Virus record (IMG/VR): IMGVR_UViG_3300046001_006524
Coordinates: 5,205 to 69,204 of that record
Length of the DNA: 64,000 nucleotides
Origin: a virus
Reading direction: 5' to 3' (one strand)
Part shown: positions 1 through 64,000 of the stretch, piece after piece
Numbering within the stretch: the stretch's first letter is position 1
How the letters are laid out: every line of letters starts with the position of its first letter
Program-made: the position numbers and the translations under genes
The notes under the pieces: generated by a model
Told to the model about the DNA's origin: nothing
The model's input: the letters and a program-made list of their open reading frames with translations, nothing else
The model's database searches: none

Positions 1-2
1 CT

Positions 3-473
3 TTTGATGGTGCTAAATTAACCACACTTTACAAATACCAAATAAAAGGTTATTGTTGGTTAGATAATAAGACTAAGGGTGAATTGTGCTATTGCTTATT
101 AAATAACCCCTTAAATCAAATCATAGAAGCTATTAAGAGTATTTATTACCGATTAGGTACGCCAGACGATGACAACGAAGATTTTATTGAAGCAAAGCAA
201 TCCGTAGAAAGGAATATGATATTCGACAAGCAAACTTTTTTGGATATGCAAGACAGAGATGGAAATTACCTAAATAGAAATTATGATTTTGAGAATAGGG
301 ATTGGAAATATGACATTCACCCGATAAATAGGGTTAAACGTTTTGACGTGGAATTATATCCTGGTGATATTAAAGATATAATATCAAGGGTACTATTATC
401 AAGAGAGTACTTAATGGAAAAAGAATTAGTTGAATTAAATAAAATAGCAGATTATGAACGAAGAAGAAATTGA
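3..473 (+). CDS. C-terminal part of a YqaJ/lambda-exonuclease-like recombination nuclease, 5' truncated by the window
   Basis: Frame is open from position 3 (FDGAKLTTLYKYQIKGYCWLDNKTKGELCYCL). The YxxQxxGYxWL motif is typical of this family, and an SSB-like gene lies downstream. Confidence 0.6.
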   Translation, partial: FDGAKLTTLYKYQIKGYCWLDNKTKGELCYCLLNNPLNQIIEAIKSIYYRLGTPDDDNEDFIEAKQSVERNMIFDKQTFLDMQDRDGNYLNRNYDFENRDWKYDIHPINRVKRFDVELYPGDIKDIISRVLLSREYLMEKELVELNKIADYERRRN

Positions 474-1170
474 AATTTGGAAAGATATTTTAGGATATGA
501 AGATAAGTATCAAGTGAGTAGTTTAGGGAGGGTTAAATCTTTAAATTTTAAAAACACTAAAACACAACGATTATTAAAACTTAATAGGGTAACAAAGGGT
601 TATTTATCTGTTCAGTTATGTAAAGATGGAAAGCAAAAATATTTTGAAGTACACCAGTTAGTCGCTATGGCATTTCTTAATCACATACGCTGTGGTCATA
701 GAATAATTGTTGACCATAAAGATAACGTTAGAGCGAATAATAGACTTGATAATCTACAATTATTAACTAATAGAGAGAATGTTGTAAAAGAAATTGACAG
801 AACAAAAACCACATCAAAATATACAGGAGTTACAATTTCTAAACCTTCAGGTAAATGGGTTTCAAAAACAACCGTAAACGGAAAAACAAAAGTCTTAGGG
901 TATTTTAATACTGAAGCTGAAGCGAGTGAGTATTATCAGAACGCTTTAATAGCTATTAATAACGGAACTGAAATTTGTGTAAAAGTGACAAGAAAGCCAT
1001 TAACAAGCGAATATAAAGGTGTGTGTTGGAGTAAGGAAGTAAAAAAATGGAAGTCAGAAATTCAATTTAAAGGAAATTTAAAGCGATTAGGATTTTTTAA
1101 CTTAGAGCGTGACGCTCATTTAGCATACCAAAAAGAATTAGAAGTATTAACATTAATAAATTCAAAATAA
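454..1170 (+). CDS. NUMOD4-HNH-AP2x2 homing endonuclease
   Basis: EIWKDILGYEDKYQVSSLGRVKS (NUMOD4), VDHKDNVRANNRLDNL (HNH), and two AP2-like repeats (SKYTGV..KW..LGYF / SEYKGV..KW..LGFF). Confidence 0.88.
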   Translation: MNEEEIEIWKDILGYEDKYQVSSLGRVKSLNFKNTKTQRLLKLNRVTKGYLSVQLCKDGKQKYFEVHQLVAMAFLNHIRCGHRIIVDHKDNVRANNRLDNLQLLTNRENVVKEIDRTKTTSKYTGVTISKPSGKWVSKTTVNGKTKVLGYFNTEAEASEYYQNALIAINNGTEICVKVTRKPLTSEYKGVCWSKEVKKWKSEIQFKGNLKRLGFFNLERDAHLAYQKELEVLTLINSK

Positions 1171-1172
1171 CA

Positions 1173-1427
1173 ATGATAATAATAGACGAAAATTACAGAA
1201 TTGAAAATGACGTAAATAATTTCATTTTAAAATATGAAAAACGAAATGGAATTATAAACGAGAAAACAGGAAAAGAAACAACATCATCTGATGAATGGTA
1301 TTTTCCAAATATTAAACTTGCCTTAATAAAATATTTTAATGAAAGTTTAAAAACACCTGAAACTATAACCGAAGTTTTGGATGAAATAAAAAGAGTAGAA
1401 ACATTAATATCAAAAATGAAATTTTAG
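1173..1427 (+). CDS. hypothetical phage protein
   Basis: 84-aa ORF tightly packed in the (+) operon. Confidence 0.6.
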   Translation: MIIIDENYRIENDVNNFILKYEKRNGIINEKTGKETTSSDEWYFPNIKLALIKYFNESLKTPETITEVLDEIKRVETLISKMKF

Positions 1428-1553
1428 TAAAATGAAAACAGTAGAGCAAGTTAAAGAAGAAATGATTAAAGACATTAAACGTGAGATTGAACATCTTACG
1501 GAAAGATTAGAAGAAAATAACACAAAATTAGGAATTTTAAATAGAAGTAAATT

Positions 1554-1928
1554 ATGAGTTTAGAAATTAAGGGAGTTTTAGAAAAGTTTTTACCTGTACA
1601 ATCTGGTGAAAAAAAAGACGGTAGCGGAACTTGGTCAAAACAGAGCTTTTTAGTACGCACAACAGAAGAATACAATAACCTTTATTGCCTTGAAGTTTTT
1701 GGCGATGATAAGGTTGCTAATTTAACGAAATTTCAAAAGGTAGGTGATGATATTAAAGTAATTTTTAATGTCAATACAAGTGAATGGCAAGGTAGATATT
1801 TTACTTCATTAAGTGTTTATAGAATTGAGCCTGCAAATAGCGGTACTGCATTGGATAATATGCCAAGTAAAACATCAGGTGCTACTTCGCAAAGTACTGA
1901 AGATGAACCAGATGACTTACCGTTTTGA
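1554..1928 (+). CDS. single-stranded DNA-binding protein (DUF3127-like, Bacteroidota type)
   Basis: OB-fold-like core (W.KQ.F..T.E.Y; EWQGRYFTSL) and an acidic tail ending DDLPF. Confidence 0.85.
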   Translation: MSLEIKGVLEKFLPVQSGEKKDGSGTWSKQSFLVRTTEEYNNLYCLEVFGDDKVANLTKFQKVGDDIKVIFNVNTSEWQGRYFTSLSVYRIEPANSGTALDNMPSKTSGATSQSTEDEPDDLPF

Positions 1929-1963
1929 TAACTAACTATAAATCAATACTTTAAGTACTACTT

Positions 1964-2215
1964 ATGAACATTTTAGTAATACACGAATTAGATTATTCCG
2001 ATGACAAAACATCTGTTATCGGAGTAGCTGATTCAGTCGAAAAAGCCAATAAATTAATAGACGAATATTATGGCGAATTTAAACAAATCTCTTATACTGA
2101 TATTCGAGATTCCAATTTGGAATATGACAAGGTAATTGATGTGTTTGACGTTGAATATGAGCGTACCTACACCTACAAATTAAGTTTAGAATGGTTTACC
2201 TTAAATGAATTATGA
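1964..2215 (+). CDS. hypothetical acidic phage protein
   Basis: 83-aa ORF with an ATGA overlap to the next ORF. Confidence 0.55.
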   Translation: MNILVIHELDYSDDKTSVIGVADSVEKANKLIDEYYGEFKQISYTDIRDSNLEYDKVIDVFDVEYERTYTYKLSLEWFTLNEL

Positions 2216-2406
2216 CCGTAGCTGATTTCCAATATTACGAGAATTACAAAGCACAATTGCGAAAATTTATATTTTCAGAGAAAAGCCTTAGAACCAAAGA
2301 TTACATTCGTTTAAACGATGAAATTAGAAATGTGGACTTGCATTTACAAAAAAGTCAAAAAATTTTTGAACAAATTAGTATAAATAATGTGTACTGTAAG
2401 TATTAA
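2212..2406 (+). CDS. hypothetical phage protein
   Basis: 64-aa ORF with coupled start/stop. Confidence 0.5.
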   Translation: MTVADFQYYENYKAQLRKFIFSEKSLRTKDYIRLNDEIRNVDLHLQKSQKIFEQISINNVYCKY

Positions 2407-2411
2407 TTGTT

Positions 2412-2419
2412 TATATTTG
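2412..2419 (+). promoter_or_regulatory. Bacteroidota sigma-ABfr -7 promoter element (TATATTTG) for the replication operon
   Basis: Exact TAnnTTTG match in the intergenic gap, overlapped by two palindromes at 2377-2395 and 2399-2417. Confidence 0.75.
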
Positions 2420-2420
2420 T

Positions 2421-2503
2421 AAGGTGAGTACAAGCACATTTAAGATTTTTTTTATAAAACCTACGATGAAGCTGTCTTGTACCAGTTGATTCGTGGGTTT
2501 TTT
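2421..2503 (+). ncRNA. putative cis-regulatory leader RNA (kissing loop plus terminator-like hairpin)
   Basis: GTG/CAC hairpin with loop GTACAAG (2428-2434). Second hairpin AAAACCTACGA/TCGTGGGTTTT with inner stem AGCTG/CAGTT and loop CTTGTAC (2476-2482), ending in a T-run. Confidence 0.6.
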
Positions 2504-2512
2504 CATATAATT

Positions 2513-3430
2513 ATGGCAAGACCAAATAAAATGGGATTAGAATATTATCAGTTTGATACAGATATATTCCTCGATAGAAAAGTAAGAAGATTAATAAAGA
2601 GTTTTAATTCAGACGGATTTTTAACATACATTTTTGTATTGACAGAAATTTACAGAGATAAAGGATTCTATATTTTATGGAATAATGACATTTCATTCGA
2701 TGTGTCAGACCAATTAAATATTCCTGAAAATTTAATAAACGAGATTATAAATTTTTGTTGCGAAATAAAACTTTTCAATAAAGAGATGCTAATTCATAAT
2801 GGAATTTTAACATCAAAATCTATTCAAGAAAGGTGGTCAAAAATATCAAAAGATGCAAAACGATCCATTTGTGATGTAAAACATATTAATCCAAAATATG
2901 AGTTAATTCAGGAAGAAACCCCGAAAGTTCAGGAAGAAACCCTAAAACCTACGGAAGAAACCCTTGAAGTACCCGTAATAATGCCACAAAGTATAGTAAA
3001 GGAAACAATAGTAAAGGAAAGTATAGAAGAAAATAATAATCCTTTACCTCCAAAAAAATTAGCAATTAAAAAAGTAAAAACTTTTTCAGAAGAAGTTTAT
3101 AACTGCCTTAATGAAATTTTAAATTATTTCCCAGAACACTTACACCCCGATACTAATGCAAAAAAAGATAATTGGCTAAACACTATTAGACTTTTAAACG
3201 AAACCGATTTAATACCATTTGAAACAATTATCCAAATTGTAAAATCCGCAAGAGAAGATGGTTTTTGGAGTACGGTTTTTTTAGCACTACCAAAATTAAG
3301 AACTAACGATAAAAACGGAATTAAATATATCGTGGTACTTAATGAAAAATTCAAGAACAATATTTTAAACGACAGAAAGAATGAACTTTTTGACGAAATA
3401 ATTAACCAAAACAGAAACAATGGATTCTAA
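2513..3430 (+). CDS. replication initiator, lambda-O-like (DUF4373/Lin1244-type N-terminal domain)
   Basis: MARPNKMGLEYYQFDTDIFLDRKVRRL..LTEIYRDKGFYI..GILTSKSIQERW, with iteron repeats in the linker. ATG 2513 is preferred over TTG 2477, which lies inside the leader hairpin. Confidence 0.8.
   Translation: MARPNKMGLEYYQFDTDIFLDRKVRRLIKSFNSDGFLTYIFVLTEIYRDKGFYILWNNDISFDVSDQLNIPENLINEIINFCCEIKLFNKEMLIHNGILTSKSIQERWSKISKDAKRSICDVKHINPKYELIQEETPKVQEETLKPTEETLEVPVIMPQSIVKETIVKESIEENNNPLPPKKLAIKKVKTFSEEVYNCLNEILNYFPEHLHPDTNAKKDNWLNTIRLLNETDLIPFETIIQIVKSAREDGFWSTVFLALPKLRTNDKNGIKYIVVLNEKFKNNILNDRKNELFDEIINQNRNNGF
2911..3020 (+). repeat. iterons / probable origin of replication inside the initiator gene
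   Basis: GGAAGAAACCC at 2911, 2932 and 2953 (21-bp period), then ATAGTAAAGGAAA at 2993 and 3008. Confidence 0.7.
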
Positions 3431-3749
3431 CAAACAAACAAACGAAGTTGCGATATTCAGACAACAACAAATTACTAAAAAGCAAGAGGATGATAAATTA
3501 AAAATTATCGCCATACAAACATCTTTGATTTTCGTAATGAAAAGATTAGACGACAAAACTCTTGATATTAAATTAACTACCGAAGCAATATTTGAAACTT
3601 TCTCAAGGATGCCATTAGAAAACATAAAATTAGCCATTAAAAACGGTTCAACAGGAAAATACGGTAGAACATATAAATTAACAACCCAAGAAGTTTGCTA
3701 TTGGATTCGGGAATTTATTGAAGAAGATGTAAAATCAAGGGAATTATGA
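3420..3749 (+). CDS. hypothetical replication-module protein (possible helicase loader)
   Basis: Overlaps the initiator stop. Function inferred from position only. Confidence 0.45.
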   Translation: MDSNKQTNEVAIFRQQQITKKQEDDKLKIIAIQTSLIFVMKRLDDKTLDIKLTTEAIFETFSRMPLENIKLAIKNGSTGKYGRTYKLTTQEVCYWIREFIEEDVKSREL

Positions 3750-4195
3750 AACCGTTTCAACAACTAAAAAACCTAAAACGAATAATTAAGGATATGGAAA
3801 ACGATTTGCCATATTCTAAAAACCAGTTAAAAGATGGTAGTCGATATAATGACCTTATAGACGTACACGATTGCTTCGATGGTATGTTGGTATCAAAATG
3901 TAATACGGATGCCTCAGAAACGCTTATTTATGCCTTAATCTACGAATTACTGATGACTTATAAAGCGTATGAACAAGAAATACCATTACCAGAGATTATA
4001 AAAACCATAGATGACTGTTTTACTTACGGTGTAAATCCTAAAAAACAAGAATGTATTTCTATTCTAAAACATCACGAATTGACTAATAAAATTAAGGATA
4101 ATAGCGTGTTTGATGATGATTATGCGGATTTTAATAAAATGCTAACAGATTTAGTAACAGATTTTAAAACAAATATCCAATATGCAAAAAGTTGA
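3746..4195 (+). CDS. hypothetical phage protein
   Basis: 149-aa ORF overlapping both neighbours. Confidence 0.55.
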   Translation: MKPFQQLKNLKRIIKDMENDLPYSKNQLKDGSRYNDLIDVHDCFDGMLVSKCNTDASETLIYALIYELLMTYKAYEQEIPLPEIIKTIDDCFTYGVNPKKQECISILKHHELTNKIKDNSVFDDDYADFNKMLTDLVTDFKTNIQYAKS

Positions 4196-5024
4196 TTTAG
4201 CCTCATTTGCGCCAAAAATTGAAGTGAAAACCAACTTCAAATTAATGCTTGAAAAGACATTTGTTGATGTTACGGCAAATCTTAAAAGACCGCCATTAGC
4301 ATTGTCAATCGGAGATACGATGATGGGGCAAGAAAGATACTATGTAGAATTTGGAACATTTGGGAATTTTAGTGCGTTGGTAGGTGCTTCAAAATCTAAA
4401 AAAACATTCTTTAAATCGCTTTTGGTTGCGAGTTTTATAGGTGGAAATGCTAATAATTATGCGCCAAATATCCTATCACACAGAAACAAAGATATGTATG
4501 TTTTAGACTTCGATACAGAACAAGGAGAATGGCACTCACAACGAGCATTTAAAAGAGTTTCGCAAATTACTGGAGATTATTACGAAATGTATAAACCGTT
4601 CTATTTAAGGGAATATAGCTTTAAAGAAAGATTGGAATTTATTGAGTATTGCATCTTAGAAAGTGAATTTAGAAATAATTTAGGTTTTGTGGTTATTGAC
4701 GGATTTGCCGACTTGGTTGCTGATGTAAATAACCTTGAAAGCGCAAACCATTTAGTGCAGAAATTACTTAAATGGACTGAAATAAGCAAATGTCATTTAA
4801 CGGGCGTAATTCACTCTAATTATGGCTCTGACAAGGCTACGGGAAGTTTAGGTAGTGCTATATTAAAAAAAGCTGAAACGATTTGTATTTTGAATGTGGA
4901 TCAAAGCGATAAACTAATCACAAATGTAACTTTTCCGCAAACAAGGGGATTTCAAATAGATGATTTTTCATTCAGAATTGATGGTAACGGATTGCCAATA
5001 ATAGAAGATAATAGTAACTTTTAA
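4182..5024 (+). CDS. RecA-superfamily P-loop ATPase/helicase (AAA_25-like)
   Basis: Walker A variant GASKSKKT, FDTEQ, Walker B VVIDG, and VIHSN..GSLGS..KKAET. Confidence 0.8.
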   Translation: MQKVDLASFAPKIEVKTNFKLMLEKTFVDVTANLKRPPLALSIGDTMMGQERYYVEFGTFGNFSALVGASKSKKTFFKSLLVASFIGGNANNYAPNILSHRNKDMYVLDFDTEQGEWHSQRAFKRVSQITGDYYEMYKPFYLREYSFKERLEFIEYCILESEFRNNLGFVVIDGFADLVADVNNLESANHLVQKLLKWTEISKCHLTGVIHSNYGSDKATGSLGSAILKKAETICILNVDQSDKLITNVTFPQTRGFQIDDFSFRIDGNGLPIIEDNSNF

Positions 5025-5040
5025 CAATAAAAAAAACACT

Positions 5041-5259
5041 ATGAGAAAAACAACAAACAAAACAAACTATAAAGTAATTTATAGATACTTCGCAAGAAAT
5101 AGCGAAAGACGATTAACAAATTATACCGATTTGTTTTACACAAAAGACGAAGCGTTTACTTGGTACGAAAATTTTGGTCAGCATTTAGAAAAACGATTTG
5201 GCAGAACCTTAATTTTCAAAGAATCAAAACTTCAAATTAGTAATTTACAAATAATTTAA
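5041..5259 (+). CDS. hypothetical phage protein
   Basis: 72-aa ORF in operon. Confidence 0.5.
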   Translation: MRKTTNKTNYKVIYRYFARNSERRLTNYTDLFYTKDEAFTWYENFGQHLEKRFGRTLIFKESKLQISNLQII

Positions 5260-5263
5260 AATT

Positions 5264-5470
5264 ATGACACCAAAAGAAAAAGCTCACATTATAGTAGATA
5301 AATTTCACGATGATATTGATTTTAACTTAGTCGGTAGTCCATCGGTGAAAAGAATTGTAGCGAAAAAATGCGCCTTGATTTGCCTTGATATTATTTTGCA
5401 ACCATTTTTAATTGATTATGAAATAAGAAATCATTGGGAAGAAGTTAGAGAAGAAGTCGAAAAACTTTAA
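5264..5470 (+). CDS. small Bacteroidota-phage protein (MTPKEKA family), paralog of 53625-53846
   Basis: MTPKEKA..AKKCALI..HWEEVREEV matches MKAKEKA..ARACALI..YWQEVKQKL. Confidence 0.6.
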   Translation: MTPKEKAHIIVDKFHDDIDFNLVGSPSVKRIVAKKCALICLDIILQPFLIDYEIRNHWEEVREEVEKL

Positions 5471-5581
5471 TTTACAATTGTAAACTATGATATTCACATT
5501 AGACCAAATCGCCTTTATAATAGCACTTTCAGCGTGTGTTACAATTGTAATCTTACGCATTTTAAACGATTTTAATAACCA

Positions 5582-5779
5582 ATGATAATAAGAAAAAGAA
5601 ATAGCAAATACCTACTATGCGATATTTGGAAAATTGTAGATTGCTTTAAAAATAATCACGATAATTCTGATTCCGCCATAGCAAGAAAATTAGATTTACC
5701 AAAAACGCAAGTAACGGTTGTCACAAATAGATTCGTTGATGCGAAAATGAAAAATGTAAATGAAAAGGCGAGGGTTTAA
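5582..5779 (+). CDS. small HTH-like DNA-binding protein
   Basis: SDSAIARKLDLPKTQV HTH pattern. Confidence 0.5.
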   Translation: MIIRKRNSKYLLCDIWKIVDCFKNNHDNSDSAIARKLDLPKTQVTVVTNRFVDAKMKNVNEKARV

Positions 5780-5793
5780 TTATTCCTCGCCTT
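5765..5793. terminator. hairpin between convergent (+) and (-) operons
   Basis: AAGGCGAGG-N11-CCTCGCCTT at the convergence point. Confidence 0.7.
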
Positions 5794-5801
5794 ATTCTTA
5801 G

Positions 5802-8800
5802 TTATTGACCTCTTTTTGGTCTGTTATCTTGTTGCCCTCGTCTTTCTCTGCCTTGACCATTTGGATTCGCTGGAATTTTAACTTTTAAAGGTATGTACTC
5901 CACTCCTAACCTTGCTGCTTCTGCTCTGTAAAATAATTCATCATCTTTACTTTTCTCGGCATTTTCAGTTTTAGTTTTCGCTTTTTCCTCTTTGGTTTTT
6001 TCTTCTTTATATTCGGGATTACGTTTGCTCATTAAAATTTGCAATTCGTTTTTACTCATAGGTGTTTGACCGCCATAAACTCCCGTATTCCAACCAAACG
6101 CAGAAACAACAGTTAAGAATTGCGCTAATGCTCCTGGGTCTTCATTTTTGATTTCCTTTATAGCATCCCAATACATCGGTTTAATGTTTGCAATAGAATT
6201 TTCATCGTCATAATCTTTACCAAATGGTGTCATTCTAACCATTTCACCCGTTTCGGGGTTAAGTTTTTCTTTAGTTGAAAAATAGTTTACCAAACGAGAT
6301 GCTGAAGGTGCTAATTTATTTCTCCCAAATGAACTTACTAAATCTAATCTGTTTTGTTGCCCAAATCTTTTATCAGCCAAATCTTCTACTTTACCATCTT
6401 TTGTACTTTTCACTTGCTCTGTAATTAATCTTGCCATTAAAACTAAAACACCCATTTGACCGTGAAATAAATCCCAACGAATATTTCCAATTTTCAGTTT
6501 CATAAAATCTGAACTTCTTGGATCGGTTTCAATAGTTGCAACATCTTCATCGTCATCATCTTTTCCTGCTGCAAATTTTAAAGCGATTAGTGTTGCGCCA
6601 GTAATAGTTACAAATCGCATCATATTGTACATTGCCAATTTATTTGCTACTGATGTTTTTTTGAATTGTGCGCCATCGGTAGATGCAAAATGTAAATAAC
6701 CATAATAAATCGGATTCACTTGATTAATAACGGCAATAGCATTTTTAGCCGAGAAAAATATTACTGACAACGCTTGTGTATTTGTAGCAAGTGCTGTTGG
6801 TAAATTTGCCCTGCCCGACATTGTATTAATCGCATTTGCCAAAAGTTTATAATCTTGCAAATGGTCAATTTCATTTTTACCTTCCATTCTTAACATTTCC
6901 ACACCTCTTGCAAATTCTTCTATACGAAGTGTGTTCATATATAGCGTAGAACCTCTTTCTAATGCTCTGAATGGATTTATATTCTTCCATTGTTGCTTTG
7001 TACTCACTTTGTCTGTACCTATCTTTCCTAAGCCTGTTAATCGTTTAAATGGATTTAGGATTATATCGCCAAGTACAGATTTTTGAATGTTAGATAATTT
7101 TGTGCCTTTTTTAGATGCACCCGCTAAAGTAAATGGTAAATCCCAAGCAAAGTTCGCATAATCTCCCGTATAATTTTCTTCTCTTACATCAGATTTATAA
7201 TCAGGATTTGCTAAGGCTAATTTCGCTTTCATTGCTAAAGGATAATCAGGATGCGCTTTAATCATAGCAGCCATTTGATCTGATTTTTTTGCAGAACCAA
7301 TAGCTGTAAATAATTTACCCATAATTTTAGCCAACTCCTTAGGGTTTGTAAATTTCCTTGAAGTAGTTAAAATACCACCCTGAATTAAAACCGTAGAAAG
7401 CTCACCCGTTGCTCTTAAAATCCTTTCAATATTCCAAACCTCTAAAAGTCCGTCTAAGAATTTTCTTCCTAAACTTCTGTTTTTTAATTCGTCTTGATAT
7501 TTTTGAGCATCGAATATTTCTTGTTGCAATAATTTTTCTGCCCTTAATTTTAGCAATTCAGCATCTTCCCTTAATGGTCTTACAACTTTTTTAGCATATT
7601 CTTTAGCTTCAATCTTTCTTTTTAATTCTGTAATTTGATTTTTAACACGATTTTTAGTCGTTTTCATTCTTTGCGCTTCAACCAAACCTGCTTCAGCTCG
7701 CATATCATTCTTAATTTCAGTTAAGGCTTTCTTTTGCGCTCTTAATTCAGTAAGTTTATCAGATTGTTTTGCGTCTGGTCTTGTTTTAAACTCAACTTCA
7801 CCACTTGCAATTTCTTTTTGCAGTTTTTCAATAGATAATTCTAAAGATTTTTCTGCTCTTGCAATTAATTCTTCTTCCGTTAATTCAGGTTTACCAACCA
7901 ATTCATCTAAAATCTTTTTCTTAGCATCACGTATCGCTCTTAATTCTTTTGCTTCATCATCAAGTTTAACGGGATTTCTTTCAATTTTACGCTTTTCTCC
8001 ATTGGCAATTTGCTTATCTAAATCTTCAATTTGATTTTTAAGTTGTGTTTTTGCTCTGTCTAATGCAGATGCCCACTCTCTTTCTAAATCCGCTTCACTA
8101 AGTCCAATTTCTTTTATAAGTCTGTTTATTTCTTTACGCATTTCGCGCATTTGTTGCGTAGGTTTTGCACGTTGTAAACCACTTTTTAAAGGTCTAATTC
8201 CTTGTAAAGCATCTTCGTAAGCCGAAATTAATTTACCCACGATTTTAAGTCTTGACATTTCCGCTTGGACTTCATCTCTACTTGGATTTATTCTTTTCCC
8301 GTAACCCGTAATTGCATCACGAATATCTCTAATGTCAGCATCAGGAAATTCATCGGCAATATCTTCTTTAATTAAACCTGCAATAACGTCAATATCGGTT
8401 TCGCCTTGCTCTACATAATCTCTAAATAGTTGCGTAGGAATTACAATATTTCCTTTTTTGCCTATTTTTACGGTTGAAAGTTGAGTGACGCTAACGTCAG
8501 ATTTTCCTCCAGCTTCTTTAAATAATTGCGGTAAATGTTTTCTAACACCTTTACCTAACTCTTTTAATAACTGTTTTGAGAAATTATTAAAATCACCTTT
8601 AACACTTTTGAAGGCAAGTTGTAAATATCTTCTGAATTTTGGGTCGGCTAATAATGTAGCTACTCTTGTAATATCGTTAAAAACACCAAATAATTCCCTT
8701 CTTATTTGATTATATTCTGCCGTTTCTTCTTTTGTTAATGCCGATTTTGATTTTGAATCTTTTTTATTTGCCTTATCAATATCATCTTTAATATTTTTAA

Positions 8801-11800
8801 TCAACACAGCTTCTTCCGCTTTCTTTAAATTAACTTCCGCTTCCGTAATCAGTTTTTCAAGTTCTTTTATACGTTTGTCTGCTTCTGTTAGTTTAGCAAG
8901 TACTTCATCGCTTATTACACCGTTATTTAAAGCCTTGTGAGCATCTATTTGTGTTGTTAGGTTATATTTTAAGGATGACGAATTATAAACGTCTTGTAGG
9001 GCTGAAATAAACCTTCCCGCTTCAATAGTTTCTTGACCAAATTCATCTGTAATGTCGGCAATTATTTTAGCGTGGATAGCTTCTAATTCTTGTCTTTGCT
9101 CTTGGTTGGTATTTGCGTTAATTTCATCAACTAAAATACTGATAATTTTAGAGTAAACATACGCTTTTTCAGCACCTTTGATTTTATTATCTCTTACAGC
9201 TTGTAGTGCATTTTCTGAACCTACTTCATTTACAAAGTTTTCCGCATTTCTTTTAGCGATTTCTCTGTTTTCAATTCTGTAATCCAAACCATTTCTTTCA
9301 ATAGCATCAGTTATTTCTTTAGAATTTCCACCTTCAAACGCTCTATTTAATAATGATTTTTTTCCAGCCTTTCTCTGAAATTCATCTTTCTCAACTTTAG
9401 GCTCAACAACTTTAGGCGCAACTTTCGGTTTTTCACCATCTAATTTTGCTTTTACGTCATTAGGGTTTAATTCTATGCCGAATTTGTCTTTTATTTTAGC
9501 GAGAACTTGTTTAATAGCTTCATTAACGTCTATTCCTGCCGAAATTAGTTGTTTTACTTTTTCTGCAACAAAATCTATAAGTTGGTCTTGTGTATATCCT
9601 TGACCTTTTAAGTTTGGGTCGTTTACGCCAGGAAGTAAATCTTTTACATATTGAGCAGCTTTGTCAATTTTGGCGTTGGCTTTTTCTTTTTGGGTTGGTT
9701 TTACATCTTGCGGAACTACATTTTTTGCATCAAATACAAAATATTCATTTGCATCTTCATACTCACCTATAATTGAATCATATCCAGCTTCTTCGATAAT
9801 ACTTCGTGTTTTTTCTGTATTACCCACGAACATAAATGTAGATTCGTCTGTTTTTGGGTCAAAAATAGCCCTACTAATTGAACCAAATTTTCCGTCTTTT
9901 ATTTGACCGTCTATAATGTTTTTTACAAATTGCTCTGAAAGCCCATATCTTTCGTTAAGAATTTTAATTAATTTTTTGGCTTCAGGCGTATTTGGATCAA
10001 TAGTTCCCCTTATGTCGTAAGGCTTGCTAATTGTTAATTTAGCTTTTTTGACGATTGCCTTATGGTCATTTTTAACATCATCTTCTAAATTCTGTCTTGT
10101 TATTGAATATTTCATTGCAATACCTTTGCCGTCAGTAAATGAAATACCTTTACCAAATCTTGTATTTCCTGAATAACTTTCAGTACTATAACTCTCAAAG
10201 TCTTTACCCGTTCCGTGATAAACTTCTACATCGGCAGTTTCATCTTTACCCGTTCTCCAATTATATGTTGTTTCTTGGTATATTTTACTATTAGAAGTTG
10301 TTTCTTTAATTTGTAAAAACACATCTACTGCATTATCTTTGGTTAAATTCTCTTTTGCTTTAATATAATCATAACCTTTACTTGATAACAACTCTTGAAA
10401 TCCTTTATTTTCAAGCAAAGAGTGTATTCTAACTGTTTGCGATTTAGATAATGATTCATCCGTGATTGCAATCGCATCTCTTATTTCTTGTTGAGATACA
10501 CCAAACATTTCACCTAATTTATCTGAAATTTTAGCGTATTCCGTAACCAAAAATGGGAAATCAAAAACTTTTCCAGTAATGGTATGCTCTATAATTTCAC
10601 CGTCAGACTTCCCTTTTCCTTTAACGCTATTTGCAAATTTTCCCGCAAAATCTTTTGATGTAGTAAACCATTTTCCTGTTTGACCTTTTTGCTGACCTCT
10701 GAATACTTTTTGTCCTATGTTTTTATCTACACTTTCTGATTTTGTTTCCTTAGCATCCAATTCCTTAATAAATTCATCAAAAGATAATTTTCTATTTTTG
10801 GCAAATTCAATAATTTCAGCATCGGTCATTTGCTCTAAATGAGATACGGATTGCGTATGTATATCTTCATCGTCTGCCAAATTCATATTATGCAATTTTT
10901 CATAAAGAATTAAATCGTTTAAATCGCTCTCTGTCATTTTACCATAAGGCGTGTCGATTAAATTCTCTCCACTTTCATTTACTTGCTCATTCGCAACTTC
11001 ACTATTATTTCGGCTATTAAAATCTAATGCCATTGCTTTTGGCGTATTGAAATTATTTACAACATCAATTAATGCGTTTCTAATTTCTTCATCAGATATA
11101 TTTAGTTTTTTACCATATTGCTCCCAAAGTTTATGAACTATTTTGTTAAATGGCAATCCGCCTTTAGTATCTTTTCTAATATATTGTGAACGGGCAACAA
11201 CTTCACTTGTAGGGTAATTTTTAGACGCGATTACTTCTTTTAAGCCACTTGCAGTCATTCTGCCACCGCCTATAAAGAATTGTTGAACCCAATCAGTAGG
11301 TGTATTTGCTTCTACGGATAATGCACGTAACATTTCCGTATCTTTAATTTTACGCTTGTCTAATGGTGTTTTACCACGTTGTGAAGGTTTCTTTAATTGC
11401 TTTCCTTCTTCTGCTTGTTCAGGTATTCCACTATCTTTCTGTACGCTTCCTTCTTCTGGGCTAACGTTGCCTTTACTTGTGGTTTTTGTTTGCTTTCCAT
11501 TTTCTTTATTTGGTTTTTCTTGATTTGCTATAATATCATTAAATTCTTCATCTAAGAAATTTGCAATATCATCAAAGTTAATATTTTTTTCTTGATTTGC
11601 TATATTATTATCCTTTACTTCAACATCTCCTTTATCTGATTTAGGTTGGGGAGTTTCGGTAGGTTTTCCTATTGCGGATTCAACCGCTTTTACGAGTTCG
11701 GGATTTGAGCCGTCTTTTTTTGCTTTGTGGTAGGCTTCTGAAACAGTTTTGTAATTAGATTGTTTAAATAATTTATCGTCAGTTACCGCATATTTAAAAT

Positions 11801-14800
11801 CGGTTACACCTAAAGCTAATTGCGCCTTTACTCTATTATTTCCGTCTAATATTTTACCATTTTTATCAAGTAAAATTACATTATTAGGTAACTCACCTCC
11901 ATTTTTTAAAAACTCATAAATTTTATACGCACTTCCTATTTCTTTATCTATCTTTTCAGGACTATTTATATATCTATCAAAAGGTAATGCGTAGTCGCTT
12001 TGTTTTATATCTTTATAGTTTATTGTTCCCTTAATTGGCAATGTATTAATAGCAAAAGCAAAAGATTCGTTTTCGGGAATAATATCCTTCAAAGCCTTAG
12101 TTGTGGCATCAATTTCCTTTACTTCAACATCTCCTTTATCTGCAACAGGTTCAATGGCGGGTTGTATAATTTCGTCTTGCCCTTGTTGTATGTTTTGTTC
12201 AACGTTAGGTTGAATGTTTGCATTAGGTGTAATATCTCCTTGCGTTTGTTTTTCATTGGTGATTTCTTTTATAGGCGCAACTTGGTTTTTTTCGTTAGAT
12301 GCGTAATTTTTAAAACCTTCAATATCTTTTTTTGAACCTAAAATGTGAATCTGATTAGATTCAAAAGCAACCAACTCTACTGTCTTTCCGTTTGCGTCTT
12401 TTGCTATTACCCCATCATAACCTTCGGCTTTTAGTTTGTTTAATTGTTTCGTGTTTATGGATTCATAATTAAACTTGAAAGGATTACTCATTGTTGATTT
12501 ATGAGCATTAACTATTTTCGGATTTTTTAAATCTGTAACAACACTCATTGTTACTGGATTTTTATAGTTTCTTTCACCATGTGAATCTGCATATTCTTTA
12601 AAAGCAGTAAAATAGCTACCCCAGTAATTTAATCCAATAGATGGGATGCTAACGCCTTTTCTATGAGTGTCAAATTCATTATACATTTCTCCACCGCTAT
12701 GGTAAAGTATTTCTTTGTTTTTATTATTAGGGAAAATGGTTTCTAAATAATCCGCATATTGTTCTTTTGTTCCCGTTTCCTGCAATTCAATATTATTTTC
12801 ATGAACATACTTTACTTCCGAATCATTTTTATATGTTCCTTTTTCAATAGGCGAAATTTCCTCATTTGCCTTATTATCTACCTTTTCGGGTATAATTTCA
12901 GCAGTTTCAATAGTTTTTGTACCCTCTTGGGTATTGTTTGGTGTTTCTTCAACTTTAGGGTTTACAATTTCATTTTTTTGAGCTTCTAATGCAGTAAACT
13001 TTTGCTCTAAATCTTTTTCTAAAACCTTTTTAACTTCTGGTGATATTTTATCATCATTTACCAATTCAATAAACGATTGGTTTACTTTTTTCATTTCGCC
13101 ATCAACTTCAAGTACATTTTTAACTTGTTCGTCTGATAAATTATCAACTTTGGCTATTTCCGCTTTTTGTATCTCTGCGGTTTCGCCATCTACTTGCTCT
13201 ATCTTCGCTTGTAACGCATTTTTAATACTTTCTGAATCAACTACGCCTAATTCCTTTTTTAAGGCTTCTGACATCGCTGAATTTTCATTTATTTTTTTTG
13301 TAGTTTCCGCACTTCTTGTTTTGGTTGAAACATATCCTTTTACACCACTCATTGAACCTCCGACAAAACCTCCAATAATACTTGCATCAATAGAGTTTTT
13401 TAGGATTTGCAACATAGAAACATCTTTTCCTGCAACTAATTTATCCGATAAGTCTTGTGTAATTGATGTTAATCCCTCTGAACCACCCTCAATTCCAATA
13501 TCTTTTAATATGGTTTTTACTAAATTTTCTGAAATTTCTTTTGCAACTTCCTTATTTCCTAATGCCATTTTTTTAATAGGCTCGAAAATTCCTTGTGTAT
13601 ATTTTTCAAAAAATGCTTCCGAAGTACCGTTTATTAATGAATTTGCTACGGTTTTTAAACCCAAATCCGCACCTTCTCTTTCTTGCGATTCTTGTTTTTG
13701 TGATGCCGTACTTGCACCTATTGTAGCTAAACCTCCTGGCGATAATGCTAAAACCATAGACGGCAAAGATTCAACCGCGCCTTGTATAACTCTATAAGAC
13801 GCTCGTTTAAAATCACCATTGCTAATATCATCAACAATGTTACCCTCGTATTGTATGGTTTTTTCAGAAAGTTTTTCCGCTTTGTCTGTAAGAAAGTTTT
13901 GTGCTTCTGCTGAATTTTGTATTCTGCTTATTTGTTCAGGACTTCCGCTTGCTAATAATATTTCTCTTGCTTCTTTTGGTAATTTATTTAATTCGGCTAA
14001 AGATTCTTTGTCAAGTACTATTGATGCAGTTAATTTATTAATAAAATTATCTATTCCAGCAACTCCAGCTAATGCAGTAAGTCCACCGCTTTTAAATCTG
14101 TTTGTTAAATCTCTTGTAACGCTAATTTCCTCTTTATGCTTTTGAATTTTAATAGGCAAATCGCCTTGTTTATCCACAGAAAAAGGCTCTGTAAAATCAG
14201 GTGTTTTAGTTTGTGTTTTTAGGTCGTAAGATTCGGGTTTTCGCATTTTAAATATTGCGTACTCACCCGTTCCGTCAAGATATTCATTAGTTCTGTCAGA
14301 ATATTTTTCAGTATAATCACTATGTGTAAATACCCATTTTCCTTTAGCGTCTTTACTCCATTCGCCACCTTGCGTTTCTTTACTACTATATTTACTCTCA
14401 TCACTAAAAGTAGGGTGTCCTGGTTGTTTGTATTTATCTATGAAATGAGCATCTGTGGATTCGCCTAATATTTCATCACGCCATTTATCTTCATTTTTCC
14501 AAAATCCCCTATAATCATAAAATTGACCTTCTGAATCAGGATTTTCACTAAGATTTTTATATTTACTAACCTTTGAATACCATTCTTTAAATTTAGATTC
14601 TTCGTCTGAATTTAATTTAGTCTTGTAATCGTTAGTTTTTAGTTTTGGAATATCATCTTTCTTCTCAAAATCAAAAGGCTCACTAAAAGATTTTTTCTGC
14701 GTTTTTAAGTCGTAAGATTCTTGTGTACCCGAAGAAATAGGTTGCGTAATTGGTTTCGTAGGCGATTCCACATTTTGCTCTTGAACAGTAGGTTGTGATT

Positions 14801-14951
14801 CTTCGTATTGCTTTTGTAAAGAAGGCTCTGATATGGTTTTTTTTTTTACATTCTTATCAGATTCATACATAGTAATTAGTGACCTTAAATCATTGTCACT
14901 TGCGCCACTTGCTTTAGCATTGTTTAAAAGTGCTTTTAATTCTTCATCCAT
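5802..14951 (-). CDS. giant polyvalent internal virion / DNA-ejection protein with three ADP-ribosyltransferase-like (ART-PolyVal) domains, a ParB/Srx-like domain and long coiled coils
   Basis: 3049 aa, last of three ejection-type genes. ART-like motifs LYHSG..GSYFT..GYDGVI..ELVAFESNQI, VFRGQ..GKWFTT..GYDYI and VYHGT..GISFT..GYDSII..EYFVFD. ParB-like ILDGNNR. Confidence 0.75.
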   Translation of the reverse strand: MDEELKALLNNAKASGASDNDLRSLITMYESDKNVKKKTISEPSLQKQYEESQPTVQEQNVESPTKPITQPISSGTQESYDLKTQKKSFSEPFDFEKKDDIPKLKTNDYKTKLNSDEESKFKEWYSKVSKYKNLSENPDSEGQFYDYRGFWKNEDKWRDEILGESTDAHFIDKYKQPGHPTFSDESKYSSKETQGGEWSKDAKGKWVFTHSDYTEKYSDRTNEYLDGTGEYAIFKMRKPESYDLKTQTKTPDFTEPFSVDKQGDLPIKIQKHKEEISVTRDLTNRFKSGGLTALAGVAGIDNFINKLTASIVLDKESLAELNKLPKEAREILLASGSPEQISRIQNSAEAQNFLTDKAEKLSEKTIQYEGNIVDDISNGDFKRASYRVIQGAVESLPSMVLALSPGGLATIGASTASQKQESQEREGADLGLKTVANSLINGTSEAFFEKYTQGIFEPIKKMALGNKEVAKEISENLVKTILKDIGIEGGSEGLTSITQDLSDKLVAGKDVSMLQILKNSIDASIIGGFVGGSMSGVKGYVSTKTRSAETTKKINENSAMSEALKKELGVVDSESIKNALQAKIEQVDGETAEIQKAEIAKVDNLSDEQVKNVLEVDGEMKKVNQSFIELVNDDKISPEVKKVLEKDLEQKFTALEAQKNEIVNPKVEETPNNTQEGTKTIETAEIIPEKVDNKANEEISPIEKGTYKNDSEVKYVHENNIELQETGTKEQYADYLETIFPNNKNKEILYHSGGEMYNEFDTHRKGVSIPSIGLNYWGSYFTAFKEYADSHGERNYKNPVTMSVVTDLKNPKIVNAHKSTMSNPFKFNYESINTKQLNKLKAEGYDGVIAKDANGKTVELVAFESNQIHILGSKKDIEGFKNYASNEKNQVAPIKEITNEKQTQGDITPNANIQPNVEQNIQQGQDEIIQPAIEPVADKGDVEVKEIDATTKALKDIIPENESFAFAINTLPIKGTINYKDIKQSDYALPFDRYINSPEKIDKEIGSAYKIYEFLKNGGELPNNVILLDKNGKILDGNNRVKAQLALGVTDFKYAVTDDKLFKQSNYKTVSEAYHKAKKDGSNPELVKAVESAIGKPTETPQPKSDKGDVEVKDNNIANQEKNINFDDIANFLDEEFNDIIANQEKPNKENGKQTKTTSKGNVSPEEGSVQKDSGIPEQAEEGKQLKKPSQRGKTPLDKRKIKDTEMLRALSVEANTPTDWVQQFFIGGGRMTASGLKEVIASKNYPTSEVVARSQYIRKDTKGGLPFNKIVHKLWEQYGKKLNISDEEIRNALIDVVNNFNTPKAMALDFNSRNNSEVANEQVNESGENLIDTPYGKMTESDLNDLILYEKLHNMNLADDEDIHTQSVSHLEQMTDAEIIEFAKNRKLSFDEFIKELDAKETKSESVDKNIGQKVFRGQQKGQTGKWFTTSKDFAGKFANSVKGKGKSDGEIIEHTITGKVFDFPFLVTEYAKISDKLGEMFGVSQQEIRDAIAITDESLSKSQTVRIHSLLENKGFQELLSSKGYDYIKAKENLTKDNAVDVFLQIKETTSNSKIYQETTYNWRTGKDETADVEVYHGTGKDFESYSTESYSGNTRFGKGISFTDGKGIAMKYSITRQNLEDDVKNDHKAIVKKAKLTISKPYDIRGTIDPNTPEAKKLIKILNERYGLSEQFVKNIIDGQIKDGKFGSISRAIFDPKTDESTFMFVGNTEKTRSIIEEAGYDSIIGEYEDANEYFVFDAKNVVPQDVKPTQKEKANAKIDKAAQYVKDLLPGVNDPNLKGQGYTQDQLIDFVAEKVKQLISAGIDVNEAIKQVLAKIKDKFGIELNPNDVKAKLDGEKPKVAPKVVEPKVEKDEFQRKAGKKSLLNRAFEGGNSKEITDAIERNGLDYRIENREIAKRNAENFVNEVGSENALQAVRDNKIKGAEKAYVYSKIISILVDEINANTNQEQRQELEAIHAKIIADITDEFGQETIEAGRFISALQDVYNSSSLKYNLTTQIDAHKALNNGVISDEVLAKLTEADKRIKELEKLITEAEVNLKKAEEAVLIKNIKDDIDKANKKDSKSKSALTKEETAEYNQIRRELFGVFNDITRVATLLADPKFRRYLQLAFKSVKGDFNNFSKQLLKELGKGVRKHLPQLFKEAGGKSDVSVTQLSTVKIGKKGNIVIPTQLFRDYVEQGETDIDVIAGLIKEDIADEFPDADIRDIRDAITGYGKRINPSRDEVQAEMSRLKIVGKLISAYEDALQGIRPLKSGLQRAKPTQQMREMRKEINRLIKEIGLSEADLEREWASALDRAKTQLKNQIEDLDKQIANGEKRKIERNPVKLDDEAKELRAIRDAKKKILDELVGKPELTEEELIARAEKSLELSIEKLQKEIASGEVEFKTRPDAKQSDKLTELRAQKKALTEIKNDMRAEAGLVEAQRMKTTKNRVKNQITELKRKIEAKEYAKKVVRPLREDAELLKLRAEKLLQQEIFDAQKYQDELKNRSLGRKFLDGLLEVWNIERILRATGELSTVLIQGGILTTSRKFTNPKELAKIMGKLFTAIGSAKKSDQMAAMIKAHPDYPLAMKAKLALANPDYKSDVREENYTGDYANFAWDLPFTLAGASKKGTKLSNIQKSVLGDIILNPFKRLTGLGKIGTDKVSTKQQWKNINPFRALERGSTLYMNTLRIEEFARGVEMLRMEGKNEIDHLQDYKLLANAINTMSGRANLPTALATNTQALSVIFFSAKNAIAVINQVNPIYYGYLHFASTDGAQFKKTSVANKLAMYNMMRFVTITGATLIALKFAAGKDDDDEDVATIETDPRSSDFMKLKIGNIRWDLFHGQMGVLVLMARLITEQVKSTKDGKVEDLADKRFGQQNRLDLVSSFGRNKLAPSASRLVNYFSTKEKLNPETGEMVRMTPFGKDYDDENSIANIKPMYWDAIKEIKNEDPGALAQFLTVVSAFGWNTGVYGGQTPMSKNELQILMSKRNPEYKEEKTKEEKAKTKTENAEKSKDDELFYRAEAARLGVEYIPLKVKIPANPNGQGRERRGQQDNRPKRGQ
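11611..12142. repeat. 28-bp perfect direct repeat flanking the ParB-like domain
   Basis: TCCTTTACTTCAACATCTCCTTTATCTG at 11611-11638 and 12115-12142, 504 bp apart; encodes DKGDVEVK twice. Confidence 0.9.
14212..14720. repeat. imperfect direct repeat (ESYDLKTQ) flanking an N-terminal domain of the giant protein
   Basis: TGTGTTTTTAGGTCGTAAGATTC (14212-14234) and TGCGTTTTTAAGTCGTAAGATTC (14698-14720), 486 bp apart. Confidence 0.8.
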
Positions 14952-16456
14952 TATTTCCCTGATTTAAAGTTGTTGTAAAATGATTCTGCATTAAATGCCC
15001 CATTGGTTGTTTTTCCACCACCTTTTTTTTCATTCTTTTTTCTTAAAAGGTCTTGTGAAAATTCTTGATAGTTTTTATATCCTTTAGCTTTTGCTATCAG
15101 ATTTATGTCTGTTTCATCAGTTATAGTAATTCTTGTATTAGTCCATTGCTTAGTAGTTTCGTCTTGGGTAGATTCTATTCCCGTAACCGTCATTTCACCA
15201 TCTTCGGACACTTCAATTTGCTCTAATGATAAATAGTTATCGCCATATAGCATCGCTTTTTCTTTAGACGCATCAGTTACAAATATATCACCGCCTTGTG
15301 TTGACATTTTTGGACTCCAACCATTAATCCATAAATCATTTTTAGTACCATTTCCTTTCAGCACATTTCCTTTTGAATCTGTTGCTGGTGTAAATCCGTC
15401 AATTCCGCTTTGGTCTGCTGTTTTTTCGGCTTTTGCATCCTGACTTTTCTGATGATTAAATTTAGCTAATGCCAAATCGTAATTTTTACCCTGCCAATCA
15501 GTAGTTTTATTATCAGTAGTATTATAAGAGTTAATTACTTTTTGTGCTAAATTGTCTTTTAGTTTTGTAAATTCAGCTTCAGTAAGTGAATTGTAATCAA
15601 TTTTATTCCAATCTGATGCCAATGATTTTCCGTCATTTGTCATAGACGCTAAATCAGCACCCATTCTCGCATCAATTTCAGCTTTCAAACTTTCTAATTT
15701 GCCCATATCAAAACCGACATATTCAGTACCGTCAGTTTTTTTAGTTACTGTACCGTAGTTTTGTTTTGTTTGTGTAGCGAATCCTTGTGCATCAAATTTG
15801 TTTGCACCTTGAAGTTTATTTGGATCTAAAACATCTTGAACGCTAATTTTATCCATACCGTCAACTTTGCCGTCACCATTTGCGTCAAATCCTTCATTTT
15901 TTACATAAACAGTACCGTCTTTATTAAACTCGTAGTTGTATTTCATTCCATCTATCATCTTATTGTAATTTGATAGCATATCTTTGTTTAACTCTGGGCT
16001 TAAAGTACCGTCTGCAATTCCTTTCGCAATGGCTTCTCGTCTTTGTACGATTCCTTGTTTTAAAGCGTTTATATTGTCAGATGTTTTTAGTAAGTTTTGT
16101 TTAATTATAATAGCTTCTTTGTCTAACGGATTTTTTTGTAGTCTTTCGTAAACATTATTAAATTGCTCTAATGTACCGCCTTGCCTTGTAAATAAATCTA
16201 TTGTTTTCGCATCGTGGCTAACAATTCCTGATTCGTCATACCCTAATCTTTCATAGTCTTTTGCGTATTGGTCTGCCTCTAATTTCTTTTTAGCCGCCAA
16301 TTCATCAACTTCTTTTTTAGTAAGTGCGTCTGTTATTCGCTTTTCCTCACGATGTTTAAATTGCTGGTCTTCTCTGTTTAAAATATCGGTTGCAATATCT
16401 CCTTGAAGTGGTTGTAGTTGAGAAAGAGAGCCAAATTTGCCTGTGCTTTTTGCCAT
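14951..16456 (-). CDS. internal virion / ejection protein (middle)
   Basis: 501 aa, helical and charged, between the small ejection protein and the giant protein. Confidence 0.55.
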   Translation of the reverse strand: MAKSTGKFGSLSQLQPLQGDIATDILNREDQQFKHREEKRITDALTKKEVDELAAKKKLEADQYAKDYERLGYDESGIVSHDAKTIDLFTRQGGTLEQFNNVYERLQKNPLDKEAIIIKQNLLKTSDNINALKQGIVQRREAIAKGIADGTLSPELNKDMLSNYNKMIDGMKYNYEFNKDGTVYVKNEGFDANGDGKVDGMDKISVQDVLDPNKLQGANKFDAQGFATQTKQNYGTVTKKTDGTEYVGFDMGKLESLKAEIDARMGADLASMTNDGKSLASDWNKIDYNSLTEAEFTKLKDNLAQKVINSYNTTDNKTTDWQGKNYDLALAKFNHQKSQDAKAEKTADQSGIDGFTPATDSKGNVLKGNGTKNDLWINGWSPKMSTQGGDIFVTDASKEKAMLYGDNYLSLEQIEVSEDGEMTVTGIESTQDETTKQWTNTRITITDETDINLIAKAKGYKNYQEFSQDLLRKKNEKKGGGKTTNGAFNAESFYNNFKSGK

Positions 16457-16470
16457 TTTAGTTTATTTTA

Positions 16471-17157
16471 TTAATATCCGAATGTCAAAGGATAGTTAGA
16501 TGGATATATAGTATTTTCGCCACCACTTGCAAATTGTAAAGGTGAATTTGATGCTAATTGCGTATTACTACTGTTTGCTTTAAAGCCACCGCCCAAAAGT
16601 GAACTACCTTTTTGTTGGGTTGTTATTGCATTTACTGTTTCATTTGGGGCTTTTGCAAACGCACCATTATCCATTCCATAGGCTAATGATTGGAAGCCAC
16701 CTCTAAGCCCGCTCCACATATTTTGCTGACCTACCGCCATTTGATTACCCAATCCCGCAACATCACTTTGGTATCTTTGCTCATTCATTTGTCGTAATCT
16801 CATATCATCTTCCGCTATGGCATAACTTCTTTGCTGAACTTGATTGTCTAAATATGCTCTTGCTTCTTTGTTTTGGTCGTTGTTTATTCCCATTATTCTC
16901 GGAATTGAACCCATAACACTTCTTACACCGCCACTTCTTGCGGAATCTATCATATTAGCCGAAGTCATAGCATTTTGCTCTTTCATTAAATCACTTCCAA
17001 CCGTAGAAATTTGTATATTTTCAAAGGCGTTGTTTAAATCAGGCGTTTCTAAGTTTGCCAAATCTCGTTTTGCCTTATTAGCATCGGTTATTCCTTTTAC
17101 TGTTTGAAATGCTGACATTCCTAATCCAGCTAACGTTAAAGCAGTTGCGACAGCCAT
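16471..17157 (-). CDS. small internal virion / ejection protein (T7 gp14-like position)
   Basis: Ala/Gly-rich hydrophobic N-terminus MAVATALTLAGLGMSAF and Q/N-rich helices; first of the ejection trio. Confidence 0.6.
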   Translation of the reverse strand: MAVATALTLAGLGMSAFQTVKGITDANKAKRDLANLETPDLNNAFENIQISTVGSDLMKEQNAMTSANMIDSARSGGVRSVMGSIPRIMGINNDQNKEARAYLDNQVQQRSYAIAEDDMRLRQMNEQRYQSDVAGLGNQMAVGQQNMWSGLRGGFQSLAYGMDNGAFAKAPNETVNAITTQQKGSSLLGGGFKANSSNTQLASNSPLQFASGGENTIYPSNYPLTFGY

Positions 17158-17209
17158 GTGTTTTGAGTTTAAATTAATACCAACTATAAGAAAATCTTAT
17201 CATTAGTTA

Positions 17210-17271
17210 CAAAGATATAAAGAAATAGTATGAAATAATCAAATAATTGATATAATTTTATTATACTTTTG
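17210..17271. promoter_or_regulatory. back-to-back Bacteroidota promoters
   Basis: TATCTTTG on (-) at 17210-17217 and TACTTTTG on (+) at 17264-17271, with a palindrome at 17249-17267. Confidence 0.75.
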
Positions 17272-17305
17272 ATACATTATTATTAATACTAAATATTTTA
17301 AAGCA

Positions 17306-17554
17306 ATGGAATTAAAAAACAAAAACAGAACGCCTATTTACTACAAAAGTAACGAGGAAATGAATAAGCCCTTAAGTGAATTAATGGAGGAGTTAAGAAA
17401 TGAAATTAACAAAGTAAGAGGGAAATTGTTTGATATTAAAAATACTTATGGATGGGAAGATAGGATTGAATTTATTGAAGGTGGACTTACTTGTATGCTT
17501 GTTTCAATGCACTCAACTATGGAGGAGTGGAAAAAATTTGAAGCTAAAAAATAA
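17306..17554 (+). CDS. hypothetical protein ((+) island 1)
   Basis: 82-aa ORF directly after the (+) promoter. Confidence 0.55.
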   Translation: MELKNKNRTPIYYKSNEEMNKPLSELMEELRNEINKVRGKLFDIKNTYGWEDRIEFIEGGLTCMLVSMHSTMEEWKKFEAKK

Positions 17555-17566
17555 CCAACTCGCCAT

Positions 17567-17968
17567 ATGCTAACATTAAGAAACTTAGAAGAAAAAGACT
17601 ACGAAACCCTACTTGAATATTGGAAGTTTTGGAGATTTCCCGCACCAACAAGAGGAATGTTACCCAAAGATTTAAGTTACAGTTTTGCCGTAATTTATGA
17701 AGGTAATATTTTGAGTGCGGGATTCTTATACGTTACCCCAAGTGAAATAGCGTGGCTTGAATTTATTATCTCAAATCCTAAGATAAAAGACAAGGAGATT
17801 AGGTCTAACGCATTATATTTGCTTATTGATACTATTTGTCAAGTTGCAAAAAATATGGGCTTTAAATCTATGTTTACAAGTGTTAAAAATGAAAATTTAA
17901 TAAAGAAATATGCCGATTGTGGATTTATAAAAGGTTCAACTTCGATAGAAATGATTAAAATATTATAA
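17567..17968 (+). CDS. GNAT-family acetyltransferase
   Basis: LRNLEEKDY..AGFLY..AWLEFIISNP..LIDTICQVAKNMGF..LIKKYADCGF GNAT pattern. Confidence 0.75.
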   Translation: MLTLRNLEEKDYETLLEYWKFWRFPAPTRGMLPKDLSYSFAVIYEGNILSAGFLYVTPSEIAWLEFIISNPKIKDKEIRSNALYLLIDTICQVAKNMGFKSMFTSVKNENLIKKYADCGFIKGSTSIEMIKIL

Positions 17969-18120
17969 AATATGAAAAAATATCTTGATAAATGGCTAAA
18001 CCAAACCAGAGAAGAAGAAATTATAGAAATGTCTAATGCGCTTAATGGAAAGCCTACGTATTCTGATAGTGAGATTGCTATGGGTATGGCTTTTTTGTGT
18101 AAAACTAAATATTATAAACT

Positions 18121-18324
18121 ATGATAACAGAAACTAAAAAACGTTCTTCAGCATCGGAATTATCTTTTATAGATGGTGCTAAAATGATTTATCGAACTTG
18201 GGATATTTCAAAAGATTGCCTTTTTCTTGACTTAAAATTAAAATATGCGATTCCGCTACTTGCTATTTATTTTCTCGTAATGATTGCTTTAATTGTACAA
18301 GGTATTTACTACCAATTATTTTGA
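18121..18324 (+). CDS. small membrane protein
   Basis: C-terminal hydrophobic helix. Confidence 0.45.
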   Translation: MITETKKRSSASELSFIDGAKMIYRTWDISKDCLFLDLKLKYAIPLLAIYFLVMIALIVQGIYYQLF

Positions 18325-18326
18325 TA

Positions 18327-21300
18327 TTACAAATAACTCTTGACAATATTTGTACTACAACCGTACAGTTCATTAGCCGTATTACTATCATCAATTAAAG
18401 TAACATTCAGATAATAACCCCTCGCAGAAGTACCATTAACCCTACTATTGCTTTTACTGTATGCAAAAAGATTAATTATAGGCGAGATTACATCAGCATC
18501 AATCGTTATTTGATTGTTATTGATACCCATAATTTCGCCTAATAGTTCCTTGTTATTTCCGTTTACTTGATACAATTTATCGCCAACACTTGTTATATTT
18601 GCAACACTTGCGAAGGTCAAAATATTTGCATTTGCGCTAATAATATTTCCTATTCCTTGTGTAACACCTCTTAAATCGCTTTCATTTTCATTTCCTTTTA
18701 TAGATGCAAAATACCTACTTTCTCTTTTTGTAAATTCAGATTTTGGAATTGTGCCGTTTGTGTAATTTGTGTTAAAAACTATTCTCCATGCAAAATCACT
18801 TTCTAAAATAATATTCTTAAAAATACTGTCCTCAAAATTGGTATCATTAAAAATAGTTTGTACGGATGAACTAAATTGTTGTCCGTAAAATTCATTGTAG
18901 CCGTTTAAGGTTTCATTATGAATATAAGTATTTCCGTCTTTAACCGTATGTAGCCTATTATTAACTCTTACAATAGCATCAGGCAAATAAGAATGAAAAG
19001 AAGTCCAACCTTTAACTTTTTCGTCAAAAGTAAGGGTATAACCACCTAAACTTATAATATATTGACCGAAATATGGGTCGTAACCCCCTAAAATATTGCC
19101 TAAATTTGTTTTAAATATTTCTCTGAACCAAGAACGCATACCAAAATTAGAAATAATCTCGATTCCGCTTTGTCCTTTTCTTAATACTACCCCTCTTTTT
19201 TGATCTACCCAATAAATATTATTTCCGTAAACCGCTAAACTTTCGGGATTTTTACTAATACCAAATTCGCCAACGTAAGGTTTTATACCACCAAATACAT
19301 CATCACTTTTACCTAAATTGCTTGTGCCGTCATTATTGTATAAAATGGATTTGCGATATAATAATTGGTGTACTTTATCTTCTTGAAATATATCTAAATC
19401 ATCGTTCCAGCTAACAATTTTCTGAATTGCGCCATATTTATCATCTAAGTCATAAAAGTTCATTAGAGATAGGTTAAATTCATTCAAACCATTGTAATTT
19501 GTACTTTGTTCGTATGGCTGACTGTAAGTTATAGATGCAATCCGTTTATTTTGTCTGTAATTTTCTATTGGTGTTGAAGGTCTTGTATCAAAATTCAAAG
19601 TTTTGGCATTAAAACCATCTTTAATTTTGTAAGATTCGTGTCCGTTACCCCAACTGTAACAATTAAAAATATCTAAATTTAAAATAGCTGAAACTCCCGT
19701 ACTTTGATTTGTATCGCCAACATCATAGCCTAAATGGTTTCTGTTTGCGTCAATACCATAAGTTTTCCCTATTTCATAGAATATATCCGAATTGTAATCT
19801 TTTGGTTTGGTTTCAAAAATTAAACGTGTAGTTCCGTCACTTTGAAATAGTGTTGTTTTTGCGCTCATTTTCACTATTTGATTGAATGAAATATTGGTTG
19901 GTTGCGCCATTTGTGATTGCGTAACCATCGTCATATAACCATCAGTATTGTAATCTAAATAGTTTGCGTTACCATCATTATCTTGCCTAATTACACCTCT
20001 CATAAAAAAGATATGCGACAAATCAAATGTTGGTATTTCATCTACTATTTTTTGACCTATATTTTCGCCAAAATACCACTCTTGTATGTTTGCGTATTTT
20101 CCGCCTGAAATAAATGGCAACTCAAAATAAGTGTTACCAGCACCATATTCGTCATAAGTAAGCACTATGTTTGCGCCAATCTCAATAATTTCATCTTCAA
20201 CTGTATGGCTTGATTCCGTCATTGTAACATATTTATCCCCAACGGTTCTGAAAAAACCATAGGCGTATAAACCATTACTTACTAATTTAGACCTGACATA
20301 GATACTCCATTCATCTGTTAATGCGTGTCCTGTATTTGATGCAAAAGTAACAGTTATTCCATCACTCAATGTTTGTGGTGTACCAACCGTTATGGCTATT
20401 TCAGTACTAAAACTACCGCCATCAGCGTTCCATCTGAATTTATTGAATGTAGTTACACCATCTCCCAAACTTGAAATTTGCACCATAAAGTGTTTATCAC
20501 TATTTTCCCAAGTTGTAACATAATCACCTCCCGAAACCATATCGTCTAAAAGACTATCGCCATAATAATATGCCTTACCTATATTTTCCGCACTATTGGT
20601 TAAACAGTCGTTGTATCTGTCTTTTGAGTTGTGGTAAGTCGCTAATTCAAAATTCTCAAAATCATCTACGTCTAATCTGAAATTTTTAGGTTTTATTTTA
20701 AAGTATAACCCTGCTCTTTCCACGATTTTATCAGTTACATTCTCTGTTTGCAAAAAGTTTTTATCTTGGTATTTTACTTCCAAAACCTTTGTTGTAACTA
20801 AATCATTAGTAATATTCTGACTATCACTTTTTACAACCAAAAAATCACCTTCCTTAACTTTATCTTTGTCAGCACCCTCTAATTTAACCCATCTGTAACT
20901 TCCGTCTTGATAAAATAATGTAGGCGCAATAGTTTCATAATCGCCCTTAGTCTGTTTAATAAAAAAACGATAGTATTTGGCAAATTCAGGAGCTTTATTA
21001 GCTATGTTTACCTTTATTTTATTTTGCTGAATACTATCGCTATTGGGTATGTAAATGGTGTTATTTTCGCTTGTTAAAGGTGTGGTTAATCTGCCGTAGT
21101 CATCTAAATAAGAAATACCAACTTCATAATCCCGATTGGATTTTAAACTTCTTGTAGCCACACCACTTACAATAGCTGTACTTACTTTTTCAACGGTTAA
21201 ATCAATATTTATTTTTGCATTTAGCGAATCAGCAATATTGTAGTTTTCAGTATAATTTCCATACACTAACATATTGTCGATAATATCTTGTGATTGTGCG

Positions 21301-22277
21301 TTTAAAGGAACGTTGTCGTAAATCCTAAATAATTCTTTTTCGGCTAAAACTTTGTAAATTTTATTATTGGTAAATGAAACGGAAACAAATACAGGTACGG
21401 TAGGTGTTGAATCTGCCCAAATCTGTTCTGCCTTATCATAATTTTCAATCAAATACAAGGCGTTACTTCCACTTTCTTTAAATACAATCTGAACATCAGT
21501 AATAAGCGAACTTCCCGTATTTACAGTTACATCAACCTTATTATAGGTGTTAATCATACTTTCATTTATTCCCGTAGAATAATCGTAATCAAATGCTTTT
21601 GGGTCAAATGCGTAGGTAGAAAATGGCGAACAAGCACTAAATTCCCCATCTAAATATTTGTATCGGTAACTGAATGAAACAAACTTTTCTTCAATATTAT
21701 TTTCTTCGTCTGGCGTATTTCCTAAAACGATAGTAGGCGCATCCAAAGGTGGTTTTTTAATGACTAAAATCATTTCTTCGGTAAAATCACTCGCCAAATA
21801 ATTTTGTTTTCCACGTTCTATATTAACGCATTTCGGTTGGGTGTTTCCGTCACTAAAAAATAATAAGCGATTGCCGTTATCAGAATCAATTACAATGTTA
21901 ATTCCTGTAATCAAAAAATCTTCGCTAAAATTTAAGACGTTTAATGCGCCAACTCGTGTGTCTTTTGCTACAAAAACAGTAGTTTGGGTATTTACATCGT
22001 ACTCAACAATATAACAACCTAAGTCAGATTTTAATAATAGGTATATTTTTTCTTCAAATTCATCAGAAGTACTGCTAATAGTTTTTACATTATCACCAAT
22101 AGTCAATTCAGAAACAATCATATTCGACAAACTTTTTTCAATCGCACCAACATTTGAGCTTTCGCTATTTGCCAATCTGATATTTAAAGCATCTCTGTAT
22201 TGTCCGTCTTGCAATAATCTGTCGTCTAAATCTTTATCCATTTTAGACGCTAAAAAAGTCCTTCTGCTAATTGCCAT
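18327..22277 (-). CDS. tail stabilisation/nozzle protein (P22 gp10-like beta-propeller)
   Basis: 1316 aa. N-terminal MDKDLDDRLLQDGQYRDALNI, and GEFGISKNPES..YWVDQKRG..GGYDP..WTSFHSY, typical of Bacteroidota podophage stabilisers. Confidence 0.75.
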   Translation of the reverse strand: MAISRRTFLASKMDKDLDDRLLQDGQYRDALNIRLANSESSNVGAIEKSLSNMIVSELTIGDNVKTISSTSDEFEEKIYLLLKSDLGCYIVEYDVNTQTTVFVAKDTRVGALNVLNFSEDFLITGINIVIDSDNGNRLLFFSDGNTQPKCVNIERGKQNYLASDFTEEMILVIKKPPLDAPTIVLGNTPDEENNIEEKFVSFSYRYKYLDGEFSACSPFSTYAFDPKAFDYDYSTGINESMINTYNKVDVTVNTGSSLITDVQIVFKESGSNALYLIENYDKAEQIWADSTPTVPVFVSVSFTNNKIYKVLAEKELFRIYDNVPLNAQSQDIIDNMLVYGNYTENYNIADSLNAKINIDLTVEKVSTAIVSGVATRSLKSNRDYEVGISYLDDYGRLTTPLTSENNTIYIPNSDSIQQNKIKVNIANKAPEFAKYYRFFIKQTKGDYETIAPTLFYQDGSYRWVKLEGADKDKVKEGDFLVVKSDSQNITNDLVTTKVLEVKYQDKNFLQTENVTDKIVERAGLYFKIKPKNFRLDVDDFENFELATYHNSKDRYNDCLTNSAENIGKAYYYGDSLLDDMVSGGDYVTTWENSDKHFMVQISSLGDGVTTFNKFRWNADGGSFSTEIAITVGTPQTLSDGITVTFASNTGHALTDEWSIYVRSKLVSNGLYAYGFFRTVGDKYVTMTESSHTVEDEIIEIGANIVLTYDEYGAGNTYFELPFISGGKYANIQEWYFGENIGQKIVDEIPTFDLSHIFFMRGVIRQDNDGNANYLDYNTDGYMTMVTQSQMAQPTNISFNQIVKMSAKTTLFQSDGTTRLIFETKPKDYNSDIFYEIGKTYGIDANRNHLGYDVGDTNQSTGVSAILNLDIFNCYSWGNGHESYKIKDGFNAKTLNFDTRPSTPIENYRQNKRIASITYSQPYEQSTNYNGLNEFNLSLMNFYDLDDKYGAIQKIVSWNDDLDIFQEDKVHQLLYRKSILYNNDGTSNLGKSDDVFGGIKPYVGEFGISKNPESLAVYGNNIYWVDQKRGVVLRKGQSGIEIISNFGMRSWFREIFKTNLGNILGGYDPYFGQYIISLGGYTLTFDEKVKGWTSFHSYLPDAIVRVNNRLHTVKDGNTYIHNETLNGYNEFYGQQFSSSVQTIFNDTNFEDSIFKNIILESDFAWRIVFNTNYTNGTIPKSEFTKRESRYFASIKGNENESDLRGVTQGIGNIISANANILTFASVANITSVGDKLYQVNGNNKELLGEIMGINNNQITIDADVISPIINLFAYSKSNSRVNGTSARGYYLNVTLIDDSNTANELYGCSTNIVKSYL

Positions 22278-22282
22278 TATTC

Positions 22283-23131
22283 TTAATGTTTAGATGATGA
22301 TTGCATTACTCTTGCGATTTCGAGCATATTCAAATCTGCCCTATCCATTACCACTTGATGTCTTGTTGTTTGGAATCTACGTCTTGCTCTCTCTTTTTCA
22401 TTTGCGGGAACATCTCTTTTTGGATTCACACATTCTAAATAAACCCAATCCTTAACCATTTCAACGACCTTTTTATGAACTTTTATAGTTTCTTCGCCAT
22501 AAGTATCAAATTCCAATCCGTCTGATATGTATTCCAAAACAATTTCTTTGTCGTATAAATCTGAACTGAAAACTATTTTTCCTCTTTTTTGGTCTATGGC
22601 AAATTCACCCCATTTAGATAATTTTGATGTGTCTAAGAATTTTTGGTTTGGTTCTGTGCAAAACTCATATTTTTTGTACGGTTGGGCATATACACTTGTT
22701 GCATCTGCTTGTAAAATTCCTCCCGCCTCATCAAATAATATTTCAGCGTTATGGTCTTGTAAATAACCAATCGCAATATTCATATTTGTATTAATATCTA
22801 AAGGTTTTAAGCGATACGAACCCGTTGCATCGTCTGTAACTACTACTGATACTCTTAACCAGTCCACGTAATTATGTGGCATTGCAATCACTAAATTTTC
22901 GGGTACAGTCATTTCAATTACTAACGGATCATTTTTAACTGCTTTATTATATTTTCGCAAACATTCTTTGGCGTGGTATAAAATAGATGTACGTCTTGTA
23001 TGTTCTAAATAATGCCCATTACTATTGAAAGTAAACAGCAAATCGTCAACCACTTCTTTTAATGGCACAAACTGATAATTTCCGTGATTCGCTTCGTCTG
23101 AATGATAGTCAAATGGTGTTATCTTTTCCAT
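22283..23131 (-). CDS. tail ring/adaptor protein
   Basis: MPHNYVDWLRVS and IVLEYISDG motifs; directly upstream of the stabiliser. Confidence 0.65.
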   Translation of the reverse strand: MEKITPFDYHSDEANHGNYQFVPLKEVVDDLLFTFNSNGHYLEHTRRTSILYHAKECLRKYNKAVKNDPLVIEMTVPENLVIAMPHNYVDWLRVSVVVTDDATGSYRLKPLDINTNMNIAIGYLQDHNAEILFDEAGGILQADATSVYAQPYKKYEFCTEPNQKFLDTSKLSKWGEFAIDQKRGKIVFSSDLYDKEIVLEYISDGLEFDTYGEETIKVHKKVVEMVKDWVYLECVNPKRDVPANEKERARRRFQTTRHQVVMDRADLNMLEIARVMQSSSKH

Positions 23132-23826
23132 TAGTTAGCTTGTGTTTCGTTAAGTTCTTGTGATTGTTCTCTTTGGATATATTCCACAATGTCTTTTTCT
23201 TTTAAATTGACACCAAATTTCTTTAAGGTATTCATAATCACATTTGCTTCATCTGCAGGGTGAATATCAATATCTACATAATCGGTTGCGCTTGGGTTAA
23301 AAATCTCAACTCCGTCTATTAAAACAAAAGTCCATTTGCTCTGTAAAGGGTTTCTAAGGTATGATACAGTAACATCATCAATAATTGTAGTTGGAAGTAC
23401 CTTTAACAAATTACCTTCCTTTAAACCTATTGGATAGTCCTCTGTTGGCGATGTATGTCTTACATTTGCTATAAGATTAAACTCTTTATTGTTATTTACC
23501 AATTCAATCATCTTATTCATATAGAATACACCGTCAAAATATCTTAAATCAGTCGGCAATACAAAAACATTATTTGCGTAAACCATATCTTTTGTAGTTA
23601 AATAATACTGAATTTTCTCTCTTATTTTATCTACCGTGTTGTCTAAATTTCCACTAATCAAACCACGATTTTGACGGTTCATAAGACGGTTAACTTCAAA
23701 TAATAATTCTTCAAAGTTTTCTAATACCACATTATTTACGATAAAATTCATCTCTTTTGGCGAAACGTTACCGTGATTGTCAGTATTTAAAAGGGTTTTA
23801 ACGGTTTGTATAACTCTATCTATCAT
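23131..23826 (-). CDS. tail tubular/ring protein (head-tail adaptor)
   Basis: LNTDNHGNVSPKEMN and VSYLRNP..KW motifs, plus gene position. Confidence 0.65.
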   Translation of the reverse strand: MIDRVIQTVKTLLNTDNHGNVSPKEMNFIVNNVVLENFEELLFEVNRLMNRQNRGLISGNLDNTVDKIREKIQYYLTTKDMVYANNVFVLPTDLRYFDGVFYMNKMIELVNNNKEFNLIANVRHTSPTEDYPIGLKEGNLLKVLPTTIIDDVTVSYLRNPLQSKWTFVLIDGVEIFNPSATDYVDIDIHPADEANVIMNTLKKFGVNLKEKDIVEYIQREQSQELNETQAN

Positions 23827-23847
23827 AGTAAAAATCTATTATTCTAA

Positions 23848-23910
23848 CAAAGATAATAAATAATAAGTATAAGTTAATCAAACTACTAATACAAATTAAT
23901 TATATCTTTG
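23848..23910. promoter_or_regulatory. back-to-back Bacteroidota promoters
   Basis: TATCTTTG on (-) at 23848-23855 and on (+) at 23903-23910, with palindromes at 23888-23906 and 23910-23928. Confidence 0.75.
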
Positions 23911-23957
23911 GTATCAATAAATTATATTTAAAAAATAACCAACCCGCCATATAAAAA

Positions 23958-24104
23958 ATGATATACAATTTAGACTATTGGGTAAGACATTTAGACGAAA
24001 AAGATTTAAGGCATACAGAAATAGAAGCAGATACCTTTGAACAAGCCAAACAGATTTTAGAAAAAAGAGAATGTTGGGTTTTTAGGGTAGAATTAAGTGA
24101 ATAA
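23958..24104 (+). CDS. small hypothetical protein (48 aa, below the ORF-track cutoff)
   Basis: MIYNLDYWVRHLDEKDLRHTEIEADTFEQAKQIL..., first ORF after the (+) promoter, A-rich start context. Confidence 0.5.
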   Translation: MIYNLDYWVRHLDEKDLRHTEIEADTFEQAKQILEKRECWVFRVELSE

Positions 24105-24119
24105 ATTAAAACTAAGAAT

Positions 24120-24494
24120 ATGGAAGAAACATTTGAAAATTATTTAAAACAAGCAAGAACAGATTTCGCTAAAGTTGCGGGAAAATATACCGTTGAAGAA
24201 CATTTAGAAATGAGAACGGCAATTGACAGTTTACTTATAGCTTATGACCAAGCAGTAGAGAAAGTATCAAGTCCGCCTATTGTTGAAACTCGTCTTATAA
24301 TTGTGGGGTGGGAATTTAATGACACTTGGCAATCTTGCGATTTATATTTAGGAGAAGATAATGGCGTTTTGCTAACAACTGATGATTTTGATAAAGCATT
24401 TTCATTCGATAACTTAAACGATGCAACTAAACAATTAACTTATTTAAAGGAAAATTACAATGAGTATGGTTGGTACATAATTAATATTAATTAA
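24120..24494 (+). CDS. hypothetical protein ((+) island 2)
   Basis: 124-aa ORF that appears bipartite. Confidence 0.55.
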   Translation: MEETFENYLKQARTDFAKVAGKYTVEEHLEMRTAIDSLLIAYDQAVEKVSSPPIVETRLIIVGWEFNDTWQSCDLYLGEDNGVLLTTDDFDKAFSFDNLNDATKQLTYLKENYNEYGWYIININ

Positions 24495-24508
24495 AATAAT
24501 TATAAAAT

Positions 24509-24700
24509 ATGGAAAAAGAATTTAAAAGGGTAATGAAACCACCGTTAGGGCTAATACCAAAGTTTGTAGTTAGACTTGAAAGATTAAACGAAGTAAGGGA
24601 AGCAATAGTAAGGTATTACGATGCTGAATTAAAAATACCTATTGAATGGGTAGAAGAATATAACGAACTTATTGAATTAACTAAACTAAATAATGAATAG
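24509..24700 (+). CDS. small phage protein (KPPLGL.P..IPIEWVEEYN pattern)
   Basis: 63-aa ORF with a recurrent phage small-protein motif. Confidence 0.55.
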   Translation: MEKEFKRVMKPPLGLIPKFVVRLERLNEVREAIVRYYDAELKIPIEWVEEYNELIELTKLNNE

Positions 24701-24866
24701 ATATACACGATATTCAACGGGTTTTATATTAGGACTTTGCTTTGAATACTTAGCAAGGGTTGAAAATAAACCGATAGTTTGGTTTATAGTAATACTAATG
24801 ATTTTTAAGATAATTTTAGATTTCGCATATAAAGATAATATTAACAATTAAAAACAATCATAAAAA

Positions 24867-25148
24867 ATGGCATTAATTAAAAAAGAAACACCAAAAACAA
24901 CAACTTCAACTCACGCTGGAGGAAAAGTAGCTTTAAAATTTAAAGAAGGAACAAAAAACGCAACACCTTTAAAAGTAGGTAGTTCATCATCTGATGTGCA
25001 ATTTGCAAGAAGAAAACAAATGGCAGAAGGCGTGGCAAAAAGCGATTGGGTAGGCTCAAAATCAAAACACAATCCCGCTTTAAGTCAATCAACGAGAATT
25101 GCCAATATGCAGGCAGAAGCTAAAATTGTGCTTAAAAAGAAGAAATAA
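24867..25148 (+). CDS. small basic Lys-rich protein
   Basis: 93 aa, highly basic, low complexity. Confidence 0.55.
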   Translation: MALIKKETPKTTTSTHAGGKVALKFKEGTKNATPLKVGSSSSDVQFARRKQMAEGVAKSDWVGSKSKHNPALSQSTRIANMQAEAKIVLKKKK

Positions 25149-25150
25149 TT

Positions 25151-25396
25151 ATGGTAAATTATCCTTTTCAAAGAGATTCAAAATTATTTAAGAAATACCC
25201 GAAAGATAACGAGGGGTTAATTATTAAAACTACAAATATTGTTGACGGTATAGAGTATCGACACTTTGTGGAATTTGACTTAGCTGTTATAAAAGAGTAT
25301 TTTCCTGAATATGACGATAAAGAAATGCAAGAATCACTTGCTAAAAGCGTTGTAAATTCGATTGTAAGAATGAATTTTTCTGCAATAAAATTATAG
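25151..25396 (+). CDS. hypothetical protein
   Basis: 81-aa ORF in operon. Confidence 0.5.
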   Translation: MVNYPFQRDSKLFKKYPKDNEGLIIKTTNIVDGIEYRHFVEFDLAVIKEYFPEYDDKEMQESLAKSVVNSIVRMNFSAIKL

Positions 25397-25399
25397 ATT

Positions 25400-25621
25400 A
25401 TGGTATCACAAGACGAATTAAACGACATAATTGAAGATGTTTCTTTTGAAGGAAGCTATACTAAGTTTTACGAGATGTTACAAGAATCCTTAGAAAATTG
25501 GTCAGATAAAAGAATAGAAGGAATGAAAAGTACCTTGATATTTGATAGTCCTACGAAAATAGAAGAAATTGAAAAGTACGACAAGATGAAAATTTTGCAC
25601 GAATACTCTTTACTTCCTTAG
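25400..25621 (+). CDS. hypothetical protein
   Basis: 73-aa ORF in operon. Confidence 0.5.
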   Translation: MVSQDELNDIIEDVSFEGSYTKFYEMLQESLENWSDKRIEGMKSTLIFDSPTKIEEIEKYDKMKILHEYSLLP

Positions 25622-25643
25622 TCAAAACCCTAATTAAGTTCAC

Positions 25644-25672
25644 AAAAAAACCCCCTATCTATTTAGGGGGTT
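25644..25672 (-). terminator. intrinsic terminator
   Basis: AACCCCCTA/TAGGGGGTT stem with an A7 run on its left (U-tract on the minus strand), between convergent genes. Confidence 0.75.
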
Positions 25673-25718
25673 AGTGAACACTGGGAAATGTTCGACCACA
25701 AACGAAAATGGTTGCTTT

Positions 25719-26657
25719 TTACTCGTTTAATTTGCTTAAAATCCAATCTAAATCGTTCTTCTTGTTAATCGGAACAACTTTATTAAATTTCTCGCTAAAT
25801 TGTTTTATCGCTTCTTCAAGTTCGGGATTAGGCGTTTCTTTTTGCTTAATTTTTAATAGTTCGGCTTTTAACGCTTCAATTTCCTTATCCTTGTCATCCT
25901 GAATTTTCGCAGGCGTAATCTCTAATTTTTCTAAACGTGCGCTAATCTCTTGCATAATAAGCAATGAACCTTCGTTGTTTACGGATAGCAATTCTCCTAA
26001 TTTATGAATACCACTTTCTCCTTTGGCTAAACGCAATATAACGCCCTCTGTGGTGTCATTCCAAATAACTGATGTCTTACCTACATTTGCCTTAACAATG
26101 TTCTTACTGAACGCTAATGCAGCGATGTAACGACTTTCATAGTTTTTGTCTGCCAATTCTCTTTCCAATTTCTCTGGATCGGAATCCGCATATTGTAATA
26201 GTTCCAATTCGCAAGTATCTTCACTCCAAATAAAAGCAGCTTGACCGAATACAGCCAATGCAATTGCTTTAATCTTTTCTTTGTCAGATTCTTCAATTAG
26301 TTTTCTTGCATTGTTTTTGGCTCTTAATGCGCTTAAACGTTTTGTGTCGATAGCATCTTTGCTGAATAATTCAAAGTGTTTTCCAAACCAAGGGTGTGCT
26401 TGTAGTAATTCATTCTTTACTATATCAGCCTTTGGCACTCTTAAATCGCCATTCTCAAACCAAATGTTTTGCCCTGTTAAATTATCGCTAATATCTTCGG
26501 CAAAAAATGTTTTCATTCCAGGTACATATTTGACTTTGCTTAGTCCAAAACTTTCCCCGTTAATAACTTTTTCAATCAGGACTTCTGTTAGTGGCAATTG
26601 CCAAGACCCTGTTTTTTTTCCGCTTGTTTGTCTGTAAATGTTTGTTCCAGTTTCCAT
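25719..26657 (-). CDS. conserved protein downstream of the major capsid gene
   Basis: 312 aa, IWFENGDLRVP..LLQAHPWFG, C-terminal coiled coil and small helical domain. Confidence 0.55.
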   Translation of the reverse strand: METGTNIYRQTSGKKTGSWQLPLTEVLIEKVINGESFGLSKVKYVPGMKTFFAEDISDNLTGQNIWFENGDLRVPKADIVKNELLQAHPWFGKHFELFSKDAIDTKRLSALRAKNNARKLIEESDKEKIKAIALAVFGQAAFIWSEDTCELELLQYADSDPEKLERELADKNYESRYIAALAFSKNIVKANVGKTSVIWNDTTEGVILRLAKGESGIHKLGELLSVNNEGSLLIMQEISARLEKLEITPAKIQDDKDKEIEALKAELLKIKQKETPNPELEEAIKQFSEKFNKVVPINKKNDLDWILSKLNE

Positions 26658-26674
26658 TGTTTATATTTAAAATT

Positions 26675-26710
26675 AAAAAAGAAATAGGCGAGATTATTCC
26701 CGCCTATTCT
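26675..26710 (-). terminator. intrinsic terminator after the major capsid gene
   Basis: AATAGGCG..CGCCTATT stem next to an A-run. Confidence 0.75.
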
Positions 26711-26721
26711 TAGGTTAAAAA

Positions 26722-28098
26722 TTATGAACCAGTATAAATACCAGCACCACGTCTAATCACAAAATACTGATTTGCACCAATAACTTGATTGGTTTGTTCA
26801 GTTTCATAATGCGCTTCCATTGTATCTTTCTTATGAGCAGTACCAATAGTTCCACCAAAGATTTTGGTTTTTTTGTATCGGTTCAATCCGCCTTGTTGTC
26901 TGTATCTGATAGATAAATAAGCTCTTGAAACAGAGTTACCATCTTCTAAAACAGAAGTTTCACCAGCAGGAACGAATAAACAAGCAATACTTGTTACATC
27001 GAATAAAGAAGCACCCAATAAAGTAGGGTCATCTAATAAACTCCAAGGTGTAAAGTGGAAAGTAATACCGTCAACAGAAACAGAACTAAAGTCTAATGAC
27101 AACGCCATATCTTTTGAATTTTGGAATACACCGTAGTTAGTACCAGCAGCATAACTTCCGTTAAGACTTGCTAACATAACTCTATTGTAAGCCATTTGTT
27201 TATGGTCACACCATACAGTATATGCTCTTGCACCACCTTGTTGTTTAATACGGAAAGCGATGTCAGATAATTCAGCGATAGTAGTAATGTATTGATTACC
27301 AATATTTCCTCTTTCTTCAATTTGCTGAATAACACCTTTCATTCCCAAAGGAAAACCAGCAACACCAGCAGCAGAAGCGGCAGTAGCTCGTCTATTAAAC
27401 ATATGTGTCAATTCGATTTTGTTGTCATACAAATCAATTGTACGTTGCATTTCAAGGTTATACCAACCTTCACCACCAGGATATTGAGGAGCTTTAATCC
27501 AAGTTAAATGCGCCATATCAGATTCGTTAGTGTCGTAAAACTCTTTTATGATATGAGAGTAGTTGGTGATAATTTCAGGAGAATAAGTCATCCCTTTAGT
27601 GAAATTTTCAGCACCTTTACCCCAAGAGTTAGAGAAAGCAGACACAGTAACAGGACCAACTCCAGCGTTAGAGAAACCAAATGCACCAGTCGCCATATTT
27701 TCACCTACGAAAACAGTAGTTGAAGTGATTGCAGAAACGATAGCTTGTCTTTCAACAGTACCATCAGAAATCATTACAACGTCATTCACTCGCAAGTTAT
27801 GAGCAGCAGCACAAGTAAATACATCACCAGCTACAGAAACACCTTCAGAAACAGTATGTAAACGACCTAATTCAGAATGTTTCACTTGGTCAGAAGCGTA
27901 AGATGCTTCGCTACCAGTTAAGGCACAAAATTTTGTAATTTTTCCTTTACCGTATTTTAAATGCAGTTCAGGTACTAATTCAGGTTGATACTGAATCGCA
28001 TAAGAATATGGGTCAATAAAGTTAGCAGCAGTTGCTAATTGACCAGTTGGAGAGTATAAAGAATCCACTCCAAGAGATGTATTATTTTTTAAAGTCAT
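26722..28098 (-). CDS. major capsid protein
   Basis: 458 aa after the scaffold, GMKGVIQQIEERGN motif, strongly biased codon usage, followed by a terminator. Confidence 0.8.
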   Translation of the reverse strand: MTLKNNTSLGVDSLYSPTGQLATAANFIDPYSYAIQYQPELVPELHLKYGKGKITKFCALTGSEASYASDQVKHSELGRLHTVSEGVSVAGDVFTCAAAHNLRVNDVVMISDGTVERQAIVSAITSTTVFVGENMATGAFGFSNAGVGPVTVSAFSNSWGKGAENFTKGMTYSPEIITNYSHIIKEFYDTNESDMAHLTWIKAPQYPGGEGWYNLEMQRTIDLYDNKIELTHMFNRRATAASAAGVAGFPLGMKGVIQQIEERGNIGNQYITTIAELSDIAFRIKQQGGARAYTVWCDHKQMAYNRVMLASLNGSYAAGTNYGVFQNSKDMALSLDFSSVSVDGITFHFTPWSLLDDPTLLGASLFDVTSIACLFVPAGETSVLEDGNSVSRAYLSIRYRQQGGLNRYKKTKIFGGTIGTAHKKDTMEAHYETEQTNQVIGANQYFVIRRGAGIYTGS

Positions 28099-28129
28099 GA
28101 TGTTTTAATTTAAAGATTGTTTAATAGGA

Positions 28130-29269
28130 TTATTTTCCAAATCCGCTAAATTTCACTCCAAATCCGTTTGCATTTTCCCCACTAAGACTTCCGTAACCAG
28201 CTTCAACCTTTTTACTCGTTTGTAATGGCTTATGTCCGAAATTCACATTGTTATCGCTTTCTACCATTTCTTCAAGTAGTTGCGCCCTTGCTTGTTGCAT
28301 AGCCGCAGAGATAACTTTTAGTTGATTTTCTTCAACGCCCCACCATAACGACTTTGTAAGTCCTTGATGATTAAATCCGTCTTTCGATTGGTAACGTTTG
28401 TTAATTGTTAAATCCACGTCTTGAGCTTCCGATAACATACGATGCTTATCGTCTTTTGAGTACTCATAACTAAAATTCAATTCCTTTTTTTCTCCGTTAT
28501 CATCTATAACTACCTTAAAATCCGAAGCGGTAACACGGTTCACCGCTTGTTCTATATTATTTAAGTAGGTATTTCTTTTTTCTGTAAAAGCATCAAAATC
28601 GGCTTTTAAAACTTTCGTTCCATCTTCCAATTGTACCATTTCAACATCATTCGCTCTTTTGGCTTGTGTAATCTTCTCTAATGGCGTTCTGTACTTTTCT
28701 TGTTCTTCTATTAATTTGTCACGATATGATTTGGCAAATCCATTTAATTCTATTTTTGCCTTAACAGATAATTCAGCATCACTTAAATCAATACCTAATT
28801 TATCTTCTAAGTATTCAATAGCTTCAGCCTCTGTTAATTTTACTCCGTTATCTATACGAACCCTCTCTATTGCCAATTCTAATGCAGAAACTTTCGTAAA
28901 ATCTTCTTTCAGATAATCGAAATCTTTTCTTGTTCTGCCCGTTTCTTTTTTGTATTTAAAATAAGCGTCATCTTCTTCGTCAATTAGTCCTTCGTATTTA
29001 TTTACTTCTTTTACTTGAAATAAATCATCTACATTGGCTACATCCCTACCGTTTTTCTTAAAATAAGCGACAATTTGCTCTGGTGTTAATTCTTTTTCTG
29101 CGGATGCAGCTTCTTTTTGCTCTATAACTTCATCAACTTTTTCTATCGTAGGTTCTGCTTGTGTATCAGCTATTACTTCTTCCTGAATTTCAGCTACAAT
29201 CGGTGCTTCAACTGATTCAAATCCTTTGCCCAAATTGCTTTCAAAATCGTTTTTTATCCCAAATGCCAT
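28130..29269 (-). CDS. capsid scaffolding protein
   Basis: Acidic N-terminus, YFKYKKETGR..DF motif, directly upstream of the capsid gene with its own promoter. Confidence 0.65.
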   Translation of the reverse strand: MAFGIKNDFESNLGKGFESVEAPIVAEIQEEVIADTQAEPTIEKVDEVIEQKEAASAEKELTPEQIVAYFKKNGRDVANVDDLFQVKEVNKYEGLIDEEDDAYFKYKKETGRTRKDFDYLKEDFTKVSALELAIERVRIDNGVKLTEAEAIEYLEDKLGIDLSDAELSVKAKIELNGFAKSYRDKLIEEQEKYRTPLEKITQAKRANDVEMVQLEDGTKVLKADFDAFTEKRNTYLNNIEQAVNRVTASDFKVVIDDNGEKKELNFSYEYSKDDKHRMLSEAQDVDLTINKRYQSKDGFNHQGLTKSLWWGVEENQLKVISAAMQQARAQLLEEMVESDNNVNFGHKPLQTSKKVEAGYGSLSGENANGFGVKFSGFGK

Positions 29270-29292
29270 ATAAATATAATTTATTATTACAA

Positions 29293-29300
29293 CAAATGTA
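29293..29300 (-). promoter_or_regulatory. promoter -7 element (TACATTTG) for scaffold/capsid
   Basis: TAnnTTTG on (-), with a palindrome at 29319-29337. Confidence 0.7.
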
Positions 29301-29355
29301 ATAATTTTTTCTTATAGTAGTATAAATAATTAATATTATTGGTACATATAGGCAT

Positions 29356-29384
29356 AAAAAAACCCGATATTGTTACATATCGGG
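29356..29384 (-). terminator. intrinsic terminator
   Basis: CCCGATAT-N6-ATATCGGG with an A7 run on its left. Confidence 0.75.
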
Positions 29385-29478
29385 CAGATAAACTAAAATA
29401 AAACTAAAATAAATATGAAAAAGAAAAGACTAATGTACGAATAATATTAATAAGTACGATTAATTTGTATTAAAAATA

Positions 29479-30957
29479 TTATCTTATTTCTTTCCAATTG
29501 ATAGATGCCTGACAGACTGATGCACCACCTAATCCTGTAACCAATAATGTCAATCTGCCTAATTCTCTAACTGCGCCTAATGTATCTAAGGTTATCGGAT
29601 ATTTAAAAGGAACTGTTGCGTTAACATCCCCTTTAGCCTGTGCTGATGCAGCTACAAATCCACTTGCTACAACTATTATAGGATTTCCGCTTAATGTTCC
29701 TAATGTATTTGATGCAAATGCAGAATAAGTAGTATTAGCATCATTAAAAGCTGTTGTTCCGCTTAATGTAGTTCCTAAACATAATTCCCATTTAATAGGA
29801 TTTACTCCAGTAACCAAAATATTAAAGTTTTCTAATATGAATTTACTTCTATTCTGTATCTCATTAAAGGTTAGTTTTGGCTGAATAGATAAAATATGCG
29901 TTCTCGTGCCACTTCCTGCCGCTACACTTCCGCTTGCAGTAAAATCATACCCCTCACTATTTCCAATTCCATCTTCTTGCATAACAGTAGAACAAATGAA
30001 ATTCATAGTGGTTGTCGCTACATCGCTACAAGTCATTCCACATCTTAAAGGCAAATTCGCTGTTTTTATGTAGTTTGTCAGGGTATTGTTAGCGTTTCTA
30101 AATTCGTGTACATAGTAAATCTTTCCGTCAATATCAAAACCAACCCTAACTCTACCTACATATAACGCTTGAAAATCCAATACTAAAATCTGTGCTTTTG
30201 TCAAATCTAAAGTAATTCTACTTACACCTGTACCATCTAATCTGTCTAAATTCCAATTAGGTTGCGTTATAATTTGGTTTCCTACGTCTGTTGTAGATAA
30301 TATTGCTATTTCAGGTATTATTCCATTCAATCTAAATTCAATGCCTTCGTTTCCGTCTGTATATCCAACAAATTTTACAACATTTGCTTTTGCTTCAATA
30401 AAGTTAAAAGTCATCATAACTAATTGGCTCTTACCGCTTGTATATCTGAAATGTTCGTAAGTTTGCATAATAGTCTTACTCGCCGCAACCGAAGCGTTAA
30501 ATGTCATCAATGTATTTCTATTTATAGTATTATGTGTTATTGTTCCGCCACTTGCGATTCGCTCAAATAATAAAGGTTGTAAATCATAGGTAAATTGCGA
30601 ATCAAATAAACCTTTTGATTGCGAAGTCCTTAAACGGCTAAAAGCATCGAAGTTAGCTGAATCTCCAAATAGTACTTCCATACCATCATTGGCTTTTTTA
30701 CCTCCCGTGTTATTTGCAATCCAATTTAACATTTCCGCTTTAGATGCGAAAAACTTTCCATTAATATCAATTATTTCAGTAAATTTATAACCACTACTAT
30801 CAGGCAAAACTTGGTCTGATGTAGTATCATAGAAATAAATAACATCACCTTTTACCATAGGGTAAATGTCCGTCAAGGATTTTCTTAATATTTCGCTATT
30901 GCTCGTAGTGTCTGTAATTACGAAGTAACTACCCTGAATCTCAAATTTATATGCCAT
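29479..30957 (-). CDS. virion fibre/decoration protein (shared N-terminal domain plus lectin/ConA-like domain)
   Basis: First ~85 aa are homologous to 36851-39748. DAFSRLRTS..LFDSQF..WNLDRLDGTG..YVGRVRVGF resembles phage structural proteins. Confidence 0.6.
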   Translation of the reverse strand: MAYKFEIQGSYFVITDTTSNSEILRKSLTDIYPMVKGDVIYFYDTTSDQVLPDSSGYKFTEIIDINGKFFASKAEMLNWIANNTGGKKANDGMEVLFGDSANFDAFSRLRTSQSKGLFDSQFTYDLQPLLFERIASGGTITHNTINRNTLMTFNASVAASKTIMQTYEHFRYTSGKSQLVMMTFNFIEAKANVVKFVGYTDGNEGIEFRLNGIIPEIAILSTTDVGNQIITQPNWNLDRLDGTGVSRITLDLTKAQILVLDFQALYVGRVRVGFDIDGKIYYVHEFRNANNTLTNYIKTANLPLRCGMTCSDVATTTMNFICSTVMQEDGIGNSEGYDFTASGSVAAGSGTRTHILSIQPKLTFNEIQNRSKFILENFNILVTGVNPIKWELCLGTTLSGTTAFNDANTTYSAFASNTLGTLSGNPIIVVASGFVAASAQAKGDVNATVPFKYPITLDTLGAVRELGRLTLLVTGLGGASVCQASINWKEIR

Positions 30958-30979
30958 TGCTTTATGTTTTTATTGGTTA

Positions 30980-33379
30980 TTAATTTGTGTTAAAAATATC
31001 ACCAAAAATATTGTTCTCAAAATCTATCGGTGGTGCGCTTTCCATTTTCCTTTGATTAATCATTTTGGACTGTTGCGTAGATTGTTTATCTATGCGTAAG
31101 TCCTTTGACGATTCCTTAAATTTGTTAAGATTAAAGTTACTCGCAACTTCCAATTGTTTCAAATAAACTTCTTGTTGAAATTCTTTGTCTTGCACAGGTG
31201 CTTCAATTTGCAATTTGGCTTGTAATTTTAACGCTTCTATTTGTGCCATAGCTGATTGATATTCCAAATCCATTTTCATTTTCATACCATAAGATTCAAT
31301 CTGATTTTGAGCTGCTGCCTTACTTGATTCAACCTGACTTTGAGTTTGCATTTGGATTGTATTGTTTTGTTCTTCCATACGTTCCTTGATTTTCTTACGT
31401 CTTTTATAAAGCAAATAACGTGTAGCCATTTTAATATTGGTTCGCGCTATCATAACCGCTTCTGCTTTGGTTTCTACATCAACTGTACCTTCTTGTATTC
31501 CCAAAGTTAAATCTGCTTTAAAATCAGCCATTTCCTCTTGTGTAGGTATCATTTCAACTGTAAATCCGAAATCGTGTAAATTACGGTCTGCCATAACTTC
31601 TAACGCATCTACAATATGTTTTCCTACCGCCCTTGTATAAACTTCTTGCAATCTTTTTGCACCATCTTGTTTAGATTTAAAGATACCGTGTATTCTGCTT
31701 GAAATTAATTCACATTGGCTTTTATTAAAATCTGTTGAAGCTCTTACAATATGTTCCGTAGCCGTATTACTTGCCATTTGCGCCATTTGATTCACACCTA
31801 ATAAAGCATCTTGCGATAATGAACCATCTCTTGCAGGGTTAATTCCCGTAATATCTCGTATCATATTGTAGTAATGCGCCCAAACATTTAACAATGCGGC
31901 TAATGCAGTACCTTGATTTGTTGGTGTTGACCTTGCGCCTGGACTGTCTTTCATTCCCATATCGCCCAAATCGGTTCTTTTGGTAAATACCACACCTTTT
32001 ACATTCAATAAGTTTAAGGCAGTTTTCCAAGTATCACCTTTTTTTCCATCACTATCTAATTCAGCCAATTGGTCTAAGTCAATAGTAATCAAATCAGGTT
32101 TCAATTCCGCAACCAAATGTTGAATTTTCAAGTGGATATATTGAATTTCATCAGCAGGTGTTTCTATGTTATCAGAAAATGCGTGTAATTCATTCTTGTA
32201 AATGTCGGTTGCTCTAACTGTATAAGGCGATTTTGCTTTATTCATTTCATCTCTTACAATATGCTCACATTCTTTGTAACCATAAATAAAATTCGTACCT
32301 AAAACAAAATTTCCCTCAAACCAAGTGTCCTTAGTGTCTTTTATGAATTTATAATCCTTTCCATCTTCTCCAGCAACATAACTTTCATCTTTTTTGGCTA
32401 ATTTTATCGTTTTGCCGTCTTTTAAAGTATTTTTCCATACAGTTGTTTTTGAAGTTTTGTATGAAAATCGCATAATTTCTACTTTTACAGATAATATATC
32501 CTGTAAATCACAAGTTTCTGTATTGGTTGTAGCGTGTGTTTTCTTGCCAAAATTCTTAGCAATTTCCCTAAGTTCTTTATCGGTAAAATCACTTTCTCTT
32601 TTAATGTCTGCCAAAGTCAAACTATTCATTTCAAAGAAATAAGTTGCATCGCTAAAATCATTTCTTTCAACGTAACTATGACCAAAGTTTTCAGGGTCAA
32701 CATAAACAGGTACTACGCCATTATGAGGGTCTGTATAAGTCCTTGAAACTGCAATACCAATTTGAACCAAATCCTTATTTTTCTGTTCTTCTATGTTTTG
32801 CCATTTGTTCGTTCTTTTAACATAGTCAATTAACAATTCTTCGGCAATCTCTATTTTAGGTCGGTCTTTTAATTCAGTATATAACTGCAATTCTTCTTCA
32901 TCTTCAGGAATAAAACCTTTTGGAATTAAATCTATGCCTAACTTCGCTTTTGCATCTTGTAATAAAGGCAAACTTCGCATATTCTTTCTATGCTGTTCCA
33001 TTTTGTCATTCTTAATCTTGACAGAAATTTTGTCATTTGCCCTAATATCTAAGCGATAATATTCATCACGAATACCACTACTAACGATATTACAAAACTT
33101 TTCAGCAATGTTTAACGGTTTCCAATCTAAGTTTAAATAAGTTAAATCACCCTCTTGTCTTGCAACGTGTTCTTTGTACTTTTTAATGTCTTGTTTACCA
33201 CGAATCCATAGTCTTTTATTGTGAATCCAATCTCTGCGTTTGGCATATTCACCTGATTCTCCATTGAACCAATCCGATTCAATAACTTTCGCTACCTTGA
33301 TACCGTAGCCTTTACTCTTTTTTTCTGCGTTGGTTGCGAATGGATCGGGTAAACCAACTTTTTTGTTTGTTTCTGTCAT
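30980..33379 (-). CDS. portal protein
   Basis: 799 aa directly after the terminase. YLNLDWKPLNIAEKF and IRDITGINPARDGS motifs, C-terminal helical barrel. Confidence 0.82.
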   Translation of the reverse strand: MTETNKKVGLPDPFATNAEKKSKGYGIKVAKVIESDWFNGESGEYAKRRDWIHNKRLWIRGKQDIKKYKEHVARQEGDLTYLNLDWKPLNIAEKFCNIVSSGIRDEYYRLDIRANDKISVKIKNDKMEQHRKNMRSLPLLQDAKAKLGIDLIPKGFIPEDEEELQLYTELKDRPKIEIAEELLIDYVKRTNKWQNIEEQKNKDLVQIGIAVSRTYTDPHNGVVPVYVDPENFGHSYVERNDFSDATYFFEMNSLTLADIKRESDFTDKELREIAKNFGKKTHATTNTETCDLQDILSVKVEIMRFSYKTSKTTVWKNTLKDGKTIKLAKKDESYVAGEDGKDYKFIKDTKDTWFEGNFVLGTNFIYGYKECEHIVRDEMNKAKSPYTVRATDIYKNELHAFSDNIETPADEIQYIHLKIQHLVAELKPDLITIDLDQLAELDSDGKKGDTWKTALNLLNVKGVVFTKRTDLGDMGMKDSPGARSTPTNQGTALAALLNVWAHYYNMIRDITGINPARDGSLSQDALLGVNQMAQMASNTATEHIVRASTDFNKSQCELISSRIHGIFKSKQDGAKRLQEVYTRAVGKHIVDALEVMADRNLHDFGFTVEMIPTQEEMADFKADLTLGIQEGTVDVETKAEAVMIARTNIKMATRYLLYKRRKKIKERMEEQNNTIQMQTQSQVESSKAAAQNQIESYGMKMKMDLEYQSAMAQIEALKLQAKLQIEAPVQDKEFQQEVYLKQLEVASNFNLNKFKESSKDLRIDKQSTQQSKMINQRKMESAPPIDFENNIFGDIFNTN

Positions 33380-35616
33380 AATGCTATCGATATTTGTCCT
33401 TCGTTATTATATTGGGTAAATGGGTTTCTTCTTGGTTTTTCGTCTTTTTTGACTGTTAATGTTCTGCGTTGGTTGGCTAAGGCGGCTAAGGACGAGCTGA
33501 TAAAACCATCTTGTTTGGTACGTCCTCCTGGCGTTTTAGTGTCAACTTCTCGCCATTGTTTTAATGTTCTATTAAATGGCATATATCCAATAGTGCCTTT
33601 TGGTCTATGCGTGTCCGTCATTGCATATCCTATATAATTTTCGATATAACTTTCAATCGCGTAAAACTGTTGTAGTCCAATTTTGCTATCTTGGGCAGAG
33701 CATCCTCCATATTCCTTCTCGGTAGGCGTCATATCTTTCCATAATTTAAAAGGTGTATTTAGACTATAATGCCTATACCCCCTATCTTTAATCATAGTTA
33801 GGAATTTCTCATTTGATAACTCGGCTAACATTGGTACGCTGTAATAAATTAGCAGGAGCAAGACATCCTCGAAAAATAACTCTACTGTTGGCGCTCTGTC
33901 AATATACTCTACGATATAAGCATCGTTAGGTAATTCTGATGTATTAAAAGTTGTCTGAATGTGTATCGCGCCTTTTGAACCACGCCCATCAGCACCTTGC
34001 GATCTATTATACGGGTCACAGCCTCCAGAAGCTATATGCCCTGCTAATGGCGACCAAGACGTAATCCCGTTCTTAGTCAACATTTCTTTTTTATTCCTAA
34101 ATTCTAATGGTGGGTGACATCCACTTGCTATCCAAAATCTTCCTAACGGATTTGGATTCCAAACCGCAATTGTATCTTGAATACCATTTTCCCAAGTGAA
34201 ATTTCCTCTCTCTATATCATTACTTCCGTTTTCGTTATAGCCACATTCATATTCGTTATGTTCTTCTTGGTCTATAATCTTCATTAAATTAAAATCACAA
34301 TCACTTGATTCATCGCGAAAAGCTTCTTTTTCACCCCTCGGATTTTGTCTTAAATACTCGTTGTATTCTTTAGGATTGTCTTTTAAGCCTAATAAATCAT
34401 TTTCAATATGCGTATTTGCACCCGTAGTTATGTATTCACCTAAGTCGGTTTTTATAGGGTGTTTTGGGTCGTCTGCAATACTAAAACCATATACATCAAA
34501 GAAACCCTCTAAACAATATTGAGCAGGAATTAATAATCTATATAAACCACTTGTCGTCTGGTCATTTTGATTTCGCTTTGTTGGGTCGCTTTGGTCATAT
34601 ACATTCTTAAATTCTCGTCCACCTTTACTCATTGCGTTCACCGTACTTCCCACCATTGCCTTACCTACAATACGTTTTCCTTGCCTATGCGAAGTCTTAA
34701 CAATACTCCAATATTCATCAAATGGTACTTCGCGAGGAAATTTTGCACTTTCGTCCAGAGAGCTTCTAAATATTTTATCACCATCCATCGCGTTCATTAC
34801 TGTATTATGCCAAGATATTACAGTATCAAGTCCTTCATCCATTCCAATATCATCGTCATCACGTTTTTTCCTACGTGTAGGTTCAGCAAACACTAATTCA
34901 GTACGAGGGCTTGTAGTTCCATCGAACACTGGCATAAAAAATGCAGGTAGCTTTTTAAACGTTCTTACCAAACGAGAAAAATTTCCTTTCGCATCTTTAC
35001 CTGTTTTCGATATTAAGCCAAGTTGTTTATTTTCATTTGTAGTACCGCTATCAATCATTTCGCAATTACAAATACTCGTCCACCCGAAACGTCTGTTTTT
35101 CACATAAATAATACCATAACAACGCTGGTCTATTTTCGTTGCCTCCCAATAAATAAGCAATTCGTTTTGGATTAACCTAAAATCAGGATAACCCTCGTCT
35201 AATCTATTCCATTGGTAAAAGAAATAAGACGTTCCTGTTAAGTAAACCGCAACTCCATTAAGGTAAATCCACACACCTTCTTTTCTTCTTCTTAATTCTT
35301 CTAAAATATATTCTTCATATTTTAAGTCATATTGCGTTTTATCCGTAATTCCTTTAGGCGGTTCTATTCTTCGCCAAATTTGACTTTTTTCAGTCTTATC
35401 CCAATTTATTATTTTTGTTTTGTCTTTTGGCTTTTCAGGGAAACCGATATAAATACCACTTACATAATAGATTTCGCCAAGCGTACCGTCTTTGGATATG
35501 ATTATTACATCATACTCTTTATTGTAGCCACTTTCCCAAGACTTTATTGCATTATTGCTTAGCCTAATTTTTTCAGGAACTTTACCGTATTCTAATGTGC
35601 CAAGATATTTTATCAT
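33376..35616 (-). CDS. terL: terminase large subunit
   Basis: Walker A variant KNRRFGWT, Walker B LDESAK, motif III GST, nuclease motif GCDPY, EYIDRAP. Confidence 0.88.
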   Translation of the reverse strand: MIKYLGTLEYGKVPEKIRLSNNAIKSWESGYNKEYDVIIISKDGTLGEIYYVSGIYIGFPEKPKDKTKIINWDKTEKSQIWRRIEPPKGITDKTQYDLKYEEYILEELRRRKEGVWIYLNGVAVYLTGTSYFFYQWNRLDEGYPDFRLIQNELLIYWEATKIDQRCYGIIYVKNRRFGWTSICNCEMIDSGTTNENKQLGLISKTGKDAKGNFSRLVRTFKKLPAFFMPVFDGTTSPRTELVFAEPTRRKKRDDDDIGMDEGLDTVISWHNTVMNAMDGDKIFRSSLDESAKFPREVPFDEYWSIVKTSHRQGKRIVGKAMVGSTVNAMSKGGREFKNVYDQSDPTKRNQNDQTTSGLYRLLIPAQYCLEGFFDVYGFSIADDPKHPIKTDLGEYITTGANTHIENDLLGLKDNPKEYNEYLRQNPRGEKEAFRDESSDCDFNLMKIIDQEEHNEYECGYNENGSNDIERGNFTWENGIQDTIAVWNPNPLGRFWIASGCHPPLEFRNKKEMLTKNGITSWSPLAGHIASGGCDPYNRSQGADGRGSKGAIHIQTTFNTSELPNDAYIVEYIDRAPTVELFFEDVLLLLIYYSVPMLAELSNEKFLTMIKDRGYRHYSLNTPFKLWKDMTPTEKEYGGCSAQDSKIGLQQFYAIESYIENYIGYAMTDTHRPKGTIGYMPFNRTLKQWREVDTKTPGGRTKQDGFISSSLAALANQRRTLTVKKDEKPRRNPFTQYNNEGQISIAL

Positions 35617-35900
35617 TTATTACTCGCTGCAATTTTAGCCCAGCTCTGTTTTGGTTTTATTTCTTCAACTTCTTCTCCACTTAGTTCTTTTTCGAGCAAA
35701 TCAATTTTTTTCAAACACCACGTTATATCTTCTGCGGCTTGTCTCCTACCTTTTAAAACATTATAAAACTTATCACTTGACATATCTTCATCAGTTTCCT
35801 TATCGACAACTTCCATATTCCTGTCAACCATATTCTTTAATTTCTGAATAAGGTCAGGTAATCGCTGTTCGTAATAACTTATTTTCTTTTCTTCTTCCAT
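35613..35900 (-). CDS. putative terminase small subunit
   Basis: 95-aa helical protein overlapping the terL start. Confidence 0.45.
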   Translation of the reverse strand: MEEEKKISYYEQRLPDLIQKLKNMVDRNMEVVDKETDEDMSSDKFYNVLKGRRQAAEDITWCLKKIDLLEKELSGEEVEEIKPKQSWAKIAASNK

Positions 35901-36082
35901 TATTCGTTCTTATCAGTTAATTCATCGCTACCCATTGTATATTTACCATCAGCACATTTAACAAATTCAACATAGGTATCAACTATTCCGTCTTTCCATA
36001 CTAAATTTCCTTTTACTAAATTTTTCATATTATTTCCCATTTTTATAATTTTGCTATTATATCCGATACTCTCAACCACCAA
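35900..36082 (-). CDS. small hypothetical protein (true start possibly 36040)
   Basis: Fills the gap between the GroES-like gene and the putative terS. Confidence 0.35.
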   Translation of the reverse strand: MVVESIGYNSKIIKMGNNMKNLVKGNLVWKDGIVDTYVEFVKCADGKYTMGSDELTDKNE

Positions 36083-36639
36083 TACTCAATCCCGTCTAAC
36101 CAAAATACGATTCCACCTTGCTTATTTATCGCAACAGTATCGCCAACTTCAATACCTAAATCTTTCAAACCTTGATTAATGTATTTAACAATTACCCTAT
36201 CTTTTAGAAATTCATCCTTTTCATCTTCAAGCAAAATCAAACCTTTTGTGATTTCTTTTTTCTCTTTCAAAATAGGTTCGCACAAACAATTTTCTAAAAA
36301 TCCAATCCATTCAGAATCTTTATCTTTTCTGTATAGCACAATCAATTTAGGCTCGATTTTAAACAACATTTTATCTCTATCAAGCAAATGAATACTCTCT
36401 TGTTTAATACCTCTGTAAATCTGCTCATATAAGATTGTAGGGTCAATCAATACCTCAAAATCTATCTCTATTTCGCTATTCTGTATAGAAAATGGCGTTT
36501 CTTTTACAATCCCTATTCTGTTTGATAATTTATCGGCAGAAAAATCTTTATTTGCGTATAATTCTAATCCGCCTTTTGTTGTTATTGTTTCTTTAAATGG
36601 GTTCTTTATCTCTATTATGTAATCGTTTATTCCTTTCAT
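36043..36639 (-). CDS. GroES/Cpn10-like co-chaperonin with tandem domains
   Basis: Two GroES-like units: DYIIEI..TKGGLEL..GIVKETP and CEPI..TKGLILL..GIEVGDTVA..LRVSDIIAKL. Confidence 0.65.
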   Translation of the reverse strand: MKGINDYIIEIKNPFKETITTKGGLELYANKDFSADKLSNRIGIVKETPFSIQNSEIEIDFEVLIDPTILYEQIYRGIKQESIHLLDRDKMLFKIEPKLIVLYRKDKDSEWIGFLENCLCEPILKEKKEITKGLILLEDEKDEFLKDRVIVKYINQGLKDLGIEVGDTVAINKQGGIVFWLDGIEYWWLRVSDIIAKL

Positions 36640-36684
36640 TGTACTATTAGTATAATTTTATTGTATTAGTTTATTCAAATTTTT

Positions 36685-36795
36685 TTATGATAAATTGACT
36701 ATTCCTGACATCACCACCAACACACCACGCTTGTACTCAACCGCCTTGGTGAAAGCGGAAACTTCGAGTATTTTTGTAAGAAGGGTTTGTTTCAT
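36685..36795 (-). other. GC-rich structured intergenic element (hairpin with possible pseudoknot) coinciding with a 36-codon ORF
   Basis: Minus-strand stems TACTCGA/TTGAGTA and CCGCTTT/AAGGCGG, loop CACC, downstream GGTG repeats. Confidence 0.45.
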
Positions 36796-36850
36796 TTTTT
36801 TATGTGCTTTGTTGTTGTTTGTTTACTCTCTTAATTAATTGGTGTTTGAA

Positions 36851-39748
36851 TTATATCGTATAATAAATCCAACTTAACATTTGATTTGCCATTCCCCAAT
36901 ACCCTAAAATACCAGGATGTATAGTGTCTTGAGATGTGACATAAGTATTTGACATATCTTCCAAAGACACAGAATTTCTACTATTACAACTAATTGGACT
37001 TTGAATGTGATACGTTGGTAATAAGAACTTTTTATTAGTATTTTGAGTTGCTAAAACCCCTAAAGTGGCTTTTAAAATAGTCATAATTTCAAACTTATAA
37101 TCATTATAACCTGTGTAAAAATCAGTAATAACACCTTTATCATTCCATTTATTTGGGTAAAAAACTCCTAAATTTCTATTAATCATAATACCAACATTAA
37201 TAGTCGAATATTCGCTTGAAATAATGTTAGATAGCGATATAATATCATCTGCAACTCGTTGAGAAGTTGGAGTAGATTGAAACCTGTCATTTTCACACAA
37301 TGCAATTATGACGTGCGTTGGCAAGCATACATCGTAACTATTAATGTCTGTAACCAATGTTCCAGCAGTACTTCCAACTACTAATCTTGTCACTCCATTA
37401 CTTTGTAACGTTTTGTATCTATCTAAATAAGCGGTAAGTGAAAACGCATTTGTAGAACCAACCGTTTGTGCTTTAGCTTTGCTAAAAAACGGATTTAAAG
37501 GATTGTCTAATAAATAATTCATCTGAGCATCAATTGCAGCTTTATTTCCAACACTTCCCGTATAACTTCCTGTACCGCCTGTCCATTGTGAATATTGTTT
37601 CAAATAATCCCAAATATTTGAATCATAATCCCAAACATTTTTCCCCATAACAGTTGTTGCAATCAATTCTCTATGCGCGGATGTACTATTAAAAGCAGTC
37701 ACCTGTGTTGTTAATAGTCCTAAAATTGCCCAAGAAGCTGCTCCGGAAGAATTTTGAAGTCCACTTGCTGAATAACCACCTAATAAAAAAGCGTGTCTTA
37801 AATATGTAGCTGTTGCCCATCCACCTCTACCCTCGCCAAATGAACGCATAGGATAATTTACACTTTTATAATTAAAACTTCTACCAGTAGCATTATTCGC
37901 AGTGCCAATGTTTGTGACATTAATATTACCACCATGGTCTGCATTATCCATTAAAGACATCTCTTTTAAAATAGAAACATAACCCCATCCCCCTTTATAT
38001 GTTCCATCAGGATATGGAGAATCTGTTCCAGTCAAACTATCTCCGATGCAAAGTAAATTGATGGTTTTATTTTTAGCATTTGAACTTTTAGTCTTTATGT
38101 AGTTGAAATTTTGAGATTTTGATTTATACCCAAATCCATCTAATTTAATTGTCTTAACAGTCGTTTCTTTTGTCGAAATATTTTTAACATTATTTTGAAT
38201 TGAAAGGCTTCTATTTTCGTTGATATTTACAGGCAAAACTTTCTTTAAAATAGATTCTGGATATAATTTGTCAATATATTCACGTGTATAAAAAGCAGCA
38301 GAATCATTGTCCGTTCCAAAAATAAATTCAGGATATAAAGTTTCATAATCTAATCCATTGGCATTTAATAAATATGCCAAAAGGCTTGATTTCACATCCC
38401 TTGAAGTATCATTAAAAGTATGGTCAAAACCACCAAGTGAAAAATTATAACCCGTCATTCCTAAATTAAAACCAGTAAAATCAATCGCTATTACCGTTCT
38501 ATTCCCGTTTTGTGTTAAGTCAATTACTTTTTTACCAACTAATGAAGTGTCCGTTACTAAATAATAGCAATAAGAAGTATCAACACCCCCGTAAGTTCCT
38601 TGTATTGATAAAAAGAATTTTCCTGTAACACCGTCATGATTCATTGATAAATATTGAAAATACATATTTGTCCATCCAGTAAGGTTAAACAATTGCATTT
38701 CTATAACGTGACTTCTAACCATTTCTCTTGATGGTGGATCATAAGTTACGGATGGAAGCCAATTGATTTTTCCTTTTTTCAATGTATTAATTGTTTTTAC
38801 ATTCTCTGTTTCAAGCAATGTAACTCTATTATTTGTTACAATAGCATCTTCTGTTTTTTGATATTTTATTATATTAACATCTTCATATAAAATAGTAATT
38901 ATACCATTAGAACTTGATGTTCTCATATATTTTGCTCCAATAGGAACTGTGAATAATTGATTTTCCCAAACTAAACCAGTTGTGCCATCAGGTGTCATTA
39001 TTTGTATTATATTATATAAATAATCATAAAATACCACACCCATACTTCCGTGAATATGCCCAATATATCTATACTGTTTTCCTTCATAAACAGGGATAAA
39101 TCCATCAGAAGCTGCATATCCAGAAAGAGTAGCAGTAGTTCCGTTGTACTGATAATATTTGTTACTTAAAGTAGAAATACCTAACGCTACATTTTCACCA
39201 AGCGTAAGATAAACATCTGACATATTTGCCTTTTTACTCAACCTATCAACCCACTTACTACTCGTCCCAGGAACATCAGTTGAAAGAGTTGCTGCATTTG
39301 AAACCCAATCTTTACCTAAGTGGTTTACTTGGTCGGCTAATAGGTAAGTACCCGCAGTCCACGGTGTTATTTTTACTCCGCTACCTTGTGCGCCTTGTAT
39401 TCCTTGTTCGCCTTTTAAAGATAATAACCATTGCGCTTCTGTGCCTACAAAACCATTATTTACTGCAATTTTATAAGCAGTAATCACTTCTAAACCCGTA
39501 TTTACATTTAAAAAAGTCATAAGCGTAGCCAAATCAGCAAAAGGATTTCCATTTACATCAACTATTTGCGAAAATTCATAACCATCTCTATCAGGCAAAA
39601 CTTGGTCAGAAGTTATATCATAGAATCTTATTCTTGTACCGTTAGATACTAAATAAATATCAGATTTTACTTTTCTTAGTATTTCATAGGTGGTTACGGT
39701 ATTCGTAATTATGAAATAGTTTCCTTGTGTTTCAAATTTAAAAGCCAT
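36851..39748 (-). CDS. virion fibre/spike with SGNH/GDSL esterase domain
   Basis: Shared N-terminal domain, GFVGTEAQWL..GxxG collagen-like linker, and SGNH blocks CIGDSLT, GRGGW, ENDR, DTIHP. Confidence 0.75.
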   Translation of the reverse strand: MAFKFETQGNYFIITNTVTTYEILRKVKSDIYLVSNGTRIRFYDITSDQVLPDRDGYEFSQIVDVNGNPFADLATLMTFLNVNTGLEVITAYKIAVNNGFVGTEAQWLLSLKGEQGIQGAQGSGVKITPWTAGTYLLADQVNHLGKDWVSNAATLSTDVPGTSSKWVDRLSKKANMSDVYLTLGENVALGISTLSNKYYQYNGTTATLSGYAASDGFIPVYEGKQYRYIGHIHGSMGVVFYDYLYNIIQIMTPDGTTGLVWENQLFTVPIGAKYMRTSSSNGIITILYEDVNIIKYQKTEDAIVTNNRVTLLETENVKTINTLKKGKINWLPSVTYDPPSREMVRSHVIEMQLFNLTGWTNMYFQYLSMNHDGVTGKFFLSIQGTYGGVDTSYCYYLVTDTSLVGKKVIDLTQNGNRTVIAIDFTGFNLGMTGYNFSLGGFDHTFNDTSRDVKSSLLAYLLNANGLDYETLYPEFIFGTDNDSAAFYTREYIDKLYPESILKKVLPVNINENRSLSIQNNVKNISTKETTVKTIKLDGFGYKSKSQNFNYIKTKSSNAKNKTINLLCIGDSLTGTDSPYPDGTYKGGWGYVSILKEMSLMDNADHGGNINVTNIGTANNATGRSFNYKSVNYPMRSFGEGRGGWATATYLRHAFLLGGYSASGLQNSSGAASWAILGLLTTQVTAFNSTSAHRELIATTVMGKNVWDYDSNIWDYLKQYSQWTGGTGSYTGSVGNKAAIDAQMNYLLDNPLNPFFSKAKAQTVGSTNAFSLTAYLDRYKTLQSNGVTRLVVGSTAGTLVTDINSYDVCLPTHVIIALCENDRFQSTPTSQRVADDIISLSNIISSEYSTINVGIMINRNLGVFYPNKWNDKGVITDFYTGYNDYKFEIMTILKATLGVLATQNTNKKFLLPTYHIQSPISCNSRNSVSLEDMSNTYVTSQDTIHPGILGYWGMANQMLSWIYYTI

Positions 39749-39774
39749 AGCGATTGAGTATTAATAATTTGTAT

Positions 39775-39782
39775 CAAAAGTA
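39775..39782 (-). promoter_or_regulatory. promoter -7 element (TACTTTTG)
   Basis: TAnnTTTG on (-), straddled by palindromes at 39757-39775 and 39779-39797. Confidence 0.7.
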
Positions 39783-39804
39783 CGATAAATTCGTATTAGT
39801 TTGG

Positions 39805-41385
39805 TTAAATTTTTTTAATAAGTTGTAAATCAAATGTAGTCCACAATCCTTTAGTGAAAATTATGTGTTGTGCAATTTGGTTTTTTCCTACTATTACGTT
39901 TGCAATACTCCAGCTACTTGCACCTTTTGAAGCATATTTTTGGTTTCTTATATTATGCCCGACTGAAAATAAATCGTCTGCACGATAAGCTGAATGGTCG
40001 TGTGCTTTAATAATTGGTATGTCTAAATTTCTAAAACCTACATTACTTCCACGTGATCCGTTTGTTCCTGAATCACCGTGCAAACCACATTCGTATTTTC
40101 CAATCATATAACTGTCTTGTGTAGATAAAGTCGTAATTTCATCGCCAAACAACGTGTTCAAATAATAAGCAACCACACCTTTTTCGGCTTTATTTTCCAT
40201 AACTGCCGTAGTATATTTGAAATAAAATAGCGAATTTGGAATATCTTTACGCCAATCGTTTTGTAAAATTCTGTCAAATCTGTCATTGTGATTTGCTGAA
40301 GGAATTACGATACCATATTTTAGTTTAGGTTCAAGCCACTCACCTAATTCTTTTAACTCTTTTTCTATTAAATGATTTCCGTTTTGAAGTCTTGCATATT
40401 GTTGAATTGGGTCTTTTAAAATGTGATTGTTACAACTTTCGCCATCAACCGCATCGTGCAAAACCAATTTTTTTATGTTAAAAGCGTTACAAATTTCATC
40501 GTTTGCTTGGTCTATTTCGGCAATTACTTGGTTTCCGTGCGAATCACCACAAATTAAACCGTCTGCGTAATCTACAACGCTAATATTTTGGTTGTTTACC
40601 TCGTAGATTAAATCTATAAAATTTCCTTGTTTGTCTGCTTCAACTTGGCGAAAATGAAATATTTTGTCATCTCGTATTTCCACAATTACAAACCCAAATT
40701 TATGAGAGTTTTCAGCAATTTTGCCTTGTTTTGAATCGGTGTAATTAGGCATTGTGATTGCGCCCGTAGTCAAAACCATTTTATTTGCATAACCGTTAAG
40801 TGTTGGTTCTGTTTTTAAATGAAGTTTTGGGTGTCCTACGATTATACTTTTGCCTTGACTTAAACCTTGTATTCCCGTTAAAGGATATTTTGCAGTCGGA
40901 CTAATTTTAACATCAGCCAAAACGGTTAAATATTCGTGAATGTCGTGTCTTGATGCGCTTTGATAATCTTTGGTTTTTACATTCCAATTTTCTTTGTTTT
41001 TATCAGTAAATACCGAAGTTGGATTTTTATACCTACCTAAAATAACGCACAATTCAGCGTTTAAATGTTGTTTGTAGGCTAAAATATTGTTGTAAAAGTT
41101 TTCGTGTAATGGAGTTTCGTTTTGCTCGTAAGTAATTATGTAATATTTACTGTTGGCTAAAACCTTGTCTTTGGCATTTTTGTATTCTTTGGTATCTTCT
41201 AATCTGAATTTATTGTCGGTTAAATCTCGGTTGTCTAAGATTTTAGAAACTCTGCGCCTAAAAGTGTCGTTGTATTCGTGATTTTTGTTATTCTTGCAGA
41301 AGTCTTGCGCTAAAAATGTAATGTTTTTCTGTTCTTTGTGTAATTCAACTAATAATTTTTTGTCCTCATTTGTTAGTTTACCCAT
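39805..41385 (-). CDS. T5 A1-like calcineurin-fold metallophosphoesterase/nuclease
   Basis: Metal motifs GDSH, HDAVDG, ANHNDR, LHGD, AHDHS. N-terminal IITYEQNETPLH..TTGAITMPNY..HKFGFVIVE resembles the A1 family. Confidence 0.65.
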   Translation of the reverse strand: MGKLTNEDKKLLVELHKEQKNITFLAQDFCKNNKNHEYNDTFRRRVSKILDNRDLTDNKFRLEDTKEYKNAKDKVLANSKYYIITYEQNETPLHENFYNNILAYKQHLNAELCVILGRYKNPTSVFTDKNKENWNVKTKDYQSASRHDIHEYLTVLADVKISPTAKYPLTGIQGLSQGKSIIVGHPKLHLKTEPTLNGYANKMVLTTGAITMPNYTDSKQGKIAENSHKFGFVIVEIRDDKIFHFRQVEADKQGNFIDLIYEVNNQNISVVDYADGLICGDSHGNQVIAEIDQANDEICNAFNIKKLVLHDAVDGESCNNHILKDPIQQYARLQNGNHLIEKELKELGEWLEPKLKYGIVIPSANHNDRFDRILQNDWRKDIPNSLFYFKYTTAVMENKAEKGVVAYYLNTLFGDEITTLSTQDSYMIGKYECGLHGDSGTNGSRGSNVGFRNLDIPIIKAHDHSAYRADDLFSVGHNIRNQKYASKGASSWSIANVIVGKNQIAQHIIFTKGLWTTFDLQLIKKI

Positions 41386-41410
41386 AATAGCAATTTTTCG
41401 TTTGTGTTAT

Positions 41411-41770
41411 TTAGTTAATTGATAATACGGCTATCATTCCCACGATAATACCGCCAATTCCATATAAAAACCCGTTTTTCCCTTTTCGGCTTTCTTTTAG
41501 GATGTCTTTATTTAAAATGTCTATTTGTTTTTGTGTTTTTTCTTGTTTGGCTTTTTCAGTTTCTAATTCATTGAAAACGGCTAAATTTGTGTCAATGAGC
41601 TTGTCTAAAATGATTGTTTTTTTATCATAGGCAACTTGCAAAGAATCGCACCTTTCCAAATCTTTCATAATTTTTACCAACGTTGTATTTTTAACAAGCC
41701 TACTCGTACTTTGCGAGAAAGCGACTGATGTCATCGTCAGTAATAATGCGGTTATTAATAATTTCTTCAT
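41411..41770 (-). CDS. spanin-like lysis accessory protein
   Basis: Signal peptide, coiled coil and C-terminal TM helix; overlaps the upstream gene. Confidence 0.5.
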   Translation of the reverse strand: MKKLLITALLLTMTSVAFSQSTSRLVKNTTLVKIMKDLERCDSLQVAYDKKTIILDKLIDTNLAVFNELETEKAKQEKTQKQIDILNKDILKESRKGKNGFLYGIGGIIVGMIAVLSIN

Positions 41771-42056
41771 CTTTTTTTAATTTAGTGTCTATTTGTATGC
41801 TTTTTTCCCTGATTATAATTGTTTCCGCTTTGCCTAATTTTATCAAATCTTTTATCTTTAAATTAGATACCTTAATTTCTGTTTTAAGCGTCACTACTTC
41901 CTTTTCAAGTTGTTTGTAGTATTGATACTTGTAATATGCTTTTTGAGTGCTTAAAACGATTATATACACGAAAAAGATAAATACCAAAATGGTAAATGCT
42001 TTTTCTTTAAAAGTTTGCCCTTTCCAATATTCTTTTATAATTTTTAGTGTTATCAT
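41700..42056 (-). CDS. i-spanin-like (Rz-like) protein
   Basis: N-terminal TM helix plus coiled coil, directly after the endolysin. Confidence 0.55.
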   Translation of the reverse strand: MITLKIIKEYWKGQTFKEKAFTILVFIFFVYIIVLSTQKAYYKYQYYKQLEKEVVTLKTEIKVSNLKIKDLIKLGKAETIIIREKSIQIDTKLKKDEEIINNRIITDDDISRFLAKYE

Positions 42057-42071
42057 ATTGTGTAGATTTTT

Positions 42072-42587
42072 TTATACCCTTTTCATCCAACCGTTAAAAA
42101 ATACTTCTTGCCTTGAATCTTTTTCTACAATTTCTACATATCTTTTAAATTGCAAACCGTTTAAAACCTTTAGTAAAATCGCCTTATCAACTTTTATATA
42201 TGCGGTAATTGTTTTTGAGCCAATATCTCCATCAATAGTTAAGTCTGAAAAATTACTACCGTTTCTATTTAATAGATTTAATGCTTCTTGAAACATTTTA
42301 GATGCTGTTCTAATACCCATATTAACTGCCGTATCAAATAATTCTAAGGCAATTTTTAAATCTTCTACATAATCTAATTTTATGGCAGACCAATAATCTT
42401 TATAATAAATATCTTGTGCGTTTTGCAATGTTAGATTTTTGATGTCTAAATTTGGATAGGCACGTTTTGAAATACCATATTTAGTTTCACCACCTCTATC
42501 ATTTGGGTTATTTACATAACCACCCTCAATACCTATAATTTCCTTGAACGCTATTTTAAAATTGTTTGTCATCTTTCTAAAACCCAT
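42072..42587 (-). CDS. endolysin, glycoside hydrolase family 108 with PG-binding_3 domain
   Basis: EGGYVNNPNDRGGETKYGIS, FDTAVNMG, DGDIGSKT, FFNGWMKRV. Confidence 0.92.
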   Translation of the reverse strand: MGFRKMTNNFKIAFKEIIGIEGGYVNNPNDRGGETKYGISKRAYPNLDIKNLTLQNAQDIYYKDYWSAIKLDYVEDLKIALELFDTAVNMGIRTASKMFQEALNLLNRNGSNFSDLTIDGDIGSKTITAYIKVDKAILLKVLNGLQFKRYVEIVEKDSRQEVFFNGWMKRV

Positions 42588-42886
42588 TTAACTATTAATA
42601 TAATTCCCGAAACCATAAAAGAAACTACTCCAGCAGCTACAATCAATTCCTTGTATTTGGATAACAAGTATTTTATTTCGGTATCGTGTCGGTTACTTCT
42701 TTCTATAAACCCCTCGCTTTTTGTGTTTGAATCACTATTAAAGAAAAATAAAATACGCTTCACGTCATCGGAAGTTTCCTTTAAATCTCTTTTTAATATT
42801 TCTACGTCCTTTGTTAAATCGTTAATAGAGTTTTGATTTTCCAATGCGATTTGTTTTTGCGTTAATTTGTTGTAGTGTTGTTCCAT
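42569..42886 (-). CDS. membrane-anchored coiled-coil protein (holin/antiholin-like)
   Basis: Single C-terminal TM helix, overlapping the endolysin start. Confidence 0.5.
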   Translation of the reverse strand: MEQHYNKLTQKQIALENQNSINDLTKDVEILKRDLKETSDDVKRILFFFNSDSNTKSEGFIERSNRHDTEIKYLLSKYKELIVAAGVVSFMVSGIILIVKWVLER

Positions 42887-42913
42887 TTTATAGCAATTTT
42901 TTTACCCATATTT

Positions 42914-43105
42914 CTATGTTTTGTCTTTAAGTTTTAAGACCGTTTCAGTCCATTTTGTTGCACTTATATAAGCCGCCACAATTACAGTCCATTCAGTACC
43001 CGTAATTTTATCCATAAATAAAGCTACTGTGGCAATCATAGTTACTGAAAGCGTTTTACTTACCGTTTTGTTTAAATACTTGTCGATAAATTGTTGTCTG
43101 CTCAT
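42914..43105 (-). CDS. putative holin
   Basis: 63 aa with two hydrophobic segments, upstream of the endolysin. Confidence 0.5.
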   Translation of the reverse strand: MSRQQFIDKYLNKTVSKTLSVTMIATVALFMDKITGTEWTVIVAAYISATKWTETVLKLKDKT

Positions 43106-43521
43106 AGTATTAAATTTTGCGCTTCTTCTTTCTGAATCTTACGCATTTTTAAACTTGTAAATCCTTTGCTTAAATCGTTTAAATCAATAGGTTTTAAATT
43201 AAAATAATAATTTCTAATTTTGGTATAATCGCCTATTTCATTTGCCCAATCCATCCAACAAAATTGTTTTGTCAATCCTAAATAAACATTTGGATATACA
43301 ATACCATTATATTCAAAATCGCCATAAATTTTGCCGTAAACAATGCGTATGGCTTCTTTTTTCTTCCAATAGTAGGATTTGGATATGCTTTCACCGTTTA
43401 ACCCAATGATAGGTTCGTATTCGTCAAGCCAACTCATTTGGCTAAAATCTTTGTCGGTTAAAGTACTAAGGTTTATTCCTTGTGTTTCTACGATGTAATC
43501 TATTACTAATTTTGCGCTCAT
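43102..43521 (-). CDS. hypothetical protein (possible fibre chaperone)
   Basis: 139 aa following the fibre genes. Confidence 0.5.
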   Translation of the reverse strand: MSAKLVIDYIVETQGINLSTLTDKDFSQMSWLDEYEPIIGLNGESISKSYYWKKKEAIRIVYGKIYGDFEYNGIVYPNVYLGLTKQFCWMDWANEIGDYTKIRNYYFNLKPIDLNDLSKGFTSLKMRKIQKEEAQNLIL

Positions 43522-43532
43522 AGGTTTATGTT

Positions 43533-45296
43533 TTATACGGCTAATTCAATGTATTTTATATCAATAAAATCAATTTCTTTTACTATAAATCTACATTTCA
43601 TTTGATTTGGACTTGTTTCACTATATGTATGTTTTAAAATTCCATTAACATAAAAATACATTACGTTAGCAACACGCTGAAATGATATAATATCTTTTGC
43701 GCTTGTACTATAAGGTGCATTTACAGAAGTTTTGTATGTGGAATTATAATAAATAGAGTGATTACTATTCGTTTCTGAACTTATTGCTCTTCTATAATTA
43801 AATGTATTTAAACCGGTAACGGTATCATAAAATGTAAATATTATAAAATCACTTATCATTGATGGTGAGGCTTCTAAAGGAGATAAATCATTTTTAAATG
43901 TTAATCTAAAATTTATATTAATAGGAATTAAAAAAACGTCAGACATACCTTGACTATCTTTTGTAAGAACTTTATATTTTCCATCTATACTTCTATCACT
44001 TACGCCAGAGATAACTGTCCAATCACTTAAAGTAGGTATAAAAACAGTTCCCAAAACAATCATAAAAGCATTTGCAAAAGTTGCACTCAACCCATTATTT
44101 AAAGTAATGGCAAAACTACCTTCTGTTGCACCTGTTGTGATGTTTACTTCAATCCAATTACTACTATGAAATATGGCATAATTAACAGATTGCCCAGTAA
44201 ATATTATTGATGTTGCTAAATTGGCAGTTAAACACATTGAGGGCGTAAAAAACGAACCGTGTAACTGAAAATTACCTGTTGTTGAAGGTAAAGTTGAATC
44301 GGGTACAACGGTATCAATAAACGGTGCGGGTGCGGTTGCAATACTGTATAATTTTAAATTCCCACTTGCATCGGTACTTAAAACTTTGTTTGTTGGTATT
44401 ACACCATCATTTCTTGTACTTGGGTAAGCGGGTAATCTTATTTCACCCGCTAATTTGTTTTTAATATAATCGGGTGATGAAGTATTTGTTTGATTCCAAT
44501 CCGCTTGTGATGAAGCAACTGATGCGACTTCCGTAGATGATAATTTTCTATAATCAGCTTCATTACCCAAAGTAGTGCCTAAATATTCAAAATAAGCACT
44601 TCCGCTTGTAACTTCTGAATGTGCAGAAGCGTCAGTTACGAATTGTATAAATGTGTCTGTTTGCCCTATTTGACCTGCGTATAATGCTATCATATTCGCA
44701 TACTCATTCTCTACAACTTTTGGGATTGGAATGTCATCTATCGTAATAAAAGGCTTTGTAATATCTCCGTTACCATCATTTATAAATTCAGATAAATATG
44801 TCCTTGATGGTTTTGGCGAAACATCATCCCCAACAGTAGCGTTTGGCGCAACATATATCCACCTAATAATATATTGTGTGGCTAAATCTATATTGTTCGG
44901 TGCATAATTTAAAGCAGGCGTTCCTTTTGAAACTGTGATATAACCCATTCCGCCTACTACATCAGGGCGATTTGCCAAAATTAAATCTACTCTGCCAAAA
45001 GTTGCATCACCCGTATCTAATGTTACTGTTTTTGGTGTTGCTGCATAAAATTTATTGCCAGCAGGGAAATTTGTAGCCGTTGCGTAATATGTTAAAGGGG
45101 TTGTTTCAACTGCACTTGCAACTGTTAATTGCTCAACTGTCTGTGGTACATCTATTGCTGTTAAAAATCCCGCATCGTTTACATATTTACTTAATCTTTC
45201 TTCTTGACTGATTATAAATACATTATCTTTGGAAATAGGGTTTTCTGCCCCATAATTTCCTTTACCTTTATCTTTTAAAAATGCGTATTTTTTCAT
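43533..45296 (-). CDS. tail fibre / receptor-binding-type protein with Ig-like and ConA-like domains
   Basis: LSKYVNDAGF and QADWNQT..DYIKNK fibre motifs, IPT-like segment, C-terminal ISFQRV..FYVNG. Confidence 0.6.
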   Translation of the reverse strand: MKKYAFLKDKGKGNYGAENPISKDNVFIISQEERLSKYVNDAGFLTAIDVPQTVEQLTVASAVETTPLTYYATATNFPAGNKFYAATPKTVTLDTGDATFGRVDLILANRPDVVGGMGYITVSKGTPALNYAPNNIDLATQYIIRWIYVAPNATVGDDVSPKPSRTYLSEFINDGNGDITKPFITIDDIPIPKVVENEYANMIALYAGQIGQTDTFIQFVTDASAHSEVTSGSAYFEYLGTTLGNEADYRKLSSTEVASVASSQADWNQTNTSSPDYIKNKLAGEIRLPAYPSTRNDGVIPTNKVLSTDASGNLKLYSIATAPAPFIDTVVPDSTLPSTTGNFQLHGSFFTPSMCLTANLATSIIFTGQSVNYAIFHSSNWIEVNITTGATEGSFAITLNNGLSATFANAFMIVLGTVFIPTLSDWTVISGVSDRSIDGKYKVLTKDSQGMSDVFLIPININFRLTFKNDLSPLEASPSMISDFIIFTFYDTVTGLNTFNYRRAISSETNSNHSIYYNSTYKTSVNAPYSTSAKDIISFQRVANVMYFYVNGILKHTYSETSPNQMKCRFIVKEIDFIDIKYIELAV

Positions 45297-45304
45297 AGTT
45301 TGAT

Positions 45305-47689
45305 TTAATTTAATGGTGGTGGCGTGTAACTCATTGTATCTGTATATGCAATTTGGTCTAGTCCATTTAAACTTTCTGTAATTGTTACTGTTATAGTAAC
45401 TAACGCGCCTTCTTTAGGTGATTGTATTTCAAATAAACCACCAAAATTTCCACTATTATCTAAGTTAAATGTTAAAGTCTGTGGATAGCCAGAATTTACT
45501 TGGAACAAAGAGTTTTTAAAGATGATTGCGCCTCCTGTTCTGTTTCCTAAATAAGTTATTAACGCATTTACATAAACCTTTATAGCTGAATTTGGCTTAC
45601 CGTCCCAAATATTTAATGGATTTATATAACCATCTGTAACATCTTGCGAACTTAATTCACTCATTAAACTAAGCGAAATCTTTGCTTTTTTAGATGTTAG
45701 CGTAAGTTGCTCTATAACATTACTGTAAGGAGATAGAATTGTACCATCCGTACTTCTAACTCTAATTTGGTAATTTATATCACTAAATAAATTAAATAAA
45801 ATTGCTGTATTTGCGTAGGCAATTGCAGGTGCTTCATTCCAATTTATAGCGTTAATTCCTTTGTACTCTATTCTAATTGCTGTAATTCTCCCTATTTCCG
45901 AACTTGGTACTACTATTGAAAATTTAATTGATTCGTCTTTTGCACTTATAAAAGCGATTGTAGGTGCAGTTAAAGTTGGTGTTATAGTCGCTATTGTCGA
46001 AACATTTAAGGTTGCACTCTGTAAAGATGCCGTTGCGCCATTATAGGCAATTACATAAAATGCGTAGGAAGTAGATTGTGTTAATGCAGTCGAATTAAAC
46101 GTTGTTAAAGCACCGTCATAGACTTTTACGCCATTTCTGTACAGTTCATATCTTGTTGCGCCAAAACTCGCTTGTATGTTCCAATTTACTCGTATCGAAG
46201 TGTCTGTTACATCGCCCGTATTTGTGCCGACTGAAATATTTGGTGTTGAAGCTACATATAAACTAAATGTTACTGTATTGCTTTTTTTAGATGTTCCATA
46301 AGTATCATAACCAATTACATAACAACTGTATGCAATCGCGCTTAATCCCGTTAAAGTTTTTGATGTTACGTTTAAATCGCCTAAGTCATCAAATAAAGCA
46401 TTGTAAAATAATTCATATCTTATAATTGCTGTATCTAAATTTACCCAAGTGAGTGAAGCTGTTGTAGCTGTTGTTCCTAATAAAACTAACGGTAAAGATA
46501 TATTTGGGTTTAAAGAAGGTGCTACAACTGGTTCATCAATTATTGCCGTATCTCCTATATTAAAAATAATGTTTTCGGTTTCGTCAACGCTTATCCCATT
46601 TGCATTTACCCATTCCGATATTGATTGCTCTGTTACGGCTTTGGTGTCAAAATAAGATGTAGATATATCAATAACCCTAATTCGGTTATTTTGGTTATAA
46701 GCATTATTTATATATATCAAATGCCATTGGTAATCACTTGCTATCTCACTTTCTATCGGTGTAGTTTTTTTAAATGCAAAACCCCTATAAAGCATCCCTT
46801 CATCAGTATCGTATAAAGGATAATTACCGTCAGGATTAATTGTGTATTTTTCCCAAGTAAAAGTGCCATTACCATCAGGTATGCCTATTTCTGGGTTTAA
46901 AATTCTTGCCCAAGTGTAATCGGAAGGAATTAATGAATCATTTTCTACAAGATCAACTAACGTTCCTATAAACTGTTTATCTTCAGATTCTACTATGTCA
47001 AAACCTGTAACGCCATCTTCTGAATCGGCATAAGCAATATGTAGGTAATAAGTAAGTCCGTCTATTGCATTAACACCAGGAATACCTTTTGTGCCGTCTA
47101 ATCCCGTAACTGCCATCCAAGTATAATCAGACGGTATGTCGCTATCTGCTAATGTATAATCAGAATAAGTACCTATAAATTTTTTATCGTATGGGTGTTG
47201 GTTAAATCCTCCACCATTAATATCATCCGCATAAGCAATGTGAAAATAAGTTGGATTTCCGCCAATACCATTCGGTCCTTGTATTCCTGTTTTTCCATCT
47301 AAACCTTCAATTCCGTTAGAACCATCAATACCATCACGACCTTTTACAAGGGTAATTGGCATCCAAATATATTCTAATGGGTCAAGTGAAGGTGTTTTAT
47401 CAATTTTATTAAATCCGTAACCTATAAAATTAGATGAAGAAAGTTTCATAGGTGACATATTCGTACCGTCTATATCTTCTGCATACATTACCCAAGTAAA
47501 TGTTCCGTCATCATTACCGTAACCACCACCGCCATCACCGCCCCCACCATCTAATATGTGTGATTTTAAAGCTCCAACAGAGAAGTTTTTTGTTTTAAAT
47601 TGCTTATCCCCATCACTCCCAATCACCATATCCGTATCGGAAATCTTAGTGTCTATCGGGTAAATATTTTTATTTAGAATTTTAGCCAT
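45305..47689 (-). CDS. fibre protein with collagen-linked HIAYAD..DYTW repeats and fibronectin-III domains
   Basis: About four repeats (FTWVMYA/YFHIAYAD/YLHIAYAD/FTWEKYT) with Gxx spacers, then FN3-like repeats (SLTW, RVNW..YELYRNG..FYVIAYN). Confidence 0.65.
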   Translation of the reverse strand: MAKILNKNIYPIDTKISDTDMVIGSDGDKQFKTKNFSVGALKSHILDGGGGDGGGGYGNDDGTFTWVMYAEDIDGTNMSPMKLSSSNFIGYGFNKIDKTPSLDPLEYIWMPITLVKGRDGIDGSNGIEGLDGKTGIQGPNGIGGNPTYFHIAYADDINGGGFNQHPYDKKFIGTYSDYTLADSDIPSDYTWMAVTGLDGTKGIPGVNAIDGLTYYLHIAYADSEDGVTGFDIVESEDKQFIGTLVDLVENDSLIPSDYTWARILNPEIGIPDGNGTFTWEKYTINPDGNYPLYDTDEGMLYRGFAFKKTTPIESEIASDYQWHLIYINNAYNQNNRIRVIDISTSYFDTKAVTEQSISEWVNANGISVDETENIIFNIGDTAIIDEPVVAPSLNPNISLPLVLLGTTATTASLTWVNLDTAIIRYELFYNALFDDLGDLNVTSKTLTGLSAIAYSCYVIGYDTYGTSKKSNTVTFSLYVASTPNISVGTNTGDVTDTSIRVNWNIQASFGATRYELYRNGVKVYDGALTTFNSTALTQSTSYAFYVIAYNGATASLQSATLNVSTIATITPTLTAPTIAFISAKDESIKFSIVVPSSEIGRITAIRIEYKGINAINWNEAPAIAYANTAILFNLFSDINYQIRVRSTDGTILSPYSNVIEQLTLTSKKAKISLSLMSELSSQDVTDGYINPLNIWDGKPNSAIKVYVNALITYLGNRTGGAIIFKNSLFQVNSGYPQTLTFNLDNSGNFGGLFEIQSPKEGALVTITVTITESLNGLDQIAYTDTMSYTPPPLN

Positions 47690-47725
47690 AGTGCAAGCGT
47701 TAAAGATTTAAAATACATTGTCTTA

Positions 47726-47762
47726 CAAAGATATATAAATTAATACGAATTAATTATATTTG
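47726..47762. promoter_or_regulatory. back-to-back Bacteroidota promoters
   Basis: TATCTTTG on (-) at 47726-47733 and TATATTTG on (+) at 47755-47762, with palindromes at 47742-47760 and 47764-47782. Confidence 0.75.
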
Positions 47763-47782
47763 TAGTATAAATTATTTGTATT

Positions 47783-48349
47783 ATGGCAAAAGAAAACTTA
47801 AATAAATTATTAAGTAAAGAAGTTAATGCGATTAGGAAGTCGTCAAAGGTTAAAATAGGGATTAAAGAAGATTCTGATAAGTACTCTAAGGCTAAGTATC
47901 TTGAAATTTATCAAGGCTTCGATATGCTTGAAGATTTATATACCGTTAGAACTTTCACGATTAAAAAATTTGATATTGACCCGAATTTATTAGAGATTTT
48001 GCTTAAATTAATGGGAATGAGAATTTTCACCCGTTTAGAGTATAGTAAAATACCAAGAAATTTTACTTACGGTAGGTTTCAAAGTATCTTAGAATCAGGG
48101 TATGTCAATATTTTGATGGATAATACAGACGTTGAAAAAAGACTGTTTTGCCTTAATACAAAAGGAAGAAATATTGTAATTACATTTTATGAGCATCTTA
48201 GCGGTCAAGTTCCTATACCCGAAGATTCTAAACACAATCCTATGGCAAATAAAAATAAAAATACGCCTTATGATAAAAAGAAATTAGACTTAATAAAACG
48301 AATGAATAAATTAGAAGTACCCGAACATAAAAAAAGATTGTTCGAGTAG
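47783..48349 (+). CDS. winged-helix (MarR-like) DNA-binding protein
   Basis: LLEILLKL..FQSILESGYV..LFCLNTKGRNIV wing motif; lone (+) gene with its own promoter. Confidence 0.55.
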   Translation: MAKENLNKLLSKEVNAIRKSSKVKIGIKEDSDKYSKAKYLEIYQGFDMLEDLYTVRTFTIKKFDIDPNLLEILLKLMGMRIFTRLEYSKIPRNFTYGRFQSILESGYVNILMDNTDVEKRLFCLNTKGRNIVITFYEHLSGQVPIPEDSKHNPMANKNKNTPYDKKKLDLIKRMNKLEVPEHKKRLFE

Positions 48350-48364
48350 TCCTAAGATAGTTTT

Positions 48365-48616
48365 TTAAAGCCTACAAATAACGTCTGTTTCCTCTGACAA
48401 CAAAATCAAGTCATCGCCCCGATAATTGATATTCGCGCCAACGTGGTCGTAAAATTGGACTACATCGCCTACTTTTATGTGTTTTACTTTTTTGCCTAAC
48501 TGTTGCACCTTGCCAGTGCGATATTTTTTGTCTTTCTCTGGGATTATTATGCCCGATTGCGTTATTTCTTCGCCTTTTATTTCTGAAATTAGTACTCTAT
48601 CTCCTAATATGGTCAT
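48365..48616 (-). CDS. groES: GroES/Cpn10 co-chaperonin
   Basis: LGDRVLI..TQSGIIIP..GKV..IKVGDVV..LSEETDV. Confidence 0.85.
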   Translation of the reverse strand: MTILGDRVLISEIKGEEITQSGIIIPEKDKKYRTGKVQQLGKKVKHIKVGDVVQFYDHVGANINYRGDDLILLSEETDVICRL

Positions 48617-48618
48617 AG

Positions 48619-48807
48619 CTAAAATGTTATTTGTGTTGAGTGAATTTTTATGTCGAAAAAGTAGGTTTCTACTTTAACTTCGGTTACTTTTTTTCCCTCA
48701 CCATCATCAAAGTAATACATTTTTTGGACTTGAATTAAATAGCAAATCCCGAATAGTTTTTTAATCGTTGTTTTCGTTTCCATAGTTTTTATTTTAATAA
48801 TCCCCAA
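48619..48807 (-). CDS. hypothetical protein (true start probably 48783)
   Basis: Small ORF in operon. Confidence 0.4.
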   Translation of the reverse strand: MGIIKIKTMETKTTIKKLFGICYLIQVQKMYYFDDGEGKKVTEVKVETYFFDIKIHSTQITF

Positions 48808-49700
48808 TGTTTATATAAAGAACTATTCCTTTTAATCGCATTGTATCTTTTTTCTTCAATTACGTCAACTTTTACATCGGGATAGTATTTAGCCATTCTC
48901 TTTAATTTGGTTTTAGATTTAGCATCCATATACCCCTTAACCTCAATATAATAAGTTGAATCATCATTATTTGTTATAAAGAAGTCTGGCAAATATGACC
49001 TAACACCTCTTTTAATCTCTAAAAACCAAAATGTCTTAGGTTCATGTTCCCAATCTTTTATTTCATTTTTCTCTTTTAGAAATTGAAGATATGCGCCAAT
49101 ATTAGCCTCCCACCTTGACCTTGCAAAAAATGTTTTGTCTACGATAGTAATTGTGCCTTTTTTACACCTTGAGTAAATGCTTGATGGATTGTTTTTCATT
49201 CTCATATTCATATGCGTTGATGCGTTGTCTGATAAATATTGTCTATGCTTTTCCGAATTAACTATACTGTTTGGGTCTGCCCACATTTTTTTAGCTCTCT
49301 CGCCTATCTTTTTCACATTATCTTTAGTGTGTTTTTTCCCAAGCATACCTCTTGGGTGTTCATTCTCGCTAAACCATTTAATTTTTTGTAAAGAAAGTTT
49401 CTTATTTTGTTCATCAGTTCTTTTTTCCATTGCTGGAATCCTTCCGTTTTTAACGTGTTCTTTCATAACAATAGAATGTTCAGGTCTTTTTTTGCCAATT
49501 TTAGACTTCCCTGCTCTATCCTGCCATTCTTTAAAAAAATCACCTTCTCTGTCTTGCTTTAACCCTAAATTTGATGCCTTTTGTCTAATACTTGCGTTCG
49601 ACCTGTCTAATTCTATACAGCACCATTTAAGCCCTTTATTTGGATAGTTTTTTTCTAAGAAACTAACATCGTCTGCTTCCCATAATTTAGACCTACCCAT
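48789..49700 (-). CDS. PD-(D/E)XK endonuclease with N-terminal DNA-binding modules (probable free-standing homing endonuclease)
   Basis: RSRWEAN..WEHEPK..YLPDF..YIEVKG, NUMOD3-like GMLGKKHT, and a helical N-terminus. Confidence 0.75.
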   Translation of the reverse strand: MGRSKLWEADDVSFLEKNYPNKGLKWCCIELDRSNASIRQKASNLGLKQDREGDFFKEWQDRAGKSKIGKKRPEHSIVMKEHVKNGRIPAMEKRTDEQNKKLSLQKIKWFSENEHPRGMLGKKHTKDNVKKIGERAKKMWADPNSIVNSEKHRQYLSDNASTHMNMRMKNNPSSIYSRCKKGTITIVDKTFFARSRWEANIGAYLQFLKEKNEIKDWEHEPKTFWFLEIKRGVRSYLPDFFITNNDDSTYYIEVKGYMDAKSKTKLKRMAKYYPDVKVDVIEEKRYNAIKRNSSLYKHWGLLK

Positions 49701-49902
49701 TTATCATAGCCGTATAAACACCAAATCCGAAATACCAAAATCCCCATCCTATTGCGAATCCCCATCCATAACCCTCGTCATCATTATCTTCCAATGTTGA
49801 TAATCCAAAAGCCAATGCTGGAGTTACTAAAAAATCTCTGTCAATCGGTATTTGTTTCCTTCCGTCAACAACCATTAATTTTAAAACTGTTTTACTTTTC
49901 AT
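49693..49902 (-). CDS. hypothetical protein
   Basis: 69 aa with an aromatic/Gly-rich C-terminus. Confidence 0.45.
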   Translation of the reverse strand: MKSKTVLKLMVVDGRKQIPIDRDFLVTPALAFGLSTLEDNDDEGYGWGFAIGWGFWYFGFGVYTAMING

Positions 49903-50260
49903 AAATCGCTAATTTTTGGGTAAAATATTCTTCTGAAAAATGCACACCATTATTCCTTAAAAATGACCTTTGTATTTTGAGTAGTAAAGGCATAAATTCT
50001 TTGATTTCGCCATATTTCTGATGACAATCCAAACACAACGCCATCAAATTGTGAATATCATTTAGTAATTTTTTATCTCTTGACCTTGATATTATGTGAT
50101 GTATGCTTGTCGCCCTATTTTCACAACATTGACATTGAACAAAATCAGATTCGTCATATCCTAAGTTGTCTAAATACACTTTTGTATAAGTCTGCATAGT
50201 TTTTTCTTTATAACCCGTTTTAATATTCTTAATTTGCTTTAATGGCTCGTACTTTTCCAT
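49892..50260 (-). CDS. HNH endonuclease
   Basis: CQCC..IHHIISR..NLMALCLDCH. Confidence 0.75.
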   Translation of the reverse strand: MEKYEPLKQIKNIKTGYKEKTMQTYTKVYLDNLGYDESDFVQCQCCENRATSIHHIISRSRDKKLLNDIHNLMALCLDCHQKYGEIKEFMPLLLKIQRSFLRNNGVHFSEEYFTQKLAIYEK

Positions 50261-50261
50261 T

Positions 50262-50657
50262 TTAGGTGTCTAATTGTGTTAATTCTACGGCAAAAAGATT
50301 TTTCCAATCCTGTTTGTGATTTTCGTAATGTGTGAAAATTTGGTTTATCATTACTAAATCCAGGACATTTGTTTTCGCTATTCTTGTAACTAAATTGTCT
50401 AATTCTCGGAATATGTTTGTCGTCATTTCAGGATCGGTTTTATAAACTCTGTCAATTTCGTTTCTCAACATAGGTGCAAGTACATTCGATAAATTCCCTG
50501 ATAAAACTTTGACTTTTCCGTTGTGTAATGAAGTTCCTTTAACATCATCTATTCCCTCTGTTAATAATTGCGAAAACAATACTACTTTTAAGGCAGATAA
50601 CCTTAATTCGTCTGTCATTTCAACCTTATTCTGTTTTCCTATTTCTTTTCGTGCCAT
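50262..50657 (-). CDS. hypothetical protein
   Basis: 131-aa ORF in operon. Confidence 0.55.
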   Translation of the reverse strand: MARKEIGKQNKVEMTDELRLSALKVVLFSQLLTEGIDDVKGTSLHNGKVKVLSGNLSNVLAPMLRNEIDRVYKTDPEMTTNIFRELDNLVTRIAKTNVLDLVMINQIFTHYENHKQDWKNLFAVELTQLDT

Positions 50658-50835
50658 TTTTATTTATTTTTTCGTTTCTTAGTTTTAGTATTTTACTTCC
50701 TTGCTTCATTTTTTCTTTGTTGGAGTAATTCATCGTGTCGCCTATTTCCTCATAAACAATTTCGTGTCTTATAATTGTTAAGCCGTCCATACTCATAAAT
50801 GGAAAATCTACTTTTTTGATTTTGGTCTTTTTCAT
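50626..50835 (-). CDS. hypothetical protein
   Basis: 69-aa ORF in operon. Confidence 0.45.
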   Translation of the reverse strand: MKKTKIKKVDFPFMSMDGLTIIRHEIVYEEIGDTMNYSNKEKMKQGSKILKLRNEKINKNGTKRNRKTE

Positions 50836-50836
50836 A

Positions 50837-51151
50837 TTAAAACATTGTGATTTGCTGATTTACTTCATAAGCCAAACGGTATTTTTTCTCTGGAGAACCA
50901 AATATTCCAATGTTAGTTTCCTCTAACTTGATTAGCTTGCCATCGTAAAAAAGGTTGCTTAAACATCGTCTAATGCTTGTAAGCGGCACGTTTTTATTTG
51001 GGTACAATGCCATAACTTCACTCGCAGATAATTTTCTTTTCGCTAAAAAAATATCGTAAACTATTTCCTCTTGCGTTTGGTTTTTCGCTACTCTTGAATC
51101 CACATATTTTGCAGTTTCGTTTGTTGTATTGAAATAATGTTGCGTTTCCAT
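50837..51151 (-). CDS. winged-helix DNA-binding protein
   Basis: LSASEV..VPLTSIRRCLSNL..GKLIK. Confidence 0.65.
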   Translation of the reverse strand: METQHYFNTTNETAKYVDSRVAKNQTQEEIVYDIFLAKRKLSASEVMALYPNKNVPLTSIRRCLSNLFYDGKLIKLEETNIGIFGSPEKKYRLAYEVNQQITMF

Positions 51152-51153
51152 AA

Positions 51154-51681
51154 CTATCGCTTTTTTAAAGGGCTTATGATTATGATGTCTTTAACTTCGA
51201 TGTCTTTTATTGCTTCGGAAACTTTTTCATCTTTTAGTGGAGATAAATGAGATTGAATATAATCTTTAATAGATGGCTCAAACGCACTATACACGCCTTT
51301 ATATGATGTTGTATTTGTATCAATTGGGTCAAATCCTACAATATATTCAGTAGGTATTTTTTTAGAATATTTTGCATCATTTGCCTCATCATCCCAATTG
51401 ATTCTTAAACTTGTAGGTTCTTGCAAAAAATCCCAAAGTTTTTCAATCGAAACATTATTCATTCTGCCAAAATTCTGTTCCCAGCAAAATATTTCTATAT
51501 CACTTGTTTTGTCTTTGAAATAAAGTCTAAGCAACTTAAAAATAGCGTTAGATAGTTTGGAATTGTCGTATGGATTTGCCTCAATATCTAATACTTTTCC
51601 CATTAGATAGGCTTTTGCCAAATCATCATCATACTGCTCTTGAAGTGCGGTTATGATATTTATAAAGAGATTTTTGTTCAT
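51154..51681 (-). CDS. hypothetical protein
   Basis: 175 aa, DIEIFCWEQNFG motif. Confidence 0.55.
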   Translation of the reverse strand: MNKNLFINIITALQEQYDDDLAKAYLMGKVLDIEANPYDNSKLSNAIFKLLRLYFKDKTSDIEIFCWEQNFGRMNNVSIEKLWDFLQEPTSLRINWDDEANDAKYSKKIPTEYIVGFDPIDTNTTSYKGVYSAFEPSIKDYIQSHLSPLKDEKVSEAIKDIEVKDIIIISPLKKR

Positions 51682-51748
51682 ATTTTCGTTTGTTACTGCT
51701 AATGTACTAAATTTATATCAATAGTATGATTTATTTATACTAAATCGG

Positions 51749-52084
51749 TCAAAAAAATGAGTTTATATGTTTTGATAAGATTTCTCTAACTTCAAATTCT
51801 ATATTATGGTCTAAGGCAAATGTCATCGCTTGTGTCATTCCTTTGCTCATTCCGTAATCTGTGTAAAAAATATGTTTATCGGCTACACATACCCAAGCCA
51901 AACCAGCTTCTATTCCCATTTTTCTTTCTTTTGGAATTGTGTCGTCTAAGACCATTGTATGAAGAATGTGTGACGCTATCGGAGCTTCGTTTCGCATTAA
52001 ACTGTCTTTTAAACATAATTTTGCATAGGCTACGTTTCTTTCTACGTTTCCTGCGTATGGACTTTCTATGATTACTCTAAGCAT
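51749..52084 (-). CDS. nucleoside deoxyribosyltransferase-fold protein
   Basis: VIIESPYAG..NEAPIASH..GLAW..YTDYGMSKGM. Confidence 0.65.
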   Translation of the reverse strand: MLRVIIESPYAGNVERNVAYAKLCLKDSLMRNEAPIASHILHTMVLDDTIPKERKMGIEAGLAWVCVADKHIFYTDYGMSKGMTQAMTFALDHNIEFEVREILSKHINSFF

Positions 52085-52144
52085 ATTTTAGTTTTATTAA
52101 TAGTAATAAGAATATTATGGCAGATGCAGTTATTTCTGCTTCCA

Positions 52145-52795
52145 TTATGATAGGATATATTCGTTGTCGGCTAAATCTTCGTTTATTTCTACGTCAAGAC
52201 CAAATATGGTATTTAGTTGGGCTATTTTAGATGATGGGCTGAATACTGCGTGTTGCTCAAAATTCTTAATCATATATTTCTCCAAATTTAAATTTATTTC
52301 AATTTTAGATGGTGCTGAACCCTTTACAGAAAAAGAATTTACTGATTCAATTAATTTACTAATCGTGAAAGTCCGAATTGATTCCTCTTTTTCAAGTTTT
52401 TTATTAAGTTCATCAAAATCAATTTGGTTGTTTTGCCAAAATCTCCTAACTTCATTTATTCCATCTTCTTTACCTTCTTTCAAAATACAAAATAGCAAAA
52501 AAGTGTAATTTGCCATATCCAAAACGCTATCTTCTACGCTTTCATTTTTAATATCACCTTCACTTGAAAGTAAATTTCCTAATCTCGCTACTTTTGTCGC
52601 TATAAGGTTAAGACAGTTGATTGCAGAGGGGTTATTTACTTTTTGGTTCGCTATATTCCCAGCCAATTTAAAGTTGCTTAAAACGTCTTGTGTGGCGTAA
52701 TCGTTTCCTTTTGAAATTAGGATTTTTGCCATATTATCGGTAAAATCTGTAAATAATTCTTTTCGTTTGTCGCTTGTCATATTAAGTTTTGGCAC
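52145..52795 (-). CDS. nucleotide-modification-associated domain (DUF1599/Nmad1-like) protein
   Basis: KGNDYA..NF..KVARL..NESVEDSVLDMANY. Confidence 0.65.
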   Translation of the reverse strand: MPKLNMTSDKRKELFTDFTDNMAKILISKGNDYATQDVLSNFKLAGNIANQKVNNPSAINCLNLIATKVARLGNLLSSEGDIKNESVEDSVLDMANYTFLLFCILKEGKEDGINEVRRFWQNNQIDFDELNKKLEKEESIRTFTISKLIESVNSFSVKGSAPSKIEINLNLEKYMIKNFEQHAVFSPSSKIAQLNTIFGLDVEINEDLADNEYILS

Positions 52796-53083
52796 TAAAT
52801 AGTGTTTACTGCCGTTAATTATTTTTTTTTAGTTTCTATAAATCCATCACATATACCATCTTTAAATTCAAATTGATTATACCATTGATGTTCTGTTGGC
52901 TCTGATACGAATCGGTAACATTCGTATTTTAAAGGGCAATTATCGTTACTGCATTTTGTTTTTCCCATTACTTCGGTTTGTTTAGATTTGCTATTACTTC
53001 TTTTGCTTGTTCTTCTGTGTGATGTTCTACGGTAATATTATATCCCGCTTCTGTTGGAAATACGAATGTTGTCATCTTTTTTT

Positions 53084-53332
53084 TCATTGTTTTTTTAAGT
53101 TTCTGTTTAATATTTTAATCAATTTTATCAATTCGCTATATTCAAATATTTCAAAATGGTCATAATCTAAAAAGGTTACTACAAATTCACACCCTTTCTC
53201 ATTTGCCATAAGACATAAAGAAAACTCTGCACCAAACTCTAAATGATAATATGAATATGGCAAATCACCACTTTCCTCTGCCGAAATATCTACTCTACTA
53301 AATCCTGCCTTTATTATCTCGTTTTCGGTCAT
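53084..53332 (-). CDS. hypothetical protein
   Basis: 82-aa ORF. Confidence 0.5.
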   Translation of the reverse strand: MTENEIIKAGFSRVDISAEESGDLPYSYYHLEFGAEFSLCLMANEKGCEFVVTFLDYDHFEIFEYSELIKLIKILNRNLKKQ

Positions 53333-53407
53333 TATTTATATGCTTTTGCACTTGTTGTTTACGGTTTTACTGACTTTTTGTGATTTGCTATATGAAAAAA
53401 CATATAA

Positions 53408-53605
53408 CTAATAATAAGAATAAGTATTTTCAACCCTTTCAGCAACGTAACTCGTCTTGCCGTTAATTAGGTTGTAAGAATCTCGAAACCCTCTTAAATA
53501 TAACTCAAATGTGTAAATTCGGCTACCTTTTAATGTGAATTTGTAACCTTTAAGCGACATATGAAACTTTGCGTAATCGCTGTAATCGTCTGTGATTTTT
53601 CTCAT
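53408..53605 (-). CDS. hypothetical protein
   Basis: 65-aa ORF. Confidence 0.45.
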   Translation of the reverse strand: MRKITDDYSDYAKFHMSLKGYKFTLKGSRIYTFELYLRGFRDSYNLINGKTSYVAERVENTYSYY

Positions 53606-53624
53606 AATTTATTTCGTTTGTTAG

Positions 53625-53846
53625 TTATAATTTCTGTTTTACTTCTTGCCAATAATCAAAATATTTTTCCTTTATTTCTAAATGCTTTTTGTAATCTCCA
53701 TAATATAAACACGTTTTCTGAATCTCATTAATTGCAATCAAAGCACACGCCCTGGCTGTATCAAAACACATTGGGTATTTATTTAGTTTATCACTAACAC
53801 TAATCATTTGTTCAAATAACTCTTTTGCTTTTTCTTTTGCTTTCAT
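53625..53846 (-). CDS. small Bacteroidota-phage protein (KEKA family), paralog of 5264-5470
   Basis: MKAKEKAKEL..ARACALIAINEI..YWQEVK. Confidence 0.6.
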   Translation of the reverse strand: MKAKEKAKELFEQMISVSDKLNKYPMCFDTARACALIAINEIQKTCLYYGDYKKHLEIKEKYFDYWQEVKQKL

Positions 53847-54136
53847 TTTTTATAATATGCCATATTAATATTAAAAATCCGTTTACTTTGAACTCGGATA
53901 AAGTCAGTCTTGCCGTAATTTGGTAGGATATATTCTCATCTCTTAGCTCGCCTACTTTTGGTATCAAACATTACGACCACTCCACTATCGACAAATAGAG
54001 CCATTTAACCGAATTAGGATTAATTCCATTTTGCCTCTTTCGGACAACCACACCTATTTGCCAATCTCTCCATAAAGTTTAGAAAATTGTTGATTCGCCT
54101 CTGTATGTATTTTATTGCTCTCATAGTTTTTATATA

Positions 54137-55057
54137 TTATGCAAATATTCCTATTTCGTTAAAAATTCTATTTTCGGCAAGGCTTACATATTCGGGATTT
54201 AACTCAATTCCTATGTAATTTCTGCCCACTTTTCTCGCATATAAACCCGTAGTGCCACTTCCGAAAAATGGATCTAATACCAATCCGTTTTCGGGGCATC
54301 CAGCTTTCAACATTCTTTCTACTAACTTCTGTGGATATGTGGCAAAATGAGCTTCTGAACTTGAAGATGTGTTTACCGCCCATACCGTTCTTAAATTTCT
54401 CATACCATCTTCTCTAAAAGCAACTTTGTTTGTAGCGTAATTACCACTTGCTGTTTTTCCTTTACTTTTTACACCTCCTTTTATTTTACTTCTACTATCT
54501 GTTTCTGCCCAAATACTTTTTTCTAACTGTTGTTCAAAATAATATCCAATCGGCTCTTTAACGAAGAAAAATACTTTCTCAAAATCTACCGTAAATCTGT
54601 CTTTTGCGCTCGATGGCATTTGATTGGGTTTGTGCCAAATAATTTGATTTCGCAAACACCAACCTCTATTCACCATTTCAATAGCAAAACGTTCAGGAAT
54701 CATACAAAGGCTTTTGTGCATATTTACATTTGGTTGTTTAACCTTTCTTGTTTCAGCGTGTCCGTATTTTGGCTCAATTATACCACCTGCCATTCCACCG
54801 CTTTGTGTTCCGTATGTATCACCCAAGTTTATAAAACACGTTCCAGTTGGCTTCAAAACCCTTTTCACTTCATTAAAAACATCACATAAGTTATTTACGA
54901 AGTCTGTATAATGTTTCTCGCCACCTAATTGCTCATCGTGTCCGTAATCTCTTAAACCCCAATATGGAGGTGATGTAATACAACAATCCATAGAATTGTC
55001 AGGAAAGGTTTTTAAGACTTCTAACGAGCTACCTTCATATATTTTATTCACTTCCAT
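54137..55057 (-). CDS. orphan amino-DNA methyltransferase, beta class (probably N4-cytosine)
   Basis: Catalytic TSPPY precedes SAM-binding DPFFGSGTT; HFATYP. Confidence 0.9.
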   Translation of the reverse strand: MEVNKIYEGSSLEVLKTFPDNSMDCCITSPPYWGLRDYGHDEQLGGEKHYTDFVNNLCDVFNEVKRVLKPTGTCFINLGDTYGTQSGGMAGGIIEPKYGHAETRKVKQPNVNMHKSLCMIPERFAIEMVNRGWCLRNQIIWHKPNQMPSSAKDRFTVDFEKVFFFVKEPIGYYFEQQLEKSIWAETDSRSKIKGGVKSKGKTASGNYATNKVAFREDGMRNLRTVWAVNTSSSSEAHFATYPQKLVERMLKAGCPENGLVLDPFFGSGTTGLYARKVGRNYIGIELNPEYVSLAENRIFNEIGIFA

Positions 55058-55081
55058 TTTTAGTACAAATAATTAATACCA

Positions 55082-55089
55082 CAAATATA
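55082..55089 (-). promoter_or_regulatory. promoter -7 element (TATATTTG) for the methyltransferase operon
   Basis: TAnnTTTG on (-), inside palindrome 55075-55093, with further palindromes at 55062-55080 and 55097-55115. Confidence 0.7.
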
Positions 55090-55182
55090 TATTTTTAATA
55101 CGAATAATCTGTACTGCCGTTTATTCTATTTTTCTATCATATTTTAGTTTAGTATCAATTTATTCTATTGTTGGTATTAGTT

Positions 55183-55794
55183 TTAGTATTGAGCGTGTAA
55201 GTCTATTTTTAAGTTTAATCTTTGAGCGTCTAACGCCTTTCTTAATTTTAGTTTCTCATTATTTTTAGAAACCATATTCCCAATATTTAATGCGGTTACT
55301 GGAATTATTACTGGTTTCATCTTTACTATTCTAATTGGTTTGGGAATACCATTTTTATCTAATGGGATTTTTTTGATTTTTTTTTCTTTGATTTTAAATC
55401 CCCTAACCGACAAGTGTCTTACGACACAATTTCTCGATACACCAAGCTCCAAAGCAATATTCGTTGGGTTTAAGGGTTTATTGAACATCTTGCACACCTC
55501 GCATAGCTTATGCTCTTTCTCTAATTTTTGAACAAGTTTAACGGCTCGCTCGTGGTCAATCGTAAACCATTCTCCGAGATATCTATAATCTTTAAGCAGT
55601 TTATGTAACTTCATCTCTAGCCCAAAAGGATTTTCTAGAAAAAAAGTATGATAGATTACTTTGAGTTCGCATCCACTTGATGATTTTAGCGATTCAACTC
55701 TTTTACTAACATTATTTGAAACACCAATTTTAACCCTTGACGTTTCTAAATTTAGTATTACGTATACGCACCTTGTGTCTTCTAATATTCTCAT
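55183..55794 (-). CDS. GIY-YIG (T5orf172/MUG113-like) domain plus HTH protein
   Basis: VYVI..VKIGVS..KRV..LE..LH..GEWF, then PTNIALELGVSRNCVVRHL (HTH). Confidence 0.8.
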   Translation of the reverse strand: MRILEDTRCVYVILNLETSRVKIGVSNNVSKRVESLKSSSGCELKVIYHTFFLENPFGLEMKLHKLLKDYRYLGEWFTIDHERAVKLVQKLEKEHKLCEVCKMFNKPLNPTNIALELGVSRNCVVRHLSVRGFKIKEKKIKKIPLDKNGIPKPIRIVKMKPVIIPVTALNIGNMVSKNNEKLKLRKALDAQRLNLKIDLHAQY

Positions 55795-55798
55795 AATA

Positions 55799-55875
55799 CA
55801 AATATAACCCTAATAGTTGGGTTATTTTATATATTTAGTATTATTTATTAACATTTAACCCACAATGTAGGGTTA
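55799..55875 (-). promoter_or_regulatory. promoter (TATATTTG, 55799-55806) with two TAACCC-N8-GGGTTA palindromes
   Basis: Palindromes at 55805-55824 and 55856-55875; the -7 element is 4 nt from the ATG. Confidence 0.7.
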
Positions 55876-55879
55876 TTTA

Positions 55880-56740
55880 TTTATACTTTTAATATTAATT
55901 TTTGATTTGTATCTTTTCTACCTTGCTTTTACCTCTTTTAAGGCTCTATACCGCACTAATACTACGTTTTAAGGTGTTTGTACCCAATGTTTTTAAAATG
56001 GGCTGTGGTTGTATGTATGTTTTTTTAAATGGTCTATGTGGGTATGTATGGGGCTATACCCTACATTATGTGAATTGTTTTGAATTTGGAAACTGTTTTT
56101 ATTTCAGGGGTGGGGGTGTTTTGTATCAGGATTCTTGTAAACTTTTGACTTTTTGTTGTGGTTCTGTCTGTTCTTATCGTCCAGTTAACTCGTTGTTAGT
56201 ATTGCCATAACTACTGCGTTATCTTCTGTATGCCTTGTATTCATTGAGGAAATTGAATTGTAATGTACTTACTTTCTCAACCATATCTAAACATCTCCAT
56301 ATTATGCAGTATTTATAGGGGTTTGTTGGTTGTGTTGATCTTTGTAGCGTGTTTGTTTCCTGGTGTCGTTTGGTTGGTTGGTATCGTGTGTATTATTGTG
56401 TTAATTCGTTTGTTTATAGGGGTTGTGCGTGTGTGTGTGCGTTACATTTATCATTAAATATTGCATCATATAACTAAATTAATTTGATGTTAAACCAATA
56501 GATGTTGCAACATATAATATAATATTGATTGTATTTTTTTTGTTTGGTTGTTCCCGCTTCGCGGGTTGTGTTCGTATGGTTGTTGTTCTCTTTGTTCTTC
56601 TACTGTTTCCCTTGCTTGTTTTGTTCTTTTATAATATGGCGAGGCGTTAAATTTCAGTATAAATTCAAGTATAAATAATCTTTATTAAAACTTATTTTAG
56701 TATAAGAAAATAGAATATTGTTGTGTCGGGCGTATAGTAT
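55880..56740. other. non-coding, G/T-skewed strand-switch region (candidate genome end / packaging region)
   Basis: No credible ORFs, TG-rich top strand, GGGGTGGGGG at 56107, and divergence point of the (-) and (+) gene blocks. Confidence 0.5.
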
Positions 56741-56747
56741 AATGATG

Positions 56748-56755
56748 TATATTTG
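56748..56755 (+). promoter_or_regulatory. early promoter -7 element (TATATTTG)
   Basis: TAnnTTTG upstream of the first (+) early gene. Confidence 0.7.
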
Positions 56756-56819
56756 TCATAAGTAATAATCACATTAACAATATAAATAATTAATACTAAC
56801 ATTTAAACCTTATAATATT

Positions 56820-57386
56820 ATGAAAACAATTGAAATACAACTTTACAAATTTGATGAGTTAAAAGAAGATGCACAACAGGAAGCGATAGACAACTTTATT
56901 AATAGAGAGAGAGAATATTTTTGGATGGAAGATGCCATTAACAGTTTAAAAAAGGGGTTGAATTTTTACGGTTTTGAAATGGGTAATAGATATAGTATTG
57001 ATTATTCAAGTGCCAATTGTAGTGATGCAGACATAAGAAGCGGATATAATAACGAAGAAGAAGAATTGCAAGGAGTAAGATTATGGAAATACTTAAAGAA
57101 TAATTTTGATACATACTACTGTAAATATTCAAAAAAGAACGAGAAAACTTTAGGCGGCAATTGTCCATTTACTGGTTATTGTGTAGACGAAAACTTTTTG
57201 GATCCGATTAGAGAATTTATAAAAGAACCGAAAGACATAACATTTTTTGAATTAATGGAGGAATGTACGCACGAAGTATTAAAAGCAATGGAGAATGATT
57301 ATGATTATCAAAATTCAGAAGAATATGCAAGGGAGGAATTAACGGAGAATGATTATGATTTTACTCAAAATGGTGAAATATATTAG
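56820..57386 (+). CDS. acidic early phage protein (YKFDEL..AQQEA..YDYQNSEE..NDYDFT.NG family)
   Basis: First early gene, strongly acidic, recurrent phage family of unknown function. Confidence 0.65.
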   Translation: MKTIEIQLYKFDELKEDAQQEAIDNFINREREYFWMEDAINSLKKGLNFYGFEMGNRYSIDYSSANCSDADIRSGYNNEEEELQGVRLWKYLKNNFDTYYCKYSKKNEKTLGGNCPFTGYCVDENFLDPIREFIKEPKDITFFELMEECTHEVLKAMENDYDYQNSEEYAREELTENDYDFTQNGEIY

Positions 57387-57740
57387 GACTATGAAAACAC
57401 TATCGCACAACCTTTGGATCATTGCGGACAAAATCTCTTATGCTGCGCCTATCCTCTTTTTATATTCCTTATTGGTTTATTCAACTATAAAAGGATTAAA
57501 CTATTTATTAACTTTTTTAAACTTATAATATTATGGCAAATCTAAAAACTTTAACAGCTCAACAAATTAATGAAGCGTTAAGCATTACTAACGTAATTAA
57601 ATACACAGGCGTTGCCGTTATACTCTTAACTGTCCTTTATAACGTTCTTACCTTTGGGTTTGTTCGTTCTTAATTATTATATTGCAAATCGTAAAAATTC
57701 AACCTAAAAAATAAACTAATAACAATCTAAATTTTAAATT

Positions 57741-58133
57741 ATGAAAACTTTAAACCACTCAACAAAACAAGAAATCGCAAGCCAATTAATTGACGCAATA
57801 AATGACGGCAGACTATTAGATATGGAAATTTCAGAAATACATAACGAGGTATTTAATACTGATTATTTCATTATAGGATATTATGAAGCAGAACAATGGT
57901 TAGTTAAAAATTATGGCATATTTGCAGCCATTGAAAAAATCACAGAATACGAAAATGATAATTTCGGAGAAGTGAACACAAAACTTGATAATTCTGAAAG
58001 TGTTTGTAATATGTTAGTGTACATTTTAGGGGAAGAATTAATGCAAGGACTTGACACAATCAGCGATAATTGGGATAAAAGACTAACTAAAAAGCTACAA
58101 AAACAACTTTTAAAAGAGTTAAACGAAATTTAA
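57741..58133 (+). CDS. Ocr-like acidic DNA-mimic / anti-restriction candidate
   Basis: 130 aa, helical and acidic. EIHNEVFNTDYFIIGYYEAEQW resembles the Ocr core, and it lies early in the (+) block. Confidence 0.45.
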   Translation: MKTLNHSTKQEIASQLIDAINDGRLLDMEISEIHNEVFNTDYFIIGYYEAEQWLVKNYGIFAAIEKITEYENDNFGEVNTKLDNSESVCNMLVYILGEELMQGLDTISDNWDKRLTKKLQKQLLKELNEI

Positions 58134-58219
58134 TTCACAATCTTACCCGCTTGCAATATGTTTGCTTCATTGGATCATAACCAAAGGCGGGAACTAAAAA
58201 CACTAAATACATTTTTATT

Positions 58220-58423
58220 ATGGCAAACATAAAATTAAATAGATTTTTAAAAGAACTTAAAACACCTGGATTTATTTTTTACTGTTCAGGCGTTAGAACA
58301 TACCATAACAATATTTTAAGCACTGGAATAAATTATACATCAAAAAACGGATTCACCTATTTAACAGCTTGTTTAGGTTATTTTAATGGGGTTGAATTTA
58401 TTCAAGGTCAGTTTAATAAATAA
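58220..58423 (+). CDS. hypothetical early protein
   Basis: 67-aa ORF. Confidence 0.45.
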   Translation: MANIKLNRFLKELKTPGFIFYCSGVRTYHNNILSTGINYTSKNGFTYLTACLGYFNGVEFIQGQFNK

Positions 58424-58985
58424 AATTAAGTAGATTATGAAAAAACTTTGTTTAAAATGCAATTGGATTGGAAGTAATCCAATACACGAAAAAAAAGAAA
58501 GCATAATAATTGGGTTTACTTATTCTATAAAATGCCCTAAATGCGGAAATGAATTTTTGGAAGATATAATACTATAAACTTTAAAACCTAAAAAATAAAA
58601 ATTATGAACTTTACAGAACTTAAAAAAGATTTAAAAGGATTATGCAAAGCCTACAATTTAGGCACGTTAAAAGGCTATAAAACGGAGAAAAACACACCTA
58701 TAAATAGTTTTGATACGGCAATTTTCACAACGAATGAAAGCAGTCAGGAATATAAATACCATTTTAAAAACTAAATTATGTTAGTCCTATCATCACCAAC
58801 AAAAGAAAGTTTACAAGCTGCCATAAATAAATTTTATTATTCTGATAACTATTTTATAAATTCAGATAATAGGGCAGAAAACACAAAAACGCTTAAAATT
58901 ATAGGCGAGATCAAAAAAGTTAAAAACCGATACCAATTTCACATTTAAAAAACTAAAAATATAAACCAAAATAAAAAGAAAAATT

Positions 58986-59246
58986 ATGAAAGCACAATTT
59001 ATTTACACGTATGAAGATGCACTTGACCAGGAAATAATTAACTATCCTATAATGGATAAAAAACATTTTAAAAGCAAAGAAAAACTAATTGATTTTGCCG
59101 TTCAAGAATTAGCACCGTCAGAAGTTGAAGAACTTGTAAAAATTTCAGCTTGCATATCATTAGACGAAAACGAAAAAATTAATCCTCCTCAATGGTATTT
59201 AGATTGTAACGGCAAATTTTATTTTGAAAACGGAAAACTAATATAA
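58986..59246 (+). CDS. hypothetical early protein
   Basis: 86 aa, AAAATTATG start context. Confidence 0.55.
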   Translation: MKAQFIYTYEDALDQEIINYPIMDKKHFKSKEKLIDFAVQELAPSEVEELVKISACISLDENEKINPPQWYLDCNGKFYFENGKLI

Positions 59247-59266
59247 AAAAACTAAAAAGAAAAATT

Positions 59267-59671
59267 ATGAAAACAAATGTAACTTTTAAAATAGTAAACG
59301 AAGATTTATTCAATGAATTAATCAGAGATATTGACACAAGCGGATTGAGCAGCTTAGGAAATGATTATCGCGGAAATGTAAAGGGATTTAAAGGAGATTT
59401 AGAAATTGAAGAAACAAACGAACAAGGATGGTACACGGTTTCTGGAGAATTTGGGGTAAATGATTATGCGGATCGTTTCGGCTTCATTCTTTGTAAAAAA
59501 GAATTTATTATTTGCGATAATACAGACAATTCAAATAAGCCTTATATTGGATTAGATGACAATAATACAGGCGACAGAGATACAGCTAAAACTTACGACA
59601 GCGAAGAAGAAGCAGAAGATGCTATAAAAGAAAATAATTGGAGTGATTGGGCTTATATTGAAGAAAAATAA
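59267..59671 (+). CDS. highly acidic early protein
   Basis: 134 aa, D/E-rich, AAAATTATG start context. Confidence 0.6.
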   Translation: MKTNVTFKIVNEDLFNELIRDIDTSGLSSLGNDYRGNVKGFKGDLEIEETNEQGWYTVSGEFGVNDYADRFGFILCKKEFIICDNTDNSNKPYIGLDDNNTGDRDTAKTYDSEEEAEDAIKENNWSDWAYIEEK

Positions 59672-59677
59672 AAAAGC

Positions 59678-59714
59678 AATAGGCGGGAATCAAAAAGAAT
59701 GAAACCCGCCTATT
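59678..59714 (+). other. intergenic hairpin (weak terminator or processing site)
   Basis: AATAGGCGGG-N17-CCCGCCTATT, without a long U-tract. Confidence 0.55.
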
Positions 59715-59829
59715 TATGAAACTAAAAGCACCTGGATAAAATTGCTATGAAACCCGATGCAAAGAGATAATTTCAACGTAGCAAAAGAAACACTAAAATA
59801 TTTATAAAACTAATAATAAAGCAAAAAAG

Positions 59830-60063
59830 ATGAAAAATACAATGAACACCGAGCAAAAAATGGAAGCCTTACAAAACGGTTTAAATTATTTCAATATTGG
59901 AAATTTAAAAGTTTACAAACACATTCCGAACGATAAAAGAAAAACAAAAAGTAAGTTTTTTATTCAAAAAGGTACGCATACTATTTCCCCAGCCTTAGAA
60001 TACAATGAATTAACACATTTTATTTTAGGAATGTCAAGAGCTAAACAATTAATCACAAACTAA
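59830..60063 (+). CDS. hypothetical early protein
   Basis: 77-aa ORF. Confidence 0.55.
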   Translation: MKNTMNTEQKMEALQNGLNYFNIGNLKVYKHIPNDKRKTKSKFFIQKGTHTISPALEYNELTHFILGMSRAKQLITN

Positions 60064-60429
60064 AAAATTATGAACACCGAAAACGAAATACCACAAACCG
60101 ATCCAAAGGATTATTTACCAATGCTTATTATACTTATTGTTTTAATTATTCTTATATGGAATTTCTAAAATAATATGGCAAATCGTAAAAATTCAACCTA
60201 AAAAACCTAAAAAATACTAAAATGAAAACATTTGAAGAAAGGGCAAAAGCCTATAACAAACAGATTAACAAAGAGATTAAAATAATGCAAGATGCTCAAC
60301 CTTATAAAATAGGTAAAAATAATAATGAATGGTTAAAAAAGCAAATCGAACAAATTTAACAAAAACCAAATTAACGGCACTAATCACCGTAAAAACCTAA
60401 AATAATAAACTAAAATAAAGACAAAAATT

Positions 60430-60654
60430 ATGAAAACAAAAATATTAAAAAGGATAGCATATTATAACGCAAAAAACAATAGATATCAATATGGAGAAGT
60501 GATAAAAATTGATGGCGATGATATTTATTGCTTAAATAAACCCGCAAAATTTGAATATAAAGAATCTTTAAATAAACTTATCGAATATTCAAAAGCAGAT
60601 AACCCTAACTGGAAAGGTGAAACTAAAAAACCGTTAATAATATTTAAATACTAA
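60430..60654 (+). CDS. hypothetical early protein
   Basis: 74 aa, AAAATTATG start context. Confidence 0.55.
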   Translation: MKTKILKRIAYYNAKNNRYQYGEVIKIDGDDIYCLNKPAKFEYKESLNKLIEYSKADNPNWKGETKKPLIIFKY

Positions 60655-60658
60655 AATT

Positions 60659-60847
60659 ATGAAACTAATATATGTAACAAAAAAGCAAGTAAGTACATAC
60701 ATTGAAAATCTTTTAAAACAATTCAACAATAATAAAGAAGAATTTAATAAGGAACTTGATTTTGCTATAAATGAATTAACAGAATGGGGTGGATCACCTA
60801 ATCAATTAAAGTTTTTTACAAGAGTAAAAACTCAACTAAACAAATAA
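60659..60847 (+). CDS. hypothetical early protein
   Basis: 62 aa, AAAATTATG start context. Confidence 0.5.
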   Translation: MKLIYVTKKQVSTYIENLLKQFNNNKEEFNKELDFAINELTEWGGSPNQLKFFTRVKTQLNK

Positions 60848-60864
60848 AACTAAAAGCAAAAATT

Positions 60865-61068
60865 ATGAACAAATTATTATTTAAATACGACAGAAATTTT
60901 AACGACAATATTATTCTTATAGCAAATAACCATAAGGATTTAGAAGATTATTTAAGAGCAAATTACGATTGGTTTAAAATTGCCGTAAACGATGATACCG
61001 TAAGAATTATTGAAAGAGAAGGTTATGAAACAGAGTTTGTAAATTTAGAATGGGTTAAACAAATTTAA
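60865..61068 (+). CDS. hypothetical early protein
   Basis: 67 aa, AAAATTATG start context. Confidence 0.5.
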   Translation: MNKLLFKYDRNFNDNIILIANNHKDLEDYLRANYDWFKIAVNDDTVRIIEREGYETEFVNLEWVKQI

Positions 61069-61309
61069 AGCCTTAGCCTTATGATATTCATCTTCATACT
61101 CCAATACACACTTTTAGCCGTAACTTTTATAATGGCAATCCTATATTTTTGGCAAAAAAGATACGAAAGAAAAAAATTTGTCAAAAAAAGTACGAATAAT
61201 TGATATTAATAGTATATATTTATCAAATGAAACGAACTATAATAATACTAATGCTCATAATATTAAGCATTTTACTCACTTCTTAAACAAACGAAAAATA
61301 AAACGAAAA

Positions 61310-61537
61310 ATGGAACTAAATAAAATTTATAGGGATAAATACAATAATCGCATAAAAGTAATTTCAGGCGATACCACAGAATTAAATAGAAAAATTGTTT
61401 ACGCTCAATTTATTGACCGAGTTACAAAAATAGCAACCCAAAAAGAATTTGCAGAAAACGTAAGACAAAATAAATTCACTTTCCAAACTTTTGCAATATG
61501 GCATTGGGAATACGAAAATTACACACTAATAAATTAA
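61310..61537 (+). CDS. hypothetical protein (start at ATG 61310 rather than TTG 61178)
   Basis: MELNKIYRDKY... with an A-rich leader; the upstream extension overlaps a palindrome and promoter-like region. Confidence 0.5.
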   Translation: MELNKIYRDKYNNRIKVISGDTTELNRKIVYAQFIDRVTKIATQKEFAENVRQNKFTFQTFAIWHWEYENYTLIN

Positions 61538-61729
61538 AACGAAAATCTAAATAAAGCGAAAAATGGGAAATTTCGATAAACAAATAGAAAACGCATTTAA
61601 TCAACCGATGTACGAATATCGTTACAGGTATTTACAAGACATTACAGGCACTATTTATACAAATTGGTGTACTGCTTCACAATTTGAAAATTGCTATCCT
61701 AATACTATTGTAATCGACAAACGTAACTA

Positions 61730-61945
61730 ATGGAAAATACATTTTCAAAAGAAATTCAAGATTTTATGATAAGCAAACGTGCCGCAATGGGTTTAAATCA
61801 AAAAGAATTTGCCATAAAAGCGTTTGGAGATGCTAAACATCAAGGCTGGGTTTGCCGTATAGAACAAGGACGTGGAATAACAGGTAAGACAGTAGATAAA
61901 ATTTGTACGGCTTTTAATCTTAAAATAGAAGTAACAGAAATTTAA
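61730..61945 (+). CDS. XRE/Cro-family HTH transcriptional regulator
   Basis: RAAMGLNQKEFA..WVCRIEQG..TVDKICTAF. Confidence 0.8.
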   Translation: MENTFSKEIQDFMISKRAAMGLNQKEFAIKAFGDAKHQGWVCRIEQGRGITGKTVDKICTAFNLKIEVTEI

Positions 61946-61949
61946 TATT

Positions 61950-62177
61950 ATGGCAGAATCAAAATTACCGTTAGAAAAAAGAGATAACACAATAGGACTT
62001 GAGGCTCTACAAAAAAAGCAAAAAGCACTTGCAAAATTAAATTTAGAATTAGGCAAAGAAGTAGAAAAGTCCAGGAGATTAAAAGGTTTTATTTGGGTTG
62101 GCTTAGGAAAAACGCAAAAACAGATCAATCCGAAACATTTAAAACGACATTTGCTTGAAAAGTGGTTTTTGATTTGA
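61950..62177 (+). CDS. hypothetical basic protein
   Basis: 75-aa ORF directly after the HTH gene. Confidence 0.5.
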   Translation: MAESKLPLEKRDNTIGLEALQKKQKALAKLNLELGKEVEKSRRLKGFIWVGLGKTQKQINPKHLKRHLLEKWFLI

Positions 62178-62240
62178 ATTTCCATCAGCCTAATATAAAC
62201 AGTAACTATAATGAATATGAACTTTTAAAAACGATAAATT

Positions 62241-62387
62241 ATGAAATTAAGATGGAAAATATTACTGACCTATAAAGGCGATTGGTTAATAGGTGAAAAA
62301 AACGAGTATAAAAAAGTATTACAGTATCAAAATACAGAAGGGGAAGAATGGACTGAAGTTGAAGTTGTAGGCGTAGATAGTTTTTAA
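62241..62387 (+). CDS. 48-aa protein inside segment A1
   Basis: MKLRWKILLTYKGDWLIGEKNEYKKVLQYQNTEGEEWTEVEVVGVDSF; the stop lies in the right inverted repeat. Confidence 0.55.
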   Translation: MKLRWKILLTYKGDWLIGEKNEYKKVLQYQNTEGEEWTEVEVVGVDSF

Positions 62388-62565
62388 TTGTTTATATGCC
62401 GTAGTTGGTAAATGTTTGGGGGCGTTAACGCATTATAAGTAAGTAAAGCAATAAAGCGAAGTAGTTAAAAACCGATAGGAAAAGTACAAGAAAATCAGCC
62501 CATATATTTTACAACTAAATAGAGCATAATTAGTTGCGTATAAATTAACTTAAAACATAATAAAA

Positions 62566-62706
62566 ATGGATTTAAAAGAAGTACAAAAAATAATAGAAAA
62601 ACTTGAAATGTTTAGATATGAAAATGTTTATACAAGTGAGCAAATAGAAAAAGACAAAAACTCTTTAAAAAAGCTAAAACAAGCAATTGATTATGCGCAT
62701 AGTTAG
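62566..62706 (+). CDS. 46-aa protein inside segment A2
   Basis: MDLKEVQKIIEKLEMFRYENVYTSEQIEKDKNSLKKLKQAIDYAHS; reads through the inverted repeat and stops at GTTAG. Confidence 0.5.
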   Translation: MDLKEVQKIIEKLEMFRYENVYTSEQIEKDKNSLKKLKQAIDYAHS

Positions 62707-62975
62707 TAGCTTTTTAGGAACGGTTAAAACATAGACAACAAATAAGACATTAAGTCTATGTTTAAAAATAGGTTTTGTAAAAATGTAAATCAGCCTAAAT
62801 TGCTACTAACGAACCCGGCTATGAGCCGTTTCAATGGCTTTTAGCCATTGTTGGAAGAAGTCTTTTTAGGCTTCTTAAACGGATTGTAGCCGGGTTCGTT
62901 GGAAGGAATCCTGAAAGGATTCCTTCCAACTGTAAGCGTATAAAATTAGATTTTAACAAATAAAAAACAAACATT

Positions 62976-63266
62976 ATGGAATTTGAAAAAAACATAAAAA
63001 GTAAATTACTAATGAGAGGATTTACACAAAAACAGATACTGAACAATAGAGGTTTAATAAGTGCTGTTATAGATGAAACAATACTTTTACAGACCAAAAA
63101 TTTAATTTTATGCGAAGTTAGCCGAAGTAAGCCAATTAAAGAAGATTTCATTTATAATGTTAGCGACCAACATATTTATATTGAACAAATGAATAAAGGG
63201 CGTTTGCAAGATATAGACAGATATTTAGATTTAACACAAACTGTCGAGGATAAGACAATAGGCTGA
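62976..63266 (+). CDS. 96-aa protein spanning segments A4 and B4
   Basis: The junction peptide NLILCEVSRS is encoded by the inverted repeat and GTTAGCCG site. Confidence 0.55.
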   Translation: MEFEKNIKSKLLMRGFTQKQILNNRGLISAVIDETILLQTKNLILCEVSRSKPIKEDFIYNVSDQHIYIEQMNKGRLQDIDRYLDLTQTVEDKTIG

Positions 63267-63320
63267 AATTAGTGGCTTATTACGGCTAACTATTAATATC
63301 AAAACAAAACCAAAACTTAA

Positions 63321-63569
63321 ATGAACTCAATTACAATAACTTATCGTTTAATAAAGCAATTTAAAACGCATAATCATATACAATTATCCGATTGCGGAAA
63401 GTATTTTAACATTAAAAGTTCAAAAGAGATTAAATTGAAAGTTTGCGGAAGTTCTATTGGTATTTGGCTTGATCCAAAAACATTCCTAATTAAGTCTAAG
63501 ATAAAAGATAATTTAGAATTGATACCTAAATATCAAACTTACCTAAATGATATTCTTACAAACTTATAA
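63321..63569 (+). CDS. small basic protein terminating the cassette array
   Basis: 82 aa, QLSDCGKYFNIKS..GSSIGIWL, beta-rich and basic. Confidence 0.6.
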   Translation: MNSITITYRLIKQFKTHNHIQLSDCGKYFNIKSSKEIKLKVCGSSIGIWLDPKTFLIKSKIKDNLELIPKYQTYLNDILTNL

Positions 63570-63573
63570 GCAC

Positions 63574-63611
63574 AAAAAAAAACGGTAGTCATTAATTTGG
63601 CTACCGTTTTT
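63574..63611. terminator. bidirectional intrinsic terminator
   Basis: A9-CGGTAG..CTACCG-T5 between convergent genes. Confidence 0.8.
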
Positions 63612-63626
63612 CTGTTTTAAGACGTT

Positions 63627-63971
63627 TTAACGCACTCTCATTATACTATTTATAACATTCTCCCACTCATTTGATTTAACGCTGTTAGAGATTACTAAAG
63701 CACGTCCTAACTTCATTCTTACTTCGTTAAATTTAAAATCTTTATTAGTTTCTGCTTCTTTTTTAAACTCCGTATCTAAATAGTTTAGTACTCCTTCGTT
63801 ATTTATTTGCATACCTTCTCCCTCACAGTAATTTGACCATTCTGAATTAAAGTTTTCTAATTTTAATATGGCAAATTCCCTTTTTTCTTCAATTTCCAAA
63901 AGTCTTTTTAGTAAACTCTCTACCTTACTATCTTCCATAAGGCTTTCAATATTCTTTAAAATCTTTGGCAC
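63627..63971 (-). CDS. hypothetical protein, probably extending beyond the window
   Basis: Minus-strand ORF ending at the bidirectional terminator. Confidence 0.5.
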   Translation of the reverse strand: MPKILKNIESLMEDSKVESLLKRLLEIEEKREFAILKLENFNSEWSNYCEGEGMQINNEGVLNYLDTEFKKEAETNKDFKFNEVRMKLGRALVISNSVKSNEWENVINSIMRVR

Positions 63972-64000
63972 ATTAGCGAATGAAGCGAAATCTGCAATTC

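Follow-up and report, generated by a model that had tools for sequence, protein, structure and literature searches.

The gap immediately upstream of the replication initiator gene of a freshwater phage contains a stable two-tier hairpin followed by a run of six Ts. Located where modules meet, this element is probably a leaky Rho-independent terminator or attenuator, and it probably also gives rise to a leader RNA of ~78 nt. An earlier reading made from the DNA letters alone (the sequence-only reading) had proposed an attenuator-like leader in this gap, with a contact between two loops acting as a switch for termination or translation. Most of the proposed layout held: there is a promoter-like box, a leader of ~80 nt, a terminator-type hairpin with a U-run, and then the ATG of the initiator gene. 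The loop-loop switch was not supported. The complementary boxes that would form it are found no more often than expected by chance, and an ordinary leaky terminator is therefore the most likely explanation.

The DNA is from a crAss-like phage. We analyzed a stretch of 64,000 nucleotides (the window), comprising bases 5205-69204 of a 69,204-bp IMG/VR virus record that has direct terminal repeats of 127 bp, a completeness rating of 100%, and a G+C content of 31.6%. The whole stretch was contained in only one sequencing run, a lake-water metagenome that may be the origin of the record. The match of a minus-strand ORF of 1316 aa (18327-22277) to the Crassvirus muzzle protein (PF25731, E = 1.4e-22) places the phage among the crAss-like podoviruses. 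In a larger ORF (5802-14951, minus strand, 3049 aa), residues 1576-1743 match the ART-PolyVal ADP-ribosyltransferase domain (E = 6e-12). The motifs DFDxD and DYDxD, the mark of the crAss virion RNA polymerase, were found neither in this ORF nor in five other large ORFs (the six largest were examined).

Three lines point to Bacteroidota as the type of host. A Shine-Dalgarno core precedes only 1 of the 82 called genes. Upstream of these same genes there is an excess of A at -3 (0.73) and between -11 and -13 (0.62-0.68), a pattern typical of Bacteroidota. Lastly, among cellular homologues of the initiator, the nearest come from metagenome-assembled genomes of Paludibacteraceae (45%) and Alistipes (43%), and its named protein relatives are from Bacteroidia and Paenimyroides. 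The fit to a host of this kind counts in favor of a leaky terminator served by a Bacteroidota-type promoter box.

The hairpin is in one of the few sizeable gaps in a block of genes (Table 1). After the gene for the DUF3127 protein there are two small ORFs on the plus strand, the last of which stops at 2406. The gap from there to the initiator gene (2406-2513) is 106 nt, one of four in the gene block that are longer than 30 nt, and the genes 3' of the initiator continue without large gaps to 5779. The initiator matches Lin1244_N/DUF4373 (E = 1.4e-24) and PHROG 2562, 'replication initiation protein' (E = 2e-35), and the MARPN at its start is common to its homologues.

Table 1. Features of the gap upstream of the replication initiator gene and of the neighboring genes (window coordinates).
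Feature	Coordinates	Strand	Remarks
HNH endonuclease gene	454-1170	+	upstream of initiator
DUF3127 SSB-like protein gene	1554-1928	+	upstream of initiator
Last ORF of upstream block	2212-2406	+	64 aa; no family; TAA at 2404-2406
Promoter-like site	2399-2419	+	-7 box TATATTTG at 2412-2419; GTATTAA at 2399-2405; putative promoter
Weak 3-bp hairpin	2424-2437	+	GUG/CAC around GTACAAG; predicted fold
Two-tier intrinsic-terminator-type hairpin	2456-2503	+	predicted fold; putative terminator
Mini-ORF MKLSCTS	2466-2489	+	seven codons, then stop; wholly within the hairpin
Replication initiator gene	2513-3430	+	305 aa; Lin1244_N/DUF4373 N-terminal domain; start MARPN

Other repeats were found in the same block. 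The initiator gene contains three tandem 21-nt repeats (2907-2970, core GGAAGAAACCC) in the linker between its two domains, where they encode a repeated QEET/TEET stretch that its homologues also carry. These repeats are candidate origin iterons; by analogy, the lambda ori sits inside gene O. A perfect 12-nt palindrome, TTACAATTGTAA, is present in two copies 67 nt apart (5472-5483 and 5539-5550) in the intergenic gap 5470-5582, and by their sequence the pair look like operators.

The promoter-like box fits the consensus of Bacteroidota. The letters at 2412-2419 agree with the -7 consensus of the Bacteroidota sigma-A, TAnnTTTG. The consensus is taken from PMC7366714. Promoters of this kind also have a weaker TTTG at -33, an element that PMC7366714 reports as weak or absent in Flavobacterium; here, TTTG is absent from the region 19-23 nt upstream of the box. 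What the sequence-only reading took for a promoter ahead of the leader is a promoter-like box of the Bacteroidota type: no sigma-70-type site was found on the plus strand between 2380 and 2420, and a sigma-70-like site on the minus strand (2406-2377) is directed away from the leader. TAnnTTTG is not enriched in the genome overall (132 matches versus 122 +/- 12 expected). Its density in intergenic DNA was 2.3-fold higher (1.87 versus 0.82 per kb per strand; 32 matches in 8,564 nt of intergenic sequence), and it occurs in the correct orientation 21-65 nt ahead of many genes. The 2412 box is 94 nt from the ATG of the initiator, longer than the spacing typical of this genome. Promoters of this type begin their transcripts ~5-8 nt after the box, and a transcript from the 2412 box should therefore start at ~2424-2428. 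Such a start coincides with the 5' arm of the weak 3-bp hairpin or falls within it, and this hairpin probably lies at the extreme 5' end of the RNA.

The box is part of a longer motif, GTATTAA-N5/6-TAT(A/C)TTTG, that we found at 2399-2419 (plus strand), ~47726-47750 (minus), and ~55082-55106 (minus). The latter two are 25-37 nt ahead of minus-strand genes, those ending at 47689 and 55057. Related sites are at 47755 (plus) and 39775 (minus). The motif often has TTC before it, and its reverse complement, TTAATACGAA, is found at divergent sites. Judged by its letters, it may correspond to the tripartite middle promoter known from crAss-like phages, whose motifs are given in Supplementary file 1 of 10.1101/2020.03.07.982082.

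The large hairpin has the anatomy of a Rho-independent terminator, a stable stem containing G+C with a U-run directly behind it, and only one element of this kind in the genome is stronger. Its lower stem has 11 bp (2456-2466 with 2491-2501, one G-U pair) and is joined through a 3x3 internal loop to an upper stem of 5 bp (2470-2474 with 2483-2487, one G-U pair) that is closed by an 8-nt apical loop, UCUUGUAC, at 2475-2482. The six Ts occupy 2498-2503, with 9 nt between the last of them and the initiator ATG at 2513. All of this (two stems of 11 and 5 bp with G-U pairs, six Ts, 9 nt to the ATG) is as the sequence-only reading had described. The predicted folding energy was -18.9 kcal/mol (z = -4.92), and none of 200 shuffled sequences folded as well. 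Pair probabilities were 0.63-1.0, and at least 0.89 for every pair except the outermost A-U, whether the RNA began at 2424 or at 2300. When the whole genome (69,204 bp) was searched for hairpins directly next to runs of at least five Ts, this element scored -18.8 kcal/mol and only one other (59670-59714, minus strand, -20.3) was stronger; between 1 and 5800 of the window, on either strand, nothing else scored below -12.2 kcal/mol. A simple consensus scan missed the hairpin because its loop rule (3-8 nt, single stem) is unsuited to a two-tier structure.

The hairpin is also more elaborate than other terminators of this phage. The other clean ones in the genome have stems of 8-10 bp and loops of 4-6 nt. 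In the one ahead of the initiator, the AAAA on the 5' side is predicted to take up four of the six Us in base pairs. This pairing, together with the internal loop and the 8-nt apical loop, suggests that the element may do more than terminate. A second terminator-like hairpin (18048-18096, -12.4 kcal/mol, T6) is 25 nt before the co-directional ATG at 18121, with no TAnnTTTG box in between; this phage may tend to place leaky terminators immediately before its genes.

The position of the hairpin implies that termination would be incomplete. It starts 50 nt past the stop of the upstream gene and ~37 nt past the 2412 box. Since only 9 nt lie between the T-run and the ATG, there is no room for another promoter, and the initiator and the genes up to 5779 would be expressed only from RNA that reads through the hairpin. 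We infer from this that the stop is a leaky one, which is the anatomy of an attenuator. The hairpin would end part of the transcripts arriving from the upstream genes and would also shorten part of those initiated from the 2412 box, leaving a leader RNA of ~78 nt; together, these two effects would set a low or timed expression of the initiator. The order promoter, terminator, gene is unusual and, with the long distance from the box to the ATG, counts against a leaky terminator.

The leader was not conserved in homologues of the initiator gene. A blastn search with 1900-3500 against 50,697 phage records had no match. Relatives of the initiator were found at 2 loci in IMG/VR with the single protein as query (29% identity), at 49 with the alignment A3 as query (33-50%), at 11 loci in metagenome contigs (43-60%), and at 5 in genome contigs (38-45%); the ORF at 2212-2406 had no relatives in IMG/VR. 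We took the 150 nt upstream of the gene at 29 of the 60 loci from IMG/VR and metagenomes (49 and 11, respectively); dropping rows with identical match statistics (duplicates) and two loci (L057 and L060) with no upstream DNA left 26 distinct leaders. None of the 26 could be aligned to the leader in the window, and a TAnnTTTG box was present in only 1. Terminator-like hairpins with an energy of -8 kcal/mol or better were found in none of them. In one leader (L020) there is a long hairpin with a T5 run 6 nt behind it, which did not pass as terminator-like. A search with a DNA pattern specific to the leader gave two matches, one in an unrelated phage with the same layout (L064) and one in coding DNA (L065). 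Further leader patterns gave a single unrelated, G+C-rich match in one IMG/VR search (L066), and none in another or in genome contigs. The unrelated phage, also from IMG/VR, has within 6735-6830 a gene stop, the box TATATTTGTAA, 57 nt, a 7-bp hairpin with a T-run, 14 nt, and an ATG; the search pattern had demanded the box and the T-run, but no hairpin. A tblastn search with the ORFs of this phage against the genome studied here had no match, and the two share no protein.

Close relatives of the leader itself came only from contigs of four freshwater and runoff metagenome runs (X2-X5), roughly 90-95% identical to the window, and in these the leader was separable from the initiator gene. Contigs ~90% identical span 2000-2420 and 2496-3100, and those over the region of the ORF at 2212-2406 are from all four runs. 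Three contigs cover the leader: X2 record 4 (2392-2507, 6 differences), X3 record 14 (2392-2503, 6 differences), and X4 record 22 (2351-2503, 8 differences). Others leave the window sequence just past the promoter box, at 2419 (X5), 2420 (X4), and 2422 (X3 and X4), or rejoin it at 2496 (X2) and 2501 (X3), and one X3 contig connects 2420 to 2496 through a stretch that does not match. In X2 and X3, different letters precede the initiator gene. Conversely, behind 2507 the X2 contig with the leader (712 nt) has a different sequence that starts with another ATG, and the X3 contig (449 nt) runs well beyond 2503 with no match to the window. Based on these break points, we conclude that the promoter, the leader with its terminator, and the initiator gene are three separately exchangeable modules, and that the leader is not a dedicated partner of the initiator gene. 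That it precedes different downstream sequences is in keeping with a generic transcription signal placed where modules meet.

The initiator gene itself appears to be mosaic. In a metagenomic initiator of 289 aa (P0002), the C-terminal half is near-identical to the protein in the window from NNNPLPPKK onward and the N-terminal DNA-binding domain is quite different, which, judged from the two protein sequences, is domain shuffling within the gene. This agrees with the mosaic break points in the related contigs.

The number of differences is compatible with some extra constraint on the leader. In the X2 contigs there were 6 differences in 116 nt of leader versus 11 in 109 and 33 in 358 nt of the coding flanks. 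By these counts the leader appears at least as conserved as the coding flanks, a difference that by our estimate is not significant.

We considered several alternatives to a leaky terminator. One is that the leader is a stand-alone small RNA of ~78 nt whose 5' segment or apical loop acts in trans, with read-through into the initiator being secondary. A promoter box, a length of ~78 nt, and a strong terminator are the canonical anatomy of intergenic and 5'-UTR-derived small RNAs of Bacteroides (PMC7366714), and the module precedes different downstream sequences in related contigs. We scanned the single-stranded parts of the leader against the start regions of the called genes. The segment 2424-2445 was predicted to pair with 55966-55986, in the leader of the ORF at 55998 (17 pairs including G-U, -17.7 kcal/mol), and the best energies of shuffled probes were -12.9 +/- 1.9 kcal/mol (n = 100). 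However, the best of the 100 shuffled probes reached -20.5, indicating that the predicted target is not significant, and conservation was not found beyond a few near-identical contigs. We consider a dedicated trans-acting RNA unlikely.

It is also improbable that the hairpin is stable but has no regulatory role, being either a relic of recombination at the module junction or a plain stabilizer of the mRNA. Its location exactly between two mosaic break points is what such a relic would predict; the z score of the fold, the U-run, the intergenic position, and the 95% identity in relatives all argue against it.

We think it quite unlikely that the leader is controlled by pairing between the two 7-nt boxes, as the sequence-only reading had proposed. 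In that model GUACAAG pairs with CUUGUAC in the apical loop, as a kissing loop or an H-type pseudoknot, and tunes termination or translation of the initiator. A variant has the pairing affect RNAs from the local promoter, in which the first box is free, differently from read-through RNAs, in which it is partly sequestered. The boxes are indeed there: GTACAAG is at 2428-2434 and its exact complement, CTTGTAC, is at 2476-2482, 41 nt further on. In RNA beginning at 2424 both are predicted to be single-stranded (unpaired probability at least 0.93 for the first box and at least 0.98 for the loop box); in RNA beginning at 2300 the first two bases of the first box are paired (0.01-0.07 unpaired), a modeled difference that is compatible with a function. 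The predicted energy of the duplex was -6.7 kcal/mol, and a pseudoknot would be sterically conceivable. The pairing cannot be lengthened on either side, even if G-U pairs are allowed, and the box motif is not enriched (no further copies within 15 kb; 8 in 64 kb versus 5.3 expected).

The match is rare locally and ordinary in the genome as a whole. In 200,000 shuffles of the 35-nt upstream segment and in 200,000 random genomic 35-mers, a 7-nt Watson-Crick complement of the 8-nt loop was found with a probability of 0.0037 and 0.0067, respectively, and this low local chance counts against a coincidence. Among 779 simple hairpins on both strands (stems of at least 5 bp with at least two G-C pairs, loops of 7-10 nt), however, only 10 had a loop complement within 60 nt (3 upstream, 7 downstream), versus ~24 expected from ten Markov-shuffled genomes (12.4 +/- 4.0 upstream and 12.0 +/- 4.6 downstream). 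There is no enrichment, and about ten such pairs are thus met by chance in scanning the window. The 7-nt match is most likely a coincidence.

The small hairpin that was thought to expose the first box is also within chance. Its 3-bp stem exists, but the predicted energy was only -1.5 kcal/mol (z = -0.93), and 31 of 200 shuffled sequences folded as well. When 101 nt were folded, some of the first box was paired in the minimum-energy structure, and the centroid lacks the first hairpin. Of the two stable hairpins needed for a kissing loop, the second is present and the first is not. Moreover, with a transcript start at 2424-2428, the first box would be the free 5' end of the RNA and not the loop of a hairpin. 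A single copy of the first hairpin could be compared by eye: the 30 loose letters of the X5 contig look like a diverged leader in which the GUG/CAC flanks and CACATT-AAGAT are kept and the box letters differ. This seeming retention of the flanks is in favor of the model; the contig stops before the terminator.

No switch follows from this anatomy because pairing with the loop does not compete with the terminator stem. When the box-box helix was forced as a nested structure, the energy was -13.9 kcal/mol versus -20.9 for the terminator fold; at a cost of 7 kcal/mol, pairing of the boxes is not an antiterminator. Nothing upstream of the hairpin was found to complement the lower stem on either of its arms, and we found neither an alternative antiterminator nor a defined sensing partner such as an attenuator has. 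The sequence-only reading had proposed an Rfam search with Infernal as a check. At gathering score there were no matches in the whole 64-kb window, and a permissive search of 2350-2560 gave six matches to unrelated families, all with E >= 0.9 and far below gathering scores; no family, including the c4/CI kind, can be assigned. With a first hairpin and a complementarity that are within chance, no competition between stems, and a leader that is not conserved with the gene, we see no support for a 7-bp loop-loop pseudoknot as a switch.

A related idea, very unlikely in our view, is that the terminator discriminates the origin of the transcript: a free 5' GUACAAG would dock into the loop as an H-type pseudoknot and change termination, and RNAs reading through from upstream would behave differently. 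If true, the leader would be a self-contained, promoter-specific attenuator and a mobile cassette among freshwater crAss-like phages. If the boxes were found to co-vary, this would be a new, compact kind of riboregulator: an intrinsic terminator modulated in cis by contact of a loop with the RNA 5' end, in a phylum whose translation does not use Shine-Dalgarno sequences.

An element acting in DNA, such as an origin-associated inverted repeat or a protein-binding site by the AT-rich stretch, is highly improbable: the inverted repeat does lie beside T8/A-rich DNA (2446-2459) directly upstream of the initiator gene, but the tandem repeats inside the gene are the better candidate for an origin, the G-U pairs in both stems favor an RNA structure, and the 41 nt between half-sites is atypical for a dimeric binder. 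Ribosome-mediated attenuation, in which translation of the mini-ORF melts the hairpin so that RNA polymerase reads through, is the least probable of all. The mini-ORF covers the upper half of the hairpin, and its ATG at 2466 has an A at -3 and is A-rich from -7 to -10, as in the genes of this phage. Against this, an AT-rich leader of 90 nt is expected to contain one ATG by chance (our estimate), the lower stem overlaps with the start codon, and there is no alternative antiterminator pairing. The mini-ORF is probably a chance ORF.

If the element is an ordinary leaky terminator, the site is a transcription boundary in an uncultured Bacteroidota phage, at which the early and replication block is split into two units and expression of the initiator would be kept low. 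This is useful for annotation and unsurprising.

The leader can be compared to several known systems. In phages P1 and P7 (c4) and P4 (CI), a processed, tRNA-like antisense RNA has boxes that match at least two target boxes, and acts by a block of translation or by termination. The sequence-only reading had drawn on P1 c4 and P4 CI, and the likeness is in the short complementary boxes in a leader before a phage control or replication operon. We rejected the C4 antisense RNA family, since there was no Rfam match and there is a single 7-nt box pair instead of at least two targets in the leader.

In the plasmids pT181, pIP501, and pAMbeta1, attenuation of the rep genes is driven by a countertranscript, and loop-loop contacts are part of the mechanism. 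In systems of the pT181 type, the leader must carry an antisense promoter and be able to fold in mutually exclusive ways. As in these plasmids, an intrinsic terminator is in the leader immediately before a replication initiator gene; unlike them, the phage leader has no competing fold. We rejected this type of antisense attenuation because no minus-strand TAnnTTTG was found between 1530 and 2845, the positions of the nearest such boxes on that strand. Leader-peptide attenuators of the trp type likewise have a short ORF that overlaps the terminator in the leader, but here there is no antiterminator alternative, no run of regulatory codons, and no conservation.

The closest likeness is to the leaky terminators of phage operons and the short RNAs of Bacteroides. 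For Bacteroides thetaiotaomicron, Ryan et al. 2020 (PMC7366714) describes intrinsic terminators and short RNAs, 5'-UTR-derived or intra-operonic, that end there. The element ahead of the initiator differs in being two-tier, with an 8-nt loop and 9 nt to the ATG, and in that its termination and its short RNA are predictions; it shares with them a stem containing G+C, a U-run, a co-directional intergenic gap, a promoter-like box upstream, and genes downstream that would need read-through.

Follow-up and report, generated by a model that had tools for sequence, protein, structure and literature searches.

Organization of the Locus

The window analyzed here is a 64-kb stretch of the genome of a lake-water phage, and all positions refer to it. 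Between 62086 and 63291 on the + strand, stem-closed segments follow one another in a gap-free chain. B segments run from GTT to AAC and have private complementary ends, their first and last 14–20 nt being mutually complementary; A segments are hairpins located between an AAC and the following GTT. One A and one B make up a unit. The unit starts after an AAC, and about 6 nt further on comes its A hairpin of 17–22 bp, the loop of which is either small or holds a gene or the N-terminal half of a gene. On the 3′ side of the hairpin, 2–4 nt lead to the GTT of the B segment, which ends in (T)AAC.

The chain opens with B0 (62086..62200, +), a weak example of a GTT...AAC segment, lying across the C-terminal end region of a 75-aa ORF (61950-62177). 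It carries an ATCAGCC motif at 62184, 13/16 of its end positions pair, and model R1 assigns it 18.3 bits (E 0.012, filters off). A1 (62213-62399, +; inverted repeat I3) is a hairpin frame with 20-nt arms between AAC and the next GTT, and its loop contains a 48-aa ORF (62241-62387). Its stem is present in the + strand fold, and its arm family also occurs in L005 and G001, where it encloses unrelated ORFs. B1 (62404-62515, +; 112 nt) is a GTT...AAC segment without a gene and scores 91.3 bits with R1 on the + strand versus 7.3 on the − strand; in the four versions of B1 the arms are kept and the interior differs. The hairpin frame A2 (62522-62698, +; inverted repeat score 14.6), whose stem is likewise found in the + strand fold, has a 46-aa ORF in its loop (62566-62706). 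B2 (62702-62810, +; 109 nt, inverted repeat I9) is again a GTT...AAC segment without a gene (R1 85.5 bits on the + strand versus 19.1 on the − strand). With default filters R1 misses both B1 and B2, which are found only with the filters off.

A3 (62811-62897, +) is a gene-less hairpin with a three-way junction that abuts AAC and GTT directly; inverted repeat I1 extends over 33 nt with the flanking AAC/GTT included, and an arm homologous to its own (GGCTATGAGC) was found in G001 and G002. B3 (62898-62930, +) is an empty GTT...AAC segment consisting of arms only, a perfect 15-3-15 hairpin (inverted repeat I10, 100% complementary). The final unit holds a single gene, a 96-aa ORF (62976-63266, +) that spans A4 and B4. 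The start codon and residues 1–46 lie in the loop of the A4 hairpin frame (62937-63114, +; inverted repeat I6), and the C-terminal half is encoded by B4 (63117-63290, +; inverted repeat I5), a GTT...TAAC segment in which GTT is an in-frame valine codon and 6 nt separate the stop codon from the 3′ arm downstream. The counterpart of B4 in L005 has compensatory changes in the arms and an unrelated 40-nt interior.

An 82-aa ORF (63321..63569, +) follows the last AAC and is itself a mobile module: it recurs at 87–95% identity in G002, L005, L010, L149, and L150, with four different B segments or none upstream, and homology starts at TAAC|TA. The AlphaFold model of this protein has a pLDDT of 51. 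A GC-rich hairpin with a T run (63578..63611, no strand assigned; inverted repeat I18, 14 nt, 93% complementary) separates the array from a convergent integrase module. All repeats quoted in the initial annotation were found at their positions. B1–B4 start with GTT and end with AAC in 4/4 cases, the three ORFs of A1, A2, and A4 are as it had described them, with the last reading across the A4/B4 junction, and genes do lie inside the A1, A2, and A4 hairpin loops.

Folding and Covariation

The + strand of the region folds with an energy of −233.4 kcal/mol (z −8.9), which none of 20 shuffles equaled. The − strand reaches −185.2 kcal/mol (z −8.6), leaving the + strand better by 48 kcal/mol. All eight closing stems (8/8) are present in both the minimum-energy and the centroid fold of the + strand. 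In a genome-wide scan, seven pairs of inverted repeats scored ≥16, compared to 0–4 in 10 shuffles, and 4/7 of these lie within 62799-63291; at a score of ≥14 the excess was slight (13 versus 5–12 in shuffles). The initial annotation had noted that mismatches in the stems are mostly G-T on the top strand. This was borne out inside the array zones of four phages, where 66 G:T mismatches were counted against 23 A:C (p 6e-6); outside the array zones of the same phages the counts were 268 and 305. The + (sense) strand is the strand selected for folding.

Covariation of the repeats had been named in the initial annotation as a check on its reading, and it was found in both helices. The B helix was evaluated over 13 gene-less copies from six contigs: 84.6% of cells are paired versus 68% in shuffles, 10/17 pairs have changes on both sides, and covariation is 0.434 versus 0.123, a value reached in 0/500 shuffles. 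Slid controls were 35–52% paired. The A helix, which joins the 5′ UTR to codons ∼40–46, is 90.4% paired over nine loci with 7/22 pairs changed on both sides (slid controls, 29–50%); 2/11 sequences (G000_A4 and L157) were left out of this count, their arms lying in another register through indels, and each of these pairs in its own register. The GTT/AAC triplets are invariant in 39/39 frames, and the adjoining pairs covary. The foot of the GTT...AAC helix consists of invariant G-C, T-A, and T-A pairs with covarying pairs above them. Position 11 is G.T in 26 of 39 GTT...AAC frames, compared to at most three at any other position from 1 to 15, and this wobble sits about one helical turn into the helix.

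The genome is 32% G+C and the excess of repeats at ≥14 is small, as would be expected if the repeats were chance products of AT-rich sequence, or plain transcription terminators. We give this reading next to no probability. It is already refuted by the z score of the fold (−8.9 against shuffles), by covariation in two independent helices, and by the position-11 counts; moreover, at least 14 contigs retain the layout, and the stems have no trailing T run.

Occurrence in Other Phages

The same array grammar was found in at least 14 other phage contigs, and also in cultured Flavobacterium phages (Muminvirus) and in Polaribacter phage P12002L. The P12002L layout is TAAC-N5-arm...arm-N3-GTTAGGC, and a GTTAGGCAC...GTGCCTAAC bracket encloses a methylase gene; methylase DNA is 87% identical between P12002L and one Muminvirus array. 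Database relatives of the N domain of the 96-aa ORF number 134, and in most of them the match is confined to residues 1 to ∼45–58. Of 17 N-domain loci, nine have an A bracket scoring ≥14, the frame being homologous and its arms covarying; the bracket is partial in L151, and none scores above 11.1 in the remaining seven. A B frame lies downstream, at a score of ≥11, in 7/10 loci tested.

Direct similarity searches returned little. The array region gave no blastn match in cultured phages, nor did the 75-aa ORF, the 82-aa ORF, or the 46-aa N half by tblastn against them. Neither the 96-aa ORF nor the integrase had a relative in single-protein scans of viral contigs. The 3′ arm of B1, used as an exact 22-mer, had 0 matches in metagenome contigs. 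The loose pattern TAGTT..ATCNGCC..AACTA gave matches that we attribute to chance, since a paired stem was present at 0 of 80 loci taken from the matches listed. R1, with the default filters that lose the window's own B1 and B2, was blank on the Bacteroidales MAG G003, a result that is therefore uninformative.

Movement of Units and Exchange of Gene Halves

Comparison of related phages shows gain, loss, and relocation of whole units with TAAC ends, and exchange of gene halves near GTT. L158 and L161 have one whole A+B unit in common at 92%, with both ends at TAAC. Against mumin9-2 and tooticki6-1, the backbone of filifjonk9-1 is 99.6–100% identical, and its indels at 1271-1769, 3531-5111, and 5896-6307 end at TAAC. 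The pair A3+B3 is found again in run X1, there between other flanking sequences, and a copy of ∼92% identity occurs in run X2. B1 is 91% identical in G001, a phage without any ORF in common at E 1e-5. All module homologies run in the same direction. The initial annotation had counted a fixed segment order among relatives against its reading and had placed the expected breakpoints at GTT/AAC. The order varies, and homology breakpoints gather at (T)AAC and directly past GTTA; neither result refutes the reading, nor does the covariation described above. Homology ends fall within 6 nt of an AAC end in 32/65 cases versus 28% at random, in a set of ends that are not mutually independent.

Cargo is also replaced between otherwise conserved arms; therefore, not all exchanges occur at AAC. 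This swapping within conserved arms is unexplained by a single crossover point at GTT/AAC. The proposal of cassette shuffling at GTT/AAC is thus supported in part.

Among relatives, the N-terminal halves carried by A loops are combined variously with the C-terminal halves that B segments encode. In P0002 the C half of the 96-aa ORF is present at 90% identity behind a different N half, and P0033 also joins this C half to another N half. L154 and L155 are 99% identical through the A segment and diverge ∼25 nt past GTTAGC. Differing combinations of N-halves and C-halves, as the initial annotation envisaged, are seen in nature (P0002, P0033, and L154/L155).

Comparison with Integrons

The array resembles classical integrons in that sequence is invariant only at the AAC/GTT triplets, with structure defining the remainder of the site, in that one strand folds, units end at the triplet, and cassette ends are mutually complementary, and in its tandem arrangement of promoter-poor accessory genes. 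As in attC sites, the triplets at the unit ends are conserved with little other sequence conservation, and the hairpins are imperfect and form on one preferred strand, judging by the G:T bias and the R1 strand scores. In contrast to classical integrons, end complementarity extends over 14–20 bp and not 7, hairpin loops reach 140–475 nt and contain genes, and the genes lie on the folding strand. The 7-nt core sites RYYYAAC/GTTRRRY do not mark the unit ends in the window: GTTRRRY fits 0/5 GTT ends and RYYYAAC 0/5 AAC ends, and in the whole region RYYYAAC occurs once and GTTRRRY not at all. The core consensus does fit in some relatives, namely L152 (GTTAGGC/GCCTAAC) and P12002L.

An attC site is ∼57–141 nt long and has a small variable loop. 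A3, at 87 nt (∼101 nt including the triplet boxes), falls in this range and is the segment closest in size to an attC site; A1, A2, and A4 measure ∼177–200 nt and have ORFs in their loops. Rfam searches at gathering and permissive thresholds gave no credible family, and no tRNA was found. We read the array as integron-like and not as a classical integron, given that no IntI was found, core sites fit in 0/5 cases, and genes lie inside hairpin loops. The attC-like character claimed in the initial annotation is retained for the invariant triplets and the one-strand fold; it does not extend to the core consensus (0/5 and 0/5), the presence of IntI, or the long A hairpins.

The closest described relatives are the attC clusters reported in 17 phages among 10,705 phage genomes (Qi et al., 2023; Front Microbiol 14:1091391; PMC9892861). 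From the parts of that report used here, these CALINs (attC clusters lacking an integrase) are rows of genes, often DNA methylases, with AAC...GTT hairpin sites between them, in virulent phages without IntI. The attC-type sites of Polaribacter phage P12002L are published there, and IntI1 recombined 5/6 phage sites assayed, P12002L_attC2 among them. P12002L shares with our arrays the TAAC-N5-arm...arm-N3-GTTA layout and the methylase bracket. Genes in hairpin loops, split genes, cassette-end complementarity of 14–20 nt, and the position-11 wobble are found here and are not described in those parts of PMC9892861.

Search for a Recombinase

The initial annotation saw no integrase in the window. 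A tyrosine recombinase gene is, however, located ∼1 kb beyond the window's end, on the − strand. The product (429 aa, Phage_int_SAM_5 and Phage_integrase domains) is the only tyrosine recombinase of this genome. Against NCBIfam it gave weak XerD matches and, at E 0.01, no match to the integron-integrase family. Its relatives lie near an array at only two (L165 and G002) of 27 loci. Neither IntI nor attI was found beside the array, and filifjonk9-1 has no annotated integrase. The Y1 transposase family (PF01797) was detected in 0/3 phage genomes (G000, G001, and G002), and PF00589 had no match in G001. Such blanks carry little weight, as this kind of genome search also failed to detect the integrase that the phage itself encodes. 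The IntI-like recombinase or HUH nuclease that the initial annotation proposed to look for did not emerge, as regards the integron-integrase family and, in G000, G001, and G002, Y1. RNase III and reverse transcriptase families had no match in the three phage genomes, in a type of search that missed a known integrase. The possibility that the region is the attP of the neighboring integrase was dropped, with evidence neither for nor against it.

Proposed Mechanism and Alternatives

On balance, we think it probable, by a modest degree, that the region is a mobile gene cassette array of an integron-like system carried by phages that infect Flavobacteriia and further Bacteroidota. The single strand, once folded, would be recognized by a structure-specific recombinase that cuts and joins at AAC, as IntI does at attC, and this would stack units in tandem. 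An N-terminal module would be joined in frame, with GTT read as valine and the TAA inside TAAC as stop, to different C-terminal modules. The recombinase may be host-encoded, because the cultured carriers have no annotated integrase. A more elaborate version, possible rather than probable, is that Flavobacteriia phages have a recombination system that is a DNA-level counterpart of exon shuffling. Reading frames would contain the folding sites; since GTT is a valine codon and the TAA of the terminal TAAC a stop, an N-terminal domain in a loop could be joined in frame to many C-terminal cassettes. Families of small two-part proteins, perhaps for counter-defence, would result, and a recombinase outside the IntI family would read the helix with its G.T wobble one turn from the cut.

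Some properties of the array, and the lack of any recombinase linked to such arrays, weigh against a cassette array. With 140–475 nt and genes inside, its A loops have a length that is usual in RNA but considerable for a hairpin folding in DNA. The arms occupy 5′ UTRs and coding regions, where their spacing from the start or stop codon is constant, and strand bias and wobble pairs fit DNA no better than RNA. The stems could act in mRNA only, a rather unlikely reading in our estimate: each cistron, half-cistron, or spacer of a polycistronic transcript would fold up as a separate closed domain that serves cleavage by host RNase III, end protection, or the insulation of translation starts, and shuffling would be ordinary phage recombination using the conserved arms as short homologies. 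The helices have the form expected of RNase III substrates (17–22 bp, about two turns, at cistron borders, on the sense strand). Like the stems that bracket 16S/23S rRNA or divide T7 early mRNA, they have small internal loops, mark cistron borders of one transcript, and tolerate G.U pairs, which here are conserved. Loops of 140–784 nt enclose whole genes, as rRNA processing stems do, and the 5′ arm lies ∼20 nt upstream of the ATG, with an A-rich leader left in the loop. The exchange of cargo inside conserved arms also fits, and a putative RecT-like protein and an exonuclease, read from ORF translations, are encoded in this genome. However, action in mRNA leaves unexplained the invariant GTT/AAC in 39/39 frames, the fixed N6 and N2–4 spacing, and the TAAC unit ends beyond which homology does not continue. 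Unlike known RNase III stems, some of those here lie inside reading frames, the helix foot is invariant in sequence, and the bracketed units are mobile with TAAC ends. Cutting of in-frame stems (the A4/B4 junction and gp010) would destroy the message, and no phage RNase III was found in the three genomes, by the search type that missed a known integrase.

The strand-specific folding and the tandem stacking of units are also compatible with non-autonomous single-strand transposons of the IS200/IS605 type. IS200/IS605 elements and their small palindrome-bearing derivatives are strand-specific, guided by hairpins, and inserted beside a fixed tetranucleotide; IS608 has subterminal hairpins and inserts 3′ of TTAC. 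A host HUH (Y1) transposase would read the one-strand hairpins and insert units 3′ of TAAC, and since every unit carries its target at its end, successive insertions would yield tandem arrays. The tetranucleotide-defined ends beside hairpins with a conserved non-Watson-Crick position agree with this, as does the lack of an annotated recombinase in the cultured phages. We nevertheless judge it improbable. The known ends of such elements are two separate local hairpins, whereas here both ends of one unit pair together in one end-to-end helix. No Y1_Tnp match was obtained in G000, G001, or G002, and no host copies were found, in a host-side search of one Bacteroidales MAG that is uninformative.

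Shufflons and intragenic invertible segments likewise generate alternative C-terminal protein ends through DNA rearrangement at repeats inside genes. No inverted module copy was seen here, and the strong strand bias argues against frequent flipping; invertible segments were dropped for lack of an inverted module. A retron or diversity-generating retroelement was set aside, as no reverse transcriptase was found in the three phage genomes by the search type that missed a known integrase, and so was programmed ribosome hopping, for which visual inspection showed no take-off codon with a landing codon to match.

Returning to the favored integron-like cassette array, the accepted view of an integron is that of an IntI-dependent bacterial device. 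The logic of integron sites (invariant AAC/GTT, a folded single strand, and pairing cassette ends) occurs here in Flavobacteriia phages in which no IntI was found, in a system that moves DNA methylase genes and halves of small proteins. Such a system, if real, would explain the spread of accessory and counter-defence genes between phages that otherwise share nothing, and would point to an as yet undescribed recombinase or RNA-level function. In the portion of their study drawn on here, Nilsson et al. (2020; PMC7077304) reported a link, in Muminvirus, between methylase content and the efficiency of plating on various hosts. Phages and hosts are available in culture as pairs (Flavobacterium sp. 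LMO6 and LMO9), which makes the question directly testable.

Architecture and Fold of the Array

The array (window 62086–63291) comes last in a run of small plus-strand genes. The window covers bases 5205–69204 of a virus record of 69,204 bp, which is circularly assembled and has a 127-bp repeat at its ends. A lake-water metagenome run, X1, contains 99% of the sampled words and may be where this DNA came from. In the array, closed segments follow one another with gaps of 0–8 nt. Each of the four B segments opens with GTT, closes with AAC, and is paired at its extreme ends; each of the four A segments is flanked by an AAC and the following GTT, with ∼6 nt ahead of the stem and 2–4 nt behind it. 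Every repeat quoted in the initial annotation is present in the window. All eight stems appear in both the minimum-energy and the centroid fold of the plus strand, which has a folding energy of −233.4 kcal/mol (z −8.9) versus −185.2 kcal/mol for the minus strand. Genome-wide, seven inverted repeats scored at least 16, compared with 0–4 in shuffles, and four of the seven are in the array. Two more long-range inverted repeats occur in the minus-strand gene region, at window 52914–53073 (score 16.9) and 53255–53393 (score 15.3).

Segment B3 (62898–62930) is an empty frame consisting of arms only, and a contig of a Bacteroidales MAG (L150) has an empty A frame with a 2-nt loop. Alternative pairings exist among A3 (62811–62897), B2 (62702–62810), and B3, so neighboring helices may compete: the A3 stem can lengthen to take in bases of the B2 and B3 arms (62799–62831/62877–62909), and the 3′ half of B3 is an alternative partner for GTTGGAAG inside A3 (62850–62874/62906–62930). 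A cmsearch of the whole window with default filters missed two training sequences (91 and 86 bits; 62404–62810).

Conservation of the Segment Frames

A pattern built from the ends of B1 (62404–62515) recovered genuine copies from the viral contigs L005 and L009 (record G001). A search with the 82-aa ORF downstream of the last AAC of the array (63321–63569, plus strand) recovered the related phage genome G002 and contigs L010, L013, L014, L149, and L150. Alternation of A and B frames was present in every contig found by either route. The genome under study shares seven ORFs with G002 at E 1e-5 and none with G001; despite this, B1 is 91% identical between it and G001. The 82-aa ORF retains 87%–95% identity across otherwise barely related phages and the Bacteroidales MAG contig. 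Upstream of it lies one of four different B segments or a methylase gene, and the likeness always starts at TAAC|TA. G001 has the frames without the 82-aa ORF, which therefore looks like cargo and not a required part of the system. A Pfam search with this ORF gave no match, and AlphaFold gave only a poor model of it (pLDDT 51).

Pairing Is Selected on One Strand

The excess of G-T mismatches noticed initially on the top strand is borne out by counts: G:T outnumbers A:C by 66 to 23 within the array zones, versus 268 to 305 elsewhere. In the B helix, sampled from 13 gene-less B segments, 84.6% of cells were paired versus 68% in shuffles and 35%–52% in slid controls. The A helix was sampled from frames around a conserved N-terminal domain at nine loci (2 of 11 sequences were omitted owing to indels); here 90.4% of cells were paired, with slid controls at 29%–50%. 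The covariation anticipated for the repeats was found, with both sides changed in 10 of 17 pairs of the B helix and 7 of 22 of the A helix. Among 39 GTT…AAC frames, the first three pairs are invariant and position 11 is a G·T wobble in 26, whereas any other position from 1 to 15 has at most three. Pairing in the array is thus selected, and on one strand.

The A helix joins the 5′ UTR (one arm) to codons ∼40–46 (the other arm), so residues such as GIA, AIH, TIP, and RIA covary with the leader. A serious rival explanation, which we consider less likely than an integron-like cassette array, is that the folds act at the RNA level only.

Whole Units Move with Defined Ends

Contigs L158 and L161 share one whole unit, 92% identical, comprising hairpin, N-terminal domain, GTT, C-terminal half, and TAAC; likeness is absent past either TAAC. 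Cultured Flavobacterium phages were reached via the G002 methylase. In filifjonk9-1 (L168), seven genes, of which four are methylases, are each bracketed by GTTA…TAAC arms of 14–17 nt. Across L168:1–6400, five DNA methylase genes are lined up as separate bracketed units. Its backbone is 99.6%–100% identical to those of mumin9-2 and tooticki6-1, and these near-identical phages differ by whole units: three indels, at L168 1271–1769, 3531–5111, and 5896–6307, end at TAAC.

In the X1 assembly graph, branch points fall at the 3′ arm of B1 and on either side of A3; a further X1 contig has A3 and B3 between different flanks. Together with the 82-aa ORF behind four B segments, this agrees with the proposal that segments recur with other partners. 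The proposal that breakpoints fall at GTT/AAC holds in part. Units end at TAAC, 32 of 65 homology ends between contigs (mutually non-independent) are no more than 6 nt from an AAC end versus 28% expected, and a second group lies directly after GTTAG; cargo is also exchanged inside conserved arms. Such exchange is seen in B1, and an A1-type frame holds three unrelated ORFs in three phages. Exchange inside conserved arms and empty frames of arms only do not fit a simple cassette model.

Exchange of Protein Halves

The 96-aa ORF (62976–63266) spans A4 (62937–63114) and B4 (63117–63290); a search of 1.84 billion representative proteins gave 134 relatives. Nearly all match only residues 1 to ∼45–58, which the A4 loop encodes, and have unrelated tails. 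Conversely, two database proteins, P0002 and P0033, pair its C half (90% and 44% identity, respectively) with other N halves, retaining the junction LCEVSRSKP, whose coding sequence consists of the A 3′ arm and B 5′ arm. Contigs L154 and L155 have 99% identity across the A frame but cannot be aligned from ∼25 nt past GTTAGC. These comparisons agree with the suggested joining of N halves to different C halves. Identical B arms in G002 and L014 enclose unrelated in-frame cargo of equal length. The terminal TAAC supplies the stop codon, as its TAA, in 4 of 10 loci.

The N-terminal domain had no match in Pfam. This domain of ∼45 aa (62976–63113; P0003–P0134), with the pattern K.KLL.RGF....LLNNRGLIGA.IDET, has no family name and is present in 134 database clusters. 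It usually forms the N terminus, ahead of tails that vary greatly, but in some proteins it follows another conserved part on the C-terminal side.

Comparison with Integrons and the Neighboring Recombinase

The array is real and conserved; it is also mobile, its ends are site-specific, and its halves recombine. We lean toward the view that it works like an integron cassette array without belonging to the integron family. Clusters of attC sites without an integrase have been described in 17 phage genomes, and IntI1 recombined five of the six phage sites assayed, including one of Polaribacter phage P12002L (Qi et al., 2023; PMC9892861). P12002L has the same layout as the array here and has methylase DNA in common with a Muminvirus array. 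The methylase content of Muminvirus phages has been linked to plating efficiency in a report whose main text uses none of the terms cassette, hairpin, and integrase (Nilsson et al., 2020; PMC7077304). Literature searches on phage repeats that bracket genes, or on small inverted-repeat elements, yielded no account of this layout.

Three minus-strand genes lie ∼1 kb beyond the array, outside the window, and converge on it in the order recombinase, HTH protein (89 aa), and 114-aa ORF. The 429-aa tyrosine recombinase (L003:414–1703, minus strand, 287–1576 bases past the window end) has Phage_int_SAM_5 and Phage_integrase domains and a weak likeness to XerD (NCBIfam). The three genes probably form a phage lysogeny module; no attP site was identified.

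Recurrent Short Motifs

Genome-wide, ATCAGCC has seven copies on the plus strand and none on the minus strand (1.9 expected); three of the copies (62184, 62494, and 62789) are directly ahead of AAC ends. An extended form, ATCAGCC(Y)AWAT, sits just inside the 3′ arm of gene-less B segments, and filifjonk9-1 has a similar CCAGCC upstream of a GTTA. Another motif, G(Y)GTAGATGGCTT, is found at ORF ends or just past them, 25–35 nt ahead of the next GTT (L005 6968, 8468, and 9206; L014 ∼1245; L149 ∼140; window 62366).
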